A stretch of 64,000 nucleotides of DNA from an uncultured delta proteobacterium. GTDB taxonomy: Bacteria; Desulfobacterota; Syntrophorhabdia; Syntrophorhabdales; WCHB1-27. Under the pieces are notes generated by a model. That model was not told the DNA's origin and made no database searches. It saw nothing but the letters and a program-made list of their open reading frames with translations. Position 1 is the first letter of the stretch. Every line of letters begins with the position of its first letter. Below are positions 1-64,000 of the stretch, one piece after another. The stretch spans positions 140-64,139 of the forward strand of contig CAVVNC010000029.1 of assembly GCA_963749525.1 (NCBI GenBank). The letters run 5' to 3'. The position numbers were made by a program, and so were the translations under genes.

Positions 1-519
1 GGCTTGAGCAGCGATGTGTGGAAAATACTGACGCCCGCAGATTTCGAGGCTGCCTGCAAGAAGGACAAACTCGAGATCCGCAAGAACGACTGGGTGGTAG
101 TGGATACCGGGTTTCATCATTACTGGAGAAAGAACAACGACAAGTACTACAACTATTATCCCGGAATGGGCCCCGAAGTTGCAAAGTGGCTCATTCACGA
201 CAAGAAGATAAAGGGCATAACCGGCACCTGGGGCGCAACCGATTCTCCCCTTTGGCATTATCCTCTCAAAGAGCAGATGCCATGGCTCGATAAGGCGTAT
301 CGCCAGGCAACGGGCAACGACCCGGACAAGCTGTATCCCGACTATGAGCCGTGCCACCGTATGTTCATGCAGGCAGGCGTCGCAACAGTTGAGAACGCGG
401 GCGGCGATGTCGACGAGGTCGCAGGTAAACGTATGATTATTGCGGCATTCCCGTTCCGCTGCGAGATGGCCGACGGCGGCTTTGTGAGATTGGTTGCTTG
501 GGACGAAGGCTCTTTCTAA
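1..519 (+). CDS. putative-cyclase (kynurenine-formamidase-like fold) family protein, C-terminal part; 5' end outside window
   Basis: The frame-1 ORF is open from base 1 to the TAA at 517-519; the track start at 4 is only an internal TTG. VVVDTGFHHYW...GMGPEVAKWLI...GVATVENAGGDVDEV...IIAAFPFRCEMADGGFVRLVAW resembles the C-terminal half of cyclase-family hydrolases. The metal-binding HxGTHxD motif would lie upstream of the window, so the family call rests on recollection only. Confidence 0.5.
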   Translation, partial: GLSSDVWKILTPADFEAACKKDKLEIRKNDWVVVDTGFHHYWRKNNDKYYNYYPGMGPEVAKWLIHDKKIKGITGTWGATDSPLWHYPLKEQMPWLDKAYRQATGNDPDKLYPDYEPCHRMFMQAGVATVENAGGDVDEVAGKRMIIAAFPFRCEMADGGFVRLVAWDEGSF

Positions 520-922
520 GTTTCGTCTGAGCCGTTATTCTGACCCTTGTTAGAAAAAGGCGCCCTTTGCCCGGAAGCGCGAAAGACTCTCTTGGAGAGC
601 ATCAACGGGAGTCCGGGCAACGTCCCCGGTCAGGAGCCTGCCGTCCCTTTTGGCTCGCCGTAATGTTCGAGGCGGGAAAGTTCGCGCTGGAACAGTGCGG
701 CGAGCGGGGAAGGAGATCGTCTGTGGCGCTTTGAGACCGCGGGCCCTCTCGCTTGAGGAGCCGTGCGGGCATCCCGTTAAGATCGGCTGTGGACGAACCG
801 GCGCCTGCTATTCCTGTGCGGGTGTCCCGGTAGCTGCCGTATTTTCCTTTTCGTCGGGGGGAGGCTCGCCGGGCTTCCCCTGTTAGAGGGGGCGCGAACC
901 CCCATAATTGAAGGAGTGTGCC

Positions 923-1696
923 ATGAAAGATATGTTTCGGTTGGACGGTAAGGTAGCGGTTGTGGTCGGTGGAGCGGGCGGCATCGGAGAGTCGTGCGCA
1001 ATCGCCCTGGCGAGCCGTGGGGCGAAGGTTGTGGTTGCGGACCTCGCCGCTGCGTCTGAGAAGCTTGATGGCGTAGTCAAAAAAATTGCATCGGAAACGG
1101 GATCACAGGCCTCTGCGATGACGGTTGACGTGACCTCGGAAGAGAGCACCTCGAACCTCGCGGCGCAGGTTGTGCAGAAATACGGGACGGTCGATATCCT
1201 GGTCAATGCCCACGGAATCAATCTGAAAGTGGCCGCGGTCGACATCCCGGTTGCCGGCTGGGACAACCTTTTTGCCGTGAACGTGAAGGGTACGATGCTT
1301 ACCTGCAAGGCCTTCGGCAAGATCTTCGTCGAGAAGAAGAAAGGAAAGATCATCAACCTTTCGTCGATCCGCGGCATTAGAGGGACCGACGGCGGCAACG
1401 CGGTGTACGGAGCAACCAAAGGCGCGGTCGATATGATCACCCAGATGCTCGCGGCAGAATGGGCGCCGTATGGCGTCAATGTGAATGCCATCGGCCCTTC
1501 CGTGATCATGACGGACATGATAAAGAAGAACGTTGCCCCCGAGCGGCTCAAGATGCTCCTGTCGAAAGTGCCTTTGGGGCGTTTCGCGAATGTTGAGGAG
1601 GTCTCGGCCGTCTGCGTCTACCTCGCGTCCTCTGAAGCGGATTTTGTGACGGGTCAGATCCTCTACGTAGACGGGGGACTTACCGCTGTCGGATAG
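923..1696 (+). CDS. short-chain dehydrogenase/reductase (SDR) family oxidoreductase
   Basis: ATG 923 lies 7 nt after GAAGGAG (909-915). It has the Rossmann motif VVVGGAGGIG and the catalytic Ser...YGATK (YxxxK), typical of a classical SDR of about 257 aa. Confidence 0.85.
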   Translation: MKDMFRLDGKVAVVVGGAGGIGESCAIALASRGAKVVVADLAAASEKLDGVVKKIASETGSQASAMTVDVTSEESTSNLAAQVVQKYGTVDILVNAHGINLKVAAVDIPVAGWDNLFAVNVKGTMLTCKAFGKIFVEKKKGKIINLSSIRGIRGTDGGNAVYGATKGAVDMITQMLAAEWAPYGVNVNAIGPSVIMTDMIKKNVAPERLKMLLSKVPLGRFANVEEVSAVCVYLASSEADFVTGQILYVDGGLTAVG

Positions 1697-1725
1697 AGCC
1701 CGAAGGGAGAAAGGAGAATTCGCCT

Positions 1726-2671
1726 ATGAACAAAGATGATATCAAGAAAGTTGCGGTCATAGGGGCCGGGACAATGGGCCATGGCATAGCGCAATCCTTT
1801 GCTCAGGCGGGATACCAGGTATTCCTGATGGCAAGGAGAACGCAGTCTCTGGAGCGGGCCTCCGCGTTGATCAAGTCGAGTCTGGATTCCATGGCGCAGG
1901 CGGAGTATATTGACAGAAAGCGCATCCCTGAGATCTTAAGCCGGATAACGTATACCACGTCCCTCGAGGAAGCGGCCAAAGATGCCGATCTTGCCTTCGA
2001 GACCGTGGCCGAGGACAAGCAGGCGAAGATAGACACTTTTGCCCGCTTGGACGCACTGTGCCCTCCCCGGGCCCTGCTCGCGAGCAACACGACGTTCATG
2101 AATATCTTCGACTTCGTTGAAACGTCCCGTCCCGGAAAGGTGCTTATTGCCCACTGGTACTCCCCTCCCCAGATCATTCCCCTCGTCGATGTCGTGAAGG
2201 GACCCCAGACGGATCCGGCCAGCGTTCAGTTGATGGCCGAGGTGCTCAAAGGCGATCGGCAAGAAGCCGGTCGTCTTCAACAGGATGGTCTCCGGCTACG
2301 TGGTGAGCCGTCTTCAATTCGCCTTTCAGCGGGAGGTCCTCTGGCTTCTCGACAACGACTATCTGTCGCCGGAGGAGCTGGATGACGCGGCAAAATGGGG
2401 CCTTGCCATGCGCATGATGATCGTCGGAGTGGTTCAGCGCTTCGACTTCGGCGGGCTCGACTTGAGCGCTCGTAACCTGGAGAAGCCTTCTTTTCCACCG
2501 ACTCCGATCGAGTACATGCCGAAGAAGATCTTCGAGTTGGTGAAGGAGGGTCATCTGGGGGTCAAGTCGGGAAAGGGCTTTTACGATTACACAGGGAGAA
2601 GCGAGGCAGAGGTGTGCGCCGAGAGGGATACGAAGCTTCTCAAGTTGCTCAAGTTTCTCGAAAATCTCTAA
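1726..2671 (+). pseudogene. 3-hydroxyacyl-CoA (3-hydroxybutyryl-CoA) dehydrogenase family gene, interrupted by a +1 frameshift (or sequencing error)
   Basis: The N-terminal ORF 1726..2385 carries VAVIGAGTMGHGIAQ (NAD fold). The C-terminal ORF in frame 2 carries IGKKPVVFNRMVSGYVVSRLQ...GKGFYDY. The two join as ...AEVLK|AIGKKPVV if one G is removed at 2251-2252 (ctcaaaGGcgatc). Confidence 0.8.
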
Positions 2672-2696
2672 CTAAGGGTGTGATTGGGAGGAGAGG

Positions 2697-5221
2697 ATGT
2701 CCGAACAAGTTTTTACCAATTGTACTACCGAAGGCCCAATACAGGTGTATGTCCGTGACGGCAAGGTTGTCAGGATACGGCCTCTCGTTGCCGACGAGAA
2801 GGATTTCAAGCCCTGGACCATCGAGGCCGGAGGCAGAACATATACCCCCCCGACGAAATTCCATCTCGCCCCTTTTATCCATGCGGAGAGGATACGGCTC
2901 TATTCGGAAGACCGGATCAAGTATCCCATGAAGAGAAAGGACTTCGATCCGAAGGGCAAGAGGAACCAGGAGAAGAGAGGCATATCGGGGTATGAGCGCA
3001 TAAGCTGGGACGAGGCGCTCGACATCGTCTCAGGCGAGATCAAGCGCATCAGAGAAAAGCACGGCGGCGCTGCCATAACCGGGCTCACCTCTTCCCACCA
3101 CAACTGGGGAATAGTCGGCTACAAGATGGGGCCCTTTGCCCGCTTCATGGACATGCTGGAATACACGCCCGTCTTCGATAATCCCGACAGCTGGGAAGGC
3201 TGGCACTGGGGCGCGCCTCATACCTATGGGTTCTTCTGGCGGCTCGGCATGCCGGAGCAGTACGATCTCCTCCAGGACGTGCTGAAGAACACGGAGATGA
3301 TCGTATTATGGTCGAACGACCCTGACAGCACAAGGGCCATCTATTCTGCTCAGGATGCCGTGCAGTGGCGGCAGTGGCTGAAGGAAAAGGGGGTCAAGAT
3401 GGTCGTCATCGATCCCTTCTTCAACTACACCGCCGCCCACATGGACCACGCCAAGTGGTTCCCCTTGCGGCCCGATTCCGGCGCCGCCCTGGCCCAGGCC
3501 ATCGCATACGTGTGGATCACGGAAGAGACCTACGACAAGGATTATGTAGCCAAGAGAACCGTGGGCTTCGAGGAGTTCAAGAACCACATACTGGGCAAGG
3601 ATGACGGGATACCGAAGACTCCCGAGTGGGCTTCCGAGGAGTCGGCCATTCCCGCGAGAAGGATAAGGGCCCTCGCCAGGGAATGGGCTTCCAAGAGAAC
3701 GGTCCTTTCCGGGGGCACCCGGGGCGGCGAGGGAAGCGCCTGCCGGCAGGCCTATGCGACGGAATTGGCGAGGATGATGATCCTCCTCCAGGCGATGCAG
3801 GGTCTGGGCAAGCCCGGGGTAGCTATTTGGGGTACCACCATGGGCGCCCCTTCGAATACAACCATATTCTTTCCCGGATATGCCGATCCCGATTCACGGA
3901 TGGGCATGTCGCGCGCGGCAGACAGGAAGATGGCGACCCCCACCAAGCAGCGCCTCTACCGGATCACCCTGCCGGAGGCCATACTCAATCCCCCCATAGA
4001 ATGGGATGGCGAAGGGTTCTGCGGCCAGTCCATCGAGCAGCAGTTCACCCATTACGTCTATCCCATGGAGGGGTATCCCGAGGTGAAGATGTTCTACCGC
4101 TACGGGAGCAGCTTCATCGGGACCATGGTGGACACGAGCAAGTGGGTGCGCATGTACCAGAGCCCCAAGCTCGAGTTCGTGGTGAATCAGGACTGCTGGT
4201 GGGGCGGCGAGACGGGTTTTGCCGACATCGTTCTTCCGGCATGCACGAACCTCGAACGGGAAGACATATCGGAAGCGTGGACCTCCGGCGGGTACAGCAT
4301 GCACGGATGCAGCGGGAATAACTTCAGGGTTCTCGTGCGGATGAAGAAATGCATCGAGCCTCTCTGGGAATCAAAATCCGACTACGAGATATTCACCCTG
4401 ATCTCGGATAGGCTCGGCATGAAGGATATCTACACCGAGGGCAAGACCGACGTTGACTGGGCGAAGAGAGTTCTTCGAGCATATCGGACGCTCCCAAGCT
4501 TATCACCTGGGAGGAGCTCGAGAAGAAAGGCTATTACATCATCAACCCCGAAGAGGACCACAAGCCCACCCCCGCCCTGCGCTGGTTCGCCGAGGGACGC
4601 CCCTGCGACACCCCCGACCCGATGAACAAGAAGAGGGGCACTGACAAGGGCGATGAGCTGGGCACTTACAGCGGTAAGATCGAATTCGTCTCCCAGAGCC
4701 TTCTCAAGCAGTGGCCCGACGATGATGAGCGGCCGCCGCTCCCCCACCATATTCCGAGCTGGGAGGGGTACCGGAGCGAGCTCTACAAGAAGTATCCCCT
4801 TCAGCTCATCAGCCCCCATCCCCGGTTTTCATTTCATACCCACTATGACAAGCACACGAAATGGCTCAATGAGATACCCGGCTCACAGGATCATGAAAGA
4901 CGGATACGCCTGGTGGCCTGCCCGCGTCCATCCCCGGGACGCCAGGCCAGGGGAATCAAGAACAACGACATCATCAAGCTCTACAACGACCGGGGGGCGG
5001 TCCTCTGCATTGCGGTTATCACGGAGAGGGTGCTGCCGGGCATTATCCACAGCTATGCCTCTTCTGCCAACTACGATCCTCTCGAGCCGGGCAAGGCAAA
5101 ATCGATCGACCGGGGCGGGTGCGTGAACCTCCTCACGCCGTCGCGGATGGTGTCGAGACACGCGCCGGGCATGGCGCCCAATTCATGCCTCATCGAGATA
5201 GTGAAATGGGAGGAGGAGTAG
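2697..5221 (+). pseudogene. pyrogallol hydroxytransferase (transhydroxylase) large-subunit-like molybdopterin enzyme, four frameshifts
   Basis: It matches, along its whole length, my recollection of Pelobacter acidigallici AthL. Shared features: no N-terminal Cys cluster, no Tat signal, LTSSHHNWGIVGY (the Mo-ligand Ser region), NPDSWEGWHWG, ISPHPRFSFHT, DRGGCVNLLTP. The reading frame goes 3->1->2->3->2. There are extra bases near 4465 and 4486-4487 (restoring WAREFFEHIDAPKLITWEELEKKGYY), an extra T at 4883 and a missing A near 4944 (restoring IPGHRIMKDGYAWWPARVHPRDAKARGIKNND). Confidence 0.8.
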
Positions 5222-5223
5222 AG

Positions 5224-6157
5224 ATGGCCAGATACGGCATGCTCATCAATATCGACAAGTGCAACGGCTGCTACAATTGCTTCCTTGCCTGCAGGGATGA
5301 GTTTGAAGGCAATGACTACCCCCACTATTCCGCTGCCCAGCCCGCCGAAGGCAAGTCATGGATGAAGGTAACCGAAAAGGAGCGGGGATCGGTCCCCAAG
5401 GTAAAGGTCGATTATATACCAATGCCCTGTCTCCACTGCGCGGACGCGCCGTGCGTCAACAAGTCCATTGACAAGTCCGTCTACAGGCGGCCTGACGGCA
5501 TCGTCATCATCGATCCTGAAAAAGCGAAGGGCAAGAAGGATATTCTCGTCAATTGTCCCCACCGGGTCATCTACTGGAACGAAGAAAAGAACCTGCCCCA
5601 GAAGTGTACCTTCTGCGCCCACCTCCTCGATATGGGCTGGAAGGAGCCCCGCTGCGTCGAGGCGTGCCCGGATGAGGCGCTGGTGTTCGGAGACCTTGAC
5701 GATCCGGAAAGCGAGATCTCCCGGCTCATCGCTTCTTCCCCCACAGAAGAGCTTAACCCCGCCTTCGCCCTGAAGCCCAGTGTGAGATATATTGACCTGC
5801 CCAAGAGATTCATCGCAGGCGAGGTAGCGCTCGCAGACAAGCCGGGCGAATGTGGTGCCGCCATTACCGTGCAATTGAAGAACGGCGCCGCAACAATCGA
5901 ATGCAAGACGGACAGCTTCGGGGATTTCGAGTTCGACGGGCTAAAAACCTCGGAAACGTACGTGATACGCAGCCCAAAAGGATACAAGGCTGTGGAAAGC
6001 CGTGTACTTATGAGTAAAGTGGATGATAGAAAAAAATGCGATCGCCCATAAAGGATACAGGGCTGTGGAAATGCCTGTCGTCACTTACTCCGACGTAAAC
6101 GTGGGTGTCATCGAGCTAAAGCCGTCGAAGAAGCGGCAGCCCGCGACGAAGCAGTAA
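5224..6157 (+). pseudogene. pyrogallol hydroxytransferase small (beta, 3x[4Fe-4S] + C-terminal Ig-like domain) subunit-like; 3' end disrupted by a 73-bp insertion
   Basis: ATG 5224 follows GGGAGGAGGAG. MARYGMLINIDKCNGCYNCFLAC..., PCLHCADAPC and CTFCAHLLD...CVEACP are ferredoxin-type Cys motifs, as in Pelobacter BthL. The annotated ORF stops at 6051 after ...KGYKAVESRVLMSKVDDRKKCDRP*. The homologous C-terminus KGYRAVEMPVVTYSDVNVGVIELKP...* continues in frame 2 to the TAA at 6155-6157. Confidence 0.75.
5977..6122 (+). repeat. degenerate 73-bp tandem duplication of the beta-subunit 3' coding end
   Basis: aaaggatacaRggctgtggaaa occurs at 5977-5998 and again at 6050-6071 (1 mismatch). The rest of unit 1 (5999-6049, AT-rich) aligns as a decayed copy of unit 2 (acttatgag-taaagtgg vs acttactccgacgtaaacgtgg). 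The period is 73, not a multiple of 3. Confidence 0.6.
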
Positions 6158-6230
6158 GAGAGTAAGGGGGTTGGATTAACCTCCGATGAAGAATGACGAC
6201 GAATAGAGGAGCAGAGGTAGGAGGGAGAAA

Positions 6231-8435
6231 ATGAACGGACTGAAGAGATTCTTCCATCCCGAGTCCATTGCGGTAGTCGGTGCGTCTGAGGCATTGACTT
6301 CGTATGGCACCCGCTATATTCAGGCGCTCATCGACTTCGGCTTCGAGGGAAGAAGGATCTATGCGGTCAATCACAGCGGGAACGAGGTTCTCGGTCGCAA
6401 GATATACCGCTCGGTTCTCGAGATTCCGGAGAGCGTCGATCTGGTGTGCGTTTGCGTGGGAGCCCGCTTTGTCCCTGATATTTTGCGTGATTGTCTCAAG
6501 AAGGGCGTGAAGGCAGCGATCGTCCTCTCCGCCGGATTTCGCGAGTTCGGGGAAGAGGGGCGTATTCTTGAAGAGCAAGTAGCGGAGATAGCAAGGCAGG
6601 GCATCCGGGTGATGGGACCCAACTGTTTCGGGACGTATTGCCCGGCCGGAAAGATCACGGTCGTTCCCGGTGGGGGTTTTCCGAAGCAGTCCGGGGGTAC
6701 GGCGCTCATCGCGCAGAGCGGTCAGCTGTCAGAAGGCATCACCGGACGCTCTTTTGGAGAAGGCATCAGATACTCCAAAGTGGCGAGCTACGGCAATGCT
6801 TGCAACATTAACGAGGCCGATCTCCTTGAATATCTTATGGAAGACGGAGACACCAAGGTCATCGCCTCCTATCTGGAGGGAGTGAGGGACGGTAGAAGGT
6901 TTTTCGAGATAGCCCGCGCGAATGCGGGGAGGAAGCCTCTTCTGATCTGGAAAGTCGGTCTCACCAAGTCAGGGGCGGCCGCCGCCTCTTCACACACAGG
7001 CTCCCTCGCGGGCGCAACCGCGGTGTGGGATGCCTTTTTCCGGCAGACTCGCGCAACGAGGATAGGCGGCCTTGAGGAGTTGATAGATGCGATGGTCAGT
7101 TTCTCATGTCTGCCCGAGGGCTGCGGCCTCAGGGTCGCGCTCGTGAGTGGGGGCGGCGCAGGCGCCGTGATAGGTGCGGACGCATGCGAGGCATCGGGCA
7201 TGCAAATGCCTGTGCTCGGTCCTCAGACGATTGCGCGGCTTCATGAGGTACTTCCCCCGGTCGGCACGTCTCTCAAGAATCCCCTCGACATGGGTAACCC
7301 CCATCCGCCCTTGCAGGTCTTGAGGTCCGTTCTCGAGGCAGTGGCCGCAGACGACGCCGTCGATGTCGTGCTCATAAGACGCATATTCTTTTCAATAAAG
7401 ACGAGCAAGATATTCTCCGGCACTACATCTGCCACCGAGGAAGAGCAGGAAGAGCTGCTCCGGATACCCGTTGAAGTGATGAACAAATTCAAGAAGCCCG
7501 TGGTGATCATACTGCCCGACGAGCTTACCGGTCCGGAGAATATCGATTTGGAGGAAGACAGGCGGAAGATCCGTGACTACTTCTTCGCTCACAATATCCC
7601 GGTTTATCTCTCGGAGCTGAGGGCTTTCGCAGCCCTCTCCCGCCTCGCCGCCTTCAAAACAACGCGCGTCGAAGGCGCACGAACCGCTAAAGACAGGCCG
7701 GTCGAAGCGTCGCCAAAAGGCAGGGCCGTTTTTTCGGACATCGTCGAGGCATCGTCAACGACTATCCTCGATGAGCTGCAAAGCAAGAAAGTCATGAAGG
7801 AATACGGCATCGATGTGACGGAGCCTGTTCTGGCGGAATCAAAAAAAGCCGCCGTAGCAGCCGCTGAGAAGATCGGATACCCGGTGGTGATGAAGATAGT
7901 CTCCCCGCAGATTACCCACAAAAGCGACATCGGCGGAGTACAAGTCGGCCTCGCGACCAAAGGCGCTGTCTCGAGGGGCTACTCCGAGATCATGGCAGCA
8001 GCCTCTGCCAAGGCGCCGGGCGCTTCAGTCACCGGGGTGTCCGTTCAGAAGATGGCGCCCTCCGGCCTGGAGCTTGTGATCGGGATGAACAAGGATGCGC
8101 AGTTCGGACCGGTGCTGATGTTCGGCCTCGGGGGAACGCTGGTGGAGGTCCTCAAGGATGTCACATTCAGGATCGTGCCGCTCACGGGACAGGATGCGAA
8201 AGCAATGATCAAGGAGATAAGGGCCTATCGCCTTCTTGAGGGATACCGGGGGCAGCCTGCCGTGGACATTCGCCATCTCGAGGAATTGCTGCTCAAAGTC
8301 TCCGCAATGATAGAAGATAATCCCGAAATCAAGGAGATGGACATCAACCCGCTCATTGCTTACGAAAGCGGCGCTATTGCCGTCGACGCGAGAATCATTC
8401 TGGAAGAGGATGCAGTCAGAGCGTCGGGAAAATAA
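6231..8435 (+). CDS. acetate/acyl--CoA ligase (ADP-forming), fused alpha+beta domains (CoA-binding, ligase-CoA, ATP-grasp)
   Basis: 734-aa intact ORF with RBS GGAGGGA. The N-terminus FFHPESIAVVGAS (CoA-binding) is followed by MGPNCFG and a C-terminal ATP-grasp region (KKVMKEYGIDV...YPVVMKIVSPQITHKSDIGGV). Confidence 0.85.
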   Translation: MNGLKRFFHPESIAVVGASEALTSYGTRYIQALIDFGFEGRRIYAVNHSGNEVLGRKIYRSVLEIPESVDLVCVCVGARFVPDILRDCLKKGVKAAIVLSAGFREFGEEGRILEEQVAEIARQGIRVMGPNCFGTYCPAGKITVVPGGGFPKQSGGTALIAQSGQLSEGITGRSFGEGIRYSKVASYGNACNINEADLLEYLMEDGDTKVIASYLEGVRDGRRFFEIARANAGRKPLLIWKVGLTKSGAAAASSHTGSLAGATAVWDAFFRQTRATRIGGLEELIDAMVSFSCLPEGCGLRVALVSGGGAGAVIGADACEASGMQMPVLGPQTIARLHEVLPPVGTSLKNPLDMGNPHPPLQVLRSVLEAVAADDAVDVVLIRRIFFSIKTSKIFSGTTSATEEEQEELLRIPVEVMNKFKKPVVIILPDELTGPENIDLEEDRRKIRDYFFAHNIPVYLSELRAFAALSRLAAFKTTRVEGARTAKDRPVEASPKGRAVFSDIVEASSTTILDELQSKKVMKEYGIDVTEPVLAESKKAAVAAAEKIGYPVVMKIVSPQITHKSDIGGVQVGLATKGAVSRGYSEIMAAASAKAPGASVTGVSVQKMAPSGLELVIGMNKDAQFGPVLMFGLGGTLVEVLKDVTFRIVPLTGQDAKAMIKEIRAYRLLEGYRGQPAVDIRHLEELLLKVSAMIEDNPEIKEMDINPLIAYESGAIAVDARIILEEDAVRASGK

Positions 8436-8498
8436 CGGGACGGGGCCACATACTCAAGTGGCCTATAGGAAAGAGACAAACCAAAAAGGAGGAATGTC

Positions 8499-9338
8499 AT
8501 GAGAAAGGTCATAATTACCGTGTCATTGACGGGCGGCGTTCAGTCGAAGAAAGAGACCCCTTATCTGCCGGAACAGCCGGACGAGATCTCGGCCGACGCG
8601 TACGCCTGTTATAACGAGGGCGCTGCTGTTGCCCATATTCATGCACGGGACAAGAACGGCGCACCATCGGGTGATGTGGCGATATTCAAGGATATCCACG
8701 CAGCGATCCGGGCAAAATGCCCCATGATCATTCAGGATAGCACCGGCGGCGGCCCTGGTCTTACCTTCGAGCAGAGGCTCGAGTGCCTCGACGCGAAGCC
8801 CGAGATGGCATCGCTGAACATAGGCTCCATGCTGCGGACCATCGGCAAGACCGCCGGCACCACGTGGGCCAATCCCCGGCCGGAGCTCGAGAGGTTCGCT
8901 CAGGAGATGGCCAAGAAGGGCGTCAAGCCGGAGTTGGAGATCTACCACCACGGCATGATCAGGGAGATGAAGAACTTCATCGATAAGGGGCTCATCCAGA
9001 AGCCATACTATGTCAATCTCGTCATGGGCATGGCCTATCAGGGAGCAGTCGAAGCCTCGGCCGACAACCTTGTGACCCTTGTCCAGCTTCTGCCCCAGGG
9101 CACGATCTTCAACTGCTGTGCGGTCGGAAGGATGCAGGTTCCCATCACCACCATGGCGGTGCTCCTTGGCGGGCAGTGCAGGGTCGGCATGGAGGACAAC
9201 ATCTACATGTCCAAGGGGGTGCTCGCGAAGAACAATGCCGAGATGGTGGCGAAGAGCATCCGCATCATCAAAGACCTGGGCTTTGAGATAGCCTCACCGG
9301 AAGAAGCCAGGGAGATCATAGGACTGCCCAAACCGTGA
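8499..9338 (+). CDS. beta-keto acid cleavage enzyme (BKACE / DUF849, 3-keto-5-aminohexanoate cleavage enzyme family)
   Basis: RBS AAAGGAGG. IITVSLTGG...PYLPEQPDEIS...GAAVAHIHARD...GMEDNIY match the BKACE TIM-barrel Zn-site pattern (HxH...E). Confidence 0.8.
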   Translation: MRKVIITVSLTGGVQSKKETPYLPEQPDEISADAYACYNEGAAVAHIHARDKNGAPSGDVAIFKDIHAAIRAKCPMIIQDSTGGGPGLTFEQRLECLDAKPEMASLNIGSMLRTIGKTAGTTWANPRPELERFAQEMAKKGVKPELEIYHHGMIREMKNFIDKGLIQKPYYVNLVMGMAYQGAVEASADNLVTLVQLLPQGTIFNCCAVGRMQVPITTMAVLLGGQCRVGMEDNIYMSKGVLAKNNAEMVAKSIRIIKDLGFEIASPEEAREIIGLPKP

Positions 9339-9654
9339 GGACTGACGAGCAGGCATAGGAGAGCCGGGCGCTAAAAGACGACATCCGCGCTCCCTGGTCG
9401 TGAGGCCCGAGAGTCCTGACCTTACCGGCCGTCAGCATAGGGGCTCGTATTTGTTGACAAGGGGACGTCGCTCCTATACGCTTTTTGCGGTAGTAGCCGA
9501 TAGTCGGGACTTTCAGGCTTGCTGAAAAACGAAGGCAGCCCGGACCGGCAAGGGTCTTTTCCGGACGGTTCAGGAACCGTCTGGAAGAGACCCGCTGCTT
9601 CGTTTGATTCGAATGGTTTGCCTTCGCGGCAAACGTCGAAAAAGGAGGAAATCC

Positions 9655-10888
9655 ATGAAAACAAAGAGCATCTTTCTGTCGCTCGCCATCTTGCTCGTCG
9701 CAGTGTTTTTGCTCTCTCCGGCCTATGCGCAGGAGGGGACGAAGGCAATGAAGAGCGTGAAGATCGGCGTCATCAGTCCCTTGAGCGGCCCCTTACTTTC
9801 ATAGGGACGAGCATGCTCCGGTGCGTCCAGTTGGCGGTCAAGGACATCAACGAGAGGGGAACCACGGGAAACGGACCGGGGCTCCTTGTCGGCGGCCAGC
9901 GCTACAAGCTGGAGATCGTCAATTATGATGATTCCGCGGACCCCTCCAAGAGCGTGGCCGGCATGAGGAAGCTCGCCGAAATGTATAGCGTGCCTGTGGT
10001 TCTCGGGCCCCTTTGGCACGCCCCAGGTCTGGGCCACTCAAGAGGTCAACGTGGGGCTCAAGGTCCTTTACAACGGTCTTTCGACCTCTGATCAATCCCG
10101 CAAGAAGGGCAATCCCCTCTACATTCAGGAGCGCGTGCCCGGCATGTACTACGGGGATGCCATGGCCGAAGTGGCCGATCGAGAAAGGATACAAGAAGGC
10201 AGCCGTGCTCACCGACATCAATGAAGCTTACGTGTCGTGGGGCAAGAGGTTCGGTCAGAAGCTCGCAAGCCTCGGCGGGCAGGTTGTCGCATTTGAAAGC
10301 GTCGACATCAAGAACACGACCGATTACCACTCCATCATGACAAGCTTCAAGGCGAAGAACCCGGACATCATATTCGTCGCCACCTATGAGGAGCCCACGG
10401 CGCTGGCCGTCAACCACGCCCTCGATGTCGGCTTACAAGGGCAAGTTCATGGTCACGTCTGACTGGGGGATCAAGTCGGAGAAGATCGTCGGTCTCGACA
10501 GGATGGAGGGCTCGATGTCCAGGCGATGGTGCACACGTACTACAGAAAGTATCCCGATCAGGACAAGAGAGGGTACGCGACCGCCTTCATGAAGAAGTAC
10601 CAGGAAACGTACAAGGAAGATTTCGCGCAGCCCGGTCTCTCGGTCTACGATCCTGCTTGGATGTTCGCTCGGGCAATGGAGATCGCCGGCAGCGTCACCG
10701 ATGCCTATGCCATCCGCGCTGCCTGCCCCAAGGCGCTGGAAGAGGGCAAGCTGCCGATCATCTTCCCCAACAACGACGTGCTGAAGAACGGACTGATGGT
10801 GGGCGCTCCCGAGTTGATCCTGGAGGTGAAGGGCGGCCAGTATAAGCTCGTGAAGGAAATCAGGGTGCCGAAGAATATTCTCGAGTAG
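9655..10888 (+). pseudogene. branched-chain-amino-acid-type (LivK-like) ABC substrate-binding protein, five frameshifts
   Basis: ATG 9655 follows AAAGGAGG, and there is a signal peptide (MKTKSIFLSLAILLVAVFLLSPAYAQE). The protein-like sequence hops frames 1->3->1->2->3->2 at about 9789-9792 (C-run), 10008-10011, 10177, 10433-10434 and 10516-10517. The rejoined text reads ...ISPLSGPLTFIGTSMLR...VVLGPFGTPQVWATQEVN...EVAIEKGYKKAAVL...LDVGYKGKFMVTSDW...VQAMVHTYYRKYP... Confidence 0.8.
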
Positions 10889-10930
10889 TTCAGGCACCGC
10901 AAGAATCGAGAGTAGGCCGGGGGTTAGCTT

Positions 10931-11803
10931 TTGGTCGAGTTGGCTCAGTACCTGTTGAACGGGATCTCCCAGGGGTGCGTCTACGTGCTCCTGGCATCGG
11001 GTCTCACGATAATATTCGGTATCCTGAACGTGCCCAACTTTGCCCAGGGGCACCTCTACATGGTCGCCGCATACCTGGGCTTTTACATGGTAATGTCCTA
11101 CTCGACCAACTACTGGCTTGCCCTCGTGCTCGCCACGTTCGCCCTCGGGATTCTGGGGCTGCTCGTCTATTTCCTCGTCTTCTACCCCATAAGGAACGCG
11201 CCCGAGGTCAACCTCTTTGTAGCTGCCATGGCGCTCCTCATGATCCTCGAAGGGGGAGCGCTCTTTCTCTTCGGAACGGAAACGAAATGGTTCCTCATCC
11301 CGTGGAGCCGGAGCGTCCTGTCAGTGGGGAGTCTGTCGCTCCAGGTGCAGCGCGTGATCGTCATCGTCGGCACGACCGTCGTAATGTTCTTGCTCTGGTT
11401 CTTCATCAAGAGAACTGCCCTCGGTGCCGCACTCGAGGCAACGGCGCAGCACAGGGAGGGCGCGCTGCTCTGCGGAATCAAGGTGAGCCGCATTTCCGCC
11501 ATGGCCTTTGTCGTGGGCACGGCCCTTGCCGGGATCGCGGGGGTCCTTATCGGTCCTGCCGTGCTCCTTGAGCCCACCATGGGCATGGGGCCGCTCCTCG
11601 TGGCATTCTCCGCCATAATTTTCGGCGGGCTGGGCAGCATAGCAGGGGCAGTGGTCGGCAGTCTCATCCTCGGGGTGGTGGAGAGTCTGGCATCCGGGTA
11701 CATCAGCGCCATATACAGCCTCGCTTTTGTCTTCGCCATCATGATCGTCATGCTTCTGTTCCGTCCAAAAGGGCTGTTCGGCAAGGAGGTCTGGAGGCCT
11801 TGA
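10931..11803 (+). CDS. branched-chain amino acid ABC transporter permease (LivH-like)
   Basis: Intact 290-aa multi-TM ORF with an apparent TTG start. The N-terminus LAQYLLNGISQGCVYVLLASGLTIIFG is typical of the LivH family. Confidence 0.85.
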   Translation: MVELAQYLLNGISQGCVYVLLASGLTIIFGILNVPNFAQGHLYMVAAYLGFYMVMSYSTNYWLALVLATFALGILGLLVYFLVFYPIRNAPEVNLFVAAMALLMILEGGALFLFGTETKWFLIPWSRSVLSVGSLSLQVQRVIVIVGTTVVMFLLWFFIKRTALGAALEATAQHREGALLCGIKVSRISAMAFVVGTALAGIAGVLIGPAVLLEPTMGMGPLLVAFSAIIFGGLGSIAGAVVGSLILGVVESLASGYISAIYSLAFVFAIMIVMLLFRPKGLFGKEVWRP

Positions 11804-12798
11804 AGAGCATCTTTTCTCCGGTACGGACAGCCTGGCTCCTGGCCCTGATTGTTGCCGTACTCCTCCCCCTCTTTGTGGGGGGATACCTGACGAGCATTCT
11901 TCTCCTCATCGCCATCTGGGCGATCGTGGCCGTGAGCCTCAACCTGCTTTACGGGTACACAGGGCAGCTCTCGCTGGGCCACTCTGCCTTTCTCGGGATA
12001 GGCGCCTATGCATGTGGCATCATCGCGGTTAAGCTCCACGTCGGTTTCTGGCCGGCGTTTTTTGCCGCAATCGCGATCAGCGGCCTCTTCGGGTTCCTGA
12101 TCGGCATACCTGCACTCAAGCTGCGGGGGCCCTACTTTGTGCTGGTGACCCTCGGTTTCGCGGCTATCGTAGGCGTGATCGTGCTCGGGTGGACCCAGCT
12201 CACCGGCGGCGCCAACGGTCTTGCCGGCGTGCCGAGGCCCAACCCCATCCCTCTTCCTTTTGGCCGCACGCTGCGCTTTGATTCGCTCCTCGCCATGTAT
12301 TACTTCACTCTCTTTTTCCTCATAGTGATAGCCTTGATATGTCACCGCCTCGTGCGCTCGCTGCTCGGGCGGACATTCGTCGCCATCTCGCACGATGAAG
12401 ATCTGGCTGAATCGCTGGGCATCAACACCATGCAGAAGAAGCTGATCAGCTTCACGATCAGCGCCCTTTTCTCCGGCGTGGCAGGCGCCCTCTATGCGTC
12501 GTACAACTCGGTGATAAGCCCGGACATCGCCTATTTTGCGCGCGGCATGGACGTCCTGGCCTGCTTGATCGTGGGCGGCGCAGGGACCATGGCGGGGCCG
12601 ATCATCGGCACATTCGTCATGACGGCCATACCCGAGGCACTGCAGATCGTGCCCACCCTCAGAACGCTCATCAACGGCTTCATATTGTTGATTTTTATCA
12701 TCTTCCTGCCGACCGGTATCGCGGGCGGATTCAAAGCCCTCTTTTCGCGACGGGGCCATTCATTGAGATCAGGGATGGGGCGCAATGGCGTTGCTTGA
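11800..12798 (+). CDS. branched-chain amino acid ABC transporter permease (LivM-like)
   Basis: TTG 11800 overlaps the livH-like stop (tTGA) and lies 10 nt after AAGGAGG. YGYTGQLSLGHSAFLGIGAY is the LivM signature region. Confidence 0.85.
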   Translation: MKSIFSPVRTAWLLALIVAVLLPLFVGGYLTSILLLIAIWAIVAVSLNLLYGYTGQLSLGHSAFLGIGAYACGIIAVKLHVGFWPAFFAAIAISGLFGFLIGIPALKLRGPYFVLVTLGFAAIVGVIVLGWTQLTGGANGLAGVPRPNPIPLPFGRTLRFDSLLAMYYFTLFFLIVIALICHRLVRSLLGRTFVAISHDEDLAESLGINTMQKKLISFTISALFSGVAGALYASYNSVISPDIAYFARGMDVLACLIVGGAGTMAGPIIGTFVMTAIPEALQIVPTLRTLINGFILLIFIIFLPTGIAGGFKALFSRRGHSLRSGMGRNGVA

Positions 12799-13555
12799 GG
12801 TTTCGGGCTTGGTCAAGACGTTCGGCGGGCTCACCGCGGTGAGCAGGCTCAACTTCAGCGTGGAACAGGGTCGGCTCGTGAGCATCATCGGGCCCAATGG
12901 GGCGGGGAAGACCACGCTCTTCAATCTCCTCACGGGAATCTACCGGCCCACCGCGGGCAAGGTCGTATTTGACGGCAATGACATTACCGGGTGCAAACCC
13001 TACGAGTCAGCCGCGCCGCGGCATGGGGCGGACGTTCCAGAAGACCACTGTTTTCCGAAGCGAGACCGTGCTGGACAACGTGATCATCGGCCAATCCGTT
13101 CATCTGAAAACGGGTGTCTGGGGGGCAATAGCGCGAACGGCCGGGGCGCGGCGCGAGGAGGAGAAAGTCCGGAAGAAGGCGCGCTCGGTCCTCGAGTTTG
13201 TCGGGTCTGGCGAACATGGAAGAGAGGCACGGCCGGTAGTCTGACGGAAGAGGCGCAGAAAAGGCTGTCCATAGCGATGGTTCTCGCCCCGGACCCGAAG
13301 CTGCTGCTCCTTGACGAGCCGACGGGCGGCGTCAACCTCGAAGAGATCGGCGGTCTCATCGAGCTGGTCAAGAAGATTCAGGAGTCGGGCATCACTGTCT
13401 GTCTCATCGAGCATAAGATGCGCATGGTGATGAGCATGTCGGACCGCATCATCGTTCTCAATTATGGGACCAACATCGCAGAAGGCACGCCGGCTGAAGT
13501 GGCGAGCAACAAAGAGGTGATCGAAGCTTACCTGGGGGCGCGACGTGTTGCTTAG
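12785..13555 (+). pseudogene. ABC transporter ATP-binding protein (LivG-like) with three +1 insertions that together restore the frame
   Basis: Walker A GPNGAGKTT and the C-terminal LLLLDEPTGG are in one frame. The middle part (RGMGRTFQKTTVFRSETVLDNV...LEFVG / LANMEERH / AGSLTEEAQKRL) lies in the other two frames. The extra bases are at about 13016-13017 (c), 13203-13205 (g) and 13231-13232 (g). Confidence 0.8.
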
Positions 13556-14256
13556 CGTGGATGCAATACAGACCCGCTACGGAACGTTCCAGGCCCTTCG
13601 GGACGTATCGCTTGAAGTCGACGCCGGGGAAGTGGTGACGATCCTCGGAGCAAACGGTTCCGGGAAGACGACGCTGCTGAGGACCATATCGGGCCTCGTC
13701 TCGCCTGCCTCCGGAAGCATTCAATTCAACGGGGAACGGCTCGACAGGGTCGCGCCTGACGCCATCGTCAAGCTCGGGATCTCCCTTTGTCCGGAAGGAA
13801 GGATGCTTTTCCCGGAGATGTCCGTGCAGAAGAATCTGGAGCTGGGTGCGTACGTGCACAGGAAGAAAGGCTAGCCTCGTCGAAGAGGCGAAGGACGAAG
13901 TGTACGGGCTTTTTCCCCGGCTCAAGGAGAGGCGGAAACAGGCTGCGGGCACCATGTCCGGCGGCGAGCAGCAGATGCTGGCCATAGGAAGGGCGCTCAT
14001 GTCGAGGCCGCGGCTCCTCATGCTCGATGAACCCTCCCTCGGCCTTGCCCCGCTGGTGGTGATGAATATCATGGATACCCTTCTCGAGATCAAGAAGCGG
14101 AAGACGTCAATCCTTCTCGTTGAGCAGAATGCCGCCGAATCGCTGAGAATTGCCGACCGCGGCTACGTGCTCGAAACCGGAAAGGTCGTCCTGTCAGGGG
14201 ACAGAGAGAGCCTGATGAACGACGAGAAAGTCAAGCAATCCTACCTGGGCACGTAA
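13545..14256 (+). pseudogene. ABC transporter ATP-binding protein (LivF-like), one +1 frameshift
   Basis: GTG start. Walker A GANGSGKTT is in ORF 13545..13874; [14 protein letters not shown] and [13 protein letters not shown] are in ORF 13846..14256. Removing one g at 13869-13870 (aagaaaGGct) gives ...[23 protein letters not shown]... Confidence 0.8.
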
Positions 14257-14408
14257 CGTACACAAGCCCACATTCCTTCCGTCCTGCCCAACCCGAAAAG
14301 CGGGCGTCAGCAATGGGTGGCAATTCCAAAAAAACCGAGGTTGTGGTAGCCTATAGGGGTAAACGGGCCATTTCGAAGGCGCAAAAAAGAGGAAAACGGG
14401 GTCGATCC

Positions 14409-15575
14409 ATGTTTCACACTGCGGACGGGGACGAGATCAGGAAAGGCAGGATCACGGACGTCTATTTTAACCGGACCCTCGAAGTGCTGAAGGCCAAGGG
14501 CATCGACAAGAGGGTCCGGGCTGAGTTCATCGTGAAGTCTCTGCCCGGCAACATCCCCTGGGCGATCTTCGCGGGTCTGGAGGAGCTTTCCGAGGTGGTG
14601 CGCGGCCTCGACGTAAAGATGAGGGCCATGAGGGAAGGTACGGTATTCAGGCCCTACGAGCCGGTCCTGGAGATAGAGGGCATGTACACCGAGTTTGCCG
14701 TCATGGAGACGAGCATGCTCGGTCTCATATGCCAGGCTTCGGGCGTGGCCACGAAGGCTGCCCGGTGCAAGAAGGCGGCCGACGGAAGGCCGGTCATCAG
14801 CTTCGGCGCTCGAAGGATGCACCCTGCCATCGCGCCCATGGTAGAGAGAAACGCCTTCGTGGGCGGTTGTGACGGCGTCTCCGTCCCCTTCGCCGCGGAA
14901 ATGATCGGGGAGGAGCCGTCCGGCACCATGCCCCACTCTTTGATGCTCGTCATGGGCGACACGGTCGAGGCGGCCCTGGCCTTTGATGAAGTCGTGGACA
15001 AGGCGATAAGGCGCATCGTGCTCATCGACACCTTTAACGACGAGAAGGTGGAAGCCTTGAGGGTGGCGGAGGCATTGAAAGAGAGGCTCTATGGGGTGAG
15101 GCTCGACACGCCCCATTCGAGGAGGGGCAATTTCGCAAGGATCCTCGAAGAGGTGCGGTGGGAGCTGAACCTCAGGGGCCACGGACACGTGCAGATATAT
15201 GTGAGCGGCGGCATCGACGAGGACCAGATGGCGAATCTCAACCCGTACGTCGACGGCTACGGCGTGGGAACGACCATCTCGAACGCCAGGGTCCTCGATT
15301 TTGCCATGGATATCATGGAGGTGGAGGGCACGGCCTTTGCCAAGAGGGGAAAGATGTCCGGCCCTAAGAGGGTACTCCGGTGCACGCGATGCCGCCATGA
15401 CAGAATAATCCCCTTCCCCGGGGAGCCTGCGGGCACGTGCCGGTGCGGGGGCCCCATGGAGGACCTCCTGGTCCCCTGGTACGACGGAGAGGAGTTCCTT
15501 TTCGAGGATGAGGCGCCCCAATCGATCAGGGAGCGGGTCCTTTCGGAGCTGCCCTATTTCGGGCTCGATTCATGA
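14409..15575 (+). CDS. pncB: nicotinate phosphoribosyltransferase (archaeal/clostridial type)
   Basis: The ORF is open from 14313, but the homologous N-terminus starts at ATG 14409 (MFHTADGDEIRKGRITDVYFNRTLEVL). METSMLGLICQASGVATKAAR...FGARRMHP...GVRLDTP are typical NAPRTase regions. Confidence 0.8.
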   Translation: MFHTADGDEIRKGRITDVYFNRTLEVLKAKGIDKRVRAEFIVKSLPGNIPWAIFAGLEELSEVVRGLDVKMRAMREGTVFRPYEPVLEIEGMYTEFAVMETSMLGLICQASGVATKAARCKKAADGRPVISFGARRMHPAIAPMVERNAFVGGCDGVSVPFAAEMIGEEPSGTMPHSLMLVMGDTVEAALAFDEVVDKAIRRIVLIDTFNDEKVEALRVAEALKERLYGVRLDTPHSRRGNFARILEEVRWELNLRGHGHVQIYVSGGIDEDQMANLNPYVDGYGVGTTISNARVLDFAMDIMEVEGTAFAKRGKMSGPKRVLRCTRCRHDRIIPFPGEPAGTCRCGGPMEDLLVPWYDGEEFLFEDEAPQSIRERVLSELPYFGLDS

Positions 15576-15994
15576 CCATATGCGTTATTGACGGACAGGG
15601 CGGCAAGATAGGCAGTGTCATCATTGCCCGGCTCAGGGAGCGGCTCAGGGAGAACGTCGAGATCATCGCCCTGGGCACCAATTCCTCCGCCACGGAGAAC
15701 ATGATGAAGGCCCGTGCCAACAGGGGCGCATCAGGGGAGAACGCCATCGTGGTCACTGCCCGCAGGGCAGACATCATCATCGGCACCTTGAATATCCTCA
15801 TGGCCGACTCCATGCTGGGCGAGCTTACCCCCCTCATGGCGCGCGCGATAGCGGATTCGCCTGCCATCAAGTTCGTGCTCCCCGTGACGCAGGAAAGGGT
15901 AGTGGTCGTGGGGAAGACCGACCTGTCGATCCCCCAGATGGTCGGTGTCCTGATCGACGAGGTGGAAAAGGAGATTGGCAGATGTGTGAGGTAA
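15572..15994 (+). CDS. DUF3842-family protein
   Basis: The ATG overlaps the pncB stop (ATGA). MTICVIDGQGGKIGSVII...IIALGTNSSATENMMKARANRGASGENAI matches my recollection of the DUF3842 pattern (xVIDGQGGGIG...ALGTN..AT..M). Function is unknown. Confidence 0.5.
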   Translation: MTICVIDGQGGKIGSVIIARLRERLRENVEIIALGTNSSATENMMKARANRGASGENAIVVTARRADIIIGTLNILMADSMLGELTPLMARAIADSPAIKFVLPVTQERVVVVGKTDLSIPQMVGVLIDEVEKEIGRCVR

Positions 15995-16173
15995 GGGTGT
16001 TCAAGCATGAGTTGGGCGAAGAGAAGCTCCTTCTCAGGGATGTCTACCTGATACAGGAAGAGCGCGACGGGCTCAGGTTCGAGACGATCTTCGGCGAGCA
16101 GAAAGTCTTTGATGCGGAGATAGAGTCCGTCTCTTTCTCGGAAAACAAGGTCGTCATCCGGGAGAAGGGCTGA
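15982..16173 (+). CDS. CooT-family small protein (putative nickel-binding)
   Basis: 63 aa, starting with MCE (Cys2 is the Ni ligand in CooT). It overlaps the DUF3842 gene by 13 nt. Length and beta-rich pattern fit the CooT family. Confidence 0.55.
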   Translation: MCEVRVFKHELGEEKLLLRDVYLIQEERDGLRFETIFGEQKVFDAEIESVSFSENKVVIREKG

Positions 16174-16314
16174 TCGGCTTATTTTCGATCTTTTCGAGAG
16201 GAACAGCGTCATCTGCCGCGACACGCCCTTTCCTCTCGGAAAGCTGGGGCCAGCTCATGACGTCCTTTTAGCTCGTGCGCCTCACCCGGCGATTGACAAG
16301 CGAGGCCAGGCCTC

Positions 16315-16917
16315 ATGCTCGATCGGCTTATGCTCGATCATTTTCTTAAATCCTTCATTCCGGTCTTTATCGCCCTCGACGTTCTCGGAGTACTTCCCCT
16401 CTACGCCGGCTTTTCCATGGACCTCGACGAGAAGAGGAAGAGGAGGGTGCTCCGGGAATCGATCATCACCGCCTTCTTCGTTGCCCTCGGCTTTGTCCTC
16501 ATAGGGAACCAGATTCTCATCTACCTCAACATAGCCATTGAGGATTTCCTCATCGCAGGGGGCGTTATCCTCTTCATCATCGCGGCGAGGGACCTCATCG
16601 GCCTGAGCCGGGAGGACCTCGCCGGTCAGGACGACCTCTTTGCCGTCGTGCCCCTCGGGGTACCGCTTCTGGCGGGGCCTGCCCTTCTCGCCACGTCCCT
16701 CATCATCTTCAATACTTTCGGCTTCGCCTATGTGCTCGTCTCCCTGGTGCTCAATCTGCTCATCGCGGGCGCGGCCTTCAAGTATTCCTTCCTCATCCTT
16801 CGCTTCGTGAGCCGGCGCTGGGTCGTGGCGATGTCGAAGGTCTTCCTGTTGCTTCTCGCGAGCATCGCGGTCATGTTCATCCGCACAGGCCTGCAAGGAT
16901 TGAGGCCGCCGCACTAG
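16315..16917 (+). CDS. MarC/UPF0056 family integral membrane protein
   Basis: 200-aa, 6-TM ORF. FIPVFIALDVLGVLPLY...IAGGVILFIIAARDL is typical of the MarC family. Confidence 0.8.
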   Translation: MLDRLMLDHFLKSFIPVFIALDVLGVLPLYAGFSMDLDEKRKRRVLRESIITAFFVALGFVLIGNQILIYLNIAIEDFLIAGGVILFIIAARDLIGLSREDLAGQDDLFAVVPLGVPLLAGPALLATSLIIFNTFGFAYVLVSLVLNLLIAGAAFKYSFLILRFVSRRWVVAMSKVFLLLLASIAVMFIRTGLQGLRPPH

Positions 16918-16924
16918 CGGCATG

Positions 16925-17254
16925 AGAAAAAGGCTTCGGGTAGACATGCAAGCCGGGACGGTGCGCATGAAGGAATCGCACCGCCCCCTGACCACTGCCC
17001 TACTGGCCTCGGATATACATCGAGTATTATCCTCGGCCAACCCGGTTCAGATTGCATCCACACCTCACGCGATCGTTTTTTCCAAGGCGGGAAAAACGAT
17101 CCTTGATCCCTCCATGCGGACCGTCCACACAATTACTGGGGCTCAGCGCCCCCTCCACAGGCAAAGCCTGCGAAGCCTCCCCCCTCAGCCTCGCTTCGCT
17201 CGTGTCGCCGGGTCTATCAGCCGACCGACCCGGCGATGAAAATGCAACATCCTA
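16925..17254 (+). repeat. interspersed intergenic repeat, copy A (modules W 16925-17004, X 17005-17120, Y 17138-17202, tail to 17254)
   Basis: It aligns by eye to 25141-25416 and, with modules permuted, to 45090-45327. Its Y module recurs twice, inverted, at 54575-54739. X contains two hairpins, at 17005-17037 and 17071-17101 (gatcgttttttcc-aaggc-gggaaaaacgatc). Confidence 0.7.
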
Positions 17255-17389
17255 GGACCAACAAAGACAAGGTGGACTTTCTTGGGGCTGCGCGGCACTG
17301 GGGGATTGATGGCACCGCCGCCCGGCAGGGAAAAGGACTCTCGTAGGTTCCTTGAGTCTTTGAACCGAAGCCGCATTTTGCCTTTCCCT

Positions 17390-17894
17390 TTACCCCCACG
17401 CTCTCCGTCCGGCGGGCATGAGAAAGAGAAGAGGAATGGAGACCACAAACGTGAGACCCAAGACGATGAAGACAATCGTGAAGCCGGAGGTGAGGTCATG
17501 GCTCACGTGAAGGATGAAGGTGACCAGCGAGATGCCGAGGGCGGCGCCGACATTCCTGAACATGTTTCTGAGCCCGACGACTGTCCCCACCTTCTCGGGC
17601 ATCAATTCTATGCAGGCGTTGTTAGAAGCGGGGAAAACCATTCCTCCGGCGATTCCGTTCACGAAGAGGAGGATTGAAAGCATTCCTACGGTCCCCATCC
17701 GGAAGCCCGAGGCACCCCACATGAGCAGTCCCGGCGCCTGCAGAATGGTCGTGATGGCGATGAAGACGAAACCGAGCACCATGGGCCAGCGGTAACCCCA
17801 TCTTCGCAGAAGGAAAGCCGTGACGGTGGCTGCTCCAGCCATCGCAACGGAGCGTGGGGTGAGAATCACTCCGCTCATCAGGGTGGAGAGCTTA
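17390..17894 (-). pseudogene. MFS transporter, C-terminal fragment (gene split by IS630 insertion)
   Basis: The TM-rich ORF ...KLSTLMSGVILTPRSVAMAGAATVTAFLL... continues the N-terminal fragment at 19022..19892 once the IS is removed. Confidence 0.75.
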
Positions 17895-17896
17895 TA

Positions 17897-18454
17897 CTAA
17901 GTTGCCATCTTAATACCACTTATGATCCAGTCGAACCCGGTGAGTCCGGCAACCTTTTCAGAGCTGCGCTCCAGTGTGGCCAGGGCTTCCATGAGCATGT
18001 CTTCCACGGCGGTAATGTTCCTAAAGACAAGATTTGGGAACCACTTTTCTCTGATCTCCTCCCAAAGGTGTTCCGCGGGATTCAGCTCAGGGCTGTAGGG
18101 AGGCAAGTTGAGTAGCCGTATGTTGGGGGGAATGACGAGAGCCCTGGCTTTGTGCCAGCCGGCCTGATCCATGAACATAAGGATCGTTTCATCGGGATGT
18201 CTTTCGGAGACGACGGAGAGGAACAGTGACATCGAGTCCGTATCGACGTCGGGAAGGATAAGAGAATCGAGCACGCCGTCAAGAGGGCTTGCCGCTCCGT
18301 AGGCATAGGTATATTCCCGGACAAGCTGGAGGGGTACTGCGGGCCTTACCCCCTTTGGCGCCCAGCAGCATCGCGGGTCACTGATCCGGCCGAAACGCGC
18401 CTCGTCCTCGAACATGATCCGTATCCTCGTACTGTCTCCGGCAGCCTCTTTCAC
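17897..18454 (-). CDS. IS630-family transposase, DDE catalytic part (orfB)
   Basis: IMFEDEARFG...FMDQAGWHK...LPPYSPELNPAEHLWEEIR is the DDE_3/IS630 signature (D...D...E region). Confidence 0.8.
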   Translation of the reverse strand: MKEAAGDSTRIRIMFEDEARFGRISDPRCCWAPKGVRPAVPLQLVREYTYAYGAASPLDGVLDSLILPDVDTDSMSLFLSVVSERHPDETILMFMDQAGWHKARALVIPPNIRLLNLPPYSPELNPAEHLWEEIREKWFPNLVFRNITAVEDMLMEALATLERSSEKVAGLTGFDWIISGIKMAT

Positions 18455-18951
18455 TACTTCGGAGAATTTTTTTTAAACTCCTCTTGAAGGAGCACATCCG
18501 CTTTCGGATGGTGAGGGCGGGGAGTGATCTTTCTCCACCCGTGACGGGCGAGCATTCGATAGATTGTTGATTTTGGCACGGCGTGTTCCACGGCTTTTTC
18601 ATAGGCCCTTTTGACCTCACCTACCATGAGGATCTCCCCCCTGGCCGCCTTCTCGAGAAAGGACGAAAGAAAAGCATGTTCCTCATCCGCCGTCATATTC
18701 GCCCGATACCTGCCGCCACGCCTGGACGCCCGAAGCGCCTCTTCACCCTCCTTAAGATACTGGGCTTGGAGATGACGGACCGAGCTTGTATGCCAACCTA
18801 TGGCGACGGCGACGTCATGGGACGACAGCGCTAGAGACGCCCGTAGCCATAGACACTGCACCCTCTGGAATTGCGTCTTTGTTTTCACCTTCTTCAGCAA
18901 CTGCCCCAAAGACTCTTTGGAACCCGGTGGCAAGGGTGCGGGTCTTCTCAT
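18454..18951 (-). CDS. IS630-family transposase, N-terminal HTH part (orfA)
   Basis: Helix-turn-helix-like N-terminal domain. It ends ...LLQEEFKKNSPK* just after an A8 run (T8 on the + strand, 18467-18474). A -1 shift there reads on as ...KKFSEVVKEAAGDSTRIRIMFEDE into orfB. Confidence 0.75.
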   Translation of the reverse strand: MRRPAPLPPGSKESLGQLLKKVKTKTQFQRVQCLWLRASLALSSHDVAVAIGWHTSSVRHLQAQYLKEGEEALRASRRGGRYRANMTADEEHAFLSSFLEKAARGEILMVGEVKRAYEKAVEHAVPKSTIYRMLARHGWRKITPRPHHPKADVLLQEEFKKNSPK

Positions 18952-19021
18952 AGGACCTCCTGAAGGAGAAATAGACTTCAGGAGTCATTCTATCATTAGT
19001 GCTTAATAGATAGCAACTACG

Positions 19022-19892
19022 TATTACAGACCGATATCACGTAGAGCGGTACGAACGAAAAGGCGCCCATCATCGTCATGCCCACCACCAGATTCACTAG
19101 GTTTGCCGCCACGAACGGGGCTGACTCGAGCAGGGCAAGGTCGAGGATCGGCTGGACTGTCCGCCTTTCCTGCCGGAGAAAGAGGGCAGTGAGCGACAGG
19201 CTGACCGAGACGGCGAGCGCGGCAAGAAGGATCGAGCGGGTGGAGAGGCTCTCGCCTGCGAGATTGAGGCCGAACATGAGGAGGAGGAGCGACCCGCTCA
19301 GGAGCCCGACCCCGGCGAAATCGAAAGGGGCACGAGAGGAAGTCCTGGAGTCCTTCAGGAGGAAGCTGCCTGATGCCATCAAGAGAACGCCGATCGGTAC
19401 ATTGATGTAGAAGATGTAGCGCCAGGAATACTGGCTCACGATCCAGCCCCCCAGGTTTGGCCCCAGAACGGCGCCAATACTGAAAATGCTGGAAAACAGG
19501 CCGATGGCAGCCTCTCGGTTCTTGGGGAATTGATCGCTCACGATCCCCGACGCCGTGGGAATAAAGCAGGCGCCTCCGATGCCCTGAAGGAACCTGAAGG
19601 CTATGAGGGCATGGATAGTCGGCGCAAGGCCGCACGCGAGGGAACTGCCGGTGAAGAGCGCGAGAGAGGCGAGGAAGACCTTCTTGCGCCCGTAACTGTC
19701 ACCCAGATTTCCCGCCAGCGGTACGGTCATGGTGACGGCGATGAAAAAGATCGAGATGGTCCATGCAGACCAGAGTACATTCGAATGCAGCTCCCTCGTG
19801 AAGCTGGGGAATGCGACCGCTACCACCGTGGCGTCGATCGCATACATCAGAAGGCTCAGACTGGTGGTAACAAAAACGAGATAAGGGCGCAT
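19022..19892 (-). pseudogene. MFS transporter (DHA-type), N-terminal fragment
   Basis: MRPYLVFVTTSLSLLMYAIDATVVAVAFPS...GDSYGRKKVFL...FRFLQGIGGA are MFS motifs. The ORF runs into the IS and stops 3 codons inside it. Confidence 0.75.
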
Positions 19893-20268
19893 TTCAAGAA
19901 TCCATAGGAGAAAAAGATGGGAAGCTCAGGAAATAGCTTTCCCTTTAATTAACATCATGTGACGCGGCTTTGTAAAAGGAAATATCAGACCCGACATAGT
20001 AAAATGTCACAAAACCCGACAGATTTTTAAATATGCTTTTACCCCTTTTCCCTTGGCTATCCGCGCCGGGACACGTTGTGCAGCCGGTTCCTTCAGGGGA
20101 ATGAGAGATGACCAGTGGCTGCTTTCCGAATTCGCCCTGCCCATGCTCGTTGACTTGAAAACGGGGGTAGAATTAGGAGAGAATAGGTCTGATGCCACCT
20201 TAAAGGGCGCAAGGGGGCAGAACAGACCGATTCGTCCACTTTAGCCATCCAGGGAGGATAGTCGAAAC

Positions 20269-21375
20269 ATGAAGATGAAGGCAGCAGTCTTGAGGGAATT
20301 CAACAAGCCCGTGGTCATTGAGGAGGTCGAGCTCGCACCGCCCAAGGAGAAGGAGGTGCTCGTCAAGACCTCCTTCACGGGTTTTTGCCAGTCCGATCTC
20401 CATTTCCTCAGGGGCAAGGTCAACTTCGGCCTGCCGGGGGTGGTCGGCCATGAGGCGGCAGGGATCGTGGAGGACGTGGGACCCGGTGTCACCTCCGTCA
20501 AGAAGGGAGACCACGTGGTGACCACGTGGATGGTCCCGTGCGGGACCTGTCCCGAGTGCGTGAGCGGTCGTGGGTATATCTGCAGGGCGAGCATCAATAC
20601 ATTCCATGAGGGCGTGCTCCCTGACGGAACCTCCCGGCTGAAGGATTCGAAAGGCCGCCAGCTCGGCCACCAGACGTACGTTTCGGGCTTCGCGGAATAC
20701 ATGGTGGTCCCCGAGAAGGGGGCGGTGAAGGTGAGGGACGATCTGCCGTTGGAGCAGGCCTCCTTTCTCGGCTGCTGCCTTCCCACGGGGTTCGGGGCCG
20801 TATTCAACGGAGCAGGCGTCAAGCCGGGAAACTCCGTGGCCATATGGGGTATGGGGGGCGTCGGGCTCAACGTAGTCCGGGGTGCGAGGCTGAGGTCTGC
20901 CTATCCCATCATCGGCATCGATCTCGAGGGGAGCAAGGAGGCGATCGCGAGGCAGTTCGGGGCCACCCATTTCATCGACAGCAGCAAAGAGGACCCGGTC
21001 CCCCTCGTGAAAGAGCTCACCGGAGGCGGCGCCGACTACACCTTCGAGGTCATCGGCGATCCCGGTGCTGTTCTCCAGGCATTGTGGGCAATAAGCCTCG
21101 GGGGCAAACACATCCAGATCGGCATCTGCCCCCCGGATCAGATGGTGGGGATACCGCTCACCTTTCTCACCGCCCACTGCAACTCGATCGTGGGCACCCA
21201 GTACGGCATGATTCAGACAGACCGGGACATACCGGCGTTCGCGGATATGGCAATGAGGGGAGACCTTCTCCTCGACAAGCTCGTCACGAAGATGTTCAAG
21301 GTCGAGGAGATCAACGACGTCGCAGAGGCCATGAAAGCGCGCCAGATCAAGGGACGCTGGGTCTGCGAATGGTAA
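20269..21375 (+). CDS. zinc-dependent alcohol dehydrogenase family protein (class III-like)
   Basis: RBS GGGAGGA. CQSDLHFL...GHEAAGIVEDVGPGV...CGTCPECVSG (structural Zn Cys cluster)...GMGGVGLN (NAD fold). Confidence 0.85.
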   Translation: MKMKAAVLREFNKPVVIEEVELAPPKEKEVLVKTSFTGFCQSDLHFLRGKVNFGLPGVVGHEAAGIVEDVGPGVTSVKKGDHVVTTWMVPCGTCPECVSGRGYICRASINTFHEGVLPDGTSRLKDSKGRQLGHQTYVSGFAEYMVVPEKGAVKVRDDLPLEQASFLGCCLPTGFGAVFNGAGVKPGNSVAIWGMGGVGLNVVRGARLRSAYPIIGIDLEGSKEAIARQFGATHFIDSSKEDPVPLVKELTGGGADYTFEVIGDPGAVLQALWAISLGGKHIQIGICPPDQMVGIPLTFLTAHCNSIVGTQYGMIQTDRDIPAFADMAMRGDLLLDKLVTKMFKVEEINDVAEAMKARQIKGRWVCEW

Positions 21376-21558
21376 AGGACAAAGGAGGTTTAGGGGCTGA
21401 CACGGGAGAGGGTCTGCGCGGCCCTCACCTGGGGGCTACTTGAAGGGCCGGACAATGGATGAAGGGAAAAGACGCGAACATACTGACATCACAAGGGAAG
21501 ACAGAACAGGTTGCGTAACCGGTAAAAAGCGGGCGCAACGGATAGGTAAGGAGGTCAT

Positions 21559-22605
21559 ATGGAATCGATGAGATTGGGCAGAACCAACATGACGGTCTCC
21601 AGGTTGGGGTTTGGAGGCATTCCCATTCAGAGACTGCCCGAAGAGGAGGCCGTGGCCGTGGTGAAGAGGTGCCTTGACCTTGGGATCACCTTTCTCGACA
21701 CGGCGAATGGCTACACCACGAGCGAGGAGCGCATCGGCAAAGCCATCGCCGGGCGCCGGCGCCAGGTCATATTGGCGACCAAGTCGGGAGCCCGCAATCG
21801 GGAGGATCTTGCGAAACACTTGAAATTGAGCCTGAAACGCCTCGGTGCCGATTACATTGACCTCTATCAGTTCCACGGGGTCAATGATTTCAAATCCCTC
21901 GACGGAGTGCTCGCGCCCGACGGTCTCATGCCGATCGTGAAGGAGGCAAAAGAGGCGGGCCTCATCCGGCACATTGGCATCACCTCGCACCAGATCGATG
22001 TGGCAAAGAAAGCCGTGCAATCGGATCGCTTCGAGACGGTCATGTTTCCCTTTAACTTCCTGACCCCCGAAGCCTCGGACGAGCTTTTTCCCCTGTGCCG
22101 CCAACATGACGTAGGCTTCATCGACATGAAGCCCATGGCGGGCGGGATGGTCGATAATGCCTCAATAGCCATCAAGTTTCTCCGAAAATTCCCGGAAGTT
22201 GTTATGATTCCGGGCATAGAGAAAATAGGGGAAATAGAAGAGATAGCAGCCATTCTCGAAGGCCCGATCGAGATGACCGAGGCTGAGTTGAGGGAAATGG
22301 ACAGGATAAAGAAGGAGCTCGGCACGAGGTTCTGCCACCGCTGTGACTATTGCCAGCCTTGCCAGTCCCAGATTCCGATCTCCACGGTCCTGGCAGCCGG
22401 AAGCTTTTACAGGCGTCTCCCTCCTGAAGGGTTTTTCGGCAGCTTCGTGGCCCCGGCGATGGCGAAGGCGAAGGACTGTCTCGATTGCGGCGAATGCGAG
22501 GAGCGGTGTCCCTACAATCTCCCCATCAGAGAAATGATAAAGGAGCAAGCCGAATGGTATGCCCAGATAAAGCGGGAATATGAGGAAAGGGTAGGCCGCC
22601 GATAG
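21559..22605 (+). CDS. aldo/keto reductase with C-terminal 4Fe-4S-binding extension
   Basis: RBS AAGGAGG. The AKR N-terminus LGRTNMTVSRLGFGG...FLDTANGY is followed by the C-terminal motifs CHRCDYCQPC and CLDCGECEERCP. Confidence 0.8.
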   Translation: MESMRLGRTNMTVSRLGFGGIPIQRLPEEEAVAVVKRCLDLGITFLDTANGYTTSEERIGKAIAGRRRQVILATKSGARNREDLAKHLKLSLKRLGADYIDLYQFHGVNDFKSLDGVLAPDGLMPIVKEAKEAGLIRHIGITSHQIDVAKKAVQSDRFETVMFPFNFLTPEASDELFPLCRQHDVGFIDMKPMAGGMVDNASIAIKFLRKFPEVVMIPGIEKIGEIEEIAAILEGPIEMTEAELREMDRIKKELGTRFCHRCDYCQPCQSQIPISTVLAAGSFYRRLPPEGFFGSFVAPAMAKAKDCLDCGECEERCPYNLPIREMIKEQAEWYAQIKREYEERVGRR

Positions 22606-22742
22606 ATCCTGCGCACGTGAGCTTAAGGAAGGGGGCGAAGCCGTCCGCTTTAGGCGATCAGGCTAACCCCTTTCCCGGTGCCTTGCCGTTACCGGACCTC
22701 ATCGGTACCTAAGGCAACCGATCCCCACGTTTAAAAGGCCAA

Positions 22743-24920
22743 TCAGGTCTTCACGACCCGGCAGAGGAGCGCCGTGTGAGGCCAGCTGCCGATCTCAGGG
22801 CTGCAGAATTCGGGTCCGTCAGGACAGAGGAGATTGGCATTCGATTCGAACACGCTGAAGAGGCTCGGCTCGGCCTCTGACGTTTCCGGGAACCACCATC
22901 CATGGTCCGCGTCGGCCATGCGGGGATCGATTGTGTCGGAGATGTTGAGGCGCATGCGGGCGCTTCCCAGGGGGGTCTCCACCTTTACCCAGTCACCTTG
23001 GGCCAGGCTTAAGCCCCTGGCGGTCTCGGGGTGAAGAGTCACGAGCGGGTCGGGCCTCCTTTTTCTCGCTCCCTCGATCTGCCTCTGCTCCGAGTGGTAC
23101 ATCGGCATGAACCGGCTCCCTGTAATGAGAACGAGGGGAAAAGCCTCTGCCAGCTCTGGGTCGCCCGCGGGACTGTGCGCCATCTCGCGGTATACGGGAA
23201 GGGGCTCGCAGCCCAAAGCCTCGAACGTGGTCGACCGCAGCTCCACTTTGCCCGAAGGGGTGCCGAAGCCGTATTTCCTGTACCGTTCGAATTCAGGCTT
23301 CCCGAAGAGGCCGTTCCGTTCGAGGAGCCGATCGAACGTCAGGCCCACAGGCGCTAGTCTGTAGTCCCACACCTCGTCGACGGACTCCCATGGCCACTCA
23401 TCGGCCTGCCCGAGGCGGACGGCCAGACCGCGCCAGAAGTCATACGTGTTGCGACGCTCGTAAAGGGGCTCGATCCCCCTGGGGCAGGCCACGCAGAAGG
23501 AGCCCGTGAGCCAGAGCTCGGTCGTCTCTACGGTCGAGCAGATAGGAAAGACGTAATCCGCGAGGGCTGCCGAGGGAGTCAGATAGTATTCACCGACGGC
23601 ATAGATATCCAGGCTCTTCAGCGCCTCGTACGTGCGCCGCGCATTGGCGAGGGAGAGGAGCGGATTGCTCGCCACGGAAATGGCTGCGGAGACCGGATAG
23701 GGCTTGCCGGTGATCATGGCTTCGAAGACCGACCGCGCGTGGGCCGTGCACGTCATGTCGGCATTGGGCGGATGCATGTACTCGTGGGGCAGGCGGCGGT
23801 TTGCCTCCTCGTTCCTCGACCAGCCGGGGAAACCGAAAAAGGGATAGAGGTCCGCGCCCAGTTGTTTGGCGCGCTGCTGGCGCGATATGGCGTCGTTGCG
23901 CTGCATGTCCTCATCGGCCACGATCCTTCCGACGGGATCATTGCAGCCGAGCGTCTCCCCGCCGGGAATGTCCAGATTGCCCGTGAGGGCCTTCAGGCAG
24001 CTTCTCGCCCTCGCTGCCTGGGTGGCATTGACGCCCTGCTTGTCCAGGCCGAAGCCCCATGTGATGACCGCGGGCTTTGTCGCGCCGTAGCAGCGGGCCG
24101 AATCGACCACCGCTTGAGAAGTGAGCCACGTGATCTCCGCTACCCTCTCCGGCGTGTACGGAGCGGCCGCAGCCTTGAGATCCTCGAATCCCACGGTCCA
24201 GCTCGCCACGAAATCGCGGTCGTAGAGCCCTTCTTCGATGATGACCCGTATCCAGCCGAGCATAAGCGCCACGTCTGTGCCGGGCCTTATGGGCAGCCAC
24301 ATGTCGGCGTTTTCCGCCTCGGCAATGCGGCGAGGGTCGACGACGATGAGCTTTGCGCCGTTCTTTTTTGCCCGGAGGATCATGGGATAAAGGCCGATGG
24401 GGTCCGATTCCGAGGGACCGTGCCCCCAAAGGACGACACACTTGGTGTGCATCACGTCGCCCCACGTAAAGCCACCGTAAGTTGCGTATTCGACGGCCTG
24501 GCTTGGGCACATGCAGACGTTGTTTGCGCCGCACACGTTCGGCGACCCGAAAAGGTTGAAGAACCTGCGCTCGTCCCAATGATAGGTTCGTCTCGTGCCG
24601 TGGGTGAAGGCCAGGGTCTCCGCCCCGTGCTTCCCGCGAAGAGCTTCGAGCTTCTCCGCCACTTCGTCGAGGGCCTGGTCCCAGGTGAGGCGCTGCCATT
24701 TTCCGGAACCCCTTTCCCCCTGACGTTTCATGGGGTAATTGATCCTGTCCGGGTGATGAACGTGCTCGGCCATCAAAGCCCCTCGGGCGCAGATCCCACC
24801 CCTCGTTATGGGATGTTCCGGGTCCCCCTTGACCCTGACGATCCTGCCGTCTTCCACTTCGAGAAGGAGACCGCATTGGGGGTGGCACAAGCCGCAGTAG
24901 GATCGTCTCTTCTTAACCAT
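22743..24920 (-). CDS. cytoplasmic molybdopterin-dependent oxidoreductase (DMSO-reductase superfamily, substrate unknown)
   Basis: 725-aa intact ORF. The N-terminal 4Fe-4S motif is CGLCHPQCG...ICARG. There is no twin-arginine signal. A C-terminal MopB-CT-like region is present (GDWVKVETPLGSARMRL). Confidence 0.8.
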   Translation of the reverse strand: MVKKRRSYCGLCHPQCGLLLEVEDGRIVRVKGDPEHPITRGGICARGALMAEHVHHPDRINYPMKRQGERGSGKWQRLTWDQALDEVAEKLEALRGKHGAETLAFTHGTRRTYHWDERRFFNLFGSPNVCGANNVCMCPSQAVEYATYGGFTWGDVMHTKCVVLWGHGPSESDPIGLYPMILRAKKNGAKLIVVDPRRIAEAENADMWLPIRPGTDVALMLGWIRVIIEEGLYDRDFVASWTVGFEDLKAAAAPYTPERVAEITWLTSQAVVDSARCYGATKPAVITWGFGLDKQGVNATQAARARSCLKALTGNLDIPGGETLGCNDPVGRIVADEDMQRNDAISRQQRAKQLGADLYPFFGFPGWSRNEEANRRLPHEYMHPPNADMTCTAHARSVFEAMITGKPYPVSAAISVASNPLLSLANARRTYEALKSLDIYAVGEYYLTPSAALADYVFPICSTVETTELWLTGSFCVACPRGIEPLYERRNTYDFWRGLAVRLGQADEWPWESVDEVWDYRLAPVGLTFDRLLERNGLFGKPEFERYRKYGFGTPSGKVELRSTTFEALGCEPLPVYREMAHSPAGDPELAEAFPLVLITGSRFMPMYHSEQRQIEGARKRRPDPLVTLHPETARGLSLAQGDWVKVETPLGSARMRLNISDTIDPRMADADHGWWFPETSEAEPSLFSVFESNANLLCPDGPEFCSPEIGSWPHTALLCRVVKT

Positions 24921-25140
24921 GGCAGAACCCTCCTATTCTTGAGAATCAGGAACGCCGGGCAAAGGCACTCGATCCAGCGGACGAACGGTAAAGCCTGAAA
25001 TGGCGCCCCTTAAGACCAGTGTAGCAGCATGCCGTGGCAGATTCTACAGATTTCCTCGAAGCTGCAAGCAAGGCCCAGTGTCGTGTCAGGCTTGTAAGTT
25101 CGGCCCGACGTAGCGGGGCAGGCGGAGCGATTCTTGGGCG

Positions 25141-25416
25141 GAAAGAAAAGGCTTCGGGTAGACATGCAGGTCGGGCCAACCGCATGTCCAGAATCGCACC
25201 GCCCCCTGACCGCTGCCCTACCGGCCTCGGACATACGCGAGTATTATCCTCGGCAAGCACGGCTCAGATGGCATCCACATCTCAGCTATTATTGGGGCTC
25301 AGCGCCCCCTCCGACAGCATAAGCCGCCGGAGCCTCCCCCCTCAGACTCGCTTACGCTCGTGCGTGCCGCCGGGTCTATCAGCCGACTGACCCCGGCGAT
25401 GAAAAAGCAACATCCC
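25141..25416 (+). repeat. interspersed intergenic repeat, copy B (W, partial X lacking hairpin 2, Y, tail)
   Basis: It aligns with copy A: aaaaggcttcgggtagacatgca..., atcgcaccgccccctgacc, ggcctcgga.atac, ggggctcagcgccccctcc, cgggtctatcagccgac.gaccc.ggcgatgaaaa.gcaacatcc. Confidence 0.7.
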
Positions 25417-25649
25417 AAGCATGCCCAGGAACAATCGTGCGAACGGCCTCTTCTGCCGAACAAGCTACCGGCAGCTACCGTCCGCTTACTCCAGGCCTAC
25501 TTCCTTATTTATTCCAGTCAAGAGTTTTCTTCTCAGTTTTTAGGCACCGTCGGTTTTTCGTGGTAGGCGGGGTTCCCCATCATACTGCAACATCCTACCC
25601 GACCCTTATATTTGAAAGCCGCCCTGATAGCGCTTTTACCTTGCTTAAT

Positions 25650-27340
25650 TGGGGTTAGGATGTTGACGGGGAGTCATGTATTCTGAAATGGGAGGTCGCA
25701 TACGCGCCTCAATGGAAGAAAACGATGATCCCCCCGTCTACCGTGATCATACCTTACGCAGCCTTTTTTATCATCCTCCTTTTCGGCGGGCTGTACACTC
25801 CCGCGTAATCCCTGTCATCCCTCATAATCGCGTGGATGATGCACAAGAGTTTCCTTGATACGGCGACGAGCGCCCTCATCCGCACCATGCCTCTGCCGGT
25901 AAGCCTCTCGTAGTAGTCGTGCATGATACCGTTGTTCCTGACCATAAGCACAGCGGCATAGTAGAGGATCTTTCGCATAAGGCTCCGTCCCCTTTTGGAT
26001 ATCCTCCGCTGTCCTTTTCTCTTTCCCGAGCTCACTTCATAGAGATCGAGGCCGGCAAGCTTCATGATTTCCGACTGGGTCTTGAACTTTGAGAAATCCC
26101 CCACCTCACCAATCAAACCGGCAACAGAGACGACGCCCAACCCTTTTATTGAGAGAAGTCTCATACTGCATGGTATGCGTTCCAGCGTCAGCGCCATCTC
26201 CGCTTCAATCTCGGCGATGAAGCGGTCGATGGCATCGAGTTGAGCAATGATGTGCCTTATGTCCAGGGCGACTCCCGGCACTCCTTCTTTTATACCTACT
26301 GTTCCCCGTGCAAGATTAATCAAGAGTTCCGCATCCTTTATGCCGAGCTTACCCATGCTCCGCCTGCGCATCTCTTCGCCAAACTGTCCCTTATCGAGGG
26401 TCCTTATCGTATCCGGCGTCGTATACTTGTTCAAAATCAATCGAACAGTTTTGCCCCTCATTTTCTTGATGACCTGCTTGAACTCGGGGAAAATGATGAA
26501 GACGAGTTGCTGCATTTGATTAAGCAACGCTGTTCGCTCACACACGTGTCGCTCCCTCGCGTTGTTGAGCCTTCGGAGATAGGCGGCCTCACCTTCTGGA
26601 ATGACTATCGTTAACGCACGGCCAAGCCGTATGACGTCGGCGATCACCCGGGGATCCTTGTCGTCCGTCTTGCCCGGAGAATTGTCGTTCACCTCTTTCA
26701 GCCTCTTCGTATGCATCGGGTTCACCTGGACGATCTTTACTGGCTTATCCGTGAGGTAATGAACGAGAGGCTCGGCGTAGGGGCCGGTCGATTCGTAGCC
26801 GACGATCACCTCGTCACAGTGAAACCTGGTCTTGCTCGCCGCAATGAGGCTCCAGAACTTATCGAATCCTTCCCGCGTGTTGCCGAACTTGAAGACCTTT
26901 ATATCCCTGCCATCTATAGTAGTGCAATACCCTGTATTCATGGTCATACCGATGTCGACCGTCGCAATCAGCGTGCCTTCCTTCATCGTCCTTATTCTCT
27001 TCGCCCTCAGTCCTCTCATCGTAGGTCTCCTCCACTGGATTATCAGGAATAAATGAGCTGCAATGAAGGAGGATATCCTTACTCGTTCGGATGACTCAAC
27101 CATCAACTGCAATATAGCAAGCTGAAATTCTCATCTGAAGGTTGCATCTCGCAATACTCGCTTTCCCGCGGCAATCGTGGTATAATAGATGTGGTCCGCT
27201 GGTGACTATCACCAACCAACCTACGTCCAATCAATTCTGCGTATTTCTGAAAAGCCGCACCGAGGCTCGGGGTTGTCCGCTGGTAAACCCCCTAACAAAG
27301 GACCGAGTGCCGTTGTGGGCTTGCGAACGGCCACCTCGCA
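25650..27340 (-). mobile_element. IS110-family element (boundaries not determined)
   Basis: It contains the DEDD transposase gene plus about 0.3 kb of non-coding sequence 5' of it and about 0.1-0.3 kb 3' of it. IS110 elements lack clear terminal IRs, so the ends cannot be set from one copy. Confidence 0.45.
25754..27019 (-). CDS. IS110-family (DEDD) transposase/recombinase
   Basis: Start ATG 27019 lies 7 nt after GGAGGAG. IATVDIGMTMNTG, VGYESTGPY and DDKDPRVIAD form the DEDD RuvC-like N-domain. LLSIKGLGVVSVAGLIGEVGDFSKF...ISKRGRSLMRK is the Transposase_20 C-domain. Confidence 0.85.
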   Translation of the reverse strand: MRGLRAKRIRTMKEGTLIATVDIGMTMNTGYCTTIDGRDIKVFKFGNTREGFDKFWSLIAASKTRFHCDEVIVGYESTGPYAEPLVHYLTDKPVKIVQVNPMHTKRLKEVNDNSPGKTDDKDPRVIADVIRLGRALTIVIPEGEAAYLRRLNNARERHVCERTALLNQMQQLVFIIFPEFKQVIKKMRGKTVRLILNKYTTPDTIRTLDKGQFGEEMRRRSMGKLGIKDAELLINLARGTVGIKEGVPGVALDIRHIIAQLDAIDRFIAEIEAEMALTLERIPCSMRLLSIKGLGVVSVAGLIGEVGDFSKFKTQSEIMKLAGLDLYEVSSGKRKGQRRISKRGRSLMRKILYYAAVLMVRNNGIMHDYYERLTGRGMVRMRALVAVSRKLLCIIHAIMRDDRDYAGVYSPPKRRMIKKAA

Positions 27341-27394
27341 TAGTGGTCGTGGATAACGATGCCACACAATGGAACCGGAGAAGGAGTCTCAGAT

Positions 27395-27691
27395 ATGGAA
27401 AACAGCACGGGTGCAAAAAGTTTCAACGGCCAATTTGTCCAGAGTAGGAGATTCATACGTGTGAAAGAAAAGCCCTTCCGCTCGAAGAACTACCTCGACT
27501 TCTTAGCTCACTATGATGCGGAGTTAGTGCAGATCGATGGGCTCACAACCGTCGCTCGGTGCAAAACCGGCATTGAATTGCCCTTGGAGCAGAAGGGCAA
27601 ACGACTAATGGTGACGCTACTGCTTGATGAATTCAGGACCATCGCTGGGGCCAACGAAGCGATAGGGAACTACAAAGCCTCACACTCTTGA
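27395..27691 (+). CDS. hypothetical protein (98 aa)
   Basis: ATG 27395 lies 9 nt after GGAGAAGGAG. GC is lower than the surroundings. I recognise no family. Confidence 0.35.
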   Translation: MENSTGAKSFNGQFVQSRRFIRVKEKPFRSKNYLDFLAHYDAELVQIDGLTTVARCKTGIELPLEQKGKRLMVTLLLDEFRTIAGANEAIGNYKASHS

Positions 27692-28015
27692 GTCTTTCTT
27701 CAAACCGGAGAAACGGGGGAGAATAGGCGCGCGTTACACAAACGAGATGTTGGTCGGCCCTTGCCGCCGCACTTCCTCCCTTGGAGGGCCTTTGGGCCGT
27801 TTCTTGCTGCGACGCTCCTTTCACCGGCTTCGATCCGGAGCGTCATCTATCAGCCCCGTTACGGGAAGGGATAATCAACTGCCGTTGAGCCACCGTAGTG
27901 GCATATTATCCGGGCGCGCAAACGAAATCGCTGGACAACCACACATCTCTTCAGTTTTTCGAGGGAAAGCGATTCGTGACCCGGGACATGATACAGGCCA
28001 GCCTTGTGCCTAAAA

Positions 28016-28044
28016 CATAAAGGCCCCGAGAAGGGGCCTTTATG
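28016..28044 (-). terminator. Rho-independent terminator downstream of the csp gene
   Basis: A 12-bp perfect stem (cataaaggcccc / ggggcctttatg) with loop gagaa. On the minus strand it is followed by TTTTA (28011-28015). It lies 18 nt after the csp stop. Confidence 0.6.
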
Positions 28045-28061
28045 TGTATTCAGATGATAAC

Positions 28062-28262
28062 TTAGGCTGTTACGACGTTTGTGGCTCTTGGGCCTTTTGG
28101 CGTCGTTTCGACGTCAAATGTGACCGCCTGACCTTCAGACAAAGACTTAAAGCCGTTGCCGCTGATCGATGTATGATGGACGAAAACATCGTCGCCGTCT
28201 TCCCGGGCGATAAACCCAAAGCCTTTGGACTCGTTAAACCATTTTACGGTTCCTTTTGTCAT
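28062..28262 (-). CDS. cold-shock protein (CspA family)
   Basis: [33 protein letters not shown] carries the RNP1/RNP2 motifs. RBS AAAGGAGG. The track ORF is extended upstream artificially. Confidence 0.9.
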
Positions 28263-28375
28263 GCTTGAATACCTCCTTTCATAGATTGAAAGGTTACGAA
28301 ACGCAATAAAAAAAGCCACAAAGCTCAAGAGTCTTTGCGGCCTTCAGTACGGCAAAAACGTAAACTTTATGGTGT

Positions 28376-28404
28376 ATTATCTCATAACAGCCGGGGAAAG
28401 TCAA
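28376..28404 (-). promoter_or_regulatory. candidate sigma70 promoter of csp (TTGACT-17-GATAAT) giving a 5' UTR of about 105 nt
   Basis: On the minus strand: cTTGACTttccccggctgttatgaGATAATac. Long 5' UTRs are typical of cspA-type genes. Confidence 0.5.
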
Positions 28405-28482
28405 GCGGTCTAGCCGACTACCGGGGGCACACCAAAGTGGTGTCTGTCGTTCGGCCTTTCAGGACTTTGCACCCCACGGTCC

Positions 28483-28663
28483 GGAGGGCATCTTCCATGT
28501 AGAGAAGTATCAGCAATTTCATCAGATATGCCCATCATCATGTGTACTGGCTTTAGCCATGTGGTGAATGCAGATGGGGCCACGGCCGTACGCGTCAGGG
28601 CCTTATGAAACCTTTGACGAAGCGGGACATTGCAAGGACGATCAGACGAGTGCTCGACGAGTA
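28483..28663 (+). pseudogene. remnant of a response-regulator receiver domain (3' fragment, internally frameshifted)
   Basis: The translation ...SSDMPIIMCTGFSHVVNADGATAVRV, then (+1 frame) GLMKPLTKRDIARTIRRVLDE*, resembles beta4-alpha4-beta5-alpha5 of a receiver domain. No N-terminal part or start codon is present. Confidence 0.35.
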
Positions 28664-29041
28664 AAGTCGGTTGCACCTTTCCTCTGGCAATCGATAGAAT
28701 GGCCGGGCTCTCTTCATTCAAGCTTCGTTAGGTGTTCTCGTTTACCGACATGCTGATCTGATCGTTCCCTAATCATCGACCACTCGAACAATCTGTTCTT
28801 CCATCATTACGCATCACAATAGATGCCTCTATTAGGTCGTAGCCCGCGCGGGCGCGTGGGTTGAAAGAGGCATGATGGACTACTATACTTTTTCCAGAAG
28901 CACGCGTCATTACGCGGAATGTTTGGCGCGCTGCGCGCGCCTCGTTCAATGATCGAGAAAACATATTCGAACGTCAATGCCGGTGCCAGGACAAACACAG
29001 TGTTGTCAATCTCGACACTATTTCTTCAGGGGGGGAGTCAC

Positions 29042-29362
29042 ATGCCAAAGTATCTATTGGAAGTATCCTATACCTTAGAAGGTACGAAAGGACTTATCAA
29101 GGAGGGCGGCTCCAGCCGGGAGAAGAAAGTCGGCGAGACCGTCAAGAAACTGCATGGAAAGCTGGAGGCTTTCTACTATGCATTCGGAACATCCGATGTG
29201 TTTCTCATCGTCGATTTGCCGGATGCGGTAACTGCGGCAGCCCTTAGCCTGGCAGTCAACCAGAGTGGGGCAGTACACTTGAAGACGCATGTACTAATGA
29301 GCCCGGAAGAGATCGATCAGGCAGCGAAGAAGTCCGTGAACTACCGGGCGCCCGGAAAATAG
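29042..29362 (+). CDS. GYD-domain protein
   Basis: ATG 29042 follows GGGGGGAG. MPKYLLEVSYTLEGTKGLIKEGG...LEAFYYAFGTSDVFLIVDLPD fits the GYD family pattern (about 106 aa). Confidence 0.65.
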   Translation: MPKYLLEVSYTLEGTKGLIKEGGSSREKKVGETVKKLHGKLEAFYYAFGTSDVFLIVDLPDAVTAAALSLAVNQSGAVHLKTHVLMSPEEIDQAAKKSVNYRAPGK

Positions 29363-29670
29363 CGCGAAATAGCCGCTTGCCCGCCGTCCTACAGGTCCGC
29401 GGAGCCATCTGGACACAGTCGTTAGCTGCGGGGCCCGCCAGTGTGGACCGGCCGCCTGCGACCAGCATTCTCACTTTCAACCGGCTACACACTCTGGTTC
29501 GTCTGGAGAAACTGTTTCTATACGACAGCGATAACGCCCGGTCCGCTCTCGTCCTTCGTGAAATTATCAATGCATAGCAACGCCAACGCGTCCATGGGCA
29601 CAAGCGGCAATGCTTAGCCCGGTGGCGTGCCGATTCCGGGCACCTCCCGTCTTTAAGGCCGATTCTCTCT

Positions 29671-32600
29671 TCATTTCGGGGAACTTGAAATGCGCAGATA
29701 GGGTTCCAGTATTTTGTTCTTGTCTGCCTGCGTTCCGTCGTAGGCTATGGAGACGATGGGAATGGATAAATCTCTTTCCACCTTTTTATAGATTGCTTCA
29801 CTGATCAGCCCGGGGCAGCAGAAAAGAGGGTATACATGGACGATGAATTTCAAATCGGGGTAATTCTCATGCAGGTAGTAGACCTTGAGAAGATTTTCTG
29901 ATGTCTCCCCCCCGTGCCTGATGGATAAGCCATGGTGCTGCAGGTACGTCAAAGGATCACGATTGAGGGTGGACCCTTCGTCTTTTAGAAGGGGGCGGGC
30001 AATCCTGGTCAGCTTTCGGCCGAGTAGGCTGAGCGTACCGTAAAGGGCTTTGTCCCGAAGCAAACCCAAATAGCTGCCGTCAAGCCACTGGCTCTTGAAG
30101 TATGTCGTGATCAGAAGGCCCATCGTGTCGATAAAGGGTATGGTGACGGCTTCGGCGCCGGCCCGCTCCAGTCCCCGGATAAGGTCTTGATTGAAGATCT
30201 CGTTGTCGCGCACATATACGTCTCCCACGATCCCCACCTGGGGCAACCGGACGTCGGTCTTCTCGATGGCCTCAAGATCTTTTACAATCTCCTGAAAAAC
30301 CTCTTCCCTGGAGGTTCCTTTTCTGAAGGCCGCAAACAGGCTTCCCTCCGCTTTTTGGACCAGCCGGTCCGTTGCTCCGGCAGTCTTTTCCCGCGGCCTG
30401 ACCTGGCGCGTCATCTTCTGCAGCAGTCCTGAAAGCAGCCAGGCTCGGTAAAGGTCAACCAGGAGCTCCAAAGGCAAATCTGTGGGGAGATAGGGACTGA
30501 CCCTTACTTCCACCTGTTCCAGGCCATGCCCCATCTTTGTCAGGGTTTGCTTTAACATAACCGGATACTGGGGGAGGTTGCATGAAAGCCGGCTGTCCGC
30601 GTTGCAAAAGATGGCGACCTGCTCCGGACGGAGAGACAGGGTCTGTATCGTGCTGAGGATCCCCTGAGTGAGGATGCTGATCGGCAGACACTGTCCGTCA
30701 TTCAGTTGGATGCTGCGCGATATGGTCTCCGGGGTTTGCTCAATGAGCTCAGCCTTGATACCGGAGCGATTAAGTATTGCCTGCATCAGGCGTGAGTTGA
30801 GGTGATCGTAGTCTGACAGCAGGTAGGTTTTGTCGGCAAAGGACCTTTTGAGATCTATCCTCGGGCGGATTTTCTGCGTGGCCGCGCCCCGAAAATTGCG
30901 GAAGGTCTCGATGGCCGCTTCCAGGCGGGTATCATAGCCTTCGCCTGCCTCATGCTCATCCAGTTGCAGGATCAGGTAGGGTTTGCGGTAGTAATCCATG
31001 ATGTCTTTGAAATAGGAGAGGACGAAAGAATCGGGTGAGCATTTGAACGCGGTCAGGTAGATGGGGAACAGGCCTTTCGTTTTAGCCACGATTTCCGCAG
31101 TTTTTATGATCCTATTGCCATAGTGCCAGTGGTTGAGCCGGACAAAATCTCGCGCCGCATCGATCTCACGCTCATCAACAGGGATCATATCCATATAGAA
31201 CGATTGAACGCCTTTTTCGGCCAGGCGGTCAGGAATTCCCTTGTTCAGAGATTGATTCAGAATCAGGTACGGCCGTCCCATCAGGGCAACAGCGATATCA
31301 TTGGTCGCGCCGATCTGGTCCCGAAACAGTTCCTGTAAGTCCTTTTTGCGTTCCTGAAACCAGTCCCAGGCCAAGGAAAATGCTCTTTCAACCCGCTCAA
31401 ATGATACCTGTTCCTTCATCGCCTCAGGAAACTCCAGATAGATCAGCCGGATCATCTCGTCGAGGTTGCCGTTCACGGCCAGGACGGGGGCGATTACTTT
31501 TCCTGCAAGCGGAAGGGAGGGTATGTTGTGAACGACCGGGATCGCGTAGTGGGAATAGTAGCAGTAGCTTTTGGCTTCTTTCCCAGAGGCGTGTTCGAAG
31601 AGCTGGGGACAAAAGATAAAATCGACCTGCGGCGTCAAATTCCTGATATGGCCGTGGAATTCCACTAAGGGCGTGCAGTATTCTGCGCCGGTTATCTCCT
31701 TTCCCCGCGTCATGTGTTTGGGGTCGGCAGAGGTTACGACCGGCGTGAACCCCAGCCGCTTGAAAAACAGCTCCCACAGCGGTAGGTATTCGACCATGGT
31801 CAGGGTCGCCGGCAATCCGATCTTCAGGGTAGAATCCGCCCCCGGTTGGTGGCGGGGCGCAATTCCGGAGGAGAATAGCTCCCTTCGCAGCTCAAGCAGA
31901 TTGAAATGGATGTGATTCCGCAAGCGGGCCAGTGAAAAACCGGGACGCCTCGCTACCGAGAGAATTCCTCCATCCTTAAATTCCCGGAACGGGTTGCCCT
32001 CGCCCTCAAAGCTTGGCGCGCCGGCTGCGGCGGAAACATCAAACACCCTGCGATGGCTGCGCAACAGATCAAACCCAGAAGCGACTTTCTTCCGGTAACC
32101 CGAATCGTGCTCATCCCGGCCGCACAGGTACCCCCATCCCAGGGTCTCTCCGTCAAGGTCGATGCTTTTGATTTTGCAGTGATTCTTGCAGTACTCGCAG
32201 ACGTATTCGTCCACCACGACCTGTTCGGCGTGGAGGTCTTTTCTGAAACGGGACTCTCGGGCAAGGTCGGCATCGGCCATTTTGAGGCAGACGCCGAATG
32301 CGCCGGTGAGATGACAGAATTTTGAGACGGTGATGGGTTTCTGCAACTTCTGCTCAAATGCCTTCACCAGGGCGTAGTTCTTTGCAGTGGCCCCTTGGAA
32401 GGTAATCCGAGTGCCGATCTTGTTGACGTGGGCCACTTTGGAGAGATAGTTGTCCCTGACCGAATGGAGGGCTGCGGCAAGCAACTCCTCGCGGCTGTAC
32501 TGCAGGCTAAGGAGGTGATTCAAATCCCTCTCCATAAACACGGTGCACCGGTCACTGATCAGGGGGGCGGGAGCCCCTATCGCCAGGGCCGCATAGTCAT

Positions 32601-34008
32601 GCAGAGATACCCCGAGCCTCTTGGCCTGCTCTTCGATAAAGCTTCCCGTGCCTGCAGCGCACGCGTAATTCATGACCGAAAAAGTTACGCTGCCCTCCTT
32701 GAGCACGGTAAATTTTGCATCCTGCCCCCCGATTTCGATGATCGTGTCCGTCTCCGGGCCCAGATGATATGCCGCCCGGGCATGGGCAGTGATTTCATCG
32801 ACCGCATAGTCGGCCCGGACGACCTTTTGGATGAACTTGCGACCGGACCCGGTCGTTCCGGCGGCAAGAATCCTGAAGTGTACGGAAAAGCGTTGCTCCA
32901 GCCCGGCGATGGCCCTGGTCAGTTTCTGAACCGCTGAAATCGGCTGACCGCCGGTTCGGGCATAGAGTCCCACCAGGACCGCCTTCTCGCGATTCATGAG
33001 GGTTGCCTTGGTGCTGGTAGAGCCAATGTCGATTCCAAGATAGCACTCGATTTCCTCACCCAGGCTCAGAGGCTCATACACGTCGATTTCCACGTCATCG
33101 GTCACCGATGATTCCCAGGTGTCAAAATCGGGGACCTCCGATACCACGCTCGACAGGGGCGGATATCCGTAGGACCTGATGGCTGCCGTGGTTCTCTCGA
33201 GCAGCGCATGAACAGGGATCACTGCCGGTACTTCTCCCTCGTTCCGCTGTTTCAAAGCGATCAAGGCAGCGCCGATTGCCCCCATGTACTCGCCGTCGGT
33301 GAGTGCCTGCAGCGGGCGGCCCACTGCTTCCTGCAGGTACTGAAGAACCTTCCGGTTCTTACTGACACCACCAGCCACAACGACAGGATCTAATAATTCG
33401 ACGCCGTGAAACAGGGTATCGTAAATATTCTGGGCAACTCCGCGGGCCAGTCCGGCAGCGATTGCCGGCAGGCCATAGCCCTGCTGCTGCATATGGACCA
33501 GGTCCGTCCGGGCAAATACCGCGCAGCGGGTGGCTATCCGAGGTGGGTCTCCCTGATAGCCCTCGCCGATGCTGCTCAGCTCCTCGCTGCCGGAAAGCCC
33601 GAGGCGGGATGCCTGCTGATCCAGAAAAGAGCCCGTACCCGCCGCGCAGGCAGAGTTGGTTATGTATTTGTGGTAGCGGCCCTGCCGGTCGAAAAGGATC
33701 AGACCGAAGGTTTCTCCGCCGATGGTGATGATGGCTCCCGGGTTGGGGACGAAGTGCTTGACTCCGGCGATAAGGGCTACCTGTTCATTGACCTCGACTC
33801 CGGCCCGGAAGAATTCTCGCCCTTTCTCCGTGACGACCCCGAAAACACTCGGCCGTTGCGCGGGCAGTTTGCCGAGCATCGTCTGGAGTGTCGCATAGAT
33901 ATTGCCCCTATGGAAAGAGTAATCCCGGTAGGTAGGCTGCCCTGTGCTATCGAGCAGGACTATCGCAATGGAGACCGTGCCAATGTCAATACCCGCGACG
34001 TGGCCCAT
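29671..34008 (-). CDS. giant fusion protein: two BcrAD/BadFG/HgdC-type (ASKHA) activase ATPase domains + Cys motif + DUF2229/dehydratase-like C-terminal half
   Basis: 1,445-1,447 aa intact; the second ATG (34008) has better SD spacing. There are two activase modules (GIDIGTVS...NSACAAGTGSFLDQQ...RCAVFARTD and GIDIGSTSTKA...NYACAAGTGSFIEEQ...DRCTVFMERD), each with the two [4Fe-4S]-bridging Cys positions. These are followed by CEYCKNHC...C and about 800 aa of uncharacterised domains. Confidence 0.85.
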   Translation of the reverse strand: MGHVAGIDIGTVSIAIVLLDSTGQPTYRDYSFHRGNIYATLQTMLGKLPAQRPSVFGVVTEKGREFFRAGVEVNEQVALIAGVKHFVPNPGAIITIGGETFGLILFDRQGRYHKYITNSACAAGTGSFLDQQASRLGLSGSEELSSIGEGYQGDPPRIATRCAVFARTDLVHMQQQGYGLPAIAAGLARGVAQNIYDTLFHGVELLDPVVVAGGVSKNRKVLQYLQEAVGRPLQALTDGEYMGAIGAALIALKQRNEGEVPAVIPVHALLERTTAAIRSYGYPPLSSVVSEVPDFDTWESSVTDDVEIDVYEPLSLGEEIECYLGIDIGSTSTKATLMNREKAVLVGLYARTGGQPISAVQKLTRAIAGLEQRFSVHFRILAAGTTGSGRKFIQKVVRADYAVDEITAHARAAYHLGPETDTIIEIGGQDAKFTVLKEGSVTFSVMNYACAAGTGSFIEEQAKRLGVSLHDYAALAIGAPAPLISDRCTVFMERDLNHLLSLQYSREELLAAALHSVRDNYLSKVAHVNKIGTRITFQGATAKNYALVKAFEQKLQKPITVSKFCHLTGAFGVCLKMADADLARESRFRKDLHAEQVVVDEYVCEYCKNHCKIKSIDLDGETLGWGYLCGRDEHDSGYRKKVASGFDLLRSHRRVFDVSAAAGAPSFEGEGNPFREFKDGGILSVARRPGFSLARLRNHIHFNLLELRRELFSSGIAPRHQPGADSTLKIGLPATLTMVEYLPLWELFFKRLGFTPVVTSADPKHMTRGKEITGAEYCTPLVEFHGHIRNLTPQVDFIFCPQLFEHASGKEAKSYCYYSHYAIPVVHNIPSLPLAGKVIAPVLAVNGNLDEMIRLIYLEFPEAMKEQVSFERVERAFSLAWDWFQERKKDLQELFRDQIGATNDIAVALMGRPYLILNQSLNKGIPDRLAEKGVQSFYMDMIPVDEREIDAARDFVRLNHWHYGNRIIKTAEIVAKTKGLFPIYLTAFKCSPDSFVLSYFKDIMDYYRKPYLILQLDEHEAGEGYDTRLEAAIETFRNFRGAATQKIRPRIDLKRSFADKTYLLSDYDHLNSRLMQAILNRSGIKAELIEQTPETISRSIQLNDGQCLPISILTQGILSTIQTLSLRPEQVAIFCNADSRLSCNLPQYPVMLKQTLTKMGHGLEQVEVRVSPYLPTDLPLELLVDLYRAWLLSGLLQKMTRQVRPREKTAGATDRLVQKAEGSLFAAFRKGTSREEVFQEIVKDLEAIEKTDVRLPQVGIVGDVYVRDNEIFNQDLIRGLERAGAEAVTIPFIDTMGLLITTYFKSQWLDGSYLGLLRDKALYGTLSLLGRKLTRIARPLLKDEGSTLNRDPLTYLQHHGLSIRHGGETSENLLKVYYLHENYPDLKFIVHVYPLFCCPGLISEAIYKKVERDLSIPIVSIAYDGTQADKNKILEPYLRISSSPK

Positions 34009-34213
34009 GCGCATGCTCCTTACACCGCATTTGCCTGCTATTAGCCCGTATTCTCAGCGCTGAAAGGAGCAATGGGAGGCAAACAAGTCTGATGTTGCGT
34101 CTAATATAGACCAAAAAGGAGGTTTATACAAACGCGGTTATTATACCCGGGGGCGAGGCGTTACCCCCGTGCAGGAGCAAGTAGGCCCCTCAACAAAGAT
34201 GATGCTCCACGGT

Positions 34214-35356
34214 CTATCCTGGTTGCGGGGAGGGTTTTCCCATTTCCCGGAGCCAGCGGTAGTGTTCGGCCAGTCCCGTCCAGAAAGAACGGTGCTGGGC
34301 GTATTTTACGCCGAATTCGCCGCACGTCTCCTCGACGATCTTCGCCATTCCGGGGTAGTTTATGTGACAGATAGAGGGAAAGAGATGATGCTCGAGGTGG
34401 AAGTTCAAGCCTCCGAAGAACCACGTCCTAACCCGGCTGTGCCGGTCGTAATCGAGCGTCACCTGGGCCTGGTGCACAGCCCATGGGTTCTCCATCATAT
34501 GAGAGGCTTTGTCGGGCAAGGGGAAATCGGAAAGGCCCGTGCAGTGCGGCAACTGGAACACGACGGAAAGCGGTATGCCCATAATGAGGACAACTACCGC
34601 GTAGTAAAAGAGGATAATCGAGACGGGGTGGCGGGATAGGGGCAGCACGAGTGCCAGGGTAAAAAAGAGCGCCTTCCCTCCGATGAAAACAACAAGATTC
34701 CCACCTTTGGGCCGGGGCGTCGGATGCGTGTGGATCCTGCCGGATACGGCGTGGTGAAAATCGCTGTACAGATGGAATTTCACTACGAGGAAAGCGTAGA
34801 GCGCCCACACATATAGATGCTGCCAGCGATGGAACCATCGCCTTTTCTGGTGCGGCGCAAACCGGGTAAGCTTGCCCAAATCGATATCGGGATCGTAGCC
34901 CACTATGTTGACGTAGTTGTGATGATACATGGCGTGCTTCCAGTGCCACACATAAGAACTGGCGCCGATCAGGTCCAGCGTCATGGCCGCCAGTCTGTTG
35001 ACCCACCGGCGCTCCGAAAAGGCCCGATGCCCTCCGTCATGCATGATGTTGAACCCTATCGCCGTCATGGAGAAGGCAAGCACAACGGCGGTTATCAGGC
35101 CCTGCCACAGGTTCTGCGCCCAGAACACCAGTGCCAGATATGAGAGAAAAAAGCAGGATAGGATGATTCCAGATTTCAGATAAATTCGCCGACCACCGCG
35201 TTGTGGCCGGCCCACCGTCCGAAAGTACTCGTTCACGCGGCGACGCAACTCGGTATGAAACTCCGCGCTGCTGTCGAACTTCAGGCCCTGGACGGCCGGC
35301 GGATAGCGGCTTGGATTTCTATCGGCTCTCTCGAACCCTTCCTGCTTTTCCGGCAT
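34214..35356 (-). CDS. membrane fatty-acid desaturase family protein (di-iron, three His boxes)
   Basis: His boxes HDGGH, HWKHAMYHHNYVN and HLEHHLFP with TM segments. It is co-directional with the giant gene, 200 bp upstream of it. Confidence 0.85.
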   Translation of the reverse strand: MPEKQEGFERADRNPSRYPPAVQGLKFDSSAEFHTELRRRVNEYFRTVGRPQRGGRRIYLKSGIILSCFFLSYLALVFWAQNLWQGLITAVVLAFSMTAIGFNIMHDGGHRAFSERRWVNRLAAMTLDLIGASSYVWHWKHAMYHHNYVNIVGYDPDIDLGKLTRFAPHQKRRWFHRWQHLYVWALYAFLVVKFHLYSDFHHAVSGRIHTHPTPRPKGGNLVVFIGGKALFFTLALVLPLSRHPVSIILFYYAVVVLIMGIPLSVVFQLPHCTGLSDFPLPDKASHMMENPWAVHQAQVTLDYDRHSRVRTWFFGGLNFHLEHHLFPSICHINYPGMAKIVEETCGEFGVKYAQHRSFWTGLAEHYRWLREMGKPSPQPG

Positions 35357-35756
35357 AGCTCGCTATCAGTATAACATAAGCAAACGGACGAGGTTAGGCA
35401 AAGACCATTCGCTTGCCCTCGATAAGCCGATTGTTGTCTTGGCTTTTTTCAGCACGTAATTCTCGTATGTCATTGGGGCGCCACCTCACTGTTTCGTAGA
35501 GTATGAAGACGGGCATCTTCCCGTAAGCACAAGTCTCCGTTCCGACTCCCGAAAGGCATCTTTCGGCCGGCAATCGTTATCCTGTGATCAGTAGGCCCCC
35601 TGCGAAGCGCGGGAACAAGGGAACACAAACTCTGACATCACCCCGAGAATCGGCTGCGCTGGTCTTCGGGATCCGGGGTTTCCGGAGGGGCACTACTCAG
35701 TTTTTAGATACGCGCCGCAAATACTCGATCCTGGGCTTTTAGGGTAATCTGGCCGG

Positions 35757-36923
35757 TCAAAACAGGGAAGATCGTTTTCCGAGGGGTGTTGGTTTCCCCA
35801 GGGTCATTTTGAGATATTCAAGCATAAGTTCCTGCAACATCTGCTCTTTTGATGTGTCGACAAAGGATTGTTTTTCGTCTGCTTGGGCCTTGTTTATCTT
35901 ACCGGCTTGGATAGCGGAAGATCGTAGCGCCTGCTGCAAAGCAGCATATTCGCCGGCCAGTCCTGTTGCCGGCATGTGTGAAAGCGATTGGTGGACCAAG
36001 GCCAACTGACTCGGAGCAGGAAGACAAGGCGACTCGAGAACCATTCTGAAATTCTGAGCATAACGTTTCATGCCTCCCATCATGTGACCCGGTTTCACAA
36101 AATTGATACCTGACCAGCCGGCTCGAAGCCATTGAAAAGTTCCAGTCCTGACCATGGCAGCCGAGCCCTCTGATTCGACATAGACGACAACCGAAGAATA
36201 GTCGTAGATGTAAGTCTTTGCCCATCCGAGCCCGGTTTTCATGGTCCCTGGTTCACTTGAATAGAAGTAGGTCCAGTCATTGTCATTGCCCAGAATAACC
36301 CCCTTTTTCCCGACTTGTGATGCATCGATCAGTGCCGATATGGAAACTAACACCTCTTGGCCCTTGTGGTTAAAGAGGATAAGGGTCCTTTTCAGGTCAT
36401 ATTCATGATAAACGCCGGTAGAGAGATCAGGAGTGCTGGAGTCATGCTGCAGACCGCGAATGATGACCGGAGCCCCGTCAGGAGGAACCACGCCCCACCT
36501 GCTCGGCATTTCATGCATGTCACTTTGAGGATTGGACCAGATCGAGTAGCGTAGGGAAGATGGTCTCGTGATGTTTGACGGAATGAGAGAACTGTAGCAG
36601 TACTCCATGAATCGGGGAAAGGCGACCCTTGTGTCGAATTCATAATAGACCCCGTAACACCGATTACATTCTGGGAGGGAGCATTCCCTGCCATTCTTCG
36701 AGATCATGACGTAGTCCGCCAGGGTAGCAATCGCCTGTAGATCAGGATCGGTTTTGGAATCGCCACAATACTGGACGAGACGCACTGCAGCGTCGCTCAC
36801 AAGGCGGGGGATGTCCGTGAGAGAAGCAGCGGGAGCGGGCGGGTATGCCGCGAGGAGCGAGAACCCGAGCAGAAAGCAGCGCCATATCTGCGAAAACTGC
36901 CAAAAATGAGTCTTTTGATTCAC
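35757..36923 (-). CDS. hypothetical secreted protein (388 aa)
   Basis: Long ORF in a lower-GC patch with a GTG start. The N-terminal hydrophobic segment IWRCFLLGFSLLAAYPPAPAAS looks like a signal peptide. I recognise no family. Confidence 0.55.
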   Translation of the reverse strand: MNQKTHFWQFSQIWRCFLLGFSLLAAYPPAPAASLTDIPRLVSDAAVRLVQYCGDSKTDPDLQAIATLADYVMISKNGRECSLPECNRCYGVYYEFDTRVAFPRFMEYCYSSLIPSNITRPSSLRYSIWSNPQSDMHEMPSRWGVVPPDGAPVIIRGLQHDSSTPDLSTGVYHEYDLKRTLILFNHKGQEVLVSISALIDASQVGKKGVILGNDNDWTYFYSSEPGTMKTGLGWAKTYIYDYSSVVVYVESEGSAAMVRTGTFQWLRAGWSGINFVKPGHMMGGMKRYAQNFRMVLESPCLPAPSQLALVHQSLSHMPATGLAGEYAALQQALRSSAIQAGKINKAQADEKQSFVDTSKEQMLQELMLEYLKMTLGKPTPLGKRSSLF

Positions 36924-37056
36924 GTTGAGACATTCACCGTTAATGGTCTATTTTGCTAAAAGCATAAGAGCTGAAAGCTCTTCGTGTCAACGGAATATTG
37001 CGTCGTATCACCGCCTGGTCCCGGGCATGAATTTTTCCCGGTACGTTTCTTTTTGA

Positions 37057-37638
37057 ATGGCGTGTGGGGCAGTCGATGCCTTTCGGGCAAGACGAGGTAA
37101 CGGTTTTAGCCATCGGGTCGATGCCCGGATAGATGCTGCTGTCAGGGAAGTCTTCCGCATGCCGAGAGAACGGCAATCTCTGCCCTCACCCGCTGTCGGC
37201 GCGAGCTATCTGCAGGGTATCAAAAAACAGGTCGAAGAGTTTTGGATCCCGGAAATCTCAGCATTGCTGGATGAATTCAGCCGGCCGGGCTCAATCAAGG
37301 ATGGTCAGCAGTTCCACAAACTCATTCAGGGGGCTCAAAGAATTGCTGGGGCAGTTGTTGGCAGTCCGGGCAGTTTGTTCCGTTACCAGATGCGAGGGTT
37401 TCCCGTAATTACGGATCAGAAAACCAACCAGACTCTCTACGCACCTCCCTTTCCCGCAATAGAGGTGATCAGCTACCCTCTTGAACTTATTCTTGGAGAG
37501 GTGGTTAGGTCGGCTAAGACTTTGCAGGACAATCTGGTGGACTGGAGCAGGCAGCGTCGCGAGATGAGAAAAGACTACGTCGCTTATTTGACCGCAGTCG
37601 AGCAGACGCGATCAGCAAGGCTTCTTAATTACTTTTAG
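37057..37638 (+). CDS. hypothetical protein (start uncertain)
   Basis: ORF divergent from 35757..36923. An internal Met (MPRERQSL...) is an alternative start. I recognise no family. Confidence 0.3.
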   Translation: MACGAVDAFRARRGNGFSHRVDARIDAAVREVFRMPRERQSLPSPAVGASYLQGIKKQVEEFWIPEISALLDEFSRPGSIKDGQQFHKLIQGAQRIAGAVVGSPGSLFRYQMRGFPVITDQKTNQTLYAPPFPAIEVISYPLELILGEVVRSAKTLQDNLVDWSRQRREMRKDYVAYLTAVEQTRSARLLNYF

Positions 37639-37879
37639 TACTTGTAATTGCTTTCACGGTCCTATTGACTTTGTCATCTGGCAGAATTGTCCATCTGGCT
37701 CGTCTGCTCCTCGCTCTGATTCGAGGCTAAGGAGGGGTAAACAAAGAAGATTACGGAGCCTATGCGATGGACCATCGCAGTCTATTTCAAAGCGGGGCCG
37801 ATTCTCCCTCACGATATCGCTTCTTAATGGCAATCGTCGTAGATCCCGACTGCCGACGCACCTGCACTTGTAGGTGAAG

Positions 37880-38521
37880 CTCTCGGGTCTTTTTCCGATG
37901 CCCACACAGCCCCGCGATGAATAACGAATGCCCTCTCAAGCTTTGCGTGGGGGATGGGGGCGTGAGGGCCTAAAACGACGAGCGATGCAGTTCTGCTGGC
38001 TCGGTGAGTCACGAAGGAGGTAAAGCCGGGACCGGCACTGGTAGGGAAAAACCCTCTCGTACCTTTGTTGAGCCTCTGAACAGCTCGAATTTTCATTTGC
38101 CGAACAAGCCCGGGCGACACCACAGGCTTGAGCTGACACCGAAAGGCGCCGCCTAAAAAGAGGACGCAGATCTAGGTCGGCGGATGTTGAATCCGTCCGG
38201 ACAATTGCCCTTGACCGGGGCATCCGGGCTCCCTATACTCCTTATCATGAAGGGCAGGCCTTATCGTGGCGATGCCGTGAGCCAGCCTGATCAGAGGATA
38301 GTCCCGATGGCCGGAGCAAGGCGCGAATTCCAGGATTTTGCAAAGCCGGCCGGTCCGGTGTGCAATCTGGAGTGCCGCTATTGCTACTATCTGAAGAAGA
38401 AAGACCTCTACGAGAAGGGCGACCCGCTCCGTATGTCCGACGACATCCTGGAGGAGTACATCGTCCAGCACATCGATGCCTCGCGGGGTGAGGTGATCAG
38501 GTTTTCCTGGCACGGCGGGGA
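37880..38521 (+). repeat. direct duplicate of the anSME upstream region + first ~72 codons (copy 1; partner 43321-44022)
   Basis: 38352-38521 is identical base for base to 43853-44022 (170 bp). About 38100-38351 is similar with scattered mismatches. 37880-38100 is only loosely similar, with indels. Confidence 0.75.
38211..38239 (+). promoter_or_regulatory. candidate sigma70 promoter (TTGACC-17-TATACT) of the truncated anSME copy
   Basis: cccTTGACCggggcatccgggctcccTATACTcc. The same hexamers and spacing are conserved at 43714-43742. Confidence 0.5.
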
Positions 38522-38711
38522 AGGGATCGCCCTGAAAATCCGATGCGTCTCACATAAGGAATCTGACAATTCAATGGGCGTCTTGCCTTACTATGGCGGG
38601 AGCAATTTGATAGCCTCAGAAGCGGTGCTTACTTTTCGGGGATCAGATGCACAGGGTGCCCCCAACTCCCACCATGGGAGGGAAGTCACTGTCGCGGCAG
38701 GGCTATCATGA
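38307..38711 (+). pseudogene. truncated duplicate of the anaerobic sulfatase-maturating enzyme gene (first ~72 codons, then unrelated sequence)
   Basis: MAGARREFQDFAKPAGPVCNLECRYCYYLKKKDLYEKGDPLRMSDDILEEYIVQHIDASRGEVIRFSWHGGE is then followed by non-homologous EGIALKIRCVSHKE... up to a stop at 38711. Confidence 0.7.
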
Positions 38712-40075
38712 TCTCAAGTCCTCTTTCCCTGTTTGCCGCGTCAATCGTGCCTCCGAGTCTTTCGACGGCTTTCTTGGCGATGGTCAGACCCAATCCCGAA
38801 CCTGCGGCAGCAGATCGTTTTGACCGGTGAAAGGGATCGAAGATTCGAGAAAGGTCTTCCCGGGACAGTTCTTCAGAGGTATTCGTGATGCGAATCTCGG
38901 CCGCATCAGGCTTCCACGCCACATGGGCAGAAATGTCTCCTCCATCAGGACAGAATTTGGTTGCGTTATCGAGAACGTTTATGAGCGCAAGGCGCAGCGT
39001 CTCTTTGTCTGCAAGACAGGATCCGCCCTGGGAAAGGTCGGCGGCGACATGAAGGCCCCTTCGTTCTATGACAGGACGAAATTTCTCCATCAACTCTGTT
39101 ATCAGATCAGATGGATCGAGAGGTTCAGGTCGGAGCGGGGATTGCCCCATGTCCAGCTTCGACAAATCCAGGATGCGACCGATTAGGCCGTCAAGTTCAT
39201 CTATGTCTTCCCGAATTCCGTCGAGATATCCCGCCAAATCCTTTGTGTCTGCAACTCCCCGCGCCGCCTTCTCATGAAGCACTTCTTCCGCAATCCGAAT
39301 TCTTGTCAGGGGCGCTCGTAGTTCATGGGATATGTTTGCGGTAAGCTCTTTTCGGCCCTTTATCATGCCTTCGACCTTGTCCGCCATGTCGTTAAACGTC
39401 CGGGCAAGATCGCTGATCTCATCCTTGCCCCGCACGACAACCCTGTGAGAGAGATCCCCTTCCGCAAGTCAGGGCGGCAGATAAGCGGAGCTGCCTGATC
39501 CGTCTGGTGATAAGCCGGGAAACGGGAATTGCGGCCAGGGCGACAATAGTGCCTATCATGAGCAGACCTAGGGCAAAAAGGCCCCTGGGAGGAGAGAACG
39601 CCGGTCTCTTGAAGAGGATGTGGAGGTCTCCTGCGTATTTTCCCGAAGGCTCCAGGGGAATAACAGTGTGCACATCGACATCTCTGAGGGCATGGAGCCT
39701 GAAAAACCTGTGCCTCCGGGGGCGGCCTTTTCCTGAGACCTCAGACAGATCAGGGGGTTCACCGGAAAAAGATTTCAGCGCCAGCCTGCCGTCACGTCGT
39801 ATCAGCCATACCTGCGCCCCGGAAAGCCTGCCGAAATCTGTAATAAATTCTTTGAGAAGGGTATTTTCAGACAATTCGGTATCAGGAGAGGACAGGATCT
39901 TGTCCTCGGCAATTCCTTTGACCGACTGGACCTTTGATTTGACGAATTCCTCGAACCGGACTGCAAAATGGCGCGCAGGAAGCATGATGAAGAGAAAGAA
40001 GACGAGGATTTCCGTGATAAAGATAACCACAAGAAAGGACAGGAATATCTTTGTATACGTGGACCTGAGCTTCAC
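38686..40075 (-). pseudogene. sensor histidine kinase (TM-periplasmic-TM-HAMP-HisKA-HATPase), one +1 frameshift
   Basis: The GTG start overlaps the regulator stop (GTGA). The N-terminal ORF ends ...IRQLRLSAAL, and the HAMP continues in another frame as LAEGDLSHRVVVRGKDEISDLARTFNDM. The H-box is SHELRAPLT and the G-box is GSGLGLTIA. There is an extra base at about 39469. Confidence 0.8.
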
Positions 40076-40777
40076 GGAGAATCCACCAGCATGTAGCCTG
40101 CCCCCCATATCGTCTTTATTCGTTTCGGCGCACTGGGATCGGCCTCTACTTTGGACCTGAGCTTGCTGATGTGAACGTCAATACTTCTGTCGAAGGCGGT
40201 GAAATCACGCCCGCGGGCAAGGGTCATGAGCTGGTCGCGACTCATCACCGTGTTCGGGTTCTTCATGAGCACTTCGAGAATCCTGAACTCCGCGGTGGAC
40301 AGTTCCATTTCCCTGCCCTCTACGACGGCGGTCTGTTTTGCCGTATTCAGCGAGATCCCGGCAGCATTGATAATGTTGTGTCGGGTCTTTTCGCCGCCGC
40401 CTCTGTCAACGTTTGCGGATCTTCTGAGAACCGCCTTCATTCGGGCAAGAAGCTCCCTGGGATTGAACGGCTTCGGCAGATAGTCGTCCGCGCCCAGTTC
40501 GAGCCCTAACGATGCGGTCCGTATCGTCTCCCCTGGCCGTGAGCATGATAATGGGCAACCCATGGTCCTTCCTGATCTCTTTGAGTACTTCCAACCCGTC
40601 TCTTCCCGGCAGCATGATGTCCAGTATGACCAGATCGGGTGAATCTGTCGACAGGACGCCCAGCACGTCGGCGCCGTCCGCCCGGCACGTGGTGTGAAAT
40701 CCGTGATCTTTCAAATACTCTCCAAGAAGCTTGCGCAGTTTCTCGTCGTCATCAATGATTAGAACTCTGTTCCCCAC
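40072..40777 (-). pseudogene. OmpR-family response regulator, one +1 frameshift
   Basis: The receiver (RVLIIDDDEKL...DLVILDIMLPGRDG...PIIMLTARGDDTDRIV) is then shifted by an extra base at about 40507. The rest reads GLELGADDYLPKPFNPRELLARMKAVLRR plus a winged-helix C-terminus (...RIKTIWGAGYML). Confidence 0.8.
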
Positions 40778-40910
40778 GGATGTCACCCCTTTTTGCACTC
40801 TTTTACATCTATCTTACACTTCTTTTCACATCCGCAAAACTGTCTTAGCATTCTGCCGTTATCCTGTTTTTAGCGTGGGCGACGGCCCATAAAGAAATCA
40901 GGAGGGAGCA

Positions 40911-41447
40911 ATGAAGATACAAAGACGTTTCGCGGTTATCGGCGGTGCAATAGTCATCATCATGGTCTTTGCGGGCCTGGGGATTGCCGAGGTATTTGGA
41001 TCAGGAGGAAAGTTTTGCTGCAGCCCGCATTTCGGCCCGAACGGCTGCGGGTTCCGTCGCTGCCACGGGTTCGACGGAGATATGCCCGGTTTCGTGTTGA
41101 AGCGGCTGGACAATAAGATAGAGGAGCTGAACCTGACCCCCGCCCAGAAGACAAAGTACGATGAGCTCCGCGCCCACTTGGAAGAACACTTACTGGCTGC
41201 TAAAGAGGACAGGAAGAAGTTCAAGGAGATCGTTCGCAATGAACTGGCAAAAGAATCGCCCGACGTTGCGGCTTTGAATGCCATGATGAAGAAGAAGATC
41301 GAGGGCGTTTCCGCAAGCATGCAGAATGACCTCGACCTCTTTGCATCCTTCTATTCGACCCTTGACGAAGGCCAGAAGCAACGGGTAATGGCCGGGATTC
41401 GGAAAAGGATAGCTGCTATGGACGCTTGCCGGGAGGAAACACGGTGA
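40911..41447 (+). CDS. Spy/CpxP-family periplasmic protein (LTxxQ motifs)
   Basis: RBS AGGAGGGA and an N-terminal TM/signal segment. LNLTPAQKTKYDELR and LDEGQKQRV are LTxxQ-type motifs. It is divergent from the two-component genes, as with cpxP-cpxRA. Confidence 0.65.
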   Translation: MKIQRRFAVIGGAIVIIMVFAGLGIAEVFGSGGKFCCSPHFGPNGCGFRRCHGFDGDMPGFVLKRLDNKIEELNLTPAQKTKYDELRAHLEEHLLAAKEDRKKFKEIVRNELAKESPDVAALNAMMKKKIEGVSASMQNDLDLFASFYSTLDEGQKQRVMAGIRKRIAAMDACREETR

Positions 41448-42118
41448 GAGATTTCACGAGGAGAGAGTTTGTGCGGGCGGGCTCGGTGTTGGTGGGGCTT
41501 GCTGCGAGTCTTCTTGTGCCGGGCGGCAGAACCCTGTCCGTAGGGAAGGCAAATGCTGCCGGAGCCGACTTGGCCGAATCGAGCTGCAACTCCAGGGACA
41601 AGGTAGGCAAAAAGGTTCTTGTTGCTTATGCAAGCCGCTGCGGGACTACCGGCGGTGTGGCGGAGGCTGTGGGGCAGACCCTGCGCGCAACAGGGGCATC
41701 GGCAGACGTACGCTTGATAGGAAATGTGGATGATCTCGGTCCCTATCGGAGCGTGATCGTGGGGAGTGCCATTCGCGCGGGTCGATGGCTGCCGGAGGCG
41801 GTGGATTTCGTGAAGAAGCATCGTGACCGGCTGGGTCGGGTGCCTACCGCCTACTTCGTCGTGTGCGTGACCATGAAGGATGATACGCCGGAGAACCGCG
41901 GCAAAGTCTCGGCCTACCTCGACCCGGTGCGCAAAGAGGCGCCGCAGATGCAACCGGCGAACACGGGCCTTTTCGCCGGAGCGGTCGATTTCAGCAAGCT
42001 CTCCTTCGTGTACAGGTCGATGTTGAAGGCAAAGGGAGTCCGGGAAGGCGACTTCCGCAACTGGGGCGCCATCGGGGCCTGGGCTGCCGATGTCGCCCCG
42101 GCACTTCTCGGGACGTAG
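41444..42118 (+). CDS. flavodoxin-domain protein with a twin-arginine (Tat) signal peptide
   Basis: GTG 41444 lies 6 nt after GGAGGA. VRDFTRREFVRAGSVLVGLAASLL...ANA-AG is Tat-like. KVLVAYASRCGTTGGVAEAV...IVGSAIRAGRW fits flavodoxin_5/HemG-like proteins. Confidence 0.7.
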   Translation: MRDFTRREFVRAGSVLVGLAASLLVPGGRTLSVGKANAAGADLAESSCNSRDKVGKKVLVAYASRCGTTGGVAEAVGQTLRATGASADVRLIGNVDDLGPYRSVIVGSAIRAGRWLPEAVDFVKKHRDRLGRVPTAYFVVCVTMKDDTPENRGKVSAYLDPVRKEAPQMQPANTGLFAGAVDFSKLSFVYRSMLKAKGVREGDFRNWGAIGAWAADVAPALLGT

Positions 42119-42590
42119 CTTTCCAATGACCCTACGTGGCTGTCCTGGTCCGAATTGACAGTCCTCACAAAACCCGTGAGGGACCTTAGCAAGGCGCTCC
42201 ATGGGTTACTGTCCGGACCCGCTGCGCCGTACTCACTTTTCCCGCGGAATGAGACAGGGCTATTCACCGTTTTGAGGGATATTCCTTGACCGGTCCCTGC
42301 CTCTGATCATAGAACCGGAACAGCAAGGGGGCACTGATGGACGTGGTATCCGAGAGCTGGTGGCGAATCCTGGTTGTGGGGCTTGCTTGCCTTGATTGCC
42401 CGTGTGCCCATGCTTCAACTCCTGCCGCTAAGTATTAATTATGAGAAGGAGTTTGCGGAAGGGGCCACCATAGGAAGGCTCCAGGTGGATTCTAAATATC
42501 CTTTAGAACCTTTCTTTTCTGCCTTTCTAAAATTGACCTTTTGATATTAATACCAACTAAATTCTTAAAACTAAAAAGGAGGAAATGATT

Positions 42591-43097
42591 ATGACTACAA
42601 GAAAATCTAAGTGGATTATCTTCGGGATTTTTGTGATCTCAGCCTGGGTTCTGGGGTCTGCCATTCAGGCGGGGGCACAGACTGCGGTCATAAATGATGT
42701 TCTGGCGGCCTGGAATTCACATGATACGGAGAAGACGGCTTCCTTTTACACGGACGACATCGTCTATGAGGATATAGGCTTCAGTAAGACCGTGCGCGGC
42801 AAGGAAGAGCTTAGAGCCTTCATCAACGATTTTTTCGCTACATTCCCGGACCTCGATTTTGAACTGAAGTCCTCTTTCATCTCCGGCAATTGGTACTGCG
42901 CAGAATGGGTTTGGAGCGGCACTCACAAAGTCGACATGCCCGGGTTACCCGCCACCGGCAAGAGATTCTCAATACGGGGAGTCTCTGTCGGAGAATTAAA
43001 GGAGGGTAAGATCAAGAGGAACTCTGACTATTATAATAAGATGGATTTTTTGCAACAAGTCGGTATCAAACTCGTACCCGCATCCCCTCCTAAATAG
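42591..43097 (+). CDS. SnoaL-like (NTF2-fold) ester-cyclase family protein with signal peptide
   Basis: AT-richer gene. AGGAGG lies 8 nt before ATG 42591. There is a signal peptide (WIIFGIFVISAWVLGSAIQAGAQ). ASFYTDDIVYEDIG...GKEELRAFINDFFATFPDLDFEL fits the SnoaL_2 pattern. Confidence 0.7.
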   Translation: MTTRKSKWIIFGIFVISAWVLGSAIQAGAQTAVINDVLAAWNSHDTEKTASFYTDDIVYEDIGFSKTVRGKEELRAFINDFFATFPDLDFELKSSFISGNWYCAEWVWSGTHKVDMPGLPATGKRFSIRGVSVGELKEGKIKRNSDYYNKMDFLQQVGIKLVPASPPK

Positions 43098-43320
43098 CAC
43101 TATCTCGCCATTGAGAGGAGGCCGATAGAGGTAACGCTGATTGCGAACACATATCCTACACGGGGTTGCTGATTTCAATAAGGTTAGTATCCCCCCTGGC
43201 GACTTCGGCAACCCCGGTGACGCTATGCTCCCTTTCTTATCTTGTGACGGTGGGTCAGCATGAATATTTTATTCAGTAATCGTTAACTTTCGGAGCGACC
43301 TCTTTGGAATAGTTGATGGA

Positions 43321-44022
43321 CTCTTGAGCCTTTTCCAATGCCGTTACATTCCCACGATGAGCCTTACGGGAATGGATAAGCTATTATGGGGACTCGTGTA
43401 AGCATGACGCTCCCAGCGAACAGCCGAGAAACCAAGGAAAAGGAGACGGCTCGATGATAAGCCGTCCCCTCGGATTCCGATGTGATTTCTACAGATTTGA
43501 CACAGCCGTGATGGGAATCATTACGCCAAATTGTTTTGGTGCAACAGTACGAGAGACCTCTTCGGTGAGTAAAGCAACCGGTTAGAACCGCCCGCCTTTT
43601 GATCACGCAAGCCCGGGCGTCATTGCAAGCTTGAGATGACACCGGAAGGCGCCTCCTAAAAAGAGAACGCAGATCTAGGTCGGCGGATGTTGAATCCGGC
43701 CGGACAATTGCCCTTGACCGGCGCATCCGACCTCCCTATACTCCTTATCATGAAGGCCTGCCTTATCGTGTCGATGCCGGGGCCGGCCTGATCAGAGGAT
43801 AGTTCCCATGGCCAGAGCGACCCGCGAATTCCAGGTTTTTGCAAAGCCGGCAGGTCCGGTGTGCAATCTGGAGTGCCGCTATTGCTACTATCTGAAGAAG
43901 AAAGACCTCTACGAGAAGGGCGACCCGCTCCGTATGTCCGACGACATCCTGGAGGAGTACATCGTCCAGCACATCGATGCCTCGCGGGGTGAGGTGATCA
44001 GGTTTTCCTGGCACGGCGGGGA
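43321..44022 (+). repeat. direct duplicate, copy 2 (upstream region and 5' end of the intact anSME gene)
   Basis: See 37880-38521. The offset of the identical part is 5,501 bp. Confidence 0.75.
43714..43742 (+). promoter_or_regulatory. candidate sigma70 promoter of the anSME gene (TTGACC-17-TATACT)
   Basis: cccTTGACCggcgcatccgacctcccTATACTcc, 66 nt upstream of ATG 43808. It is conserved in the duplicate. Confidence 0.55.
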
Positions 44023-45064
44023 GCCGACCGTCCTCGGGCTCGACTGCTTTCGGAAAATCGTGGCGCTCCAGCGCAAGTACCGGCCTGAAGGCAAGCGCAT
44101 CGCCAACGGCATTCAAACGAACGGCACCCTTCTCGACGAGGAGTGGTGCCGTTTTCTCGCGGTGGAAGGTTTTACCGTAGGGATCAGTCTGGACGGCCCG
44201 AAGGAGATGCACGACCAATACCGCGTGGGCAAGAGGGAGACCCCAACTCACGAACAGGCAATGCGCGGATACAGGCTCCTTCGCGACCATGGAGTCCCCT
44301 GCGATGTGCTCTGCGTGGTCCACGCGGGAAATGTGCGATATCCCGTCGAGGTATACCGGTTCTTCAGGGAGATAGGGGCCGCCTACGTTGGATTCCTGCC
44401 TCTGGTCGAGCATTCGCCGGACAGGCGGACCGGAAGCGACCTCACCGTGCCCCCTGAGGCCTTCGGCGATTTCCTCTGCACTGTCTTCGACGAGTGGCTG
44501 AGCGGGGACGTCGGGCGCATCAACGTGCAGATATTCGAGGAGGCTATTGCAACGGCCTTCGGGCGGGAACACGGGCTCTGCATCTTTCGGGAGACCTGCG
44601 GCGACATCCCCGTGGTAGAGCATAACGGCGACTTCTTTTCGTGCGATCACTTTGTCGACGGGGAGCATTGCCTCGGGAATATCAGGGAGACTCCTCTCAC
44701 CCGATTGCTGGACAGCCCGGCGCAGAGGGAATTCGGACAGGTCAAAGCGGACAGGCTGCCCCGTTTCTGCAAGACCTGCGAGGTCCTCTCCATGTGCAAC
44801 GGAGGCTGTCCGAAGGATCGCTTCCTTTGCACACCGGACGGCGAGGAAGGCCTCAACTATCTGTGCGCCGGATATAAGCGCTTCTTCACCCATTGCCGCC
44901 CCTTCGTCGCCCAGGTGGCGGCCCTGTCGCGGGTGCAGAATATGGAAGGCGAAATGACATCGGCGCGCGTAGGGACCGCGGGAGGCGGCGCCAAGACGGG
45001 CCGCAACGATCCGTGCCCGTGCGGCAGCGGTAAGAAGTACAAGAAATGCTGCATGCCCAAGTGA
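43808..45064 (+). CDS. anaerobic sulfatase-maturating enzyme-like radical SAM/SPASM protein with C-terminal SEC-C motif
   Basis: CNLECRYCYY (CxxxCxxC) plus SPASM-type Cys clusters (CGDIPVVEHNGDFFSCDH, CKTCEVLSMCNGGCPKDR). The C-terminal NDPCPCGSGKKYKKCC is a SEC-C zinc motif. Confidence 0.85.
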   Translation: MARATREFQVFAKPAGPVCNLECRYCYYLKKKDLYEKGDPLRMSDDILEEYIVQHIDASRGEVIRFSWHGGEPTVLGLDCFRKIVALQRKYRPEGKRIANGIQTNGTLLDEEWCRFLAVEGFTVGISLDGPKEMHDQYRVGKRETPTHEQAMRGYRLLRDHGVPCDVLCVVHAGNVRYPVEVYRFFREIGAAYVGFLPLVEHSPDRRTGSDLTVPPEAFGDFLCTVFDEWLSGDVGRINVQIFEEAIATAFGREHGLCIFRETCGDIPVVEHNGDFFSCDHFVDGEHCLGNIRETPLTRLLDSPAQREFGQVKADRLPRFCKTCEVLSMCNGGCPKDRFLCTPDGEEGLNYLCAGYKRFFTHCRPFVAQVAALSRVQNMEGEMTSARVGTAGGGAKTGRNDPCPCGSGKKYKKCCMPK

Positions 45065-45089
45065 TCGGCTCACCGCGTTTATGTCGGAT

Positions 45090-45327
45090 CGGCCGACCGC
45101 ATGGAGAAATCGCGAGCAATTAATGGGGCTCAGCGCCCCCTCCGGCAGCATAAGCCGCCGGAGTCTCCCCCCTCATCCTCGCTTGCGCTCGGTTCGCGCC
45201 CTCTTCACCACGTGGCCGCAGATATACGAAAAGTATCATCTTCGGCCGACGTGGTTCAGATTGCATCCAAACCTCACGCGATCGTTTTTTCCAAGACGGG
45301 AAAAACGATCCTTGATCCCTCCATGCG
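45090..45327 (+). repeat. interspersed intergenic repeat, copy C (partial W, then Y 45125-45200, then X 45214-45327: module order permuted relative to copy A)
   Basis: ggggctcagcgccccctccggcagcataagccgccggag.ctcccccctca matches Y of copy B. ggccgcagatatacgaaaagtatcatcttcggcc...ggttcagattgcatccaaacctcacgcgatcgttttttccaagacgggaaaaacgatccttgatccctccatgcg matches X of copy A. Confidence 0.65.
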
Positions 45328-45340
45328 CTCATCCATCCGT

Positions 45341-45377
45341 GCCGGGGGTATCAGCTTACGCTGCTGATACCCCCGGC
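45341..45377. other. perfect 15-bp inverted repeat/hairpin between convergent genes
   Basis: gccgggggtatcagc-ttacgct-gctgatacccccggc. There is no U-tract on either strand. Confidence 0.6.
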
Positions 45378-45727
45378 AGGTACAGAAGAATGCATGTATG
45401 ATCCCGGGGTATAGGCTCCGGGGAAGCTCTTGTCATCTCGGCCCGTGCGTGGGCCAAGATGACAAGAGGCAACATCATGTTTCGGCATATAGGAGGCGCT
45501 GCCTTGTCTCCATGAGATAGCTCCCCTATCAGTTCCTCGGCGTATGGTTCCTCAATGAGCGGATCATCGTGGAGGCTCCGGGGACCCGTCAGCGGAAAGG
45601 CGAGCGGTGCCGGAGCACGGGCGACTGACGGCCGGGCTATGCGGTCATGGTAGGGCGTTCCCGGATTCACTCCTTGGGGAGCCAAAGCCCTTCTCGGCCG
45701 ACCAATGCGCGTCTGACGTAATACGTT

Positions 45728-46573
45728 CTATGTCTTAAGCTTTTCCTTGAAAAAGTCTATGGTTCGCTTCCACGCGAGGTCGGCGGCTTGCTTGTTGTAC
45801 CTGGCGAGGTTCGTATCGTTGTTGAAAGCGTGCTGGGCGCCTTCGTACATGTAGAGCCTGTAATCGACCGAGGCTGCTTTTAGCGCCTCGACGTATGCCG
45901 GGATGCCCGGGTTGATCATCTCATCGATGCCTGCGTAATGGAGAAGCAGAGACGCCTTTATCTTGGGGACATCCGCGGACGCGGGCTGCCTCCCGTAGTA
46001 CGGGACCGCTGCCGATATATCGGGTGAGTTAACGGCGAGCTGGTTTGCCATGCCTCCGCCCCAGCAGAAGCCTACGACGCCGACCTTCCCGGTAGACATG
46101 GGATGGCTCTTCAAATACTGAACCGCTGCAATGAAATTCTTTATCGTCGATTGCTGGTCCAGTTCGCTAATCAGGGCTATCGCCTTGTCCTCGTCTTTCG
46201 GGGTCCCCCCGACAGGAGAGAGGGCATCAGGGGCCAGCGCCAGAAAACCCTCCAGGGCTACGCGTCTCGCGACATCCGCGATGTGTGCGTTGAGGCCCCG
46301 ATTCTCGTGGATGACGAGAACGCCGGGGAGTCTCGCATCTCCTTTGGGCCTCGCGAGCTTGCCGCGCACTTCCCCTGTGGCGCCTTGAAATGTGATGTCC
46401 TCCGTGTAGAGGCGGGGATCGTCCTTCGGAACCAGGTCTGCCCTCGCGTATCCCTTCTCCAATGAGACGAGAAGAGCGTTCGCCGCTACGGTTCCTCCCA
46501 TGAGAACGGATAGCCGTTTCAGGAATTCGCGGCGATCCAGGGACCCGCGACTATGCTCGTCGTAGAGGTTCAT
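45728..46573 (-). CDS. dienelactone hydrolase family protein with Tat signal
   Basis: ATG 46573 follows GGAGGGA (the ORF is open further upstream). SLDRREFLKRLSVLMGGTVAANA is Tat-like. VLVIHENRGLNAHI...VGVVGFCWGG...H fits the DLH catalytic pattern. Confidence 0.8.
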   Translation of the reverse strand: MNLYDEHSRGSLDRREFLKRLSVLMGGTVAANALLVSLEKGYARADLVPKDDPRLYTEDITFQGATGEVRGKLARPKGDARLPGVLVIHENRGLNAHIADVARRVALEGFLALAPDALSPVGGTPKDEDKAIALISELDQQSTIKNFIAAVQYLKSHPMSTGKVGVVGFCWGGGMANQLAVNSPDISAAVPYYGRQPASADVPKIKASLLLHYAGIDEMINPGIPAYVEALKAASVDYRLYMYEGAQHAFNNDTNLARYNKQAADLAWKRTIDFFKEKLKT

Positions 46574-46842
46574 GGCTTCCCTCCGGTGGATGGTCAATTC
46601 TTGGAGGAGCCCCTCCATATCTAAGGGATCCGGGTTAGCCGGCTTGGCTCTCTCCGTCCTTATGAATTTTTCCGCCGCCTCACTGAAAGGTCTGTTCTCG
46701 GCCATGGCGAATTACCTCCGATCGGGTTTAGGAGTCTTCGACTATCATAGCAAACCACAGTCAAACAGTAAAGAGCAGGGCCCGAAAGGCTTCCGCATCT
46801 TTTAAGGGAAAGGACCGATCGCGCCGGAGGCGGGGGACTGCA

Positions 46843-47754
46843 CTAGGCATGCGCTGCTTTCGCCCGTTTCAGTCCTTCCAGCAGCCTGTGGACGAGCCCA
46901 TCGGCATCCTCTTTCGCACCTTCCGCTCGATCCTTGAAGATGATCCGCCCGTCTTCGGCGCCGAAGACCGCATGGAGCGTCACGCGCCCGCCTGAGAGGG
47001 CCGCGTTGACGCCAAGGGGCACGCTGCAGCCGCCGCCCACGCCCGTCTGGAACGTGCGCTCGAGGCCGACCTCGAACCTGGTGGAAGGGTCGTCAAGGGG
47101 CCGCACCAGCTCGGATGCCCCATCGGCCTGTCTCGTCTCGATGCCGATGGCCCCCTGGCCGCTCGGAGGCACCATGACCTCGAAAGGCAGCATCTCCTTC
47201 ACCCTGCCTGCGTACCCCATCCTCTTTAGCCCTGCGTAGGCGAGAACAACTGCGTCCAGGTCCTGCTCCGCGAGCTTCCTCATCCTCGTATCCACATTGC
47301 CCCTCAAGGGGACTATCTCTAAGTCCGGCCTTGACGCGAGGAGCTGGGCCTTGCGGCGCATGCTGCTCGTGCCGATCCTCGCGCCCTGCGGCGTATCGGC
47401 GAGCCGCTCGTGCTTCAGGGAGACGAACGTGTCGTGGGGGTCCTCCCTTTCGAGGATGGCGCCCAGGACCAGCCCGGGTGCGAGGTCCGTGGGCAGGTCC
47501 TTCATGCTGTGGACCGCGAGGTCTATCTCCCCCCGGCTGAGGGCTTCCTCTATCTCCTTGATGAAGAGGCCCTTCTCTCCGATGAGATAAAGGGGGGTGT
47601 TCCACACGGAATCACCGGTGGTCTTTATGATCAGGGTCGTAAACGCACAGTCCGGATAGAGGGCCTTAAGGCGTTCTATCACGAGATTCGTCTGGGTCAG
47701 GGCGAGCTTACTCCCCCTTGTCCCCACTGTCCATATCTTTTTCATTCTCCGCAC
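46843..47754 (-). CDS. hemC: hydroxymethylbilane synthase (porphobilinogen deaminase)
   Basis: TRGSKLALTQT...AVHSMKDLPT...GNVDTRMRKL...GGCSVPLG are HemC signatures. The start is GTG 47754 or ATG 47745; it overlaps the hemA 3' end. Confidence 0.9.
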   Translation of the reverse strand: MRRMKKIWTVGTRGSKLALTQTNLVIERLKALYPDCAFTTLIIKTTGDSVWNTPLYLIGEKGLFIKEIEEALSRGEIDLAVHSMKDLPTDLAPGLVLGAILEREDPHDTFVSLKHERLADTPQGARIGTSSMRRKAQLLASRPDLEIVPLRGNVDTRMRKLAEQDLDAVVLAYAGLKRMGYAGRVKEMLPFEVMVPPSGQGAIGIETRQADGASELVRPLDDPSTRFEVGLERTFQTGVGGGCSVPLGVNAALSGGRVTLHAVFGAEDGRIIFKDRAEGAKEDADGLVHRLLEGLKRAKAAHA

Positions 47755-48997
47755 CTGTGAGCAAAAGGCTCCTGATGAGATCGAGGGTTGCGGGGCTTCC
47801 GTTCTTCTTGATCATGACGAGGTGGGGATGGATGATCTTGTTGATGATCGAACGGGTGAGCGCGTCGAGCTGTCGCTCGGTTTCCGGGTCCGCCCCTTTG
47901 AGCTTCTGGAGCGTTTTTTTCAGCTCCCTGTGGCGCATGGCTTCGAGATTCTCCCGGATCTGGGCGATGAGAGGGTTCATCTCGAGCTGTTTGAGCCAGA
48001 GGCCGAACCTCTCGACCTCTTCGTCCACGATCGCATGGGCCTTCTGTGACTCCTGCATCCTGTTCAAAAGGTGGGCCTGGGCGAGCCCCTTGAGATCGTC
48101 GATATCATAGAGGTAGACGTTCTCCATGTCGTTCACCGATGGCTCGATGTCCCTGGGTATGGCGATATCGATGAAGAAGAGGGGCCGGTTCTTTCTCAAT
48201 TTCATGGCATGGGTCACCATGGCCTTGTCGATGATGGGCTCGTCCGCCCCGGTGGAGGAGAGGACCATGTCCGCCTTGAGGAGAAGCTCCGGTATCTCTT
48301 CGAAGGGATACGCGCTGCCGATGATCTCCTCGGCGAGGCGCTGTGCCTTCGCCAACGTCCGGTTCGTCACGAAGACCTCCTGAAGCCCTCCTTTCTTGAA
48401 GTGCTTGAGGGCGATCTCGCACATCTCACCCGCCCCTATCACGAGTATCTGCCGGCGGCCGAGGTCGCCGAAGATCTTGCGTGCCAGCTCCACCGCCATG
48501 CCGCTGATGGAGACAGGGTCATACCCTATCCTCGTCTCCGTGCGCACCCGTTTTGCCACCTGAAAGGCCCGGTGGAAGACTTTCTGGAAGAAAGGACCCG
48601 ACGCGCTTAAGGAGCAGGCCGATTGATAGGCTTCCTTGACCTGTCCGAGGATCTGCGGCTCCCCCACGACCATTGAATCAAGGCCGGAAGCCACAAGGAA
48701 AAGGTGCTTGTACGCCTCTTCGTCGCACATGGTGTACGTGTATTCCTCAAGCCACTTCCGGTCGACGTTGAAGCGGCCCGTCAGGGTCCCAACGACGGCA
48801 GCCTTCAACGCATCGATGTCGCCGCTTGACGCGTAGACCTCGGTCCTGTTGCATGTGGAGAGGACCATTGCTTCCTCTGCTCCCCTCTCCGTCAGCTCTT
48901 TGAGCAGGTCGCCGAGGACCTCTTCGGAAACGTAGAGCCTCTCCCTCGCTTCGACGGGCGCGGTCGTATGATTGAGACCGAGGATTACCAGATGCAT
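47708..48997 (-). CDS. hemA: glutamyl-tRNA reductase
   Basis: MHLVILGLNHTTAPVEARE...LSTCNRTEVY...GAGEM are HemA signatures. Confidence 0.9.
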   Translation of the reverse strand: MHLVILGLNHTTAPVEARERLYVSEEVLGDLLKELTERGAEEAMVLSTCNRTEVYASSGDIDALKAAVVGTLTGRFNVDRKWLEEYTYTMCDEEAYKHLFLVASGLDSMVVGEPQILGQVKEAYQSACSLSASGPFFQKVFHRAFQVAKRVRTETRIGYDPVSISGMAVELARKIFGDLGRRQILVIGAGEMCEIALKHFKKGGLQEVFVTNRTLAKAQRLAEEIIGSAYPFEEIPELLLKADMVLSSTGADEPIIDKAMVTHAMKLRKNRPLFFIDIAIPRDIEPSVNDMENVYLYDIDDLKGLAQAHLLNRMQESQKAHAIVDEEVERFGLWLKQLEMNPLIAQIRENLEAMRHRELKKTLQKLKGADPETERQLDALTRSIINKIIHPHLVMIKKNGSPATLDLIRSLLLTGAENEKDMDSGDKGE

Positions 48998-49007
48998 AGG
49001 TGGCCAT

Positions 49008-49826
49008 TCAGATGTATGAATGGAGTCCTCCCAAGAAAAAGCTGACGCCGATGAAGGTGATGAGGACGGAGACGAAGCCGGCGATCATCATGTAGGCCGT
49101 CCTTCTCCCCCTCCAGCCGATGGCGAGCCTGTTGTGGATGAGCACCGCGTAGACGATCCAGGTGATGAGGGACCACGTCTCCTTGGGGTCCCAGTTCCAG
49201 TACGAGCCCCATGCCAGCTCAGCCCAGAGGGAGCCGGTTATTATGCCGAGCGTGAGAAAAGGGAAACCGTAGGACATGCATTTGTAGTTGATGCGGTCGA
49301 GGGTCTCGAGGGAAGGGAAGCGCCCCGATATCTCCCGCATCTTCTTCCTCTTTATCCCCCTCTCGATGAGGAGGTAGACGATCGACACGAGAAACCCCGC
49401 AAAGAAGATCGCGTTGCCCAGGAAGGCGAAGGACGTGTGGATGGGGAGCCAATAGCTCCTCAGCATGGGCGAGAGGGGTCTGATCTGCGTGGGAAAGGAG
49501 AGGGTGACGATGACTATTACGGAAAGCACGGGAAGAAAAATGCTTCCCAGGATCTCTATGCGGTAGGCCTTGCGGAGAAAGATGAAAAAGCCGGCAATGC
49601 AGAGGGCAAAGAAGGAGAGGGATTCGTGGATGCTGGTGATGGGCGTGTATCCTTCGGCCCCATAGCGCACGGCTATGGCAAGGACATGAAGGCCGAAGCC
49701 TGCAAGGAGGGCATAGTAGCCCAATTTCTCCAGGCTTTTCCTGCCGCTCGCGAGCGTGGCGAGATAGCAGAAGGTCGATGCGAGATAGAGGAGAAGCACC
49801 GGGTACAACGCGAATTGGACGATCAT
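49008..49826 (-). CDS. cytochrome c assembly protein family (CcsA-like / HemX-type) membrane protein
   Basis: 8-TM ORF with the W-rich motif WGSYWNWDPKETWSLITW. It lies immediately upstream of hemA, as in hemAX-type operons. Confidence 0.8.
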   Translation of the reverse strand: MIVQFALYPVLLLYLASTFCYLATLASGRKSLEKLGYYALLAGFGLHVLAIAVRYGAEGYTPITSIHESLSFFALCIAGFFIFLRKAYRIEILGSIFLPVLSVIVIVTLSFPTQIRPLSPMLRSYWLPIHTSFAFLGNAIFFAGFLVSIVYLLIERGIKRKKMREISGRFPSLETLDRINYKCMSYGFPFLTLGIITGSLWAELAWGSYWNWDPKETWSLITWIVYAVLIHNRLAIGWRGRRTAYMMIAGFVSVLITFIGVSFFLGGLHSYI

Positions 49827-49856
49827 CCCGCTCCTTAAGATGCGCTATGCTGAAGT

Positions 49857-49885
49857 ATTGTAAATCATTAGGGGGCGCGGGGCAA
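49857..49885 (-). promoter_or_regulatory. candidate sigma70 promoter of the ccsA-like/hemA/hemC operon (TTGCCC-17-TACAAT)
   Basis: Minus strand: cTTGCCCcgcgccccctaatgattTACAATac, about 30 nt upstream of the AAGGAG-ATG of the ccsA-like gene. Confidence 0.45.
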
Positions 49886-50004
49886 GATTAGGAACAAACC
49901 AGGGCTAGCCGATCCTGCGATAGGCCTAGTGCCATGGCAAGCTTGTAGTGTCGTCTAAAGCCGGCCGGACCTGCACGTCGACCCCAAGCCTTTTCTTCCC
50001 GACG

Positions 50005-50280
50005 CTAGTACCGAATGGAGAAGCCCTTAAACGCTCCGGAAGGCTCTTCCCAGTTCACGTCCACGCGGTCGACCCGGGCCCCCAGGGGACCTTGCCTGCA
50101 CCAGTCGATGAGGGCCTGTATCAGGCTGTCCTCCCCTTGCGCCACTACCTCCACATCCCCGTTCGGCAGGTTCCGGACCGTGCCGCCGAGGCCGAGGGCG
50201 TCGGCCCGATCCTTAGTAGTGTAGCGGTAGTACACACCCTGAACGATCCCGGAGACGACTATGACTGCCTTGCGTATCAT
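50005..50280 (-). CDS. acyP: acylphosphatase
   Basis: 91 aa. VSGIVQGVYYRYTT...GTVRNLPNGDVEVVAQG is the acylphosphatase signature. Confidence 0.85.
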   Translation of the reverse strand: MIRKAVIVVSGIVQGVYYRYTTKDRADALGLGGTVRNLPNGDVEVVAQGEDSLIQALIDWCRQGPLGARVDRVDVNWEEPSGAFKGFSIRY

Positions 50281-50287
50281 GGTTTTT

Positions 50288-50317
50288 TTGTTGAAGAGGC
50301 AATCTTTGTATTATAAT
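50288..50317 (+). promoter_or_regulatory. candidate sigma70 promoter of the second giant gene (perfect TATAAT at 50312-50317)
   Basis: ttTTGTTGAAGaggcaatctttgtatTATAATc. The -35 is either TTGTTG (18-nt spacer) or TTGAAG (15-nt spacer). It lies about 75 nt before ATG 50392. Confidence 0.4.
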
Positions 50318-50391
50318 CTAACTGTGCCATAAGTGGCAATCAACAGGAATCTCAGAAAATTCATTGTCCGGAGCTGAGTTGGAGGAAACCA

Positions 50392-53300
50392 ATGGTTAGG
50401 ATTGGCCTTGACATAGGTTCTGTAAGCGTGAACCTCGCCGTGGTCGATGAAAAGGGAAGCGTAGTTGAAGACAGATACGTCCGCCACATGGGCAAGGCAA
50501 TGCACAAGGCGGCCGAGTTGCTTGAGGAGATGCAGACCGTCTATGGTCGCGAGATCGAATTCGTGGCCACTACCGGGACCGGCTCAAAGACATTCGCCCC
50601 TCTCGCGGGCGCCTCTTTTACGAACGAGATTATCGCCCTTACGAAGGCCTTCCACTACCTCTATCCCCGTGTGGGAAGCGTGATAGACATAGGGGGGGAA
50701 GACTCCAAGTTCATCATATTCGACAAAGACACCCGCAATGGGGCCTTAAGGATCAAAGACTTTTCCATGAACACCCTCTGCGCGGCAGGCACGGGCTCCT
50801 TCCTCGACCAGCAAGCATCGAGGCTCGGCTTCACCATCGAGGAGTTTGCGGAGGTTGCCCTGAAATCGAAGAACACACCGAGGATCGCAGGGCGGTGCAC
50901 GGTCTTCGCGAAATCGGATATGATCCACCTCCAGCAGATAGCGACGCCCGACTACGACCTCGTGGCAGGCCTCTGCTTTGCCCTTGCCCGTAATTTCAAG
51001 AGCAACATAGCCAAGGGTAAAGAGGTGAGAAAGCCCGTTGCCTTCATTGGCGGGGTGGCGCAAAACGCGGGTATGCTCAAGGCGATAAAGGGAGTCTTTC
51101 TCCTGGAAGACGACCAGCTCATCGTGCCCGAGCATTTCACCTCCATGGGCGCCCTCGGGGCGATCTACGCCGTCCTCGACGATCCCGCGTTGAAGCAGCA
51201 GTTCACGGGAGTGGAGAAGGTGAGGGAGCACCTGGCAAAGACGGAAGTCACGGAGTCCCACGAGCCCCTCGTCATATCGGAGAGGAACCTCAATATCGTC
51301 TACGAGGTGAAGAAGCCGAAAGAGAAGGTAAAGGCGTATCTCGGCGTCGACGTGGGCTCCATCAGCACGAATGTCGTGGCCATCGACGAGGATTGGAATG
51401 TCCTCTCCAAGCGGTACCTCATGACTGAAGGGCGGCCCCTGGAAGCGGTGAAACGCGGCCTCGACGAGGTGGGGGCGGAGATAGGCGATTTCGTCGAGAT
51501 CATGGGTGTGGGCACCACGGGCTCCGGCCGGTATCTCACGGCCGATTTCATCGGCGCGGACCTCGTGAGGAACGAGATCACGGCCCAGGCCGAGGCGGCA
51601 ATAGCCATAGACCCCGAGGTGGACACCGTCTTCGAGATCGGCGGGCAGGATTCGAAGTACATCAGCATCGACAACGGGGTGATCGTCGATTTCGAGATGA
51701 ACAAGGCCTGCGCCGCAGGCACTGGCTCTTTCCTCGAAGAGCAGGCGGAAAGACTGGGCGTCTCCATCAAGGAAGAGTTCTCGAAGCTCGCCCTCTCGGC
51801 GAAGGGCCCCACGAGGATGGGGGAGAGGTGCACGGTATTCATAGAGTCGGACGTGATGCACTGCCAGCAGGGAGGTGCCCACACGGACGATATCGTTGCG
51901 GGCCTCTGCTATTCCATAGTGCTCAACTACCTCAATAAGGTGGTGGGAGATAGAAGGGTGGGAAAGAAGATCTTCTTTCAGGGCGGGACCGCCTTCAACA
52001 AAGGGGTGGTTGCAGCCTTCGAGAAGGTGTGCGGCAAGCCCATCACCGTGCCCTCCCATCATGATGTGACGGGCGCCATCGGTGTTGCCATACTCGCCAT
52101 GAAGGAGAAAGACTGGGAGAAGAGCACCTTCAAGGGCTTCGACCTGAGTAAGAGGCCCTACGCGATCGATACCTTCGAGTGCAAGGGATGTGAGAACCTG
52201 TGCGAGATCAGGAGGGTCACGTGCGAGGGTGAGAAGCCCCTCTACTACGGGAGCCGGTGCGAGAAGTACGACGTGGTGAGGCACGTGAAGACAGTGGAGA
52301 AGACAGACCTCTTCAAGATCAGGGAAGAGCTGCTCCACAACATGTACGACCGCAATGTCGACGGCGAGAAGATCGGCATACCGAAAATCCTCAACATGCA
52401 CGAGCTGCTGCCTTTCTGGCGCAGTTTCCTGACGGAGCTTGGCTTTTCCGTCGTCCTTTCCGATTCCACGAACAAGAAGGTGATCAAGGACGGCGTGGAG
52501 AATATCATCGTCGAATCCTGCTTTCCCATCAAGCTTGCCCACGGCCACATACTGAACATCGTGGGCAAGGGGATCAACAGGGTCTTCATGCCGAGCGTCA
52601 TAGACATGAAGAAGCCTTCCGAGAGCGTGGCGGGCAGCTTCGCCTGCCCGTATGCCCAGTCGCTCCCCTATACGGCGAAGGCCTCCATCGACTTCGAGGA
52701 GCTGGGGGTCAAGATGGAGTCGCCCATCGTCTACTTCGGTCAGGGAAGGAAGAAGACCCTCTCCAACCTCGTCGCCTTCGGGAAGAGGCTCGGGAAGTCG
52801 AGGAAAGAAGTCGAGCACGCCTACAACATCGCGAGCGATATCCAGGACCGTTTCGCCCGCAGGTGCCTTGACGAGGGGATGAGGTTTCTCGCGGACATTA
52901 AGCCGAACGAGAAGGTGATGGTCCTCGTGGGGAGGCCGTACAACAGCATGGACTCCGGCGCCAACCTGAACGTGCACAAGAAGCTCCTCGACCTCGGCGT
53001 CGCGTCCATCCCGATAGACATGCTCCCCCTCGACAAGGTCGAGGCCGACGAAGACCTGAAAGACATGTACTGGGGGTACGGCCAGAAAATCCTGAGGGCG
53101 GCAAAGATCGTCAAGTCCCATCCCAACCTCTACGCGGTCTATGTCACGAACTTCGGGTGCGGTCCCGATTCGTTCATCACCCATTTCTTCAAGAAGATCA
53201 TGGACGGAAAGCCCTTCCTCCAGCTGGAGATCGACGAGCACAGCGGAGACGCAGGGCTCATCACCCGCCTGGAGGCCTTTCTCGACAGCATCAAGAACGC

Positions 53301-54558
53301 GAAGGTCGAGACAAAGACGGAAAAGAGGCAGGTATCCCCGTTCATGACCGACGGACGGGCCCGGAAGGTCTACATACCCTACATGTCCGACCACTCCATA
53401 CCCTTCGTGGGCGCGTTCAAGGCATGCGGCGTCGATGCCGCGGTGATGGAGGAATCGGACGAGGAGACGGTGCAGATCGGACGGAAGCACACGCTGGGAA
53501 AGGAATGCTATCCCTGCATCCTCACCACGGGCGACATGCTGAAGACGAGCAAGCGGGCCGATTTCGACCCGGAGCGGAGCGCCTTTTTCATGCCTTCCGG
53601 CTCCGGACCGTGCCGGTTCGGCCAGTACCACCGCTTCCACCGAATGGTGCTCTCCGAGCACGGCTTCGACAATGTCCCTATCTATGCCCCCAATCAGGAC
53701 GATAAGCTTTACAATGAATTGAATATTCTCGGCGGCAGGTTCATGAGGCTGGGGTGGAGGGCCATCGTGGCAACCGACCTTCTCATCAAGATGCTTCACG
53801 AGACGCGTCCGTACGAGAAGAACCCGGGGGACACGGACAGGGTTTATAAGGAGCATCTCTTCAGCATCAAGGCAGCCATAGAGAAAGGCGGGGACGAGGT
53901 TTTCGGGGCCCTCGAGAATGCGGTACAGGCGTTTCTCGCCATCCCGAGGACGGGCAAGCAGAAGCCGGTTGTGGGCATCGTGGGGGAGATCTACATCCGC
54001 TCCAACAGGTTCGGCAACAACCAACTGGTGAGAAGAGTCGAAGAGTTCGGCGGAGAGGCCTGGCTCGCGCCCGTCACCGAGTGGGTGACCTACGTCAACT
54101 ACATGGGCAAGAAGAAGAGCATGAACAATGCAGGCATGAACAAGGCAAGTCTCTCCAGTCTCTTCAGCATCGTGCTCTCCGATTACATACAGAGGAAGGA
54201 AGAGCACCGCATGGAGAAGATCTTCGAGCATTACCTGAGGCATGGGGAAGAGCCGGCCATCAGGCAGGTGCTCAACCAGGCCATGCCCTACATAGACGAG
54301 AGCTTCGAAGGGGAAGCCATACTGAGCGTGGGAAAGAGCATCGATTTCATCCACAAGGGGGCCTCCGGCATCATCAATGCCATGCCTTTCACCTGCATGC
54401 CGGGCACCATCTCGAGCGCCATCATGAAGCTCATCCAGAGCAAGTACGACGTGCCCGTTTTCAACGTGGCCTACGACGGTCAGGGAGAGACGAACATCAC
54501 GACGCGGCTGGAAGCCTTCATGCACCAGGTGAAGGAGTATCACCGGAACAGCGAATAG
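50392..54558 (+). CDS. giant fusion protein, paralog of 29671..34008: two activase-type ASKHA ATPase domains + Cys motif + DUF2229/dehydratase-like half
   Basis: 1,388 aa intact, RBS GGAGGA. GLDIGSVS...NTLCAAGTGSFLDQQ...GRCTVFAKSD, then GVDVGSISTN...NKACAAGTGSFLEEQ...ERCTVFIESD, then CKGCENLCEIRRVTCEG...C. Confidence 0.85.
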   Translation: MVRIGLDIGSVSVNLAVVDEKGSVVEDRYVRHMGKAMHKAAELLEEMQTVYGREIEFVATTGTGSKTFAPLAGASFTNEIIALTKAFHYLYPRVGSVIDIGGEDSKFIIFDKDTRNGALRIKDFSMNTLCAAGTGSFLDQQASRLGFTIEEFAEVALKSKNTPRIAGRCTVFAKSDMIHLQQIATPDYDLVAGLCFALARNFKSNIAKGKEVRKPVAFIGGVAQNAGMLKAIKGVFLLEDDQLIVPEHFTSMGALGAIYAVLDDPALKQQFTGVEKVREHLAKTEVTESHEPLVISERNLNIVYEVKKPKEKVKAYLGVDVGSISTNVVAIDEDWNVLSKRYLMTEGRPLEAVKRGLDEVGAEIGDFVEIMGVGTTGSGRYLTADFIGADLVRNEITAQAEAAIAIDPEVDTVFEIGGQDSKYISIDNGVIVDFEMNKACAAGTGSFLEEQAERLGVSIKEEFSKLALSAKGPTRMGERCTVFIESDVMHCQQGGAHTDDIVAGLCYSIVLNYLNKVVGDRRVGKKIFFQGGTAFNKGVVAAFEKVCGKPITVPSHHDVTGAIGVAILAMKEKDWEKSTFKGFDLSKRPYAIDTFECKGCENLCEIRRVTCEGEKPLYYGSRCEKYDVVRHVKTVEKTDLFKIREELLHNMYDRNVDGEKIGIPKILNMHELLPFWRSFLTELGFSVVLSDSTNKKVIKDGVENIIVESCFPIKLAHGHILNIVGKGINRVFMPSVIDMKKPSESVAGSFACPYAQSLPYTAKASIDFEELGVKMESPIVYFGQGRKKTLSNLVAFGKRLGKSRKEVEHAYNIASDIQDRFARRCLDEGMRFLADIKPNEKVMVLVGRPYNSMDSGANLNVHKKLLDLGVASIPIDMLPLDKVEADEDLKDMYWGYGQKILRAAKIVKSHPNLYAVYVTNFGCGPDSFITHFFKKIMDGKPFLQLEIDEHSGDAGLITRLEAFLDSIKNAKVETKTEKRQVSPFMTDGRARKVYIPYMSDHSIPFVGAFKACGVDAAVMEESDEETVQIGRKHTLGKECYPCILTTGDMLKTSKRADFDPERSAFFMPSGSGPCRFGQYHRFHRMVLSEHGFDNVPIYAPNQDDKLYNELNILGGRFMRLGWRAIVATDLLIKMLHETRPYEKNPGDTDRVYKEHLFSIKAAIEKGGDEVFGALENAVQAFLAIPRTGKQKPVVGIVGEIYIRSNRFGNNQLVRRVEEFGGEAWLAPVTEWVTYVNYMGKKKSMNNAGMNKASLSSLFSIVLSDYIQRKEEHRMEKIFEHYLRHGEEPAIRQVLNQAMPYIDESFEGEAILSVGKSIDFIHKGASGIINAMPFTCMPGTISSAIMKLIQSKYDVPVFNVAYDGQGETNITTRLEAFMHQVKEYHRNSE

Positions 54559-54574
54559 GGGGCCAAAACCCCAG

Positions 54575-54739
54575 CCACAAAACCGAGCGAAGCGAGGCTT
54601 AAGCGGGCAGGCCGGGGCACCCCGAAGCGGGTCGTGAGCCTTGCCTGTGGAGGGGGTGCTGAACCAGGACAAAACGAGCGTAAGCGAGACTGAGCGGGGA
54701 GGCTCCGCAGCTTTGCCTGTGGAGGGGGTGCTGAACCCC
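54575..54739 (-). repeat. two tandem inverted copies of repeat module Y
   Basis: Reverse complement: ggggttcagcaccccctccacaggcaaagctgcggagcctccccgctcagtctcgcttacgctcg, then tggttcagcaccccctccacaggcaag...gcctcgcttcgctcg. The second copy carries an insertion of about 30 nt. Confidence 0.65.
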
Positions 54740-54783
54740 AACGACTGTCCTTAGCCTCTGAGCTTCCTGCTGCGAGAAGATAG

Positions 54784-56109
54784 ATGAATATCCTCTGGGC
54801 GATCATCGTCATCATTCTTCTTATCATCATCAACGGCATCTTCTCGGCCGGCGAGTTTGCCATCGTCTCCTCCCGCAAGAGCAAGATCAAGGAGATGATC
54901 AAGGAAGGTGGCGGGAAGGAGAAGCAGGCCCGTAAGCTCCTCGAGATGCGGGAGCAGCCGGAGAACTTCCTTTCCCTTATCCAGATAGGCATCACCATCG
55001 TCGGCACTCTTGCCTCGGCCATAGGCGGGGTCATCTCCGTTACCTACGTGGCGCCCCTCATAAGGCAGATCCCTTATGCGGGTCCGGTTTCCGAGACTGT
55101 AGCCCTCATCCTCGTGGTCATCGTCCTCACCTACTTCATCATGGTCGCAGGGGAGCTTGTGCCGAAATACATCGGGATACACTACCGGGAGAGGGCGGCC
55201 CTCCAGCTGGTGCCTGTTTTCACTTTTCTCTCGAAGATACTCTTCTTCCTCGTGTGGGTCCTCAACCGATCGACCTCCTCCATTATGCGCATCCTGAAGC
55301 TGAAGAAGACGGATGAGGTGATCGGCGAGGAGGAGATCAAGGTGCTCCTCGAAGAGGGAAGGCTTCAAGGAGTCTTCGACCGGACGGAGGAGGAGCTGAT
55401 CCACAGCGTCTTCGAGTTCGTGGACCGGTCGGTCAAGGAGATCATGGTGCCCCGGCCGAACATCTACGCCCTCGACATGGAGAAGCCCCAGGAAGAGACC
55501 GTGCGCTTCATCGTGGAGAACGAGTTTTCCCGCTATCCGGCATACAGGGACCACCTCGACAGGATCCTCGGCATCGTCTATCAGAAGGACGTGATGAGGA
55601 CCATATGGCTCGAAAAGCCGCTGGAGCTGGAGAAAATACTGAAGAGGGCCTATTTTGTCCCGGATACCATGAAGATCAGCGTCCTGTTCAAGGACATGCA
55701 GAAGAGGCGGGTGCACCTCGCCATCGTGGTCGATGAGTACGGGACCACGGCAGGAATCGTGACCCTGGAAGACATCATGGAGGAGATCTTCGGCGAGATC
55801 ATGGATGAGACGGACGTGGACATCCAGATAGAGAGGAACAAGGACGGCTCTATCATGGTGGACGGCTCCTACTCCATCCGGGACCTGAACAACTCCCTCA
55901 ACATGAACCTCCCCGAATCGCCCGACTACGAGACGCTCGGGGGCTTTATCCTCTCGGAGATCCAGGGCATTGCGCGGGGCGGGGAGATAGTGACGTACAA
56001 CGACTACAAGCTCACCGTGGTCGGCATCCACGGCAGAAGGATCGCCAAGGTGAAGATAGAGAAGACGAGCAGGAAAAGGGGTGAAGGTGATGTCAGATCC
56101 GGTCCTTGA
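54784..56109 (+). CDS. CNNM/HlyC-CorC family transporter (DUF21 + CBS pair + CorC_HlyC)
   Basis: 441 aa. The N-terminal TM DUF21 is followed by a CBS pair (VKEIMVPRPNIYALD...) and the C-terminal YKLTVVGIHGRRIAKVKI. Confidence 0.85.
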   Translation: MNILWAIIVIILLIIINGIFSAGEFAIVSSRKSKIKEMIKEGGGKEKQARKLLEMREQPENFLSLIQIGITIVGTLASAIGGVISVTYVAPLIRQIPYAGPVSETVALILVVIVLTYFIMVAGELVPKYIGIHYRERAALQLVPVFTFLSKILFFLVWVLNRSTSSIMRILKLKKTDEVIGEEEIKVLLEEGRLQGVFDRTEEELIHSVFEFVDRSVKEIMVPRPNIYALDMEKPQEETVRFIVENEFSRYPAYRDHLDRILGIVYQKDVMRTIWLEKPLELEKILKRAYFVPDTMKISVLFKDMQKRRVHLAIVVDEYGTTAGIVTLEDIMEEIFGEIMDETDVDIQIERNKDGSIMVDGSYSIRDLNNSLNMNLPESPDYETLGGFILSEIQGIARGGEIVTYNDYKLTVVGIHGRRIAKVKIEKTSRKRGEGDVRSGP

Positions 56110-56683
56110 AGTTTTTTCCGACTATGGCTGACCGTGGTGCTATTTCAGTACGGAGCGTACTGATCGGCTGAAAAAGGCGCGCGGAATCGAAATCCAATGG
56201 CTCGCCTTCCCCCTCCATCCGGAGATCCCCGAAGAGGGTCTGACGCTGGATGAGTTTTTTGCCGGCCGCCGGATGGATATCCGGGCTGCCCAGGAGCGCC
56301 TCGAAAAGGTAGCGGCTTCGCTATCTCTGCCTCTCGCCCCCCGCACCAGGATCTACAACACCCGCCTGGCCCAGGAGCTGGCCAAATGGGCAGAATCCCA
56401 AGGAAAGGGGGATGATTTCCATCATGCGGCTTTCAGGGCCTATTTCGCGGAAGGAAGGAACATCGGCGTGATTGAGGAATTGGCGGCCCTGGCCGCGTCG
56501 ACGGGGCTTCCGGCGGACGAGGCCCTGCAAGTGATCCGGCAAAGGAGCTTCCGGCAGGCGGTAGATGCCGATTGGGCCCGAGCCCACGGCTTGGGGATTT
56601 CGGCGGTCCCTACTTTCCTATTCGACCATCGAAGAATGGTCGGCTTTCAACCTTACGAGGCCTTGGTGCAGCTCACCGAGTGA
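56090..56683 (+). CDS. DsbA/FrnE-like thiol:disulfide oxidoreductase with in-frame UGA (probable selenocysteine) in the redox motif U-P-W-C
   Basis: ATG 56090 ... EVFSDYG-TGA(56129-56131)-PWCYFSTERTDRLKK...WLAFPLHPEIPEEG is in the same frame as track ORF 56273..56683, and the TGA is the only stop in between. The TGA occupies the position of the first Cys of the DsbA-family CPWC motif. A hairpin lies 13 nt downstream. Confidence 0.75.
56145..56163 (+). promoter_or_regulatory. candidate bacterial SECIS hairpin
   Basis: tCAGTACG-gag-CGTACTGa: a 7-8 bp perfect stem with a G-containing 3-nt loop, starting 13 nt after the UGA. Confidence 0.5.
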
Positions 56684-56690
56684 GTCCGCG

Positions 56691-56816
56691 TCACGGGCCT
56701 TCTTCGAAGACGCCCATGGCCCTGAATTGCAGCGTCACGGGCCTTCTTCGAAGACGCCCATGGCCCTGAATTGCAGCGTCACGGGCCTTCTTCGAAGACG
56801 CCCATGGCCCTGAATT
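56691..56816. repeat. 44-bp tandem repeat x2.9 that reiterates the accA 3' end including its stop codon
   Basis: tcacgggccttcttcgaagacgcccatggccctgaattgcagcg occurs at 56691-56734 and 56735-56778 (identical). The first 38 bp recur at 56779-56816, which is the real accA end (reverse complement encodes FRAMGVFEEGP*). Confidence 0.85.
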
Positions 56817-57740
56817 TCCGGTATCTCTTCTCCTTCAGCTCCTCCACGGAAAGTTCGAGCAGCTCCCCGAGGTGTCTCTCCAGGGCCCTGCCCACGTTCC
56901 GGAATGTCTCCTCGTGGTCCCTGTGGGCTCCGCCGAAAGGCTCGACTATGATCTCGTCGATGACGCCGAGCCGGTAGAGGTCCTGGGCCGTCGGTTTCAA
57001 TATGTCCGCGGTGTGGGCAGCCCTCGAGCTGTCCTCTTTCATGACGCCGATATAGCCCTCAGGGGAGATGACGGAATAGATCGAATGCTCCAGCATCCCT
57101 ATCCTGTCGCCCACGCCTATGGCGAGGGCGCCTCCGGACATGCCCTCTCCGATCACCGTGACGATCACGGGCATAGACAGGGCGAACATATACTCTATGT
57201 TCGATGCTATGGCTTCTGCCTGGCCGCGCTCTTCCGCGCCGATGCCGGGAAAGGCGCCCGGTGTGTCGATGAAGCAGAAGAGGGGAAGGCGCCACCTGTC
57301 GGCCAGTTCCATGATCCTCCGGGCCTTCCTGTACCCTTCCGGGTTGACCATGCCGAAGTTCCTTTGCGCCATCTCCCGGAGGCCGTTCCCTTTCTGGTGG
57401 CCGACGATGGCCACGCCACGGCCGTTGAACCTGGCGAAGCCGGTCACGATGGCGGGATCGTCGTTGAACCTCCGGTCTCCGTGGAGCTCAACGAAATCGG
57501 TGCAAAGGTGGCCGACGTAGTCCAGCGTATGGGGCCTATTCACATGACGGGAGAGCTGGAGCCGCTGCCAGTTGCTCATGGTCCCGTAGATCTCCCTTTC
57601 CGCCTTTCGGACCTTATGATGGAGGCCTTCAAGCTCCGAGGCATAGCGGGGATCTTCCACGTCGTGAAACTTCCGTATTTCTTCAATCCTGCGCTCGAGG
57701 GGCTCGAGCTTCCTCTCGAAGTCGAGATAGTATCGTTTCA

Positions 57741-57744
<4 letters not shown>
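56779..57744 (-). CDS. accA: acetyl-CoA carboxylase carboxyltransferase subunit alpha
   Basis: LDFERKLEPLERRIEEIR...RHVNRPHTLDY...FIDTPGAFPGIGAEERGQ are AccA signatures. Confidence 0.9.
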
Positions 57745-61175
<3,431 letters not shown>

Positions 61176-61176
61176 T

Positions 61177-62739
61177 CTATTCCCACTCTATCGTGCTCGG
61201 CGGCTTCGACGATATGTCGAGGACCACCCGGTTGACGCCCGGCACCTCGTTGATGATCCTGCGCGAGACCACGTCGAGCACTTCATAGGGAAGGCGAGCC
61301 CAGTCAGCGGTCATGCCGTCCTGGCTTTCGACCGCGCGCACCGCTATGACATGGGCATAGGTCCGCTCGTCCCCCATGACCCCCACGGTCCTGATGGGTA
61401 TGAGGATGGCGAAGGACTGCCAAATGTGGCCGAAATCTGCCTTCCGCTCGATCTCTTCCCGGATGATATGGTCCGCCTCCTGGAGCATGCGGACCTTCTC
61501 CCGCGTGACCTCCCCGATCATCCTGATGGCGAGCCCGGGGCCGGGGAACGGCTGCCTGTGGACCACGTGGTCGGGCAGGCCCAGCTCCTTCCCCACTATC
61601 CTCACCTCATCCTTGAAAAGCTCCCTGAGGGGCTCGATGAGCTTCAGCCTCATCCGCTTTGGCAGGCCGCCGACGTTGTGATGGCTCTTGATGGTGGCCG
61701 AGGGCCCCTTGAAAGAGACGCTCTCTATCACGTCCGGATAGAGCGTGCCCTGGGCGAGGTATCGCACGTCGCCAAGTTTCAGGGCCTCTTCCTCGAAAAC
61801 CTTGATGAATGTCCGGCCGATGATCTTACGCTTCCTCTCGGGATCCCTCACGCCCTTCAGGGCGGTCAGGAACCTCTCTTCCCCGTCGACGTATTGGACG
61901 TTCAAGTGAAGCCGGTCCTTGAAAAGGTCGAGCACTTCCTGGGCTTCGTTCTTCCTGAGCACGCCGTTGTTCACGAAGACGCAGGTCAGCCTTGAGCCTA
62001 TTGCCCTGTGGACGAGGGCGGCAACGACCGAGGAGTCGACGCCGCCGCTGAGAGCGCAGACTACTTGTCCGTCTCCCACCTCGGCCCGTATCAGTGCCGT
62101 GGTCCGCTCTATGAAAGAGCGCGTGGAGAAAAGGCCTTTCGCCTTGCATATGTTGTAGAGGAAGTTCCTCAGGATCACCTTGCCCTTCGGCGTGTGGTGG
62201 ACCTCAGGGTGGAACTGGACCCCGTATATGGTGCCTTTCTCGTTCCTGATGGCGGCGAAAGGGGAGTTCTCCGAGTGGGCCAGGGTCCTGAAACCCGCCG
62301 GCATGGTCATGATGGCGTCCCCGTGGCTCATCCAGATGGTATCGCCGTTTTCCATGCCCTCGAGGAGGCCGTCCGCGACATCGATGAAGATGTGTGCCCT
62401 GCCGTACTCGCGCTTCTCCGATCGCTCGACCGTGCCGCCATTGACCTTTGCCATGAGCTGTACGCCATAGCAGATGCCGAGTATGGGGACTCCCATGTCG
62501 AAGACTCCGGGGTCGCACACGGGTGCGTCCGCGTCATTGACGCTCGCCGGTCCGCCGGAAAGGATAATGCCCACGGGGTTGAGCGATCGCAGGCGCTCCG
62601 CCTTTATGTTGTAAGGGAATATCTCGCAATAGACATTGAGCTCCCTCACCTTCCGCGCGATCAACTGGGTGTACTGGGAGCCGAAATCGAGGACTGCGAC
62701 GATTTCAGTGTGATAGTCGCGCACGCCGTTCATGGCCAA
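61177..62739 (-). CDS. guaA: GMP synthase (glutamine-hydrolysing)
   Basis: GATase domain (ILGICYG...HPE), ATP-PPase SGGVDSS, and the C-terminal PPSTIEWE. Confidence 0.95.
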
Positions 62740-62746
62740 GCCCCTT

Positions 62747-64000
62747 TTACTCGATCCTGTAGTTCGGAGCTTCCTTGGTGATCATCACGTCGTGTACGTG
62801 GCTTTCCTTCAGGCCGGCGTTCGTGATCCTGAGGAACCTGGCCTTCGTCCTCAGCTCTTCGAGGCTGGCGCAGCCGAGGTAGCCCATGCCCGAGCGCAGG
62901 CCCCCGATGAGCTGGTGGAGCGTAAAAGAGAGGGAGCCTCTGTAAGGGACCCTGCCTTCGATCCCTTCAGGCACGATCTTCGACTCCACCTCGTCCTCGC
63001 GAACGTTGTAGCGGTCCCTCGTCTTGCCTTCTTTCATGGCATCGAGGGAGCCCATGCCCCGGTACATCTTGTAGGTCCTGCCCTGGTAGAGCACCATCTC
63101 CCCCGGGGTCTCGTCGGTTCCCGCAAAAAGGTTGCCGATCATGACCACGTCCGCCCCGGCTGCTATCGCCTTGGTGATGTCTCCCGAGAACTTGATGCCT
63201 CCGTCGGCGATCACCGGGACGCCCCGCTTCCTCGCCTCCCTGGCGGCCCCGAGGATGGCGGTGATCTGGGGGACCCCTATGCCTGCCACGATCCTCGTGG
63301 TGCAGATGGAGCCTGGCCCCACCCCAATCTTCACCGCGTCGCACCCTGCGTCAATGAGGGCACGGCACCCCTCTTCAGTGGCGATGTTCCCCCCGATGAT
63401 CTGGAGTGACGGGAAGGCGCCCCTGACGGCTTGAATCGATTCTATCACGTTCTTCGAATGGCCGTGGGCAGTGTCCACGACGATGACGTCGCACCCCGCT
63501 TTGACCAGGGCATCGACCCGGGCATCCCTGTCAGAGCCGGTCCCTATGGCTGCCCCGACCCTCAGCCTGCCGAGGGAGTCTTTGCAGGCAGTAGGGTACT
63601 TGATGACCTTTTCTATGTCCTTTATGGTGATGAGTCCCTTCAGGTTGTATTCCTTATCGACCACGAGGAGCTTCTCGATCTTGTGACGGTGGAGCACCCT
63701 CTTCGACTCTTCGAGGCTGATGCCCTCTTCGACCGTGACGAGGTTCTCCTTGGTCATCACGTCCTCTACCTTCTGCTCCAGGTTCGTCTCGAACCTCAGG
63801 TCCCTGTTCGTGATGATGCCGACGAGCTTCCTTCCCCGGGTGACCGGGATGCCCGAGATCCGGTACCGCGCCATGAGATCGAGGACGTCCTTGATCTGCT
63901 GGTCCGGCGATATGACGATGGGGTCGACGATCATGCCGCTCTCGGATTTCTTTACCTGCTCCACTTCCTGGGCCTGCGCCTCAACCCCTAAGTTACGGTG
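62747..64000 (-). CDS. guaB: IMP dehydrogenase, N-terminus beyond window end
   Basis: The frame is open to base 64000 (...[24 protein letters not shown]). It has a CBS pair, the catalytic [11 protein letters not shown] loop, and the C-terminal ITKEAPNY. Confidence 0.9.

Follow-up and report, generated by a model that had tools for sequence, protein, structure and literature searches.

We found that positions 56090-56683 (+ strand) of the window, the whole 64-kb stretch of DNA analyzed here, very probably encode a cytoplasmic FrnE-type oxidoreductase (DsbA fold; COG2761/PF01323) whose attacking residue is selenocysteine (Sec), decoded from the UGA at 56129-56131. Judged from sequence, this in-frame TGA is almost certainly a Sec codon at a FrnE-type active site. 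We established the structure of the gene, the family of its product, the column shared by Sec and Cys, and the conservation of both the TGA and a covarying SECIS hairpin. This family of selenoproteins was already described in 2005, about 20 years ago, and there is nothing mechanistically new at this locus.

The gene is a single reading of 197 codons, Sec14 included, from an ATG at 56090 to a terminal TGA at 56681-56683. The conceptual translation of this frame is MSDPVLEVFSDYG*PWCYFSTERTDRL..., where the asterisk marks the TGA at 56129-56131, the sole in-frame stop between the two ends. A previous sequence-only reading of this DNA had placed the start and the internal TGA at these positions and had proposed that the called open reading frame of 136 amino acids (56273-56683) is only the C-terminal part of the protein. 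Every one of these coordinates was confirmed in the sequence. The called frame begins at residue 62 of 197, and the Pfam DSBA domain spans residues 6-194; the 136-amino-acid product is indeed a C-terminal part. A Shine-Dalgarno-like AGGGG (56077-56081, + strand), read from the sequence, lies 8 nt 5' of the ATG and may function as such. The region that contains it, GCAGGAAAAGGGGTGA, is kept in the three closest relatives (L081, L082 and L083; 89-97% amino acid identity), in which ATG, TGA and hairpin are likewise retained.

The product is a member of the DsbA family. When the TGA was read as Cys, Pfam PF01323 (DSBA) matched residues 6-194 (profile positions 2-188 of 191; E = 1.3e-29) with a score of 103.8 bits against a cut-off of 25.6, and the domain spanned the in-frame TGA. 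Comparison with the PDB using phmmer gave FrnE (5CNW; E = 2.9e-21), SCO1869 (1.5e-12) and DsbA (1.9e-06). The 'SDIACPWCY' of FrnE 5CNW aligned residue for residue with 'SDYG-U-PWCY' of the window protein, and three Cys-containing homologues (P0052, P0075 and P0103) read 'FSDYICPWCYF', with Cys at the TGA column. Cys or Sec thus fills this column in the alignment to PF01323 and FrnE homologues, and the earlier placement of the TGA at the first Cys of the CxxC motif holds. The TGA would encode U14, the attacking residue of U-P-W-C. The TGC at 56138-56140 (+) encodes Cys17, which is the resolving residue of UxxC; the protein has no other Cys, and the codon of Cys17 was TGY in 80/80 sequences (T10 and G11 invariant, third position C or T). 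The signature of the subfamily is FSDYxUPWCYF...AFPLHPE[TIV]P...AQELAKWAE.

For structural comparison we used the AlphaFold model (pLDDT 92.4) of the Cys homologue P0103, which is 53% identical to the window protein. Strand 1 of the model starts at residue 5, and the Sec/Cys column is at the N-terminus of helix 1, directly after strand 1. Searched with Foldseek, this model matched FrnE entries at ranks 1-5 (FrnE 5CO3/5CNW, TM 0.79-0.85), and its TM score with periplasmic DsbA was well below that, about 0.6. By both sequence and structure FrnE was closer than periplasmic DsbA, HCCA isomerase or GST-kappa. FrnE proteins are defined by C-P-(W/F)-C (PMC8945050) in an N-terminal DsbA-like thioredoxin domain; the window protein has this motif as U-P-W-C, with Sec for the first Cys. 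Pro174 (56609-56611, +) lies in an A-V-P-T loop, the predicted cis-Pro loop of a thioredoxin-fold active site. In the protein alignment of homologues P174 was invariant and V173 nearly so. From what is established for the thioredoxin/DsbA fold, and from a strand at residues 176-179 of the P0103 model, Pro174 would be the cis-Pro.

The protein is predicted to be cytoplasmic and without a signal peptide, based on its translation, the alignment and the P0103 model. Only about five residues (MSDPV) precede strand 1, in keeping with the absence of a signal peptide or membrane anchor. Periplasmic DsbA of E. coli, a DsbB-recycled oxidase with the site CPHC, shares with the window protein the thioredoxin fold with helical insertion (PF01323), a CxxC-type center and the cis-Pro loop. 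In contrast to DsbA, the window protein has xPWC and neither a signal peptide (there is no N-terminal extension) nor a DsbB/VKOR partner among its neighbors, the flanking genes being CNNM and accA.

The closest solved structure is that of Deinococcus radiodurans FrnE (DR_0659; PDB 5CNW, 5CO3 and 5CP1; cd03024), a cytoplasmic disulfide reductase/isomerase about 30% identical to the window protein. Both have a C-P-W-C-type site, no signal peptide and a stand-alone gene. They differ in that Sec replaces Cys22 in the window protein, and in length (197 amino acids versus a 260-residue PDB chain). They also differ at the C-terminus: D. radiodurans FrnE has a CxxxxC recycling tail, whereas the full translation of the window protein ends in ...QPYEALVQLTE and contains no Cys other than Cys17. 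The tail regenerates the active site in many FrnE members but not all (PMC8945050). Its absence does not disqualify the window protein as FrnE, because it is likewise missing from S. roseofulvus FrnE and from the D. maricopensis homologue (PMC8945050). D. radiodurans FrnE is inducible by cadmium and protects against it (PMC8945050).

We found that the TGA is conserved. Orthologues were identified by tblastn in 80 genomes and aligned from residue 1-6, and TGA occupied the column in 79/79 orthologous loci that could be read, all from different bacterial species. These loci span Thermodesulfobacteriota, Geobacter argillaceus, Syntrophus, Syntrophorhabdus, Acidobacteriota, Thermoanaerobaculia, Abyssobacteria and Dissulfurispiraceae. 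In all 79 the FSDY strand that precedes the TGA was conserved in frame, and coding conservation was found on both sides of the TGA (FSDYx and PWCY). Homologues did not begin at the equivalent of Met 56273; the full-length ones begin 13-15 codons ahead of the Sec/Cys column.

These results bear on whether the TGA is a true stop. If it were, the locus would be a pseudogene, or else a leader of 13 codons would precede a separate DsbA-fold fragment that lacks the active site and is made from the internal start at 56273. Gene callers treat the family in this way: 107 of the 120 best database homologues were N-terminally truncated, so that truncation is the rule; the sequence-only reading had expected such a mis-annotation for the present locus. 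No selA, selB, selD or tRNA-Sec was seen within the 64 kb (0 tRNAs by ARAGORN; Pfam scans of ~50 ORFs). However, one and the same nonsense mutation is not expected in 79/79 species, all with the 13 codons before it in frame and FSDY kept. The first in-frame start past the TGA is 48 codons downstream, and its use would remove strand 1, CxxC and helix 1. The apparent starts of the homologues are GTG or ATG codons in the region of the hairpin loop and vary between species. A true stop would also leave the covariation and synonymous constraint of the hairpin, described below, unexplained. We consider a true stop very unlikely.

The same comparison argues against a sequencing or assembly error for TGC or TGT. 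Nothing specific indicated such an error. Just downstream in the window is a suspicious 44-nt triplication with 100% identical copies, and the local assembly quality is therefore somewhat doubtful. However, the independent assemblies of L081, L082 and L083, along with 79 other species, share both the TGA and a matching hairpin, and we regard the chance of an error at 56129-56131 as negligible.

The Sec codon reading is further supported by a hairpin 3' of the TGA. The hairpin, TCAGTACG-GAG-CGTACTGA, is at 56145-56163 (+), the place where a 7-8 bp stem with a G-containing loop had been noticed 13 nt beyond the TGA, and can be drawn with 8 perfect pairs or as a 7-bp stem closed by the 5-nt loop GGAGC. 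In the latter form the 5' arm is 56145-56151, the loop 56152-56156 and the 3' arm 56157-56163; G56152-C56156 is the possible eighth pair. The hairpin starts exactly 13 nt after the TGA, which gives a UGA-to-loop spacing of 20 nt. Its energy was -8.8 kcal/mol alone and -9.6 kcal/mol in context, and the bare 7-bp stem averaged -6.5 kcal/mol across the family. The second nucleotide of the apical loop, G56153 (+), is the guanosine demanded by the bacterial SECIS model. Its column (25) was invariant in 80 sequences, and the residue encoded there varied (G, V or E).

We found that the hairpin is conserved as a structure. Stem positions were paired in 94.9% of cells over 75 distinct sequences, versus 17-50% in slid controls, and compensatory double changes occurred in 4/7 stem pairs. 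RNAalifold independently recovered 6/7 pairs of the helix. Codon choice was also constrained at synonymous positions. Arg was encoded by CGT in 75/76 Sec forms versus 3/97 Cys forms, and in the Sec forms Phe was TTC (67/67) and Ser was AGT (35/36). The Cys forms had no conserved hairpin, with a mean of 3.55 of 7 stem positions paired; in the closest of them the codons used for F-S-T-x-R-I-E disrupt the stem (3-4 of 7 pairs). Only 4 of the control Cys DNAs were close forms. Most of the control set was more distant and had a higher GC content, so that base composition could account for part of the codon contrast.

The evidence for the hairpin is comparative rather than thermodynamic, because the single-sequence fold of 56129-56190 was no better than that of shuffled sequences (z = -0.98) and, in a 72-nt context, a competing, non-conserved fold reduced the pair probability of the hairpin to about 0.38. 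Local minimum free energy failed to distinguish Sec forms from Cys forms (-6.4 versus -7.3 kcal/mol) and was replaced as a discriminator by the covariation and codon tests.

The conserved, covarying hairpin also weighs on the possibility that the TGA is read as a standard residue: Trp or Gly if the genetic code were reassigned (tables 4/25), and Cys or Trp if the leaky UGA-C context allowed near-cognate read-through. In E. coli, termination at UGA is weak when C follows. TGAC was found in 80/80 sequences, although the invariant C is dictated by the Pro codon, and 10 of the 120 best database homologues carry W at the column. These W entries are artefacts of gene calling; the DNA of one such form (L205) has TGA. 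Within the window TGA ends 25 of 62 long ORFs, among them the CNNM gene and the selenoprotein gene itself, and is therefore an ordinary terminator in a standard code. Moreover, a CxxC site with Trp or Gly as its attacking residue would lose its redox function, whereas the homologous column is Cys, and plain read-through has no need of a conserved, covarying hairpin whose invariant loop G lies at the distance expected of a SECIS. We find a standard residue at this codon highly improbable.

The hairpin agrees with the published model of the bacterial SECIS, as the sequence-only reading had anticipated. The model calls for an upper stem of 4-16 bp, a loop of 3-9 nt with G in its first two positions, a UGA-to-loop distance of 16-37 nt and a minimum free energy of -7.5 kcal/mol or lower (PMC13188914). 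The window hairpin has 7-8 bp, a loop of GGAGC or GAG with G in positions 1-2, a distance of 20 nt and an energy of -8.8 or -9.6 kcal/mol. A minor deviation is the A at the third position of GGAGC, a position that is mostly G or U in the model (PMC13188914). Like the SelB-SECIS systems of E. coli fdhF and Moorella, the window has an in-gene hairpin that directly follows the UGA and carries a small G-bearing loop at a spacing within the accepted range; unlike them, its sequence is unrelated to that of fdhF. A further difference from the general pattern is a U-U mismatch in the middle of the stem, seen in about one third of family members. The whole window gave no Rfam match at gathering thresholds, and 56050-56300 searched at E up to 10 gave only a chance match to a snoRNA. 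No curated bacterial SECIS model covers the element at 56145-56163.

The sequence-only reading had placed Sec-containing DsbA-like proteins in deltaproteobacterial selenoproteome surveys, and this was borne out. 'DsbA-like protein' (COG2761, UXXC) was listed as a selenoprotein family by Zhang, Fomenko and Gladyshev in 2005 (PMC1088965), DsbA-like selenoproteins were described in bacterial genomes including deltaproteobacteria by Zhang et al. in 2006 (PMC1794560), and 'DsbA-like protein form 1, PF01323, UxxC' appears in a 2026 review (PMC13188914). The window protein shares with these the Pfam and COG assignments, UxxC with Sec first, Cys homologues, a SECIS-like hairpin with a small G-containing loop right after the UGA, and hosts of the anaerobic deltaproteobacterial type. 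We found no mechanistic difference from the published family in a comparison made by family and motif. The window subfamily may be the same orthologous group as the published family (examples AACY01178397 and NIP15863.1) or a sister group within COG2761.

We infer Sec insertion in the source organism, the substrates and the physiological role from known systems. Following the established bacterial mechanism, the hairpin at 56145-56163 would serve as the SECIS within the coding mRNA. SelB-GTP-Sec-tRNA(Sec) would bind the apical loop that carries the invariant G56153, and a ribosome at the UGA 13 nt upstream of the hairpin would insert Sec instead of terminating. From FrnE biochemistry and selenol chemistry, the U14-P-W-C17 center at the N-terminus of helix 1 would cycle between selenol/thiol and selenenylsulfide and thereby reduce or isomerize disulfides of cytoplasmic substrates. 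The Sec center would be more nucleophilic and have a lower pKa than the Cys form. By analogy, a FrnE-type protein that is cytoplasmic and contains Sec is more likely to act as a reductase/isomerase than as an oxidase. Since the protein has no CxxxxC tail, recycling would have to come from an external reductant; our guess would be the thioredoxin system or a low-molecular-weight thiol.

Upstream of the selenoprotein gene is a gene for a CorC-type membrane protein (54784-56109, +; Pfam matches to CNNM, CBS and CorC_HlyC). Its TGA stop (56107-56109) lies beyond the start of the selenoprotein gene, and the two overlap by 20 nt. This arrangement was also found in L081, L082 and L083 and was absent from the other 79 loci. 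The overlap had been taken to suggest coupled expression; the overlap itself is real and kept in the three closest relatives, but coupling to CNNM is not a family-wide property. The two genes are probably co-transcribed, in the lineage of the window only. A scan of 54500-56900 for promoters and terminators gave nothing above chance, including between the two genes. No neighboring gene was conserved, the commonest neighboring family occurring in only 4 of 76-77 related loci. One could imagine that the subfamily (near-exclusively Sec, in several anaerobic phyla, with one SECIS and no tail) is a functionally distinct branch of COG2761 that surveys have not separated, and that in the lineage of the window the overlap with CNNM, a gene of the CorC/CNNM divalent-cation efflux type, reflects a role in metal stress, in view of the cadmium response of D. 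radiodurans FrnE. Synteny in the three close relatives is the support for this idea, which we think unlikely.

The proper annotation of the locus is one selenoprotein of 197 residues (transl_except Sec at 56129-56131) and not a 136-amino-acid fragment that lacks the active site. No dedicated model exists in NCBIfam (its only match, to an unrelated seleno-lipoprotein family, scored 24.5 bits against a 190-bit cut-off), and this is probably the reason that NCBI records remain truncated. The main value of the finding is annotation hygiene, and current understanding is unchanged. The natural Sec/Cys pair and the compact, well-conserved SECIS make the family suited to studying what selenium contributes to a FrnE-type redox center.

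No second selenoprotein was found within the 64-kb window. A Mo enzyme has another in-frame TGA (4623-4625), which was rejected as a Sec codon; it is part of an ATGA overlap with a differently framed Molydop_binding ORF. Related lineages (Thermodesulfobacteriota) have been described as selenoprotein-rich (PMC13188914). Retention of the intact gene, together with this lineage, suggests that the source organism decodes Sec, and the presence of the selenoprotein gene marks it as a likely Sec user.

A DsbA/FrnE-like gene of 197 codons at 56090-56683 (plus strand) contains one in-frame TGA. The frame that opens at ATG 56090, 8 nt after an AGGGG, and ends at the TGA at 56681-56683 has a single internal TGA, at 56129-56131, around which the translation reads MSDPVLEVFSDYG*PWCYFSTERTDRL.... 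The mechanically called ORF (56273-56683, 136 aa) starts at residue 62 of this longer reading. The upstream ORF (54784-56109), which has CNNM, CBS and CorC_HlyC domains in a domain search, overlaps ATG 56090 by 20 nt. On re-reading, the ATG, the single in-frame TGA, the ORF, the upstream overlap and the hairpin were exactly as described in the sequence-only reading.

We found that the TGA occupies the position of the first Cys of the redox motif, as that reading had claimed. With the TGA translated as Cys, residues 6-194 matched PF01323 (DSBA; profile positions 2-188 of 191, E=1.3e-29), so the domain begins upstream of the TGA and spans it. The best match among solved structures was Deinococcus radiodurans FrnE (5CNW/5CP1, E=2.9e-21). 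SDYG-U-PWCY of the window protein aligns residue for residue with SDIACPWCY of FrnE, and Cys homologues read FSDYICPWCYF. A Cys homologue that is 53% identical (P0103) was modeled as a stand-in for the window protein (pLDDT 92.4). Strand 1 of the model spans residues 5-11, the Cys/Sec column is residue 15 and helix 1 starts at 16, a predicted placement that corresponds to classical thioredoxin-fold active-site geometry. The five top PDB fold matches of the model were FrnE entries (TM 0.79-0.85). The A-V-P-T loop (P174), invariant in the alignment, is present in the window protein.

The TGA is conserved. A scan of GTDB representatives, one genome per species, gave 572 relatives, of which the best 80 loci were kept. 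The column was readable in 79 of these (the 80th is cut by a contig end). All 79 have TGA, and all keep F-[SFT]-D-[YTF]-x before it and P-[WF]-C-Y after it. The host genomes of the best 80 loci are mainly Thermodesulfobacteriota or 'delta proteobacterium' MAGs; others are Geobacter argillaceus ATCC BAA-1139, Syntrophus, Syntrophorhabdus, Acidobacteriota, Thermoanaerobaculia, Abyssobacteria and Dissulfurispiraceae. In the three closest relatives (L081, L082 and L083, 89-97% aa identity), ATG, TGA and hairpin are all retained, as is the upstream CNNM gene. A sequencing error at 56129-56131 is contradicted by the agreement of independent assemblies. A pseudogene, or a real stop at this TGA, is excluded for practical purposes by the identical TGA in 79 species, the conserved coding upstream of it and the constraint on the hairpin described below. 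Separately, L082 (JGI Ga0187885_10091507, ~703-1256, 97% identical) has a frame change ~70 codons past the TGA. This contig is short and of low coverage, and the change is probably an indel error; database protein P0017 follows the other frame.

Public databases misrepresent the gene. A search over 5.8 billion proteins found 1086 homologues, and the best 120 were classified. Query coverage was at most 89% in 107 of the 120, and the 14 truncated entries that we inspected start a few codons past the TGA column (VRTDRLKK..., MRTDRLKK...). Three were full length with Cys at the column. Ten were full length with W (FSDYVWPWCYF; P0009, P0028, P0034, P0040, P0045, P0046, P0077, P0090, P0092 and P0095). 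In L205 (locus positions 178-801), one of the W forms, the DNA reads GTC TGA CCT TGG TGC; the W forms thus come from gene calls of code-4 type (TGA=Trp) that mistranslate the TGA of standard-code bacteria. Mis-annotation had been claimed for this one locus; among the best homologues it is systematic, by truncation (107/120) or mistranslation (10/120). The practical message is one of annotation. NCBIfam has no model for this selenoprotein family. Decoding of this TGA as Trp, Gly or Cys, by a reassigned code or by read-through, is at odds with the use of TGA as a normal stop in this genome, where it terminates 25 of the 62 long ORFs in the window, including the selenoprotein gene and the gene upstream. 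The database W entries, being artefacts, also speak against it, as does the catalytic Cys found at this column in homologues.

The hairpin TCAGTACG-GAG-CGTACTGA (56145-56163) lies 13 nt past the TGA. Its stem counts 8 perfect pairs, or 7 if the loop is taken as GGAGC, and its energy is -8.8 kcal/mol in isolation. In a gap-free alignment of 48 nt from the TGA onward (80 sequences), 94.9% of cells in the helix (columns 17-23 with 29-35) held standard pairs, compared to 17-50% when the partners were slid by 1 to 3 columns. Both sides changed in four of the seven pairs (A-U to G-C in 15 sequences, U-A to C-G in 9, C-G to U-A in 1), and 0 of 500 shuffles reached the observed covariation score. RNAalifold, without prior structure, recovered this helix except for its central pair, which is a U-U mismatch in approximately one third of members. 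At the covarying positions some non-synonymous changes are offset by synonymous ones; for example, where Ser AGT becomes Gly GGT, the partner ACT becomes ACC, and where Ile ATT becomes Val GTT, the partner ATT becomes ATC. Loop nucleotide 2 (column 25, 56153) is an invariant G, with the encoded residue varying among Gly, Val and Glu. Single-sequence thermodynamics was not convincing on its own (z=-0.98 against shuffles), longer context gave a competing, non-conserved fold, and no Rfam family matched the hairpin region or the window.

Synonymous sites within the stem are frozen in Sec forms (genes with TGA at the column): codon 6 Phe is TTC in 67/67, codon 7 Ser is AGT in 35/36, and codon 10 Arg is CGT in 75/76. 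In 118 Cys-form loci from an FSDYxCPWCY pattern scan of metagenomes, controls that are mostly more distant and more GC-rich than the Sec forms, the same Arg codon was CGT in only 3/97, and a mean of 3.55 of the 7 positions were pairable versus 6.65 in Sec forms. The four closest Cys forms, which have the AFPLHP motif, differ little in the encoded peptide (F-S/M-T-x-R-I-E/D), yet through codon choice form only 3-4 of 7 pairs. The published bacterial SECIS model has an upper stem of 4-16 bp, a loop of 3-9 nt with a G within its first two positions, a UGA-to-loop distance of 16-37 nt, and MFE of at most -7.5 kcal/mol (PMC13188914). The window hairpin agrees throughout (7-8 bp, 3-5 nt, GG, 20 nt, -8.8/-9.6 kcal/mol), with one small deviation, A at loop position 3 where the model usually has G or U. 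The SECIS proposed in the sequence-only reading is thus supported by the model and by covariation and synonymous constraint across the family.

The best explanation, by analogy with the established mechanism, is SelB-dependent Sec insertion at UGA 56129-56131. In standard bacterial Sec recoding, SelB-GTP-Sec-tRNA(Sec) would bind the apical loop as the ribosome reads the UGA, 13 nt before the hairpin, and the product would be a 197-residue protein with a U14-P-W-C17 center. The 64-kb window contains no selA, selB, selD or tRNA-Sec. We infer that the source organism is Sec-competent from the retention of an intact gene and SECIS and from its lineage, as Thermodesulfobacteriota are among the most selenoprotein-rich bacteria (PMC13188914). 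By homology with FrnE, the window protein would be a disulfide reductase/isomerase, and its lack of an N-terminal extension points to the cytoplasm. FrnE has insulin-reduction, isomerase and TrxR-dependent DTNB-reduction activities, and its mutant is sensitive to Cd and diamide (PMC8945050). In the window protein the selenol would be the attacking nucleophile, with a selenenylsulfide to Cys17 as the oxidized state. Cys17 is the sole Cys, so the C-terminal CxxxxC tail that recycles D. radiodurans FrnE is missing, and recycling would have to use an external reductant.

Sec-containing DsbA-like proteins do appear in selenoproteome surveys, as the sequence-only reading stated. COG2761 is the FrnE group. 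In 2005, 'DsbA-like protein' (COG2761, UXXC, 9 sequences) was introduced from the Sargasso Sea as a new family of selenoproteins (PMC1088965); it was found in 2006 in the genomes of Anaeromyxobacter dehalogenans, Desulfovibrio desulfuricans and Desulfotomaculum reducens (PMC1794560), and listed in a 2026 review as 'DsbA-like protein form 1, PF01323, UxxC' (PMC13188914). The window gene shows every sequence-level feature of this family; the finding is therefore genuine and was rightly interpreted, but is of a known kind. The AFPLHPE subfamily is possibly one orthologous group with the published exemplars.

We found no conserved neighborhood that would narrow down the substrate: no Pfam family recurred more than 4 times among 76-77 flanking genes per side. 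The overlap with the CNNM stop is real but restricted to the window's own lineage, not family-wide. Directly after the selenoprotein stop lie 2.9 copies of a 44-nt unit, 100% identical to one another (56688-56816). This unit consists of the 3' end of convergent accA (minus strand, stop 56779-56781) and a few further bases; in L081 it occurs once, and the spacer differs. Either the unit was triplicated in tandem very recently, or the repeats are an artefact of assembly.

No further in-frame TGA in the window was a credible candidate. The TGA at 4623-4625 was rejected as a Sec codon; it lies in an ATGA gene overlap, and its in-frame continuation has no Pfam match. This overlap joins the parts of a seemingly split pyrogallol-hydroxytransferase-like (AhtL-like) molybdopterin oxidoreductase (2697-5221, plus strand), with the Molybdopterin domain at 2697-4625 and the Molydop_binding domain in another frame at 4622-5221; either the large subunit is genuinely split, or the split reflects a frameshift or a sequencing error. 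A 725-aa molybdopterin oxidoreductase (22743-24920), uninterrupted and thus without Sec, adjoins an IS110-family transposase (DEDD_Tnp_IS110 and Transposase_20; 25754-27112, minus strand). An MFS transporter gene (17390-19892, minus strand) is in two pieces, N-terminal at 19017-19892 and C-terminal at 17390-17878, with transposase ORFs between them (HTH_33/HTH_29, 18454-18951; DDE_3, 17897-18454) in what looks like an IS630-type insertion. In a branched-chain amino acid ABC transporter cluster (12785-14256, plus strand), the second ATPase is seemingly broken up into short ORFs that differ in frame (13545-13874, and 13846-14256 with only the C-terminal part of ABC_tran), possibly because of a frameshift. 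Two very large 'CoA enzyme activase' proteins (BcrAD_BadFG ATPase and DUF2229; 1447 aa at 29671-34014, minus strand, and 1388 aa at 50392-54558, plus strand), together with the AhtL-like Mo enzyme, BKACE and acyl-CoA genes, suggest an anaerobic lifestyle of aromatic or acyl-CoA degradation.
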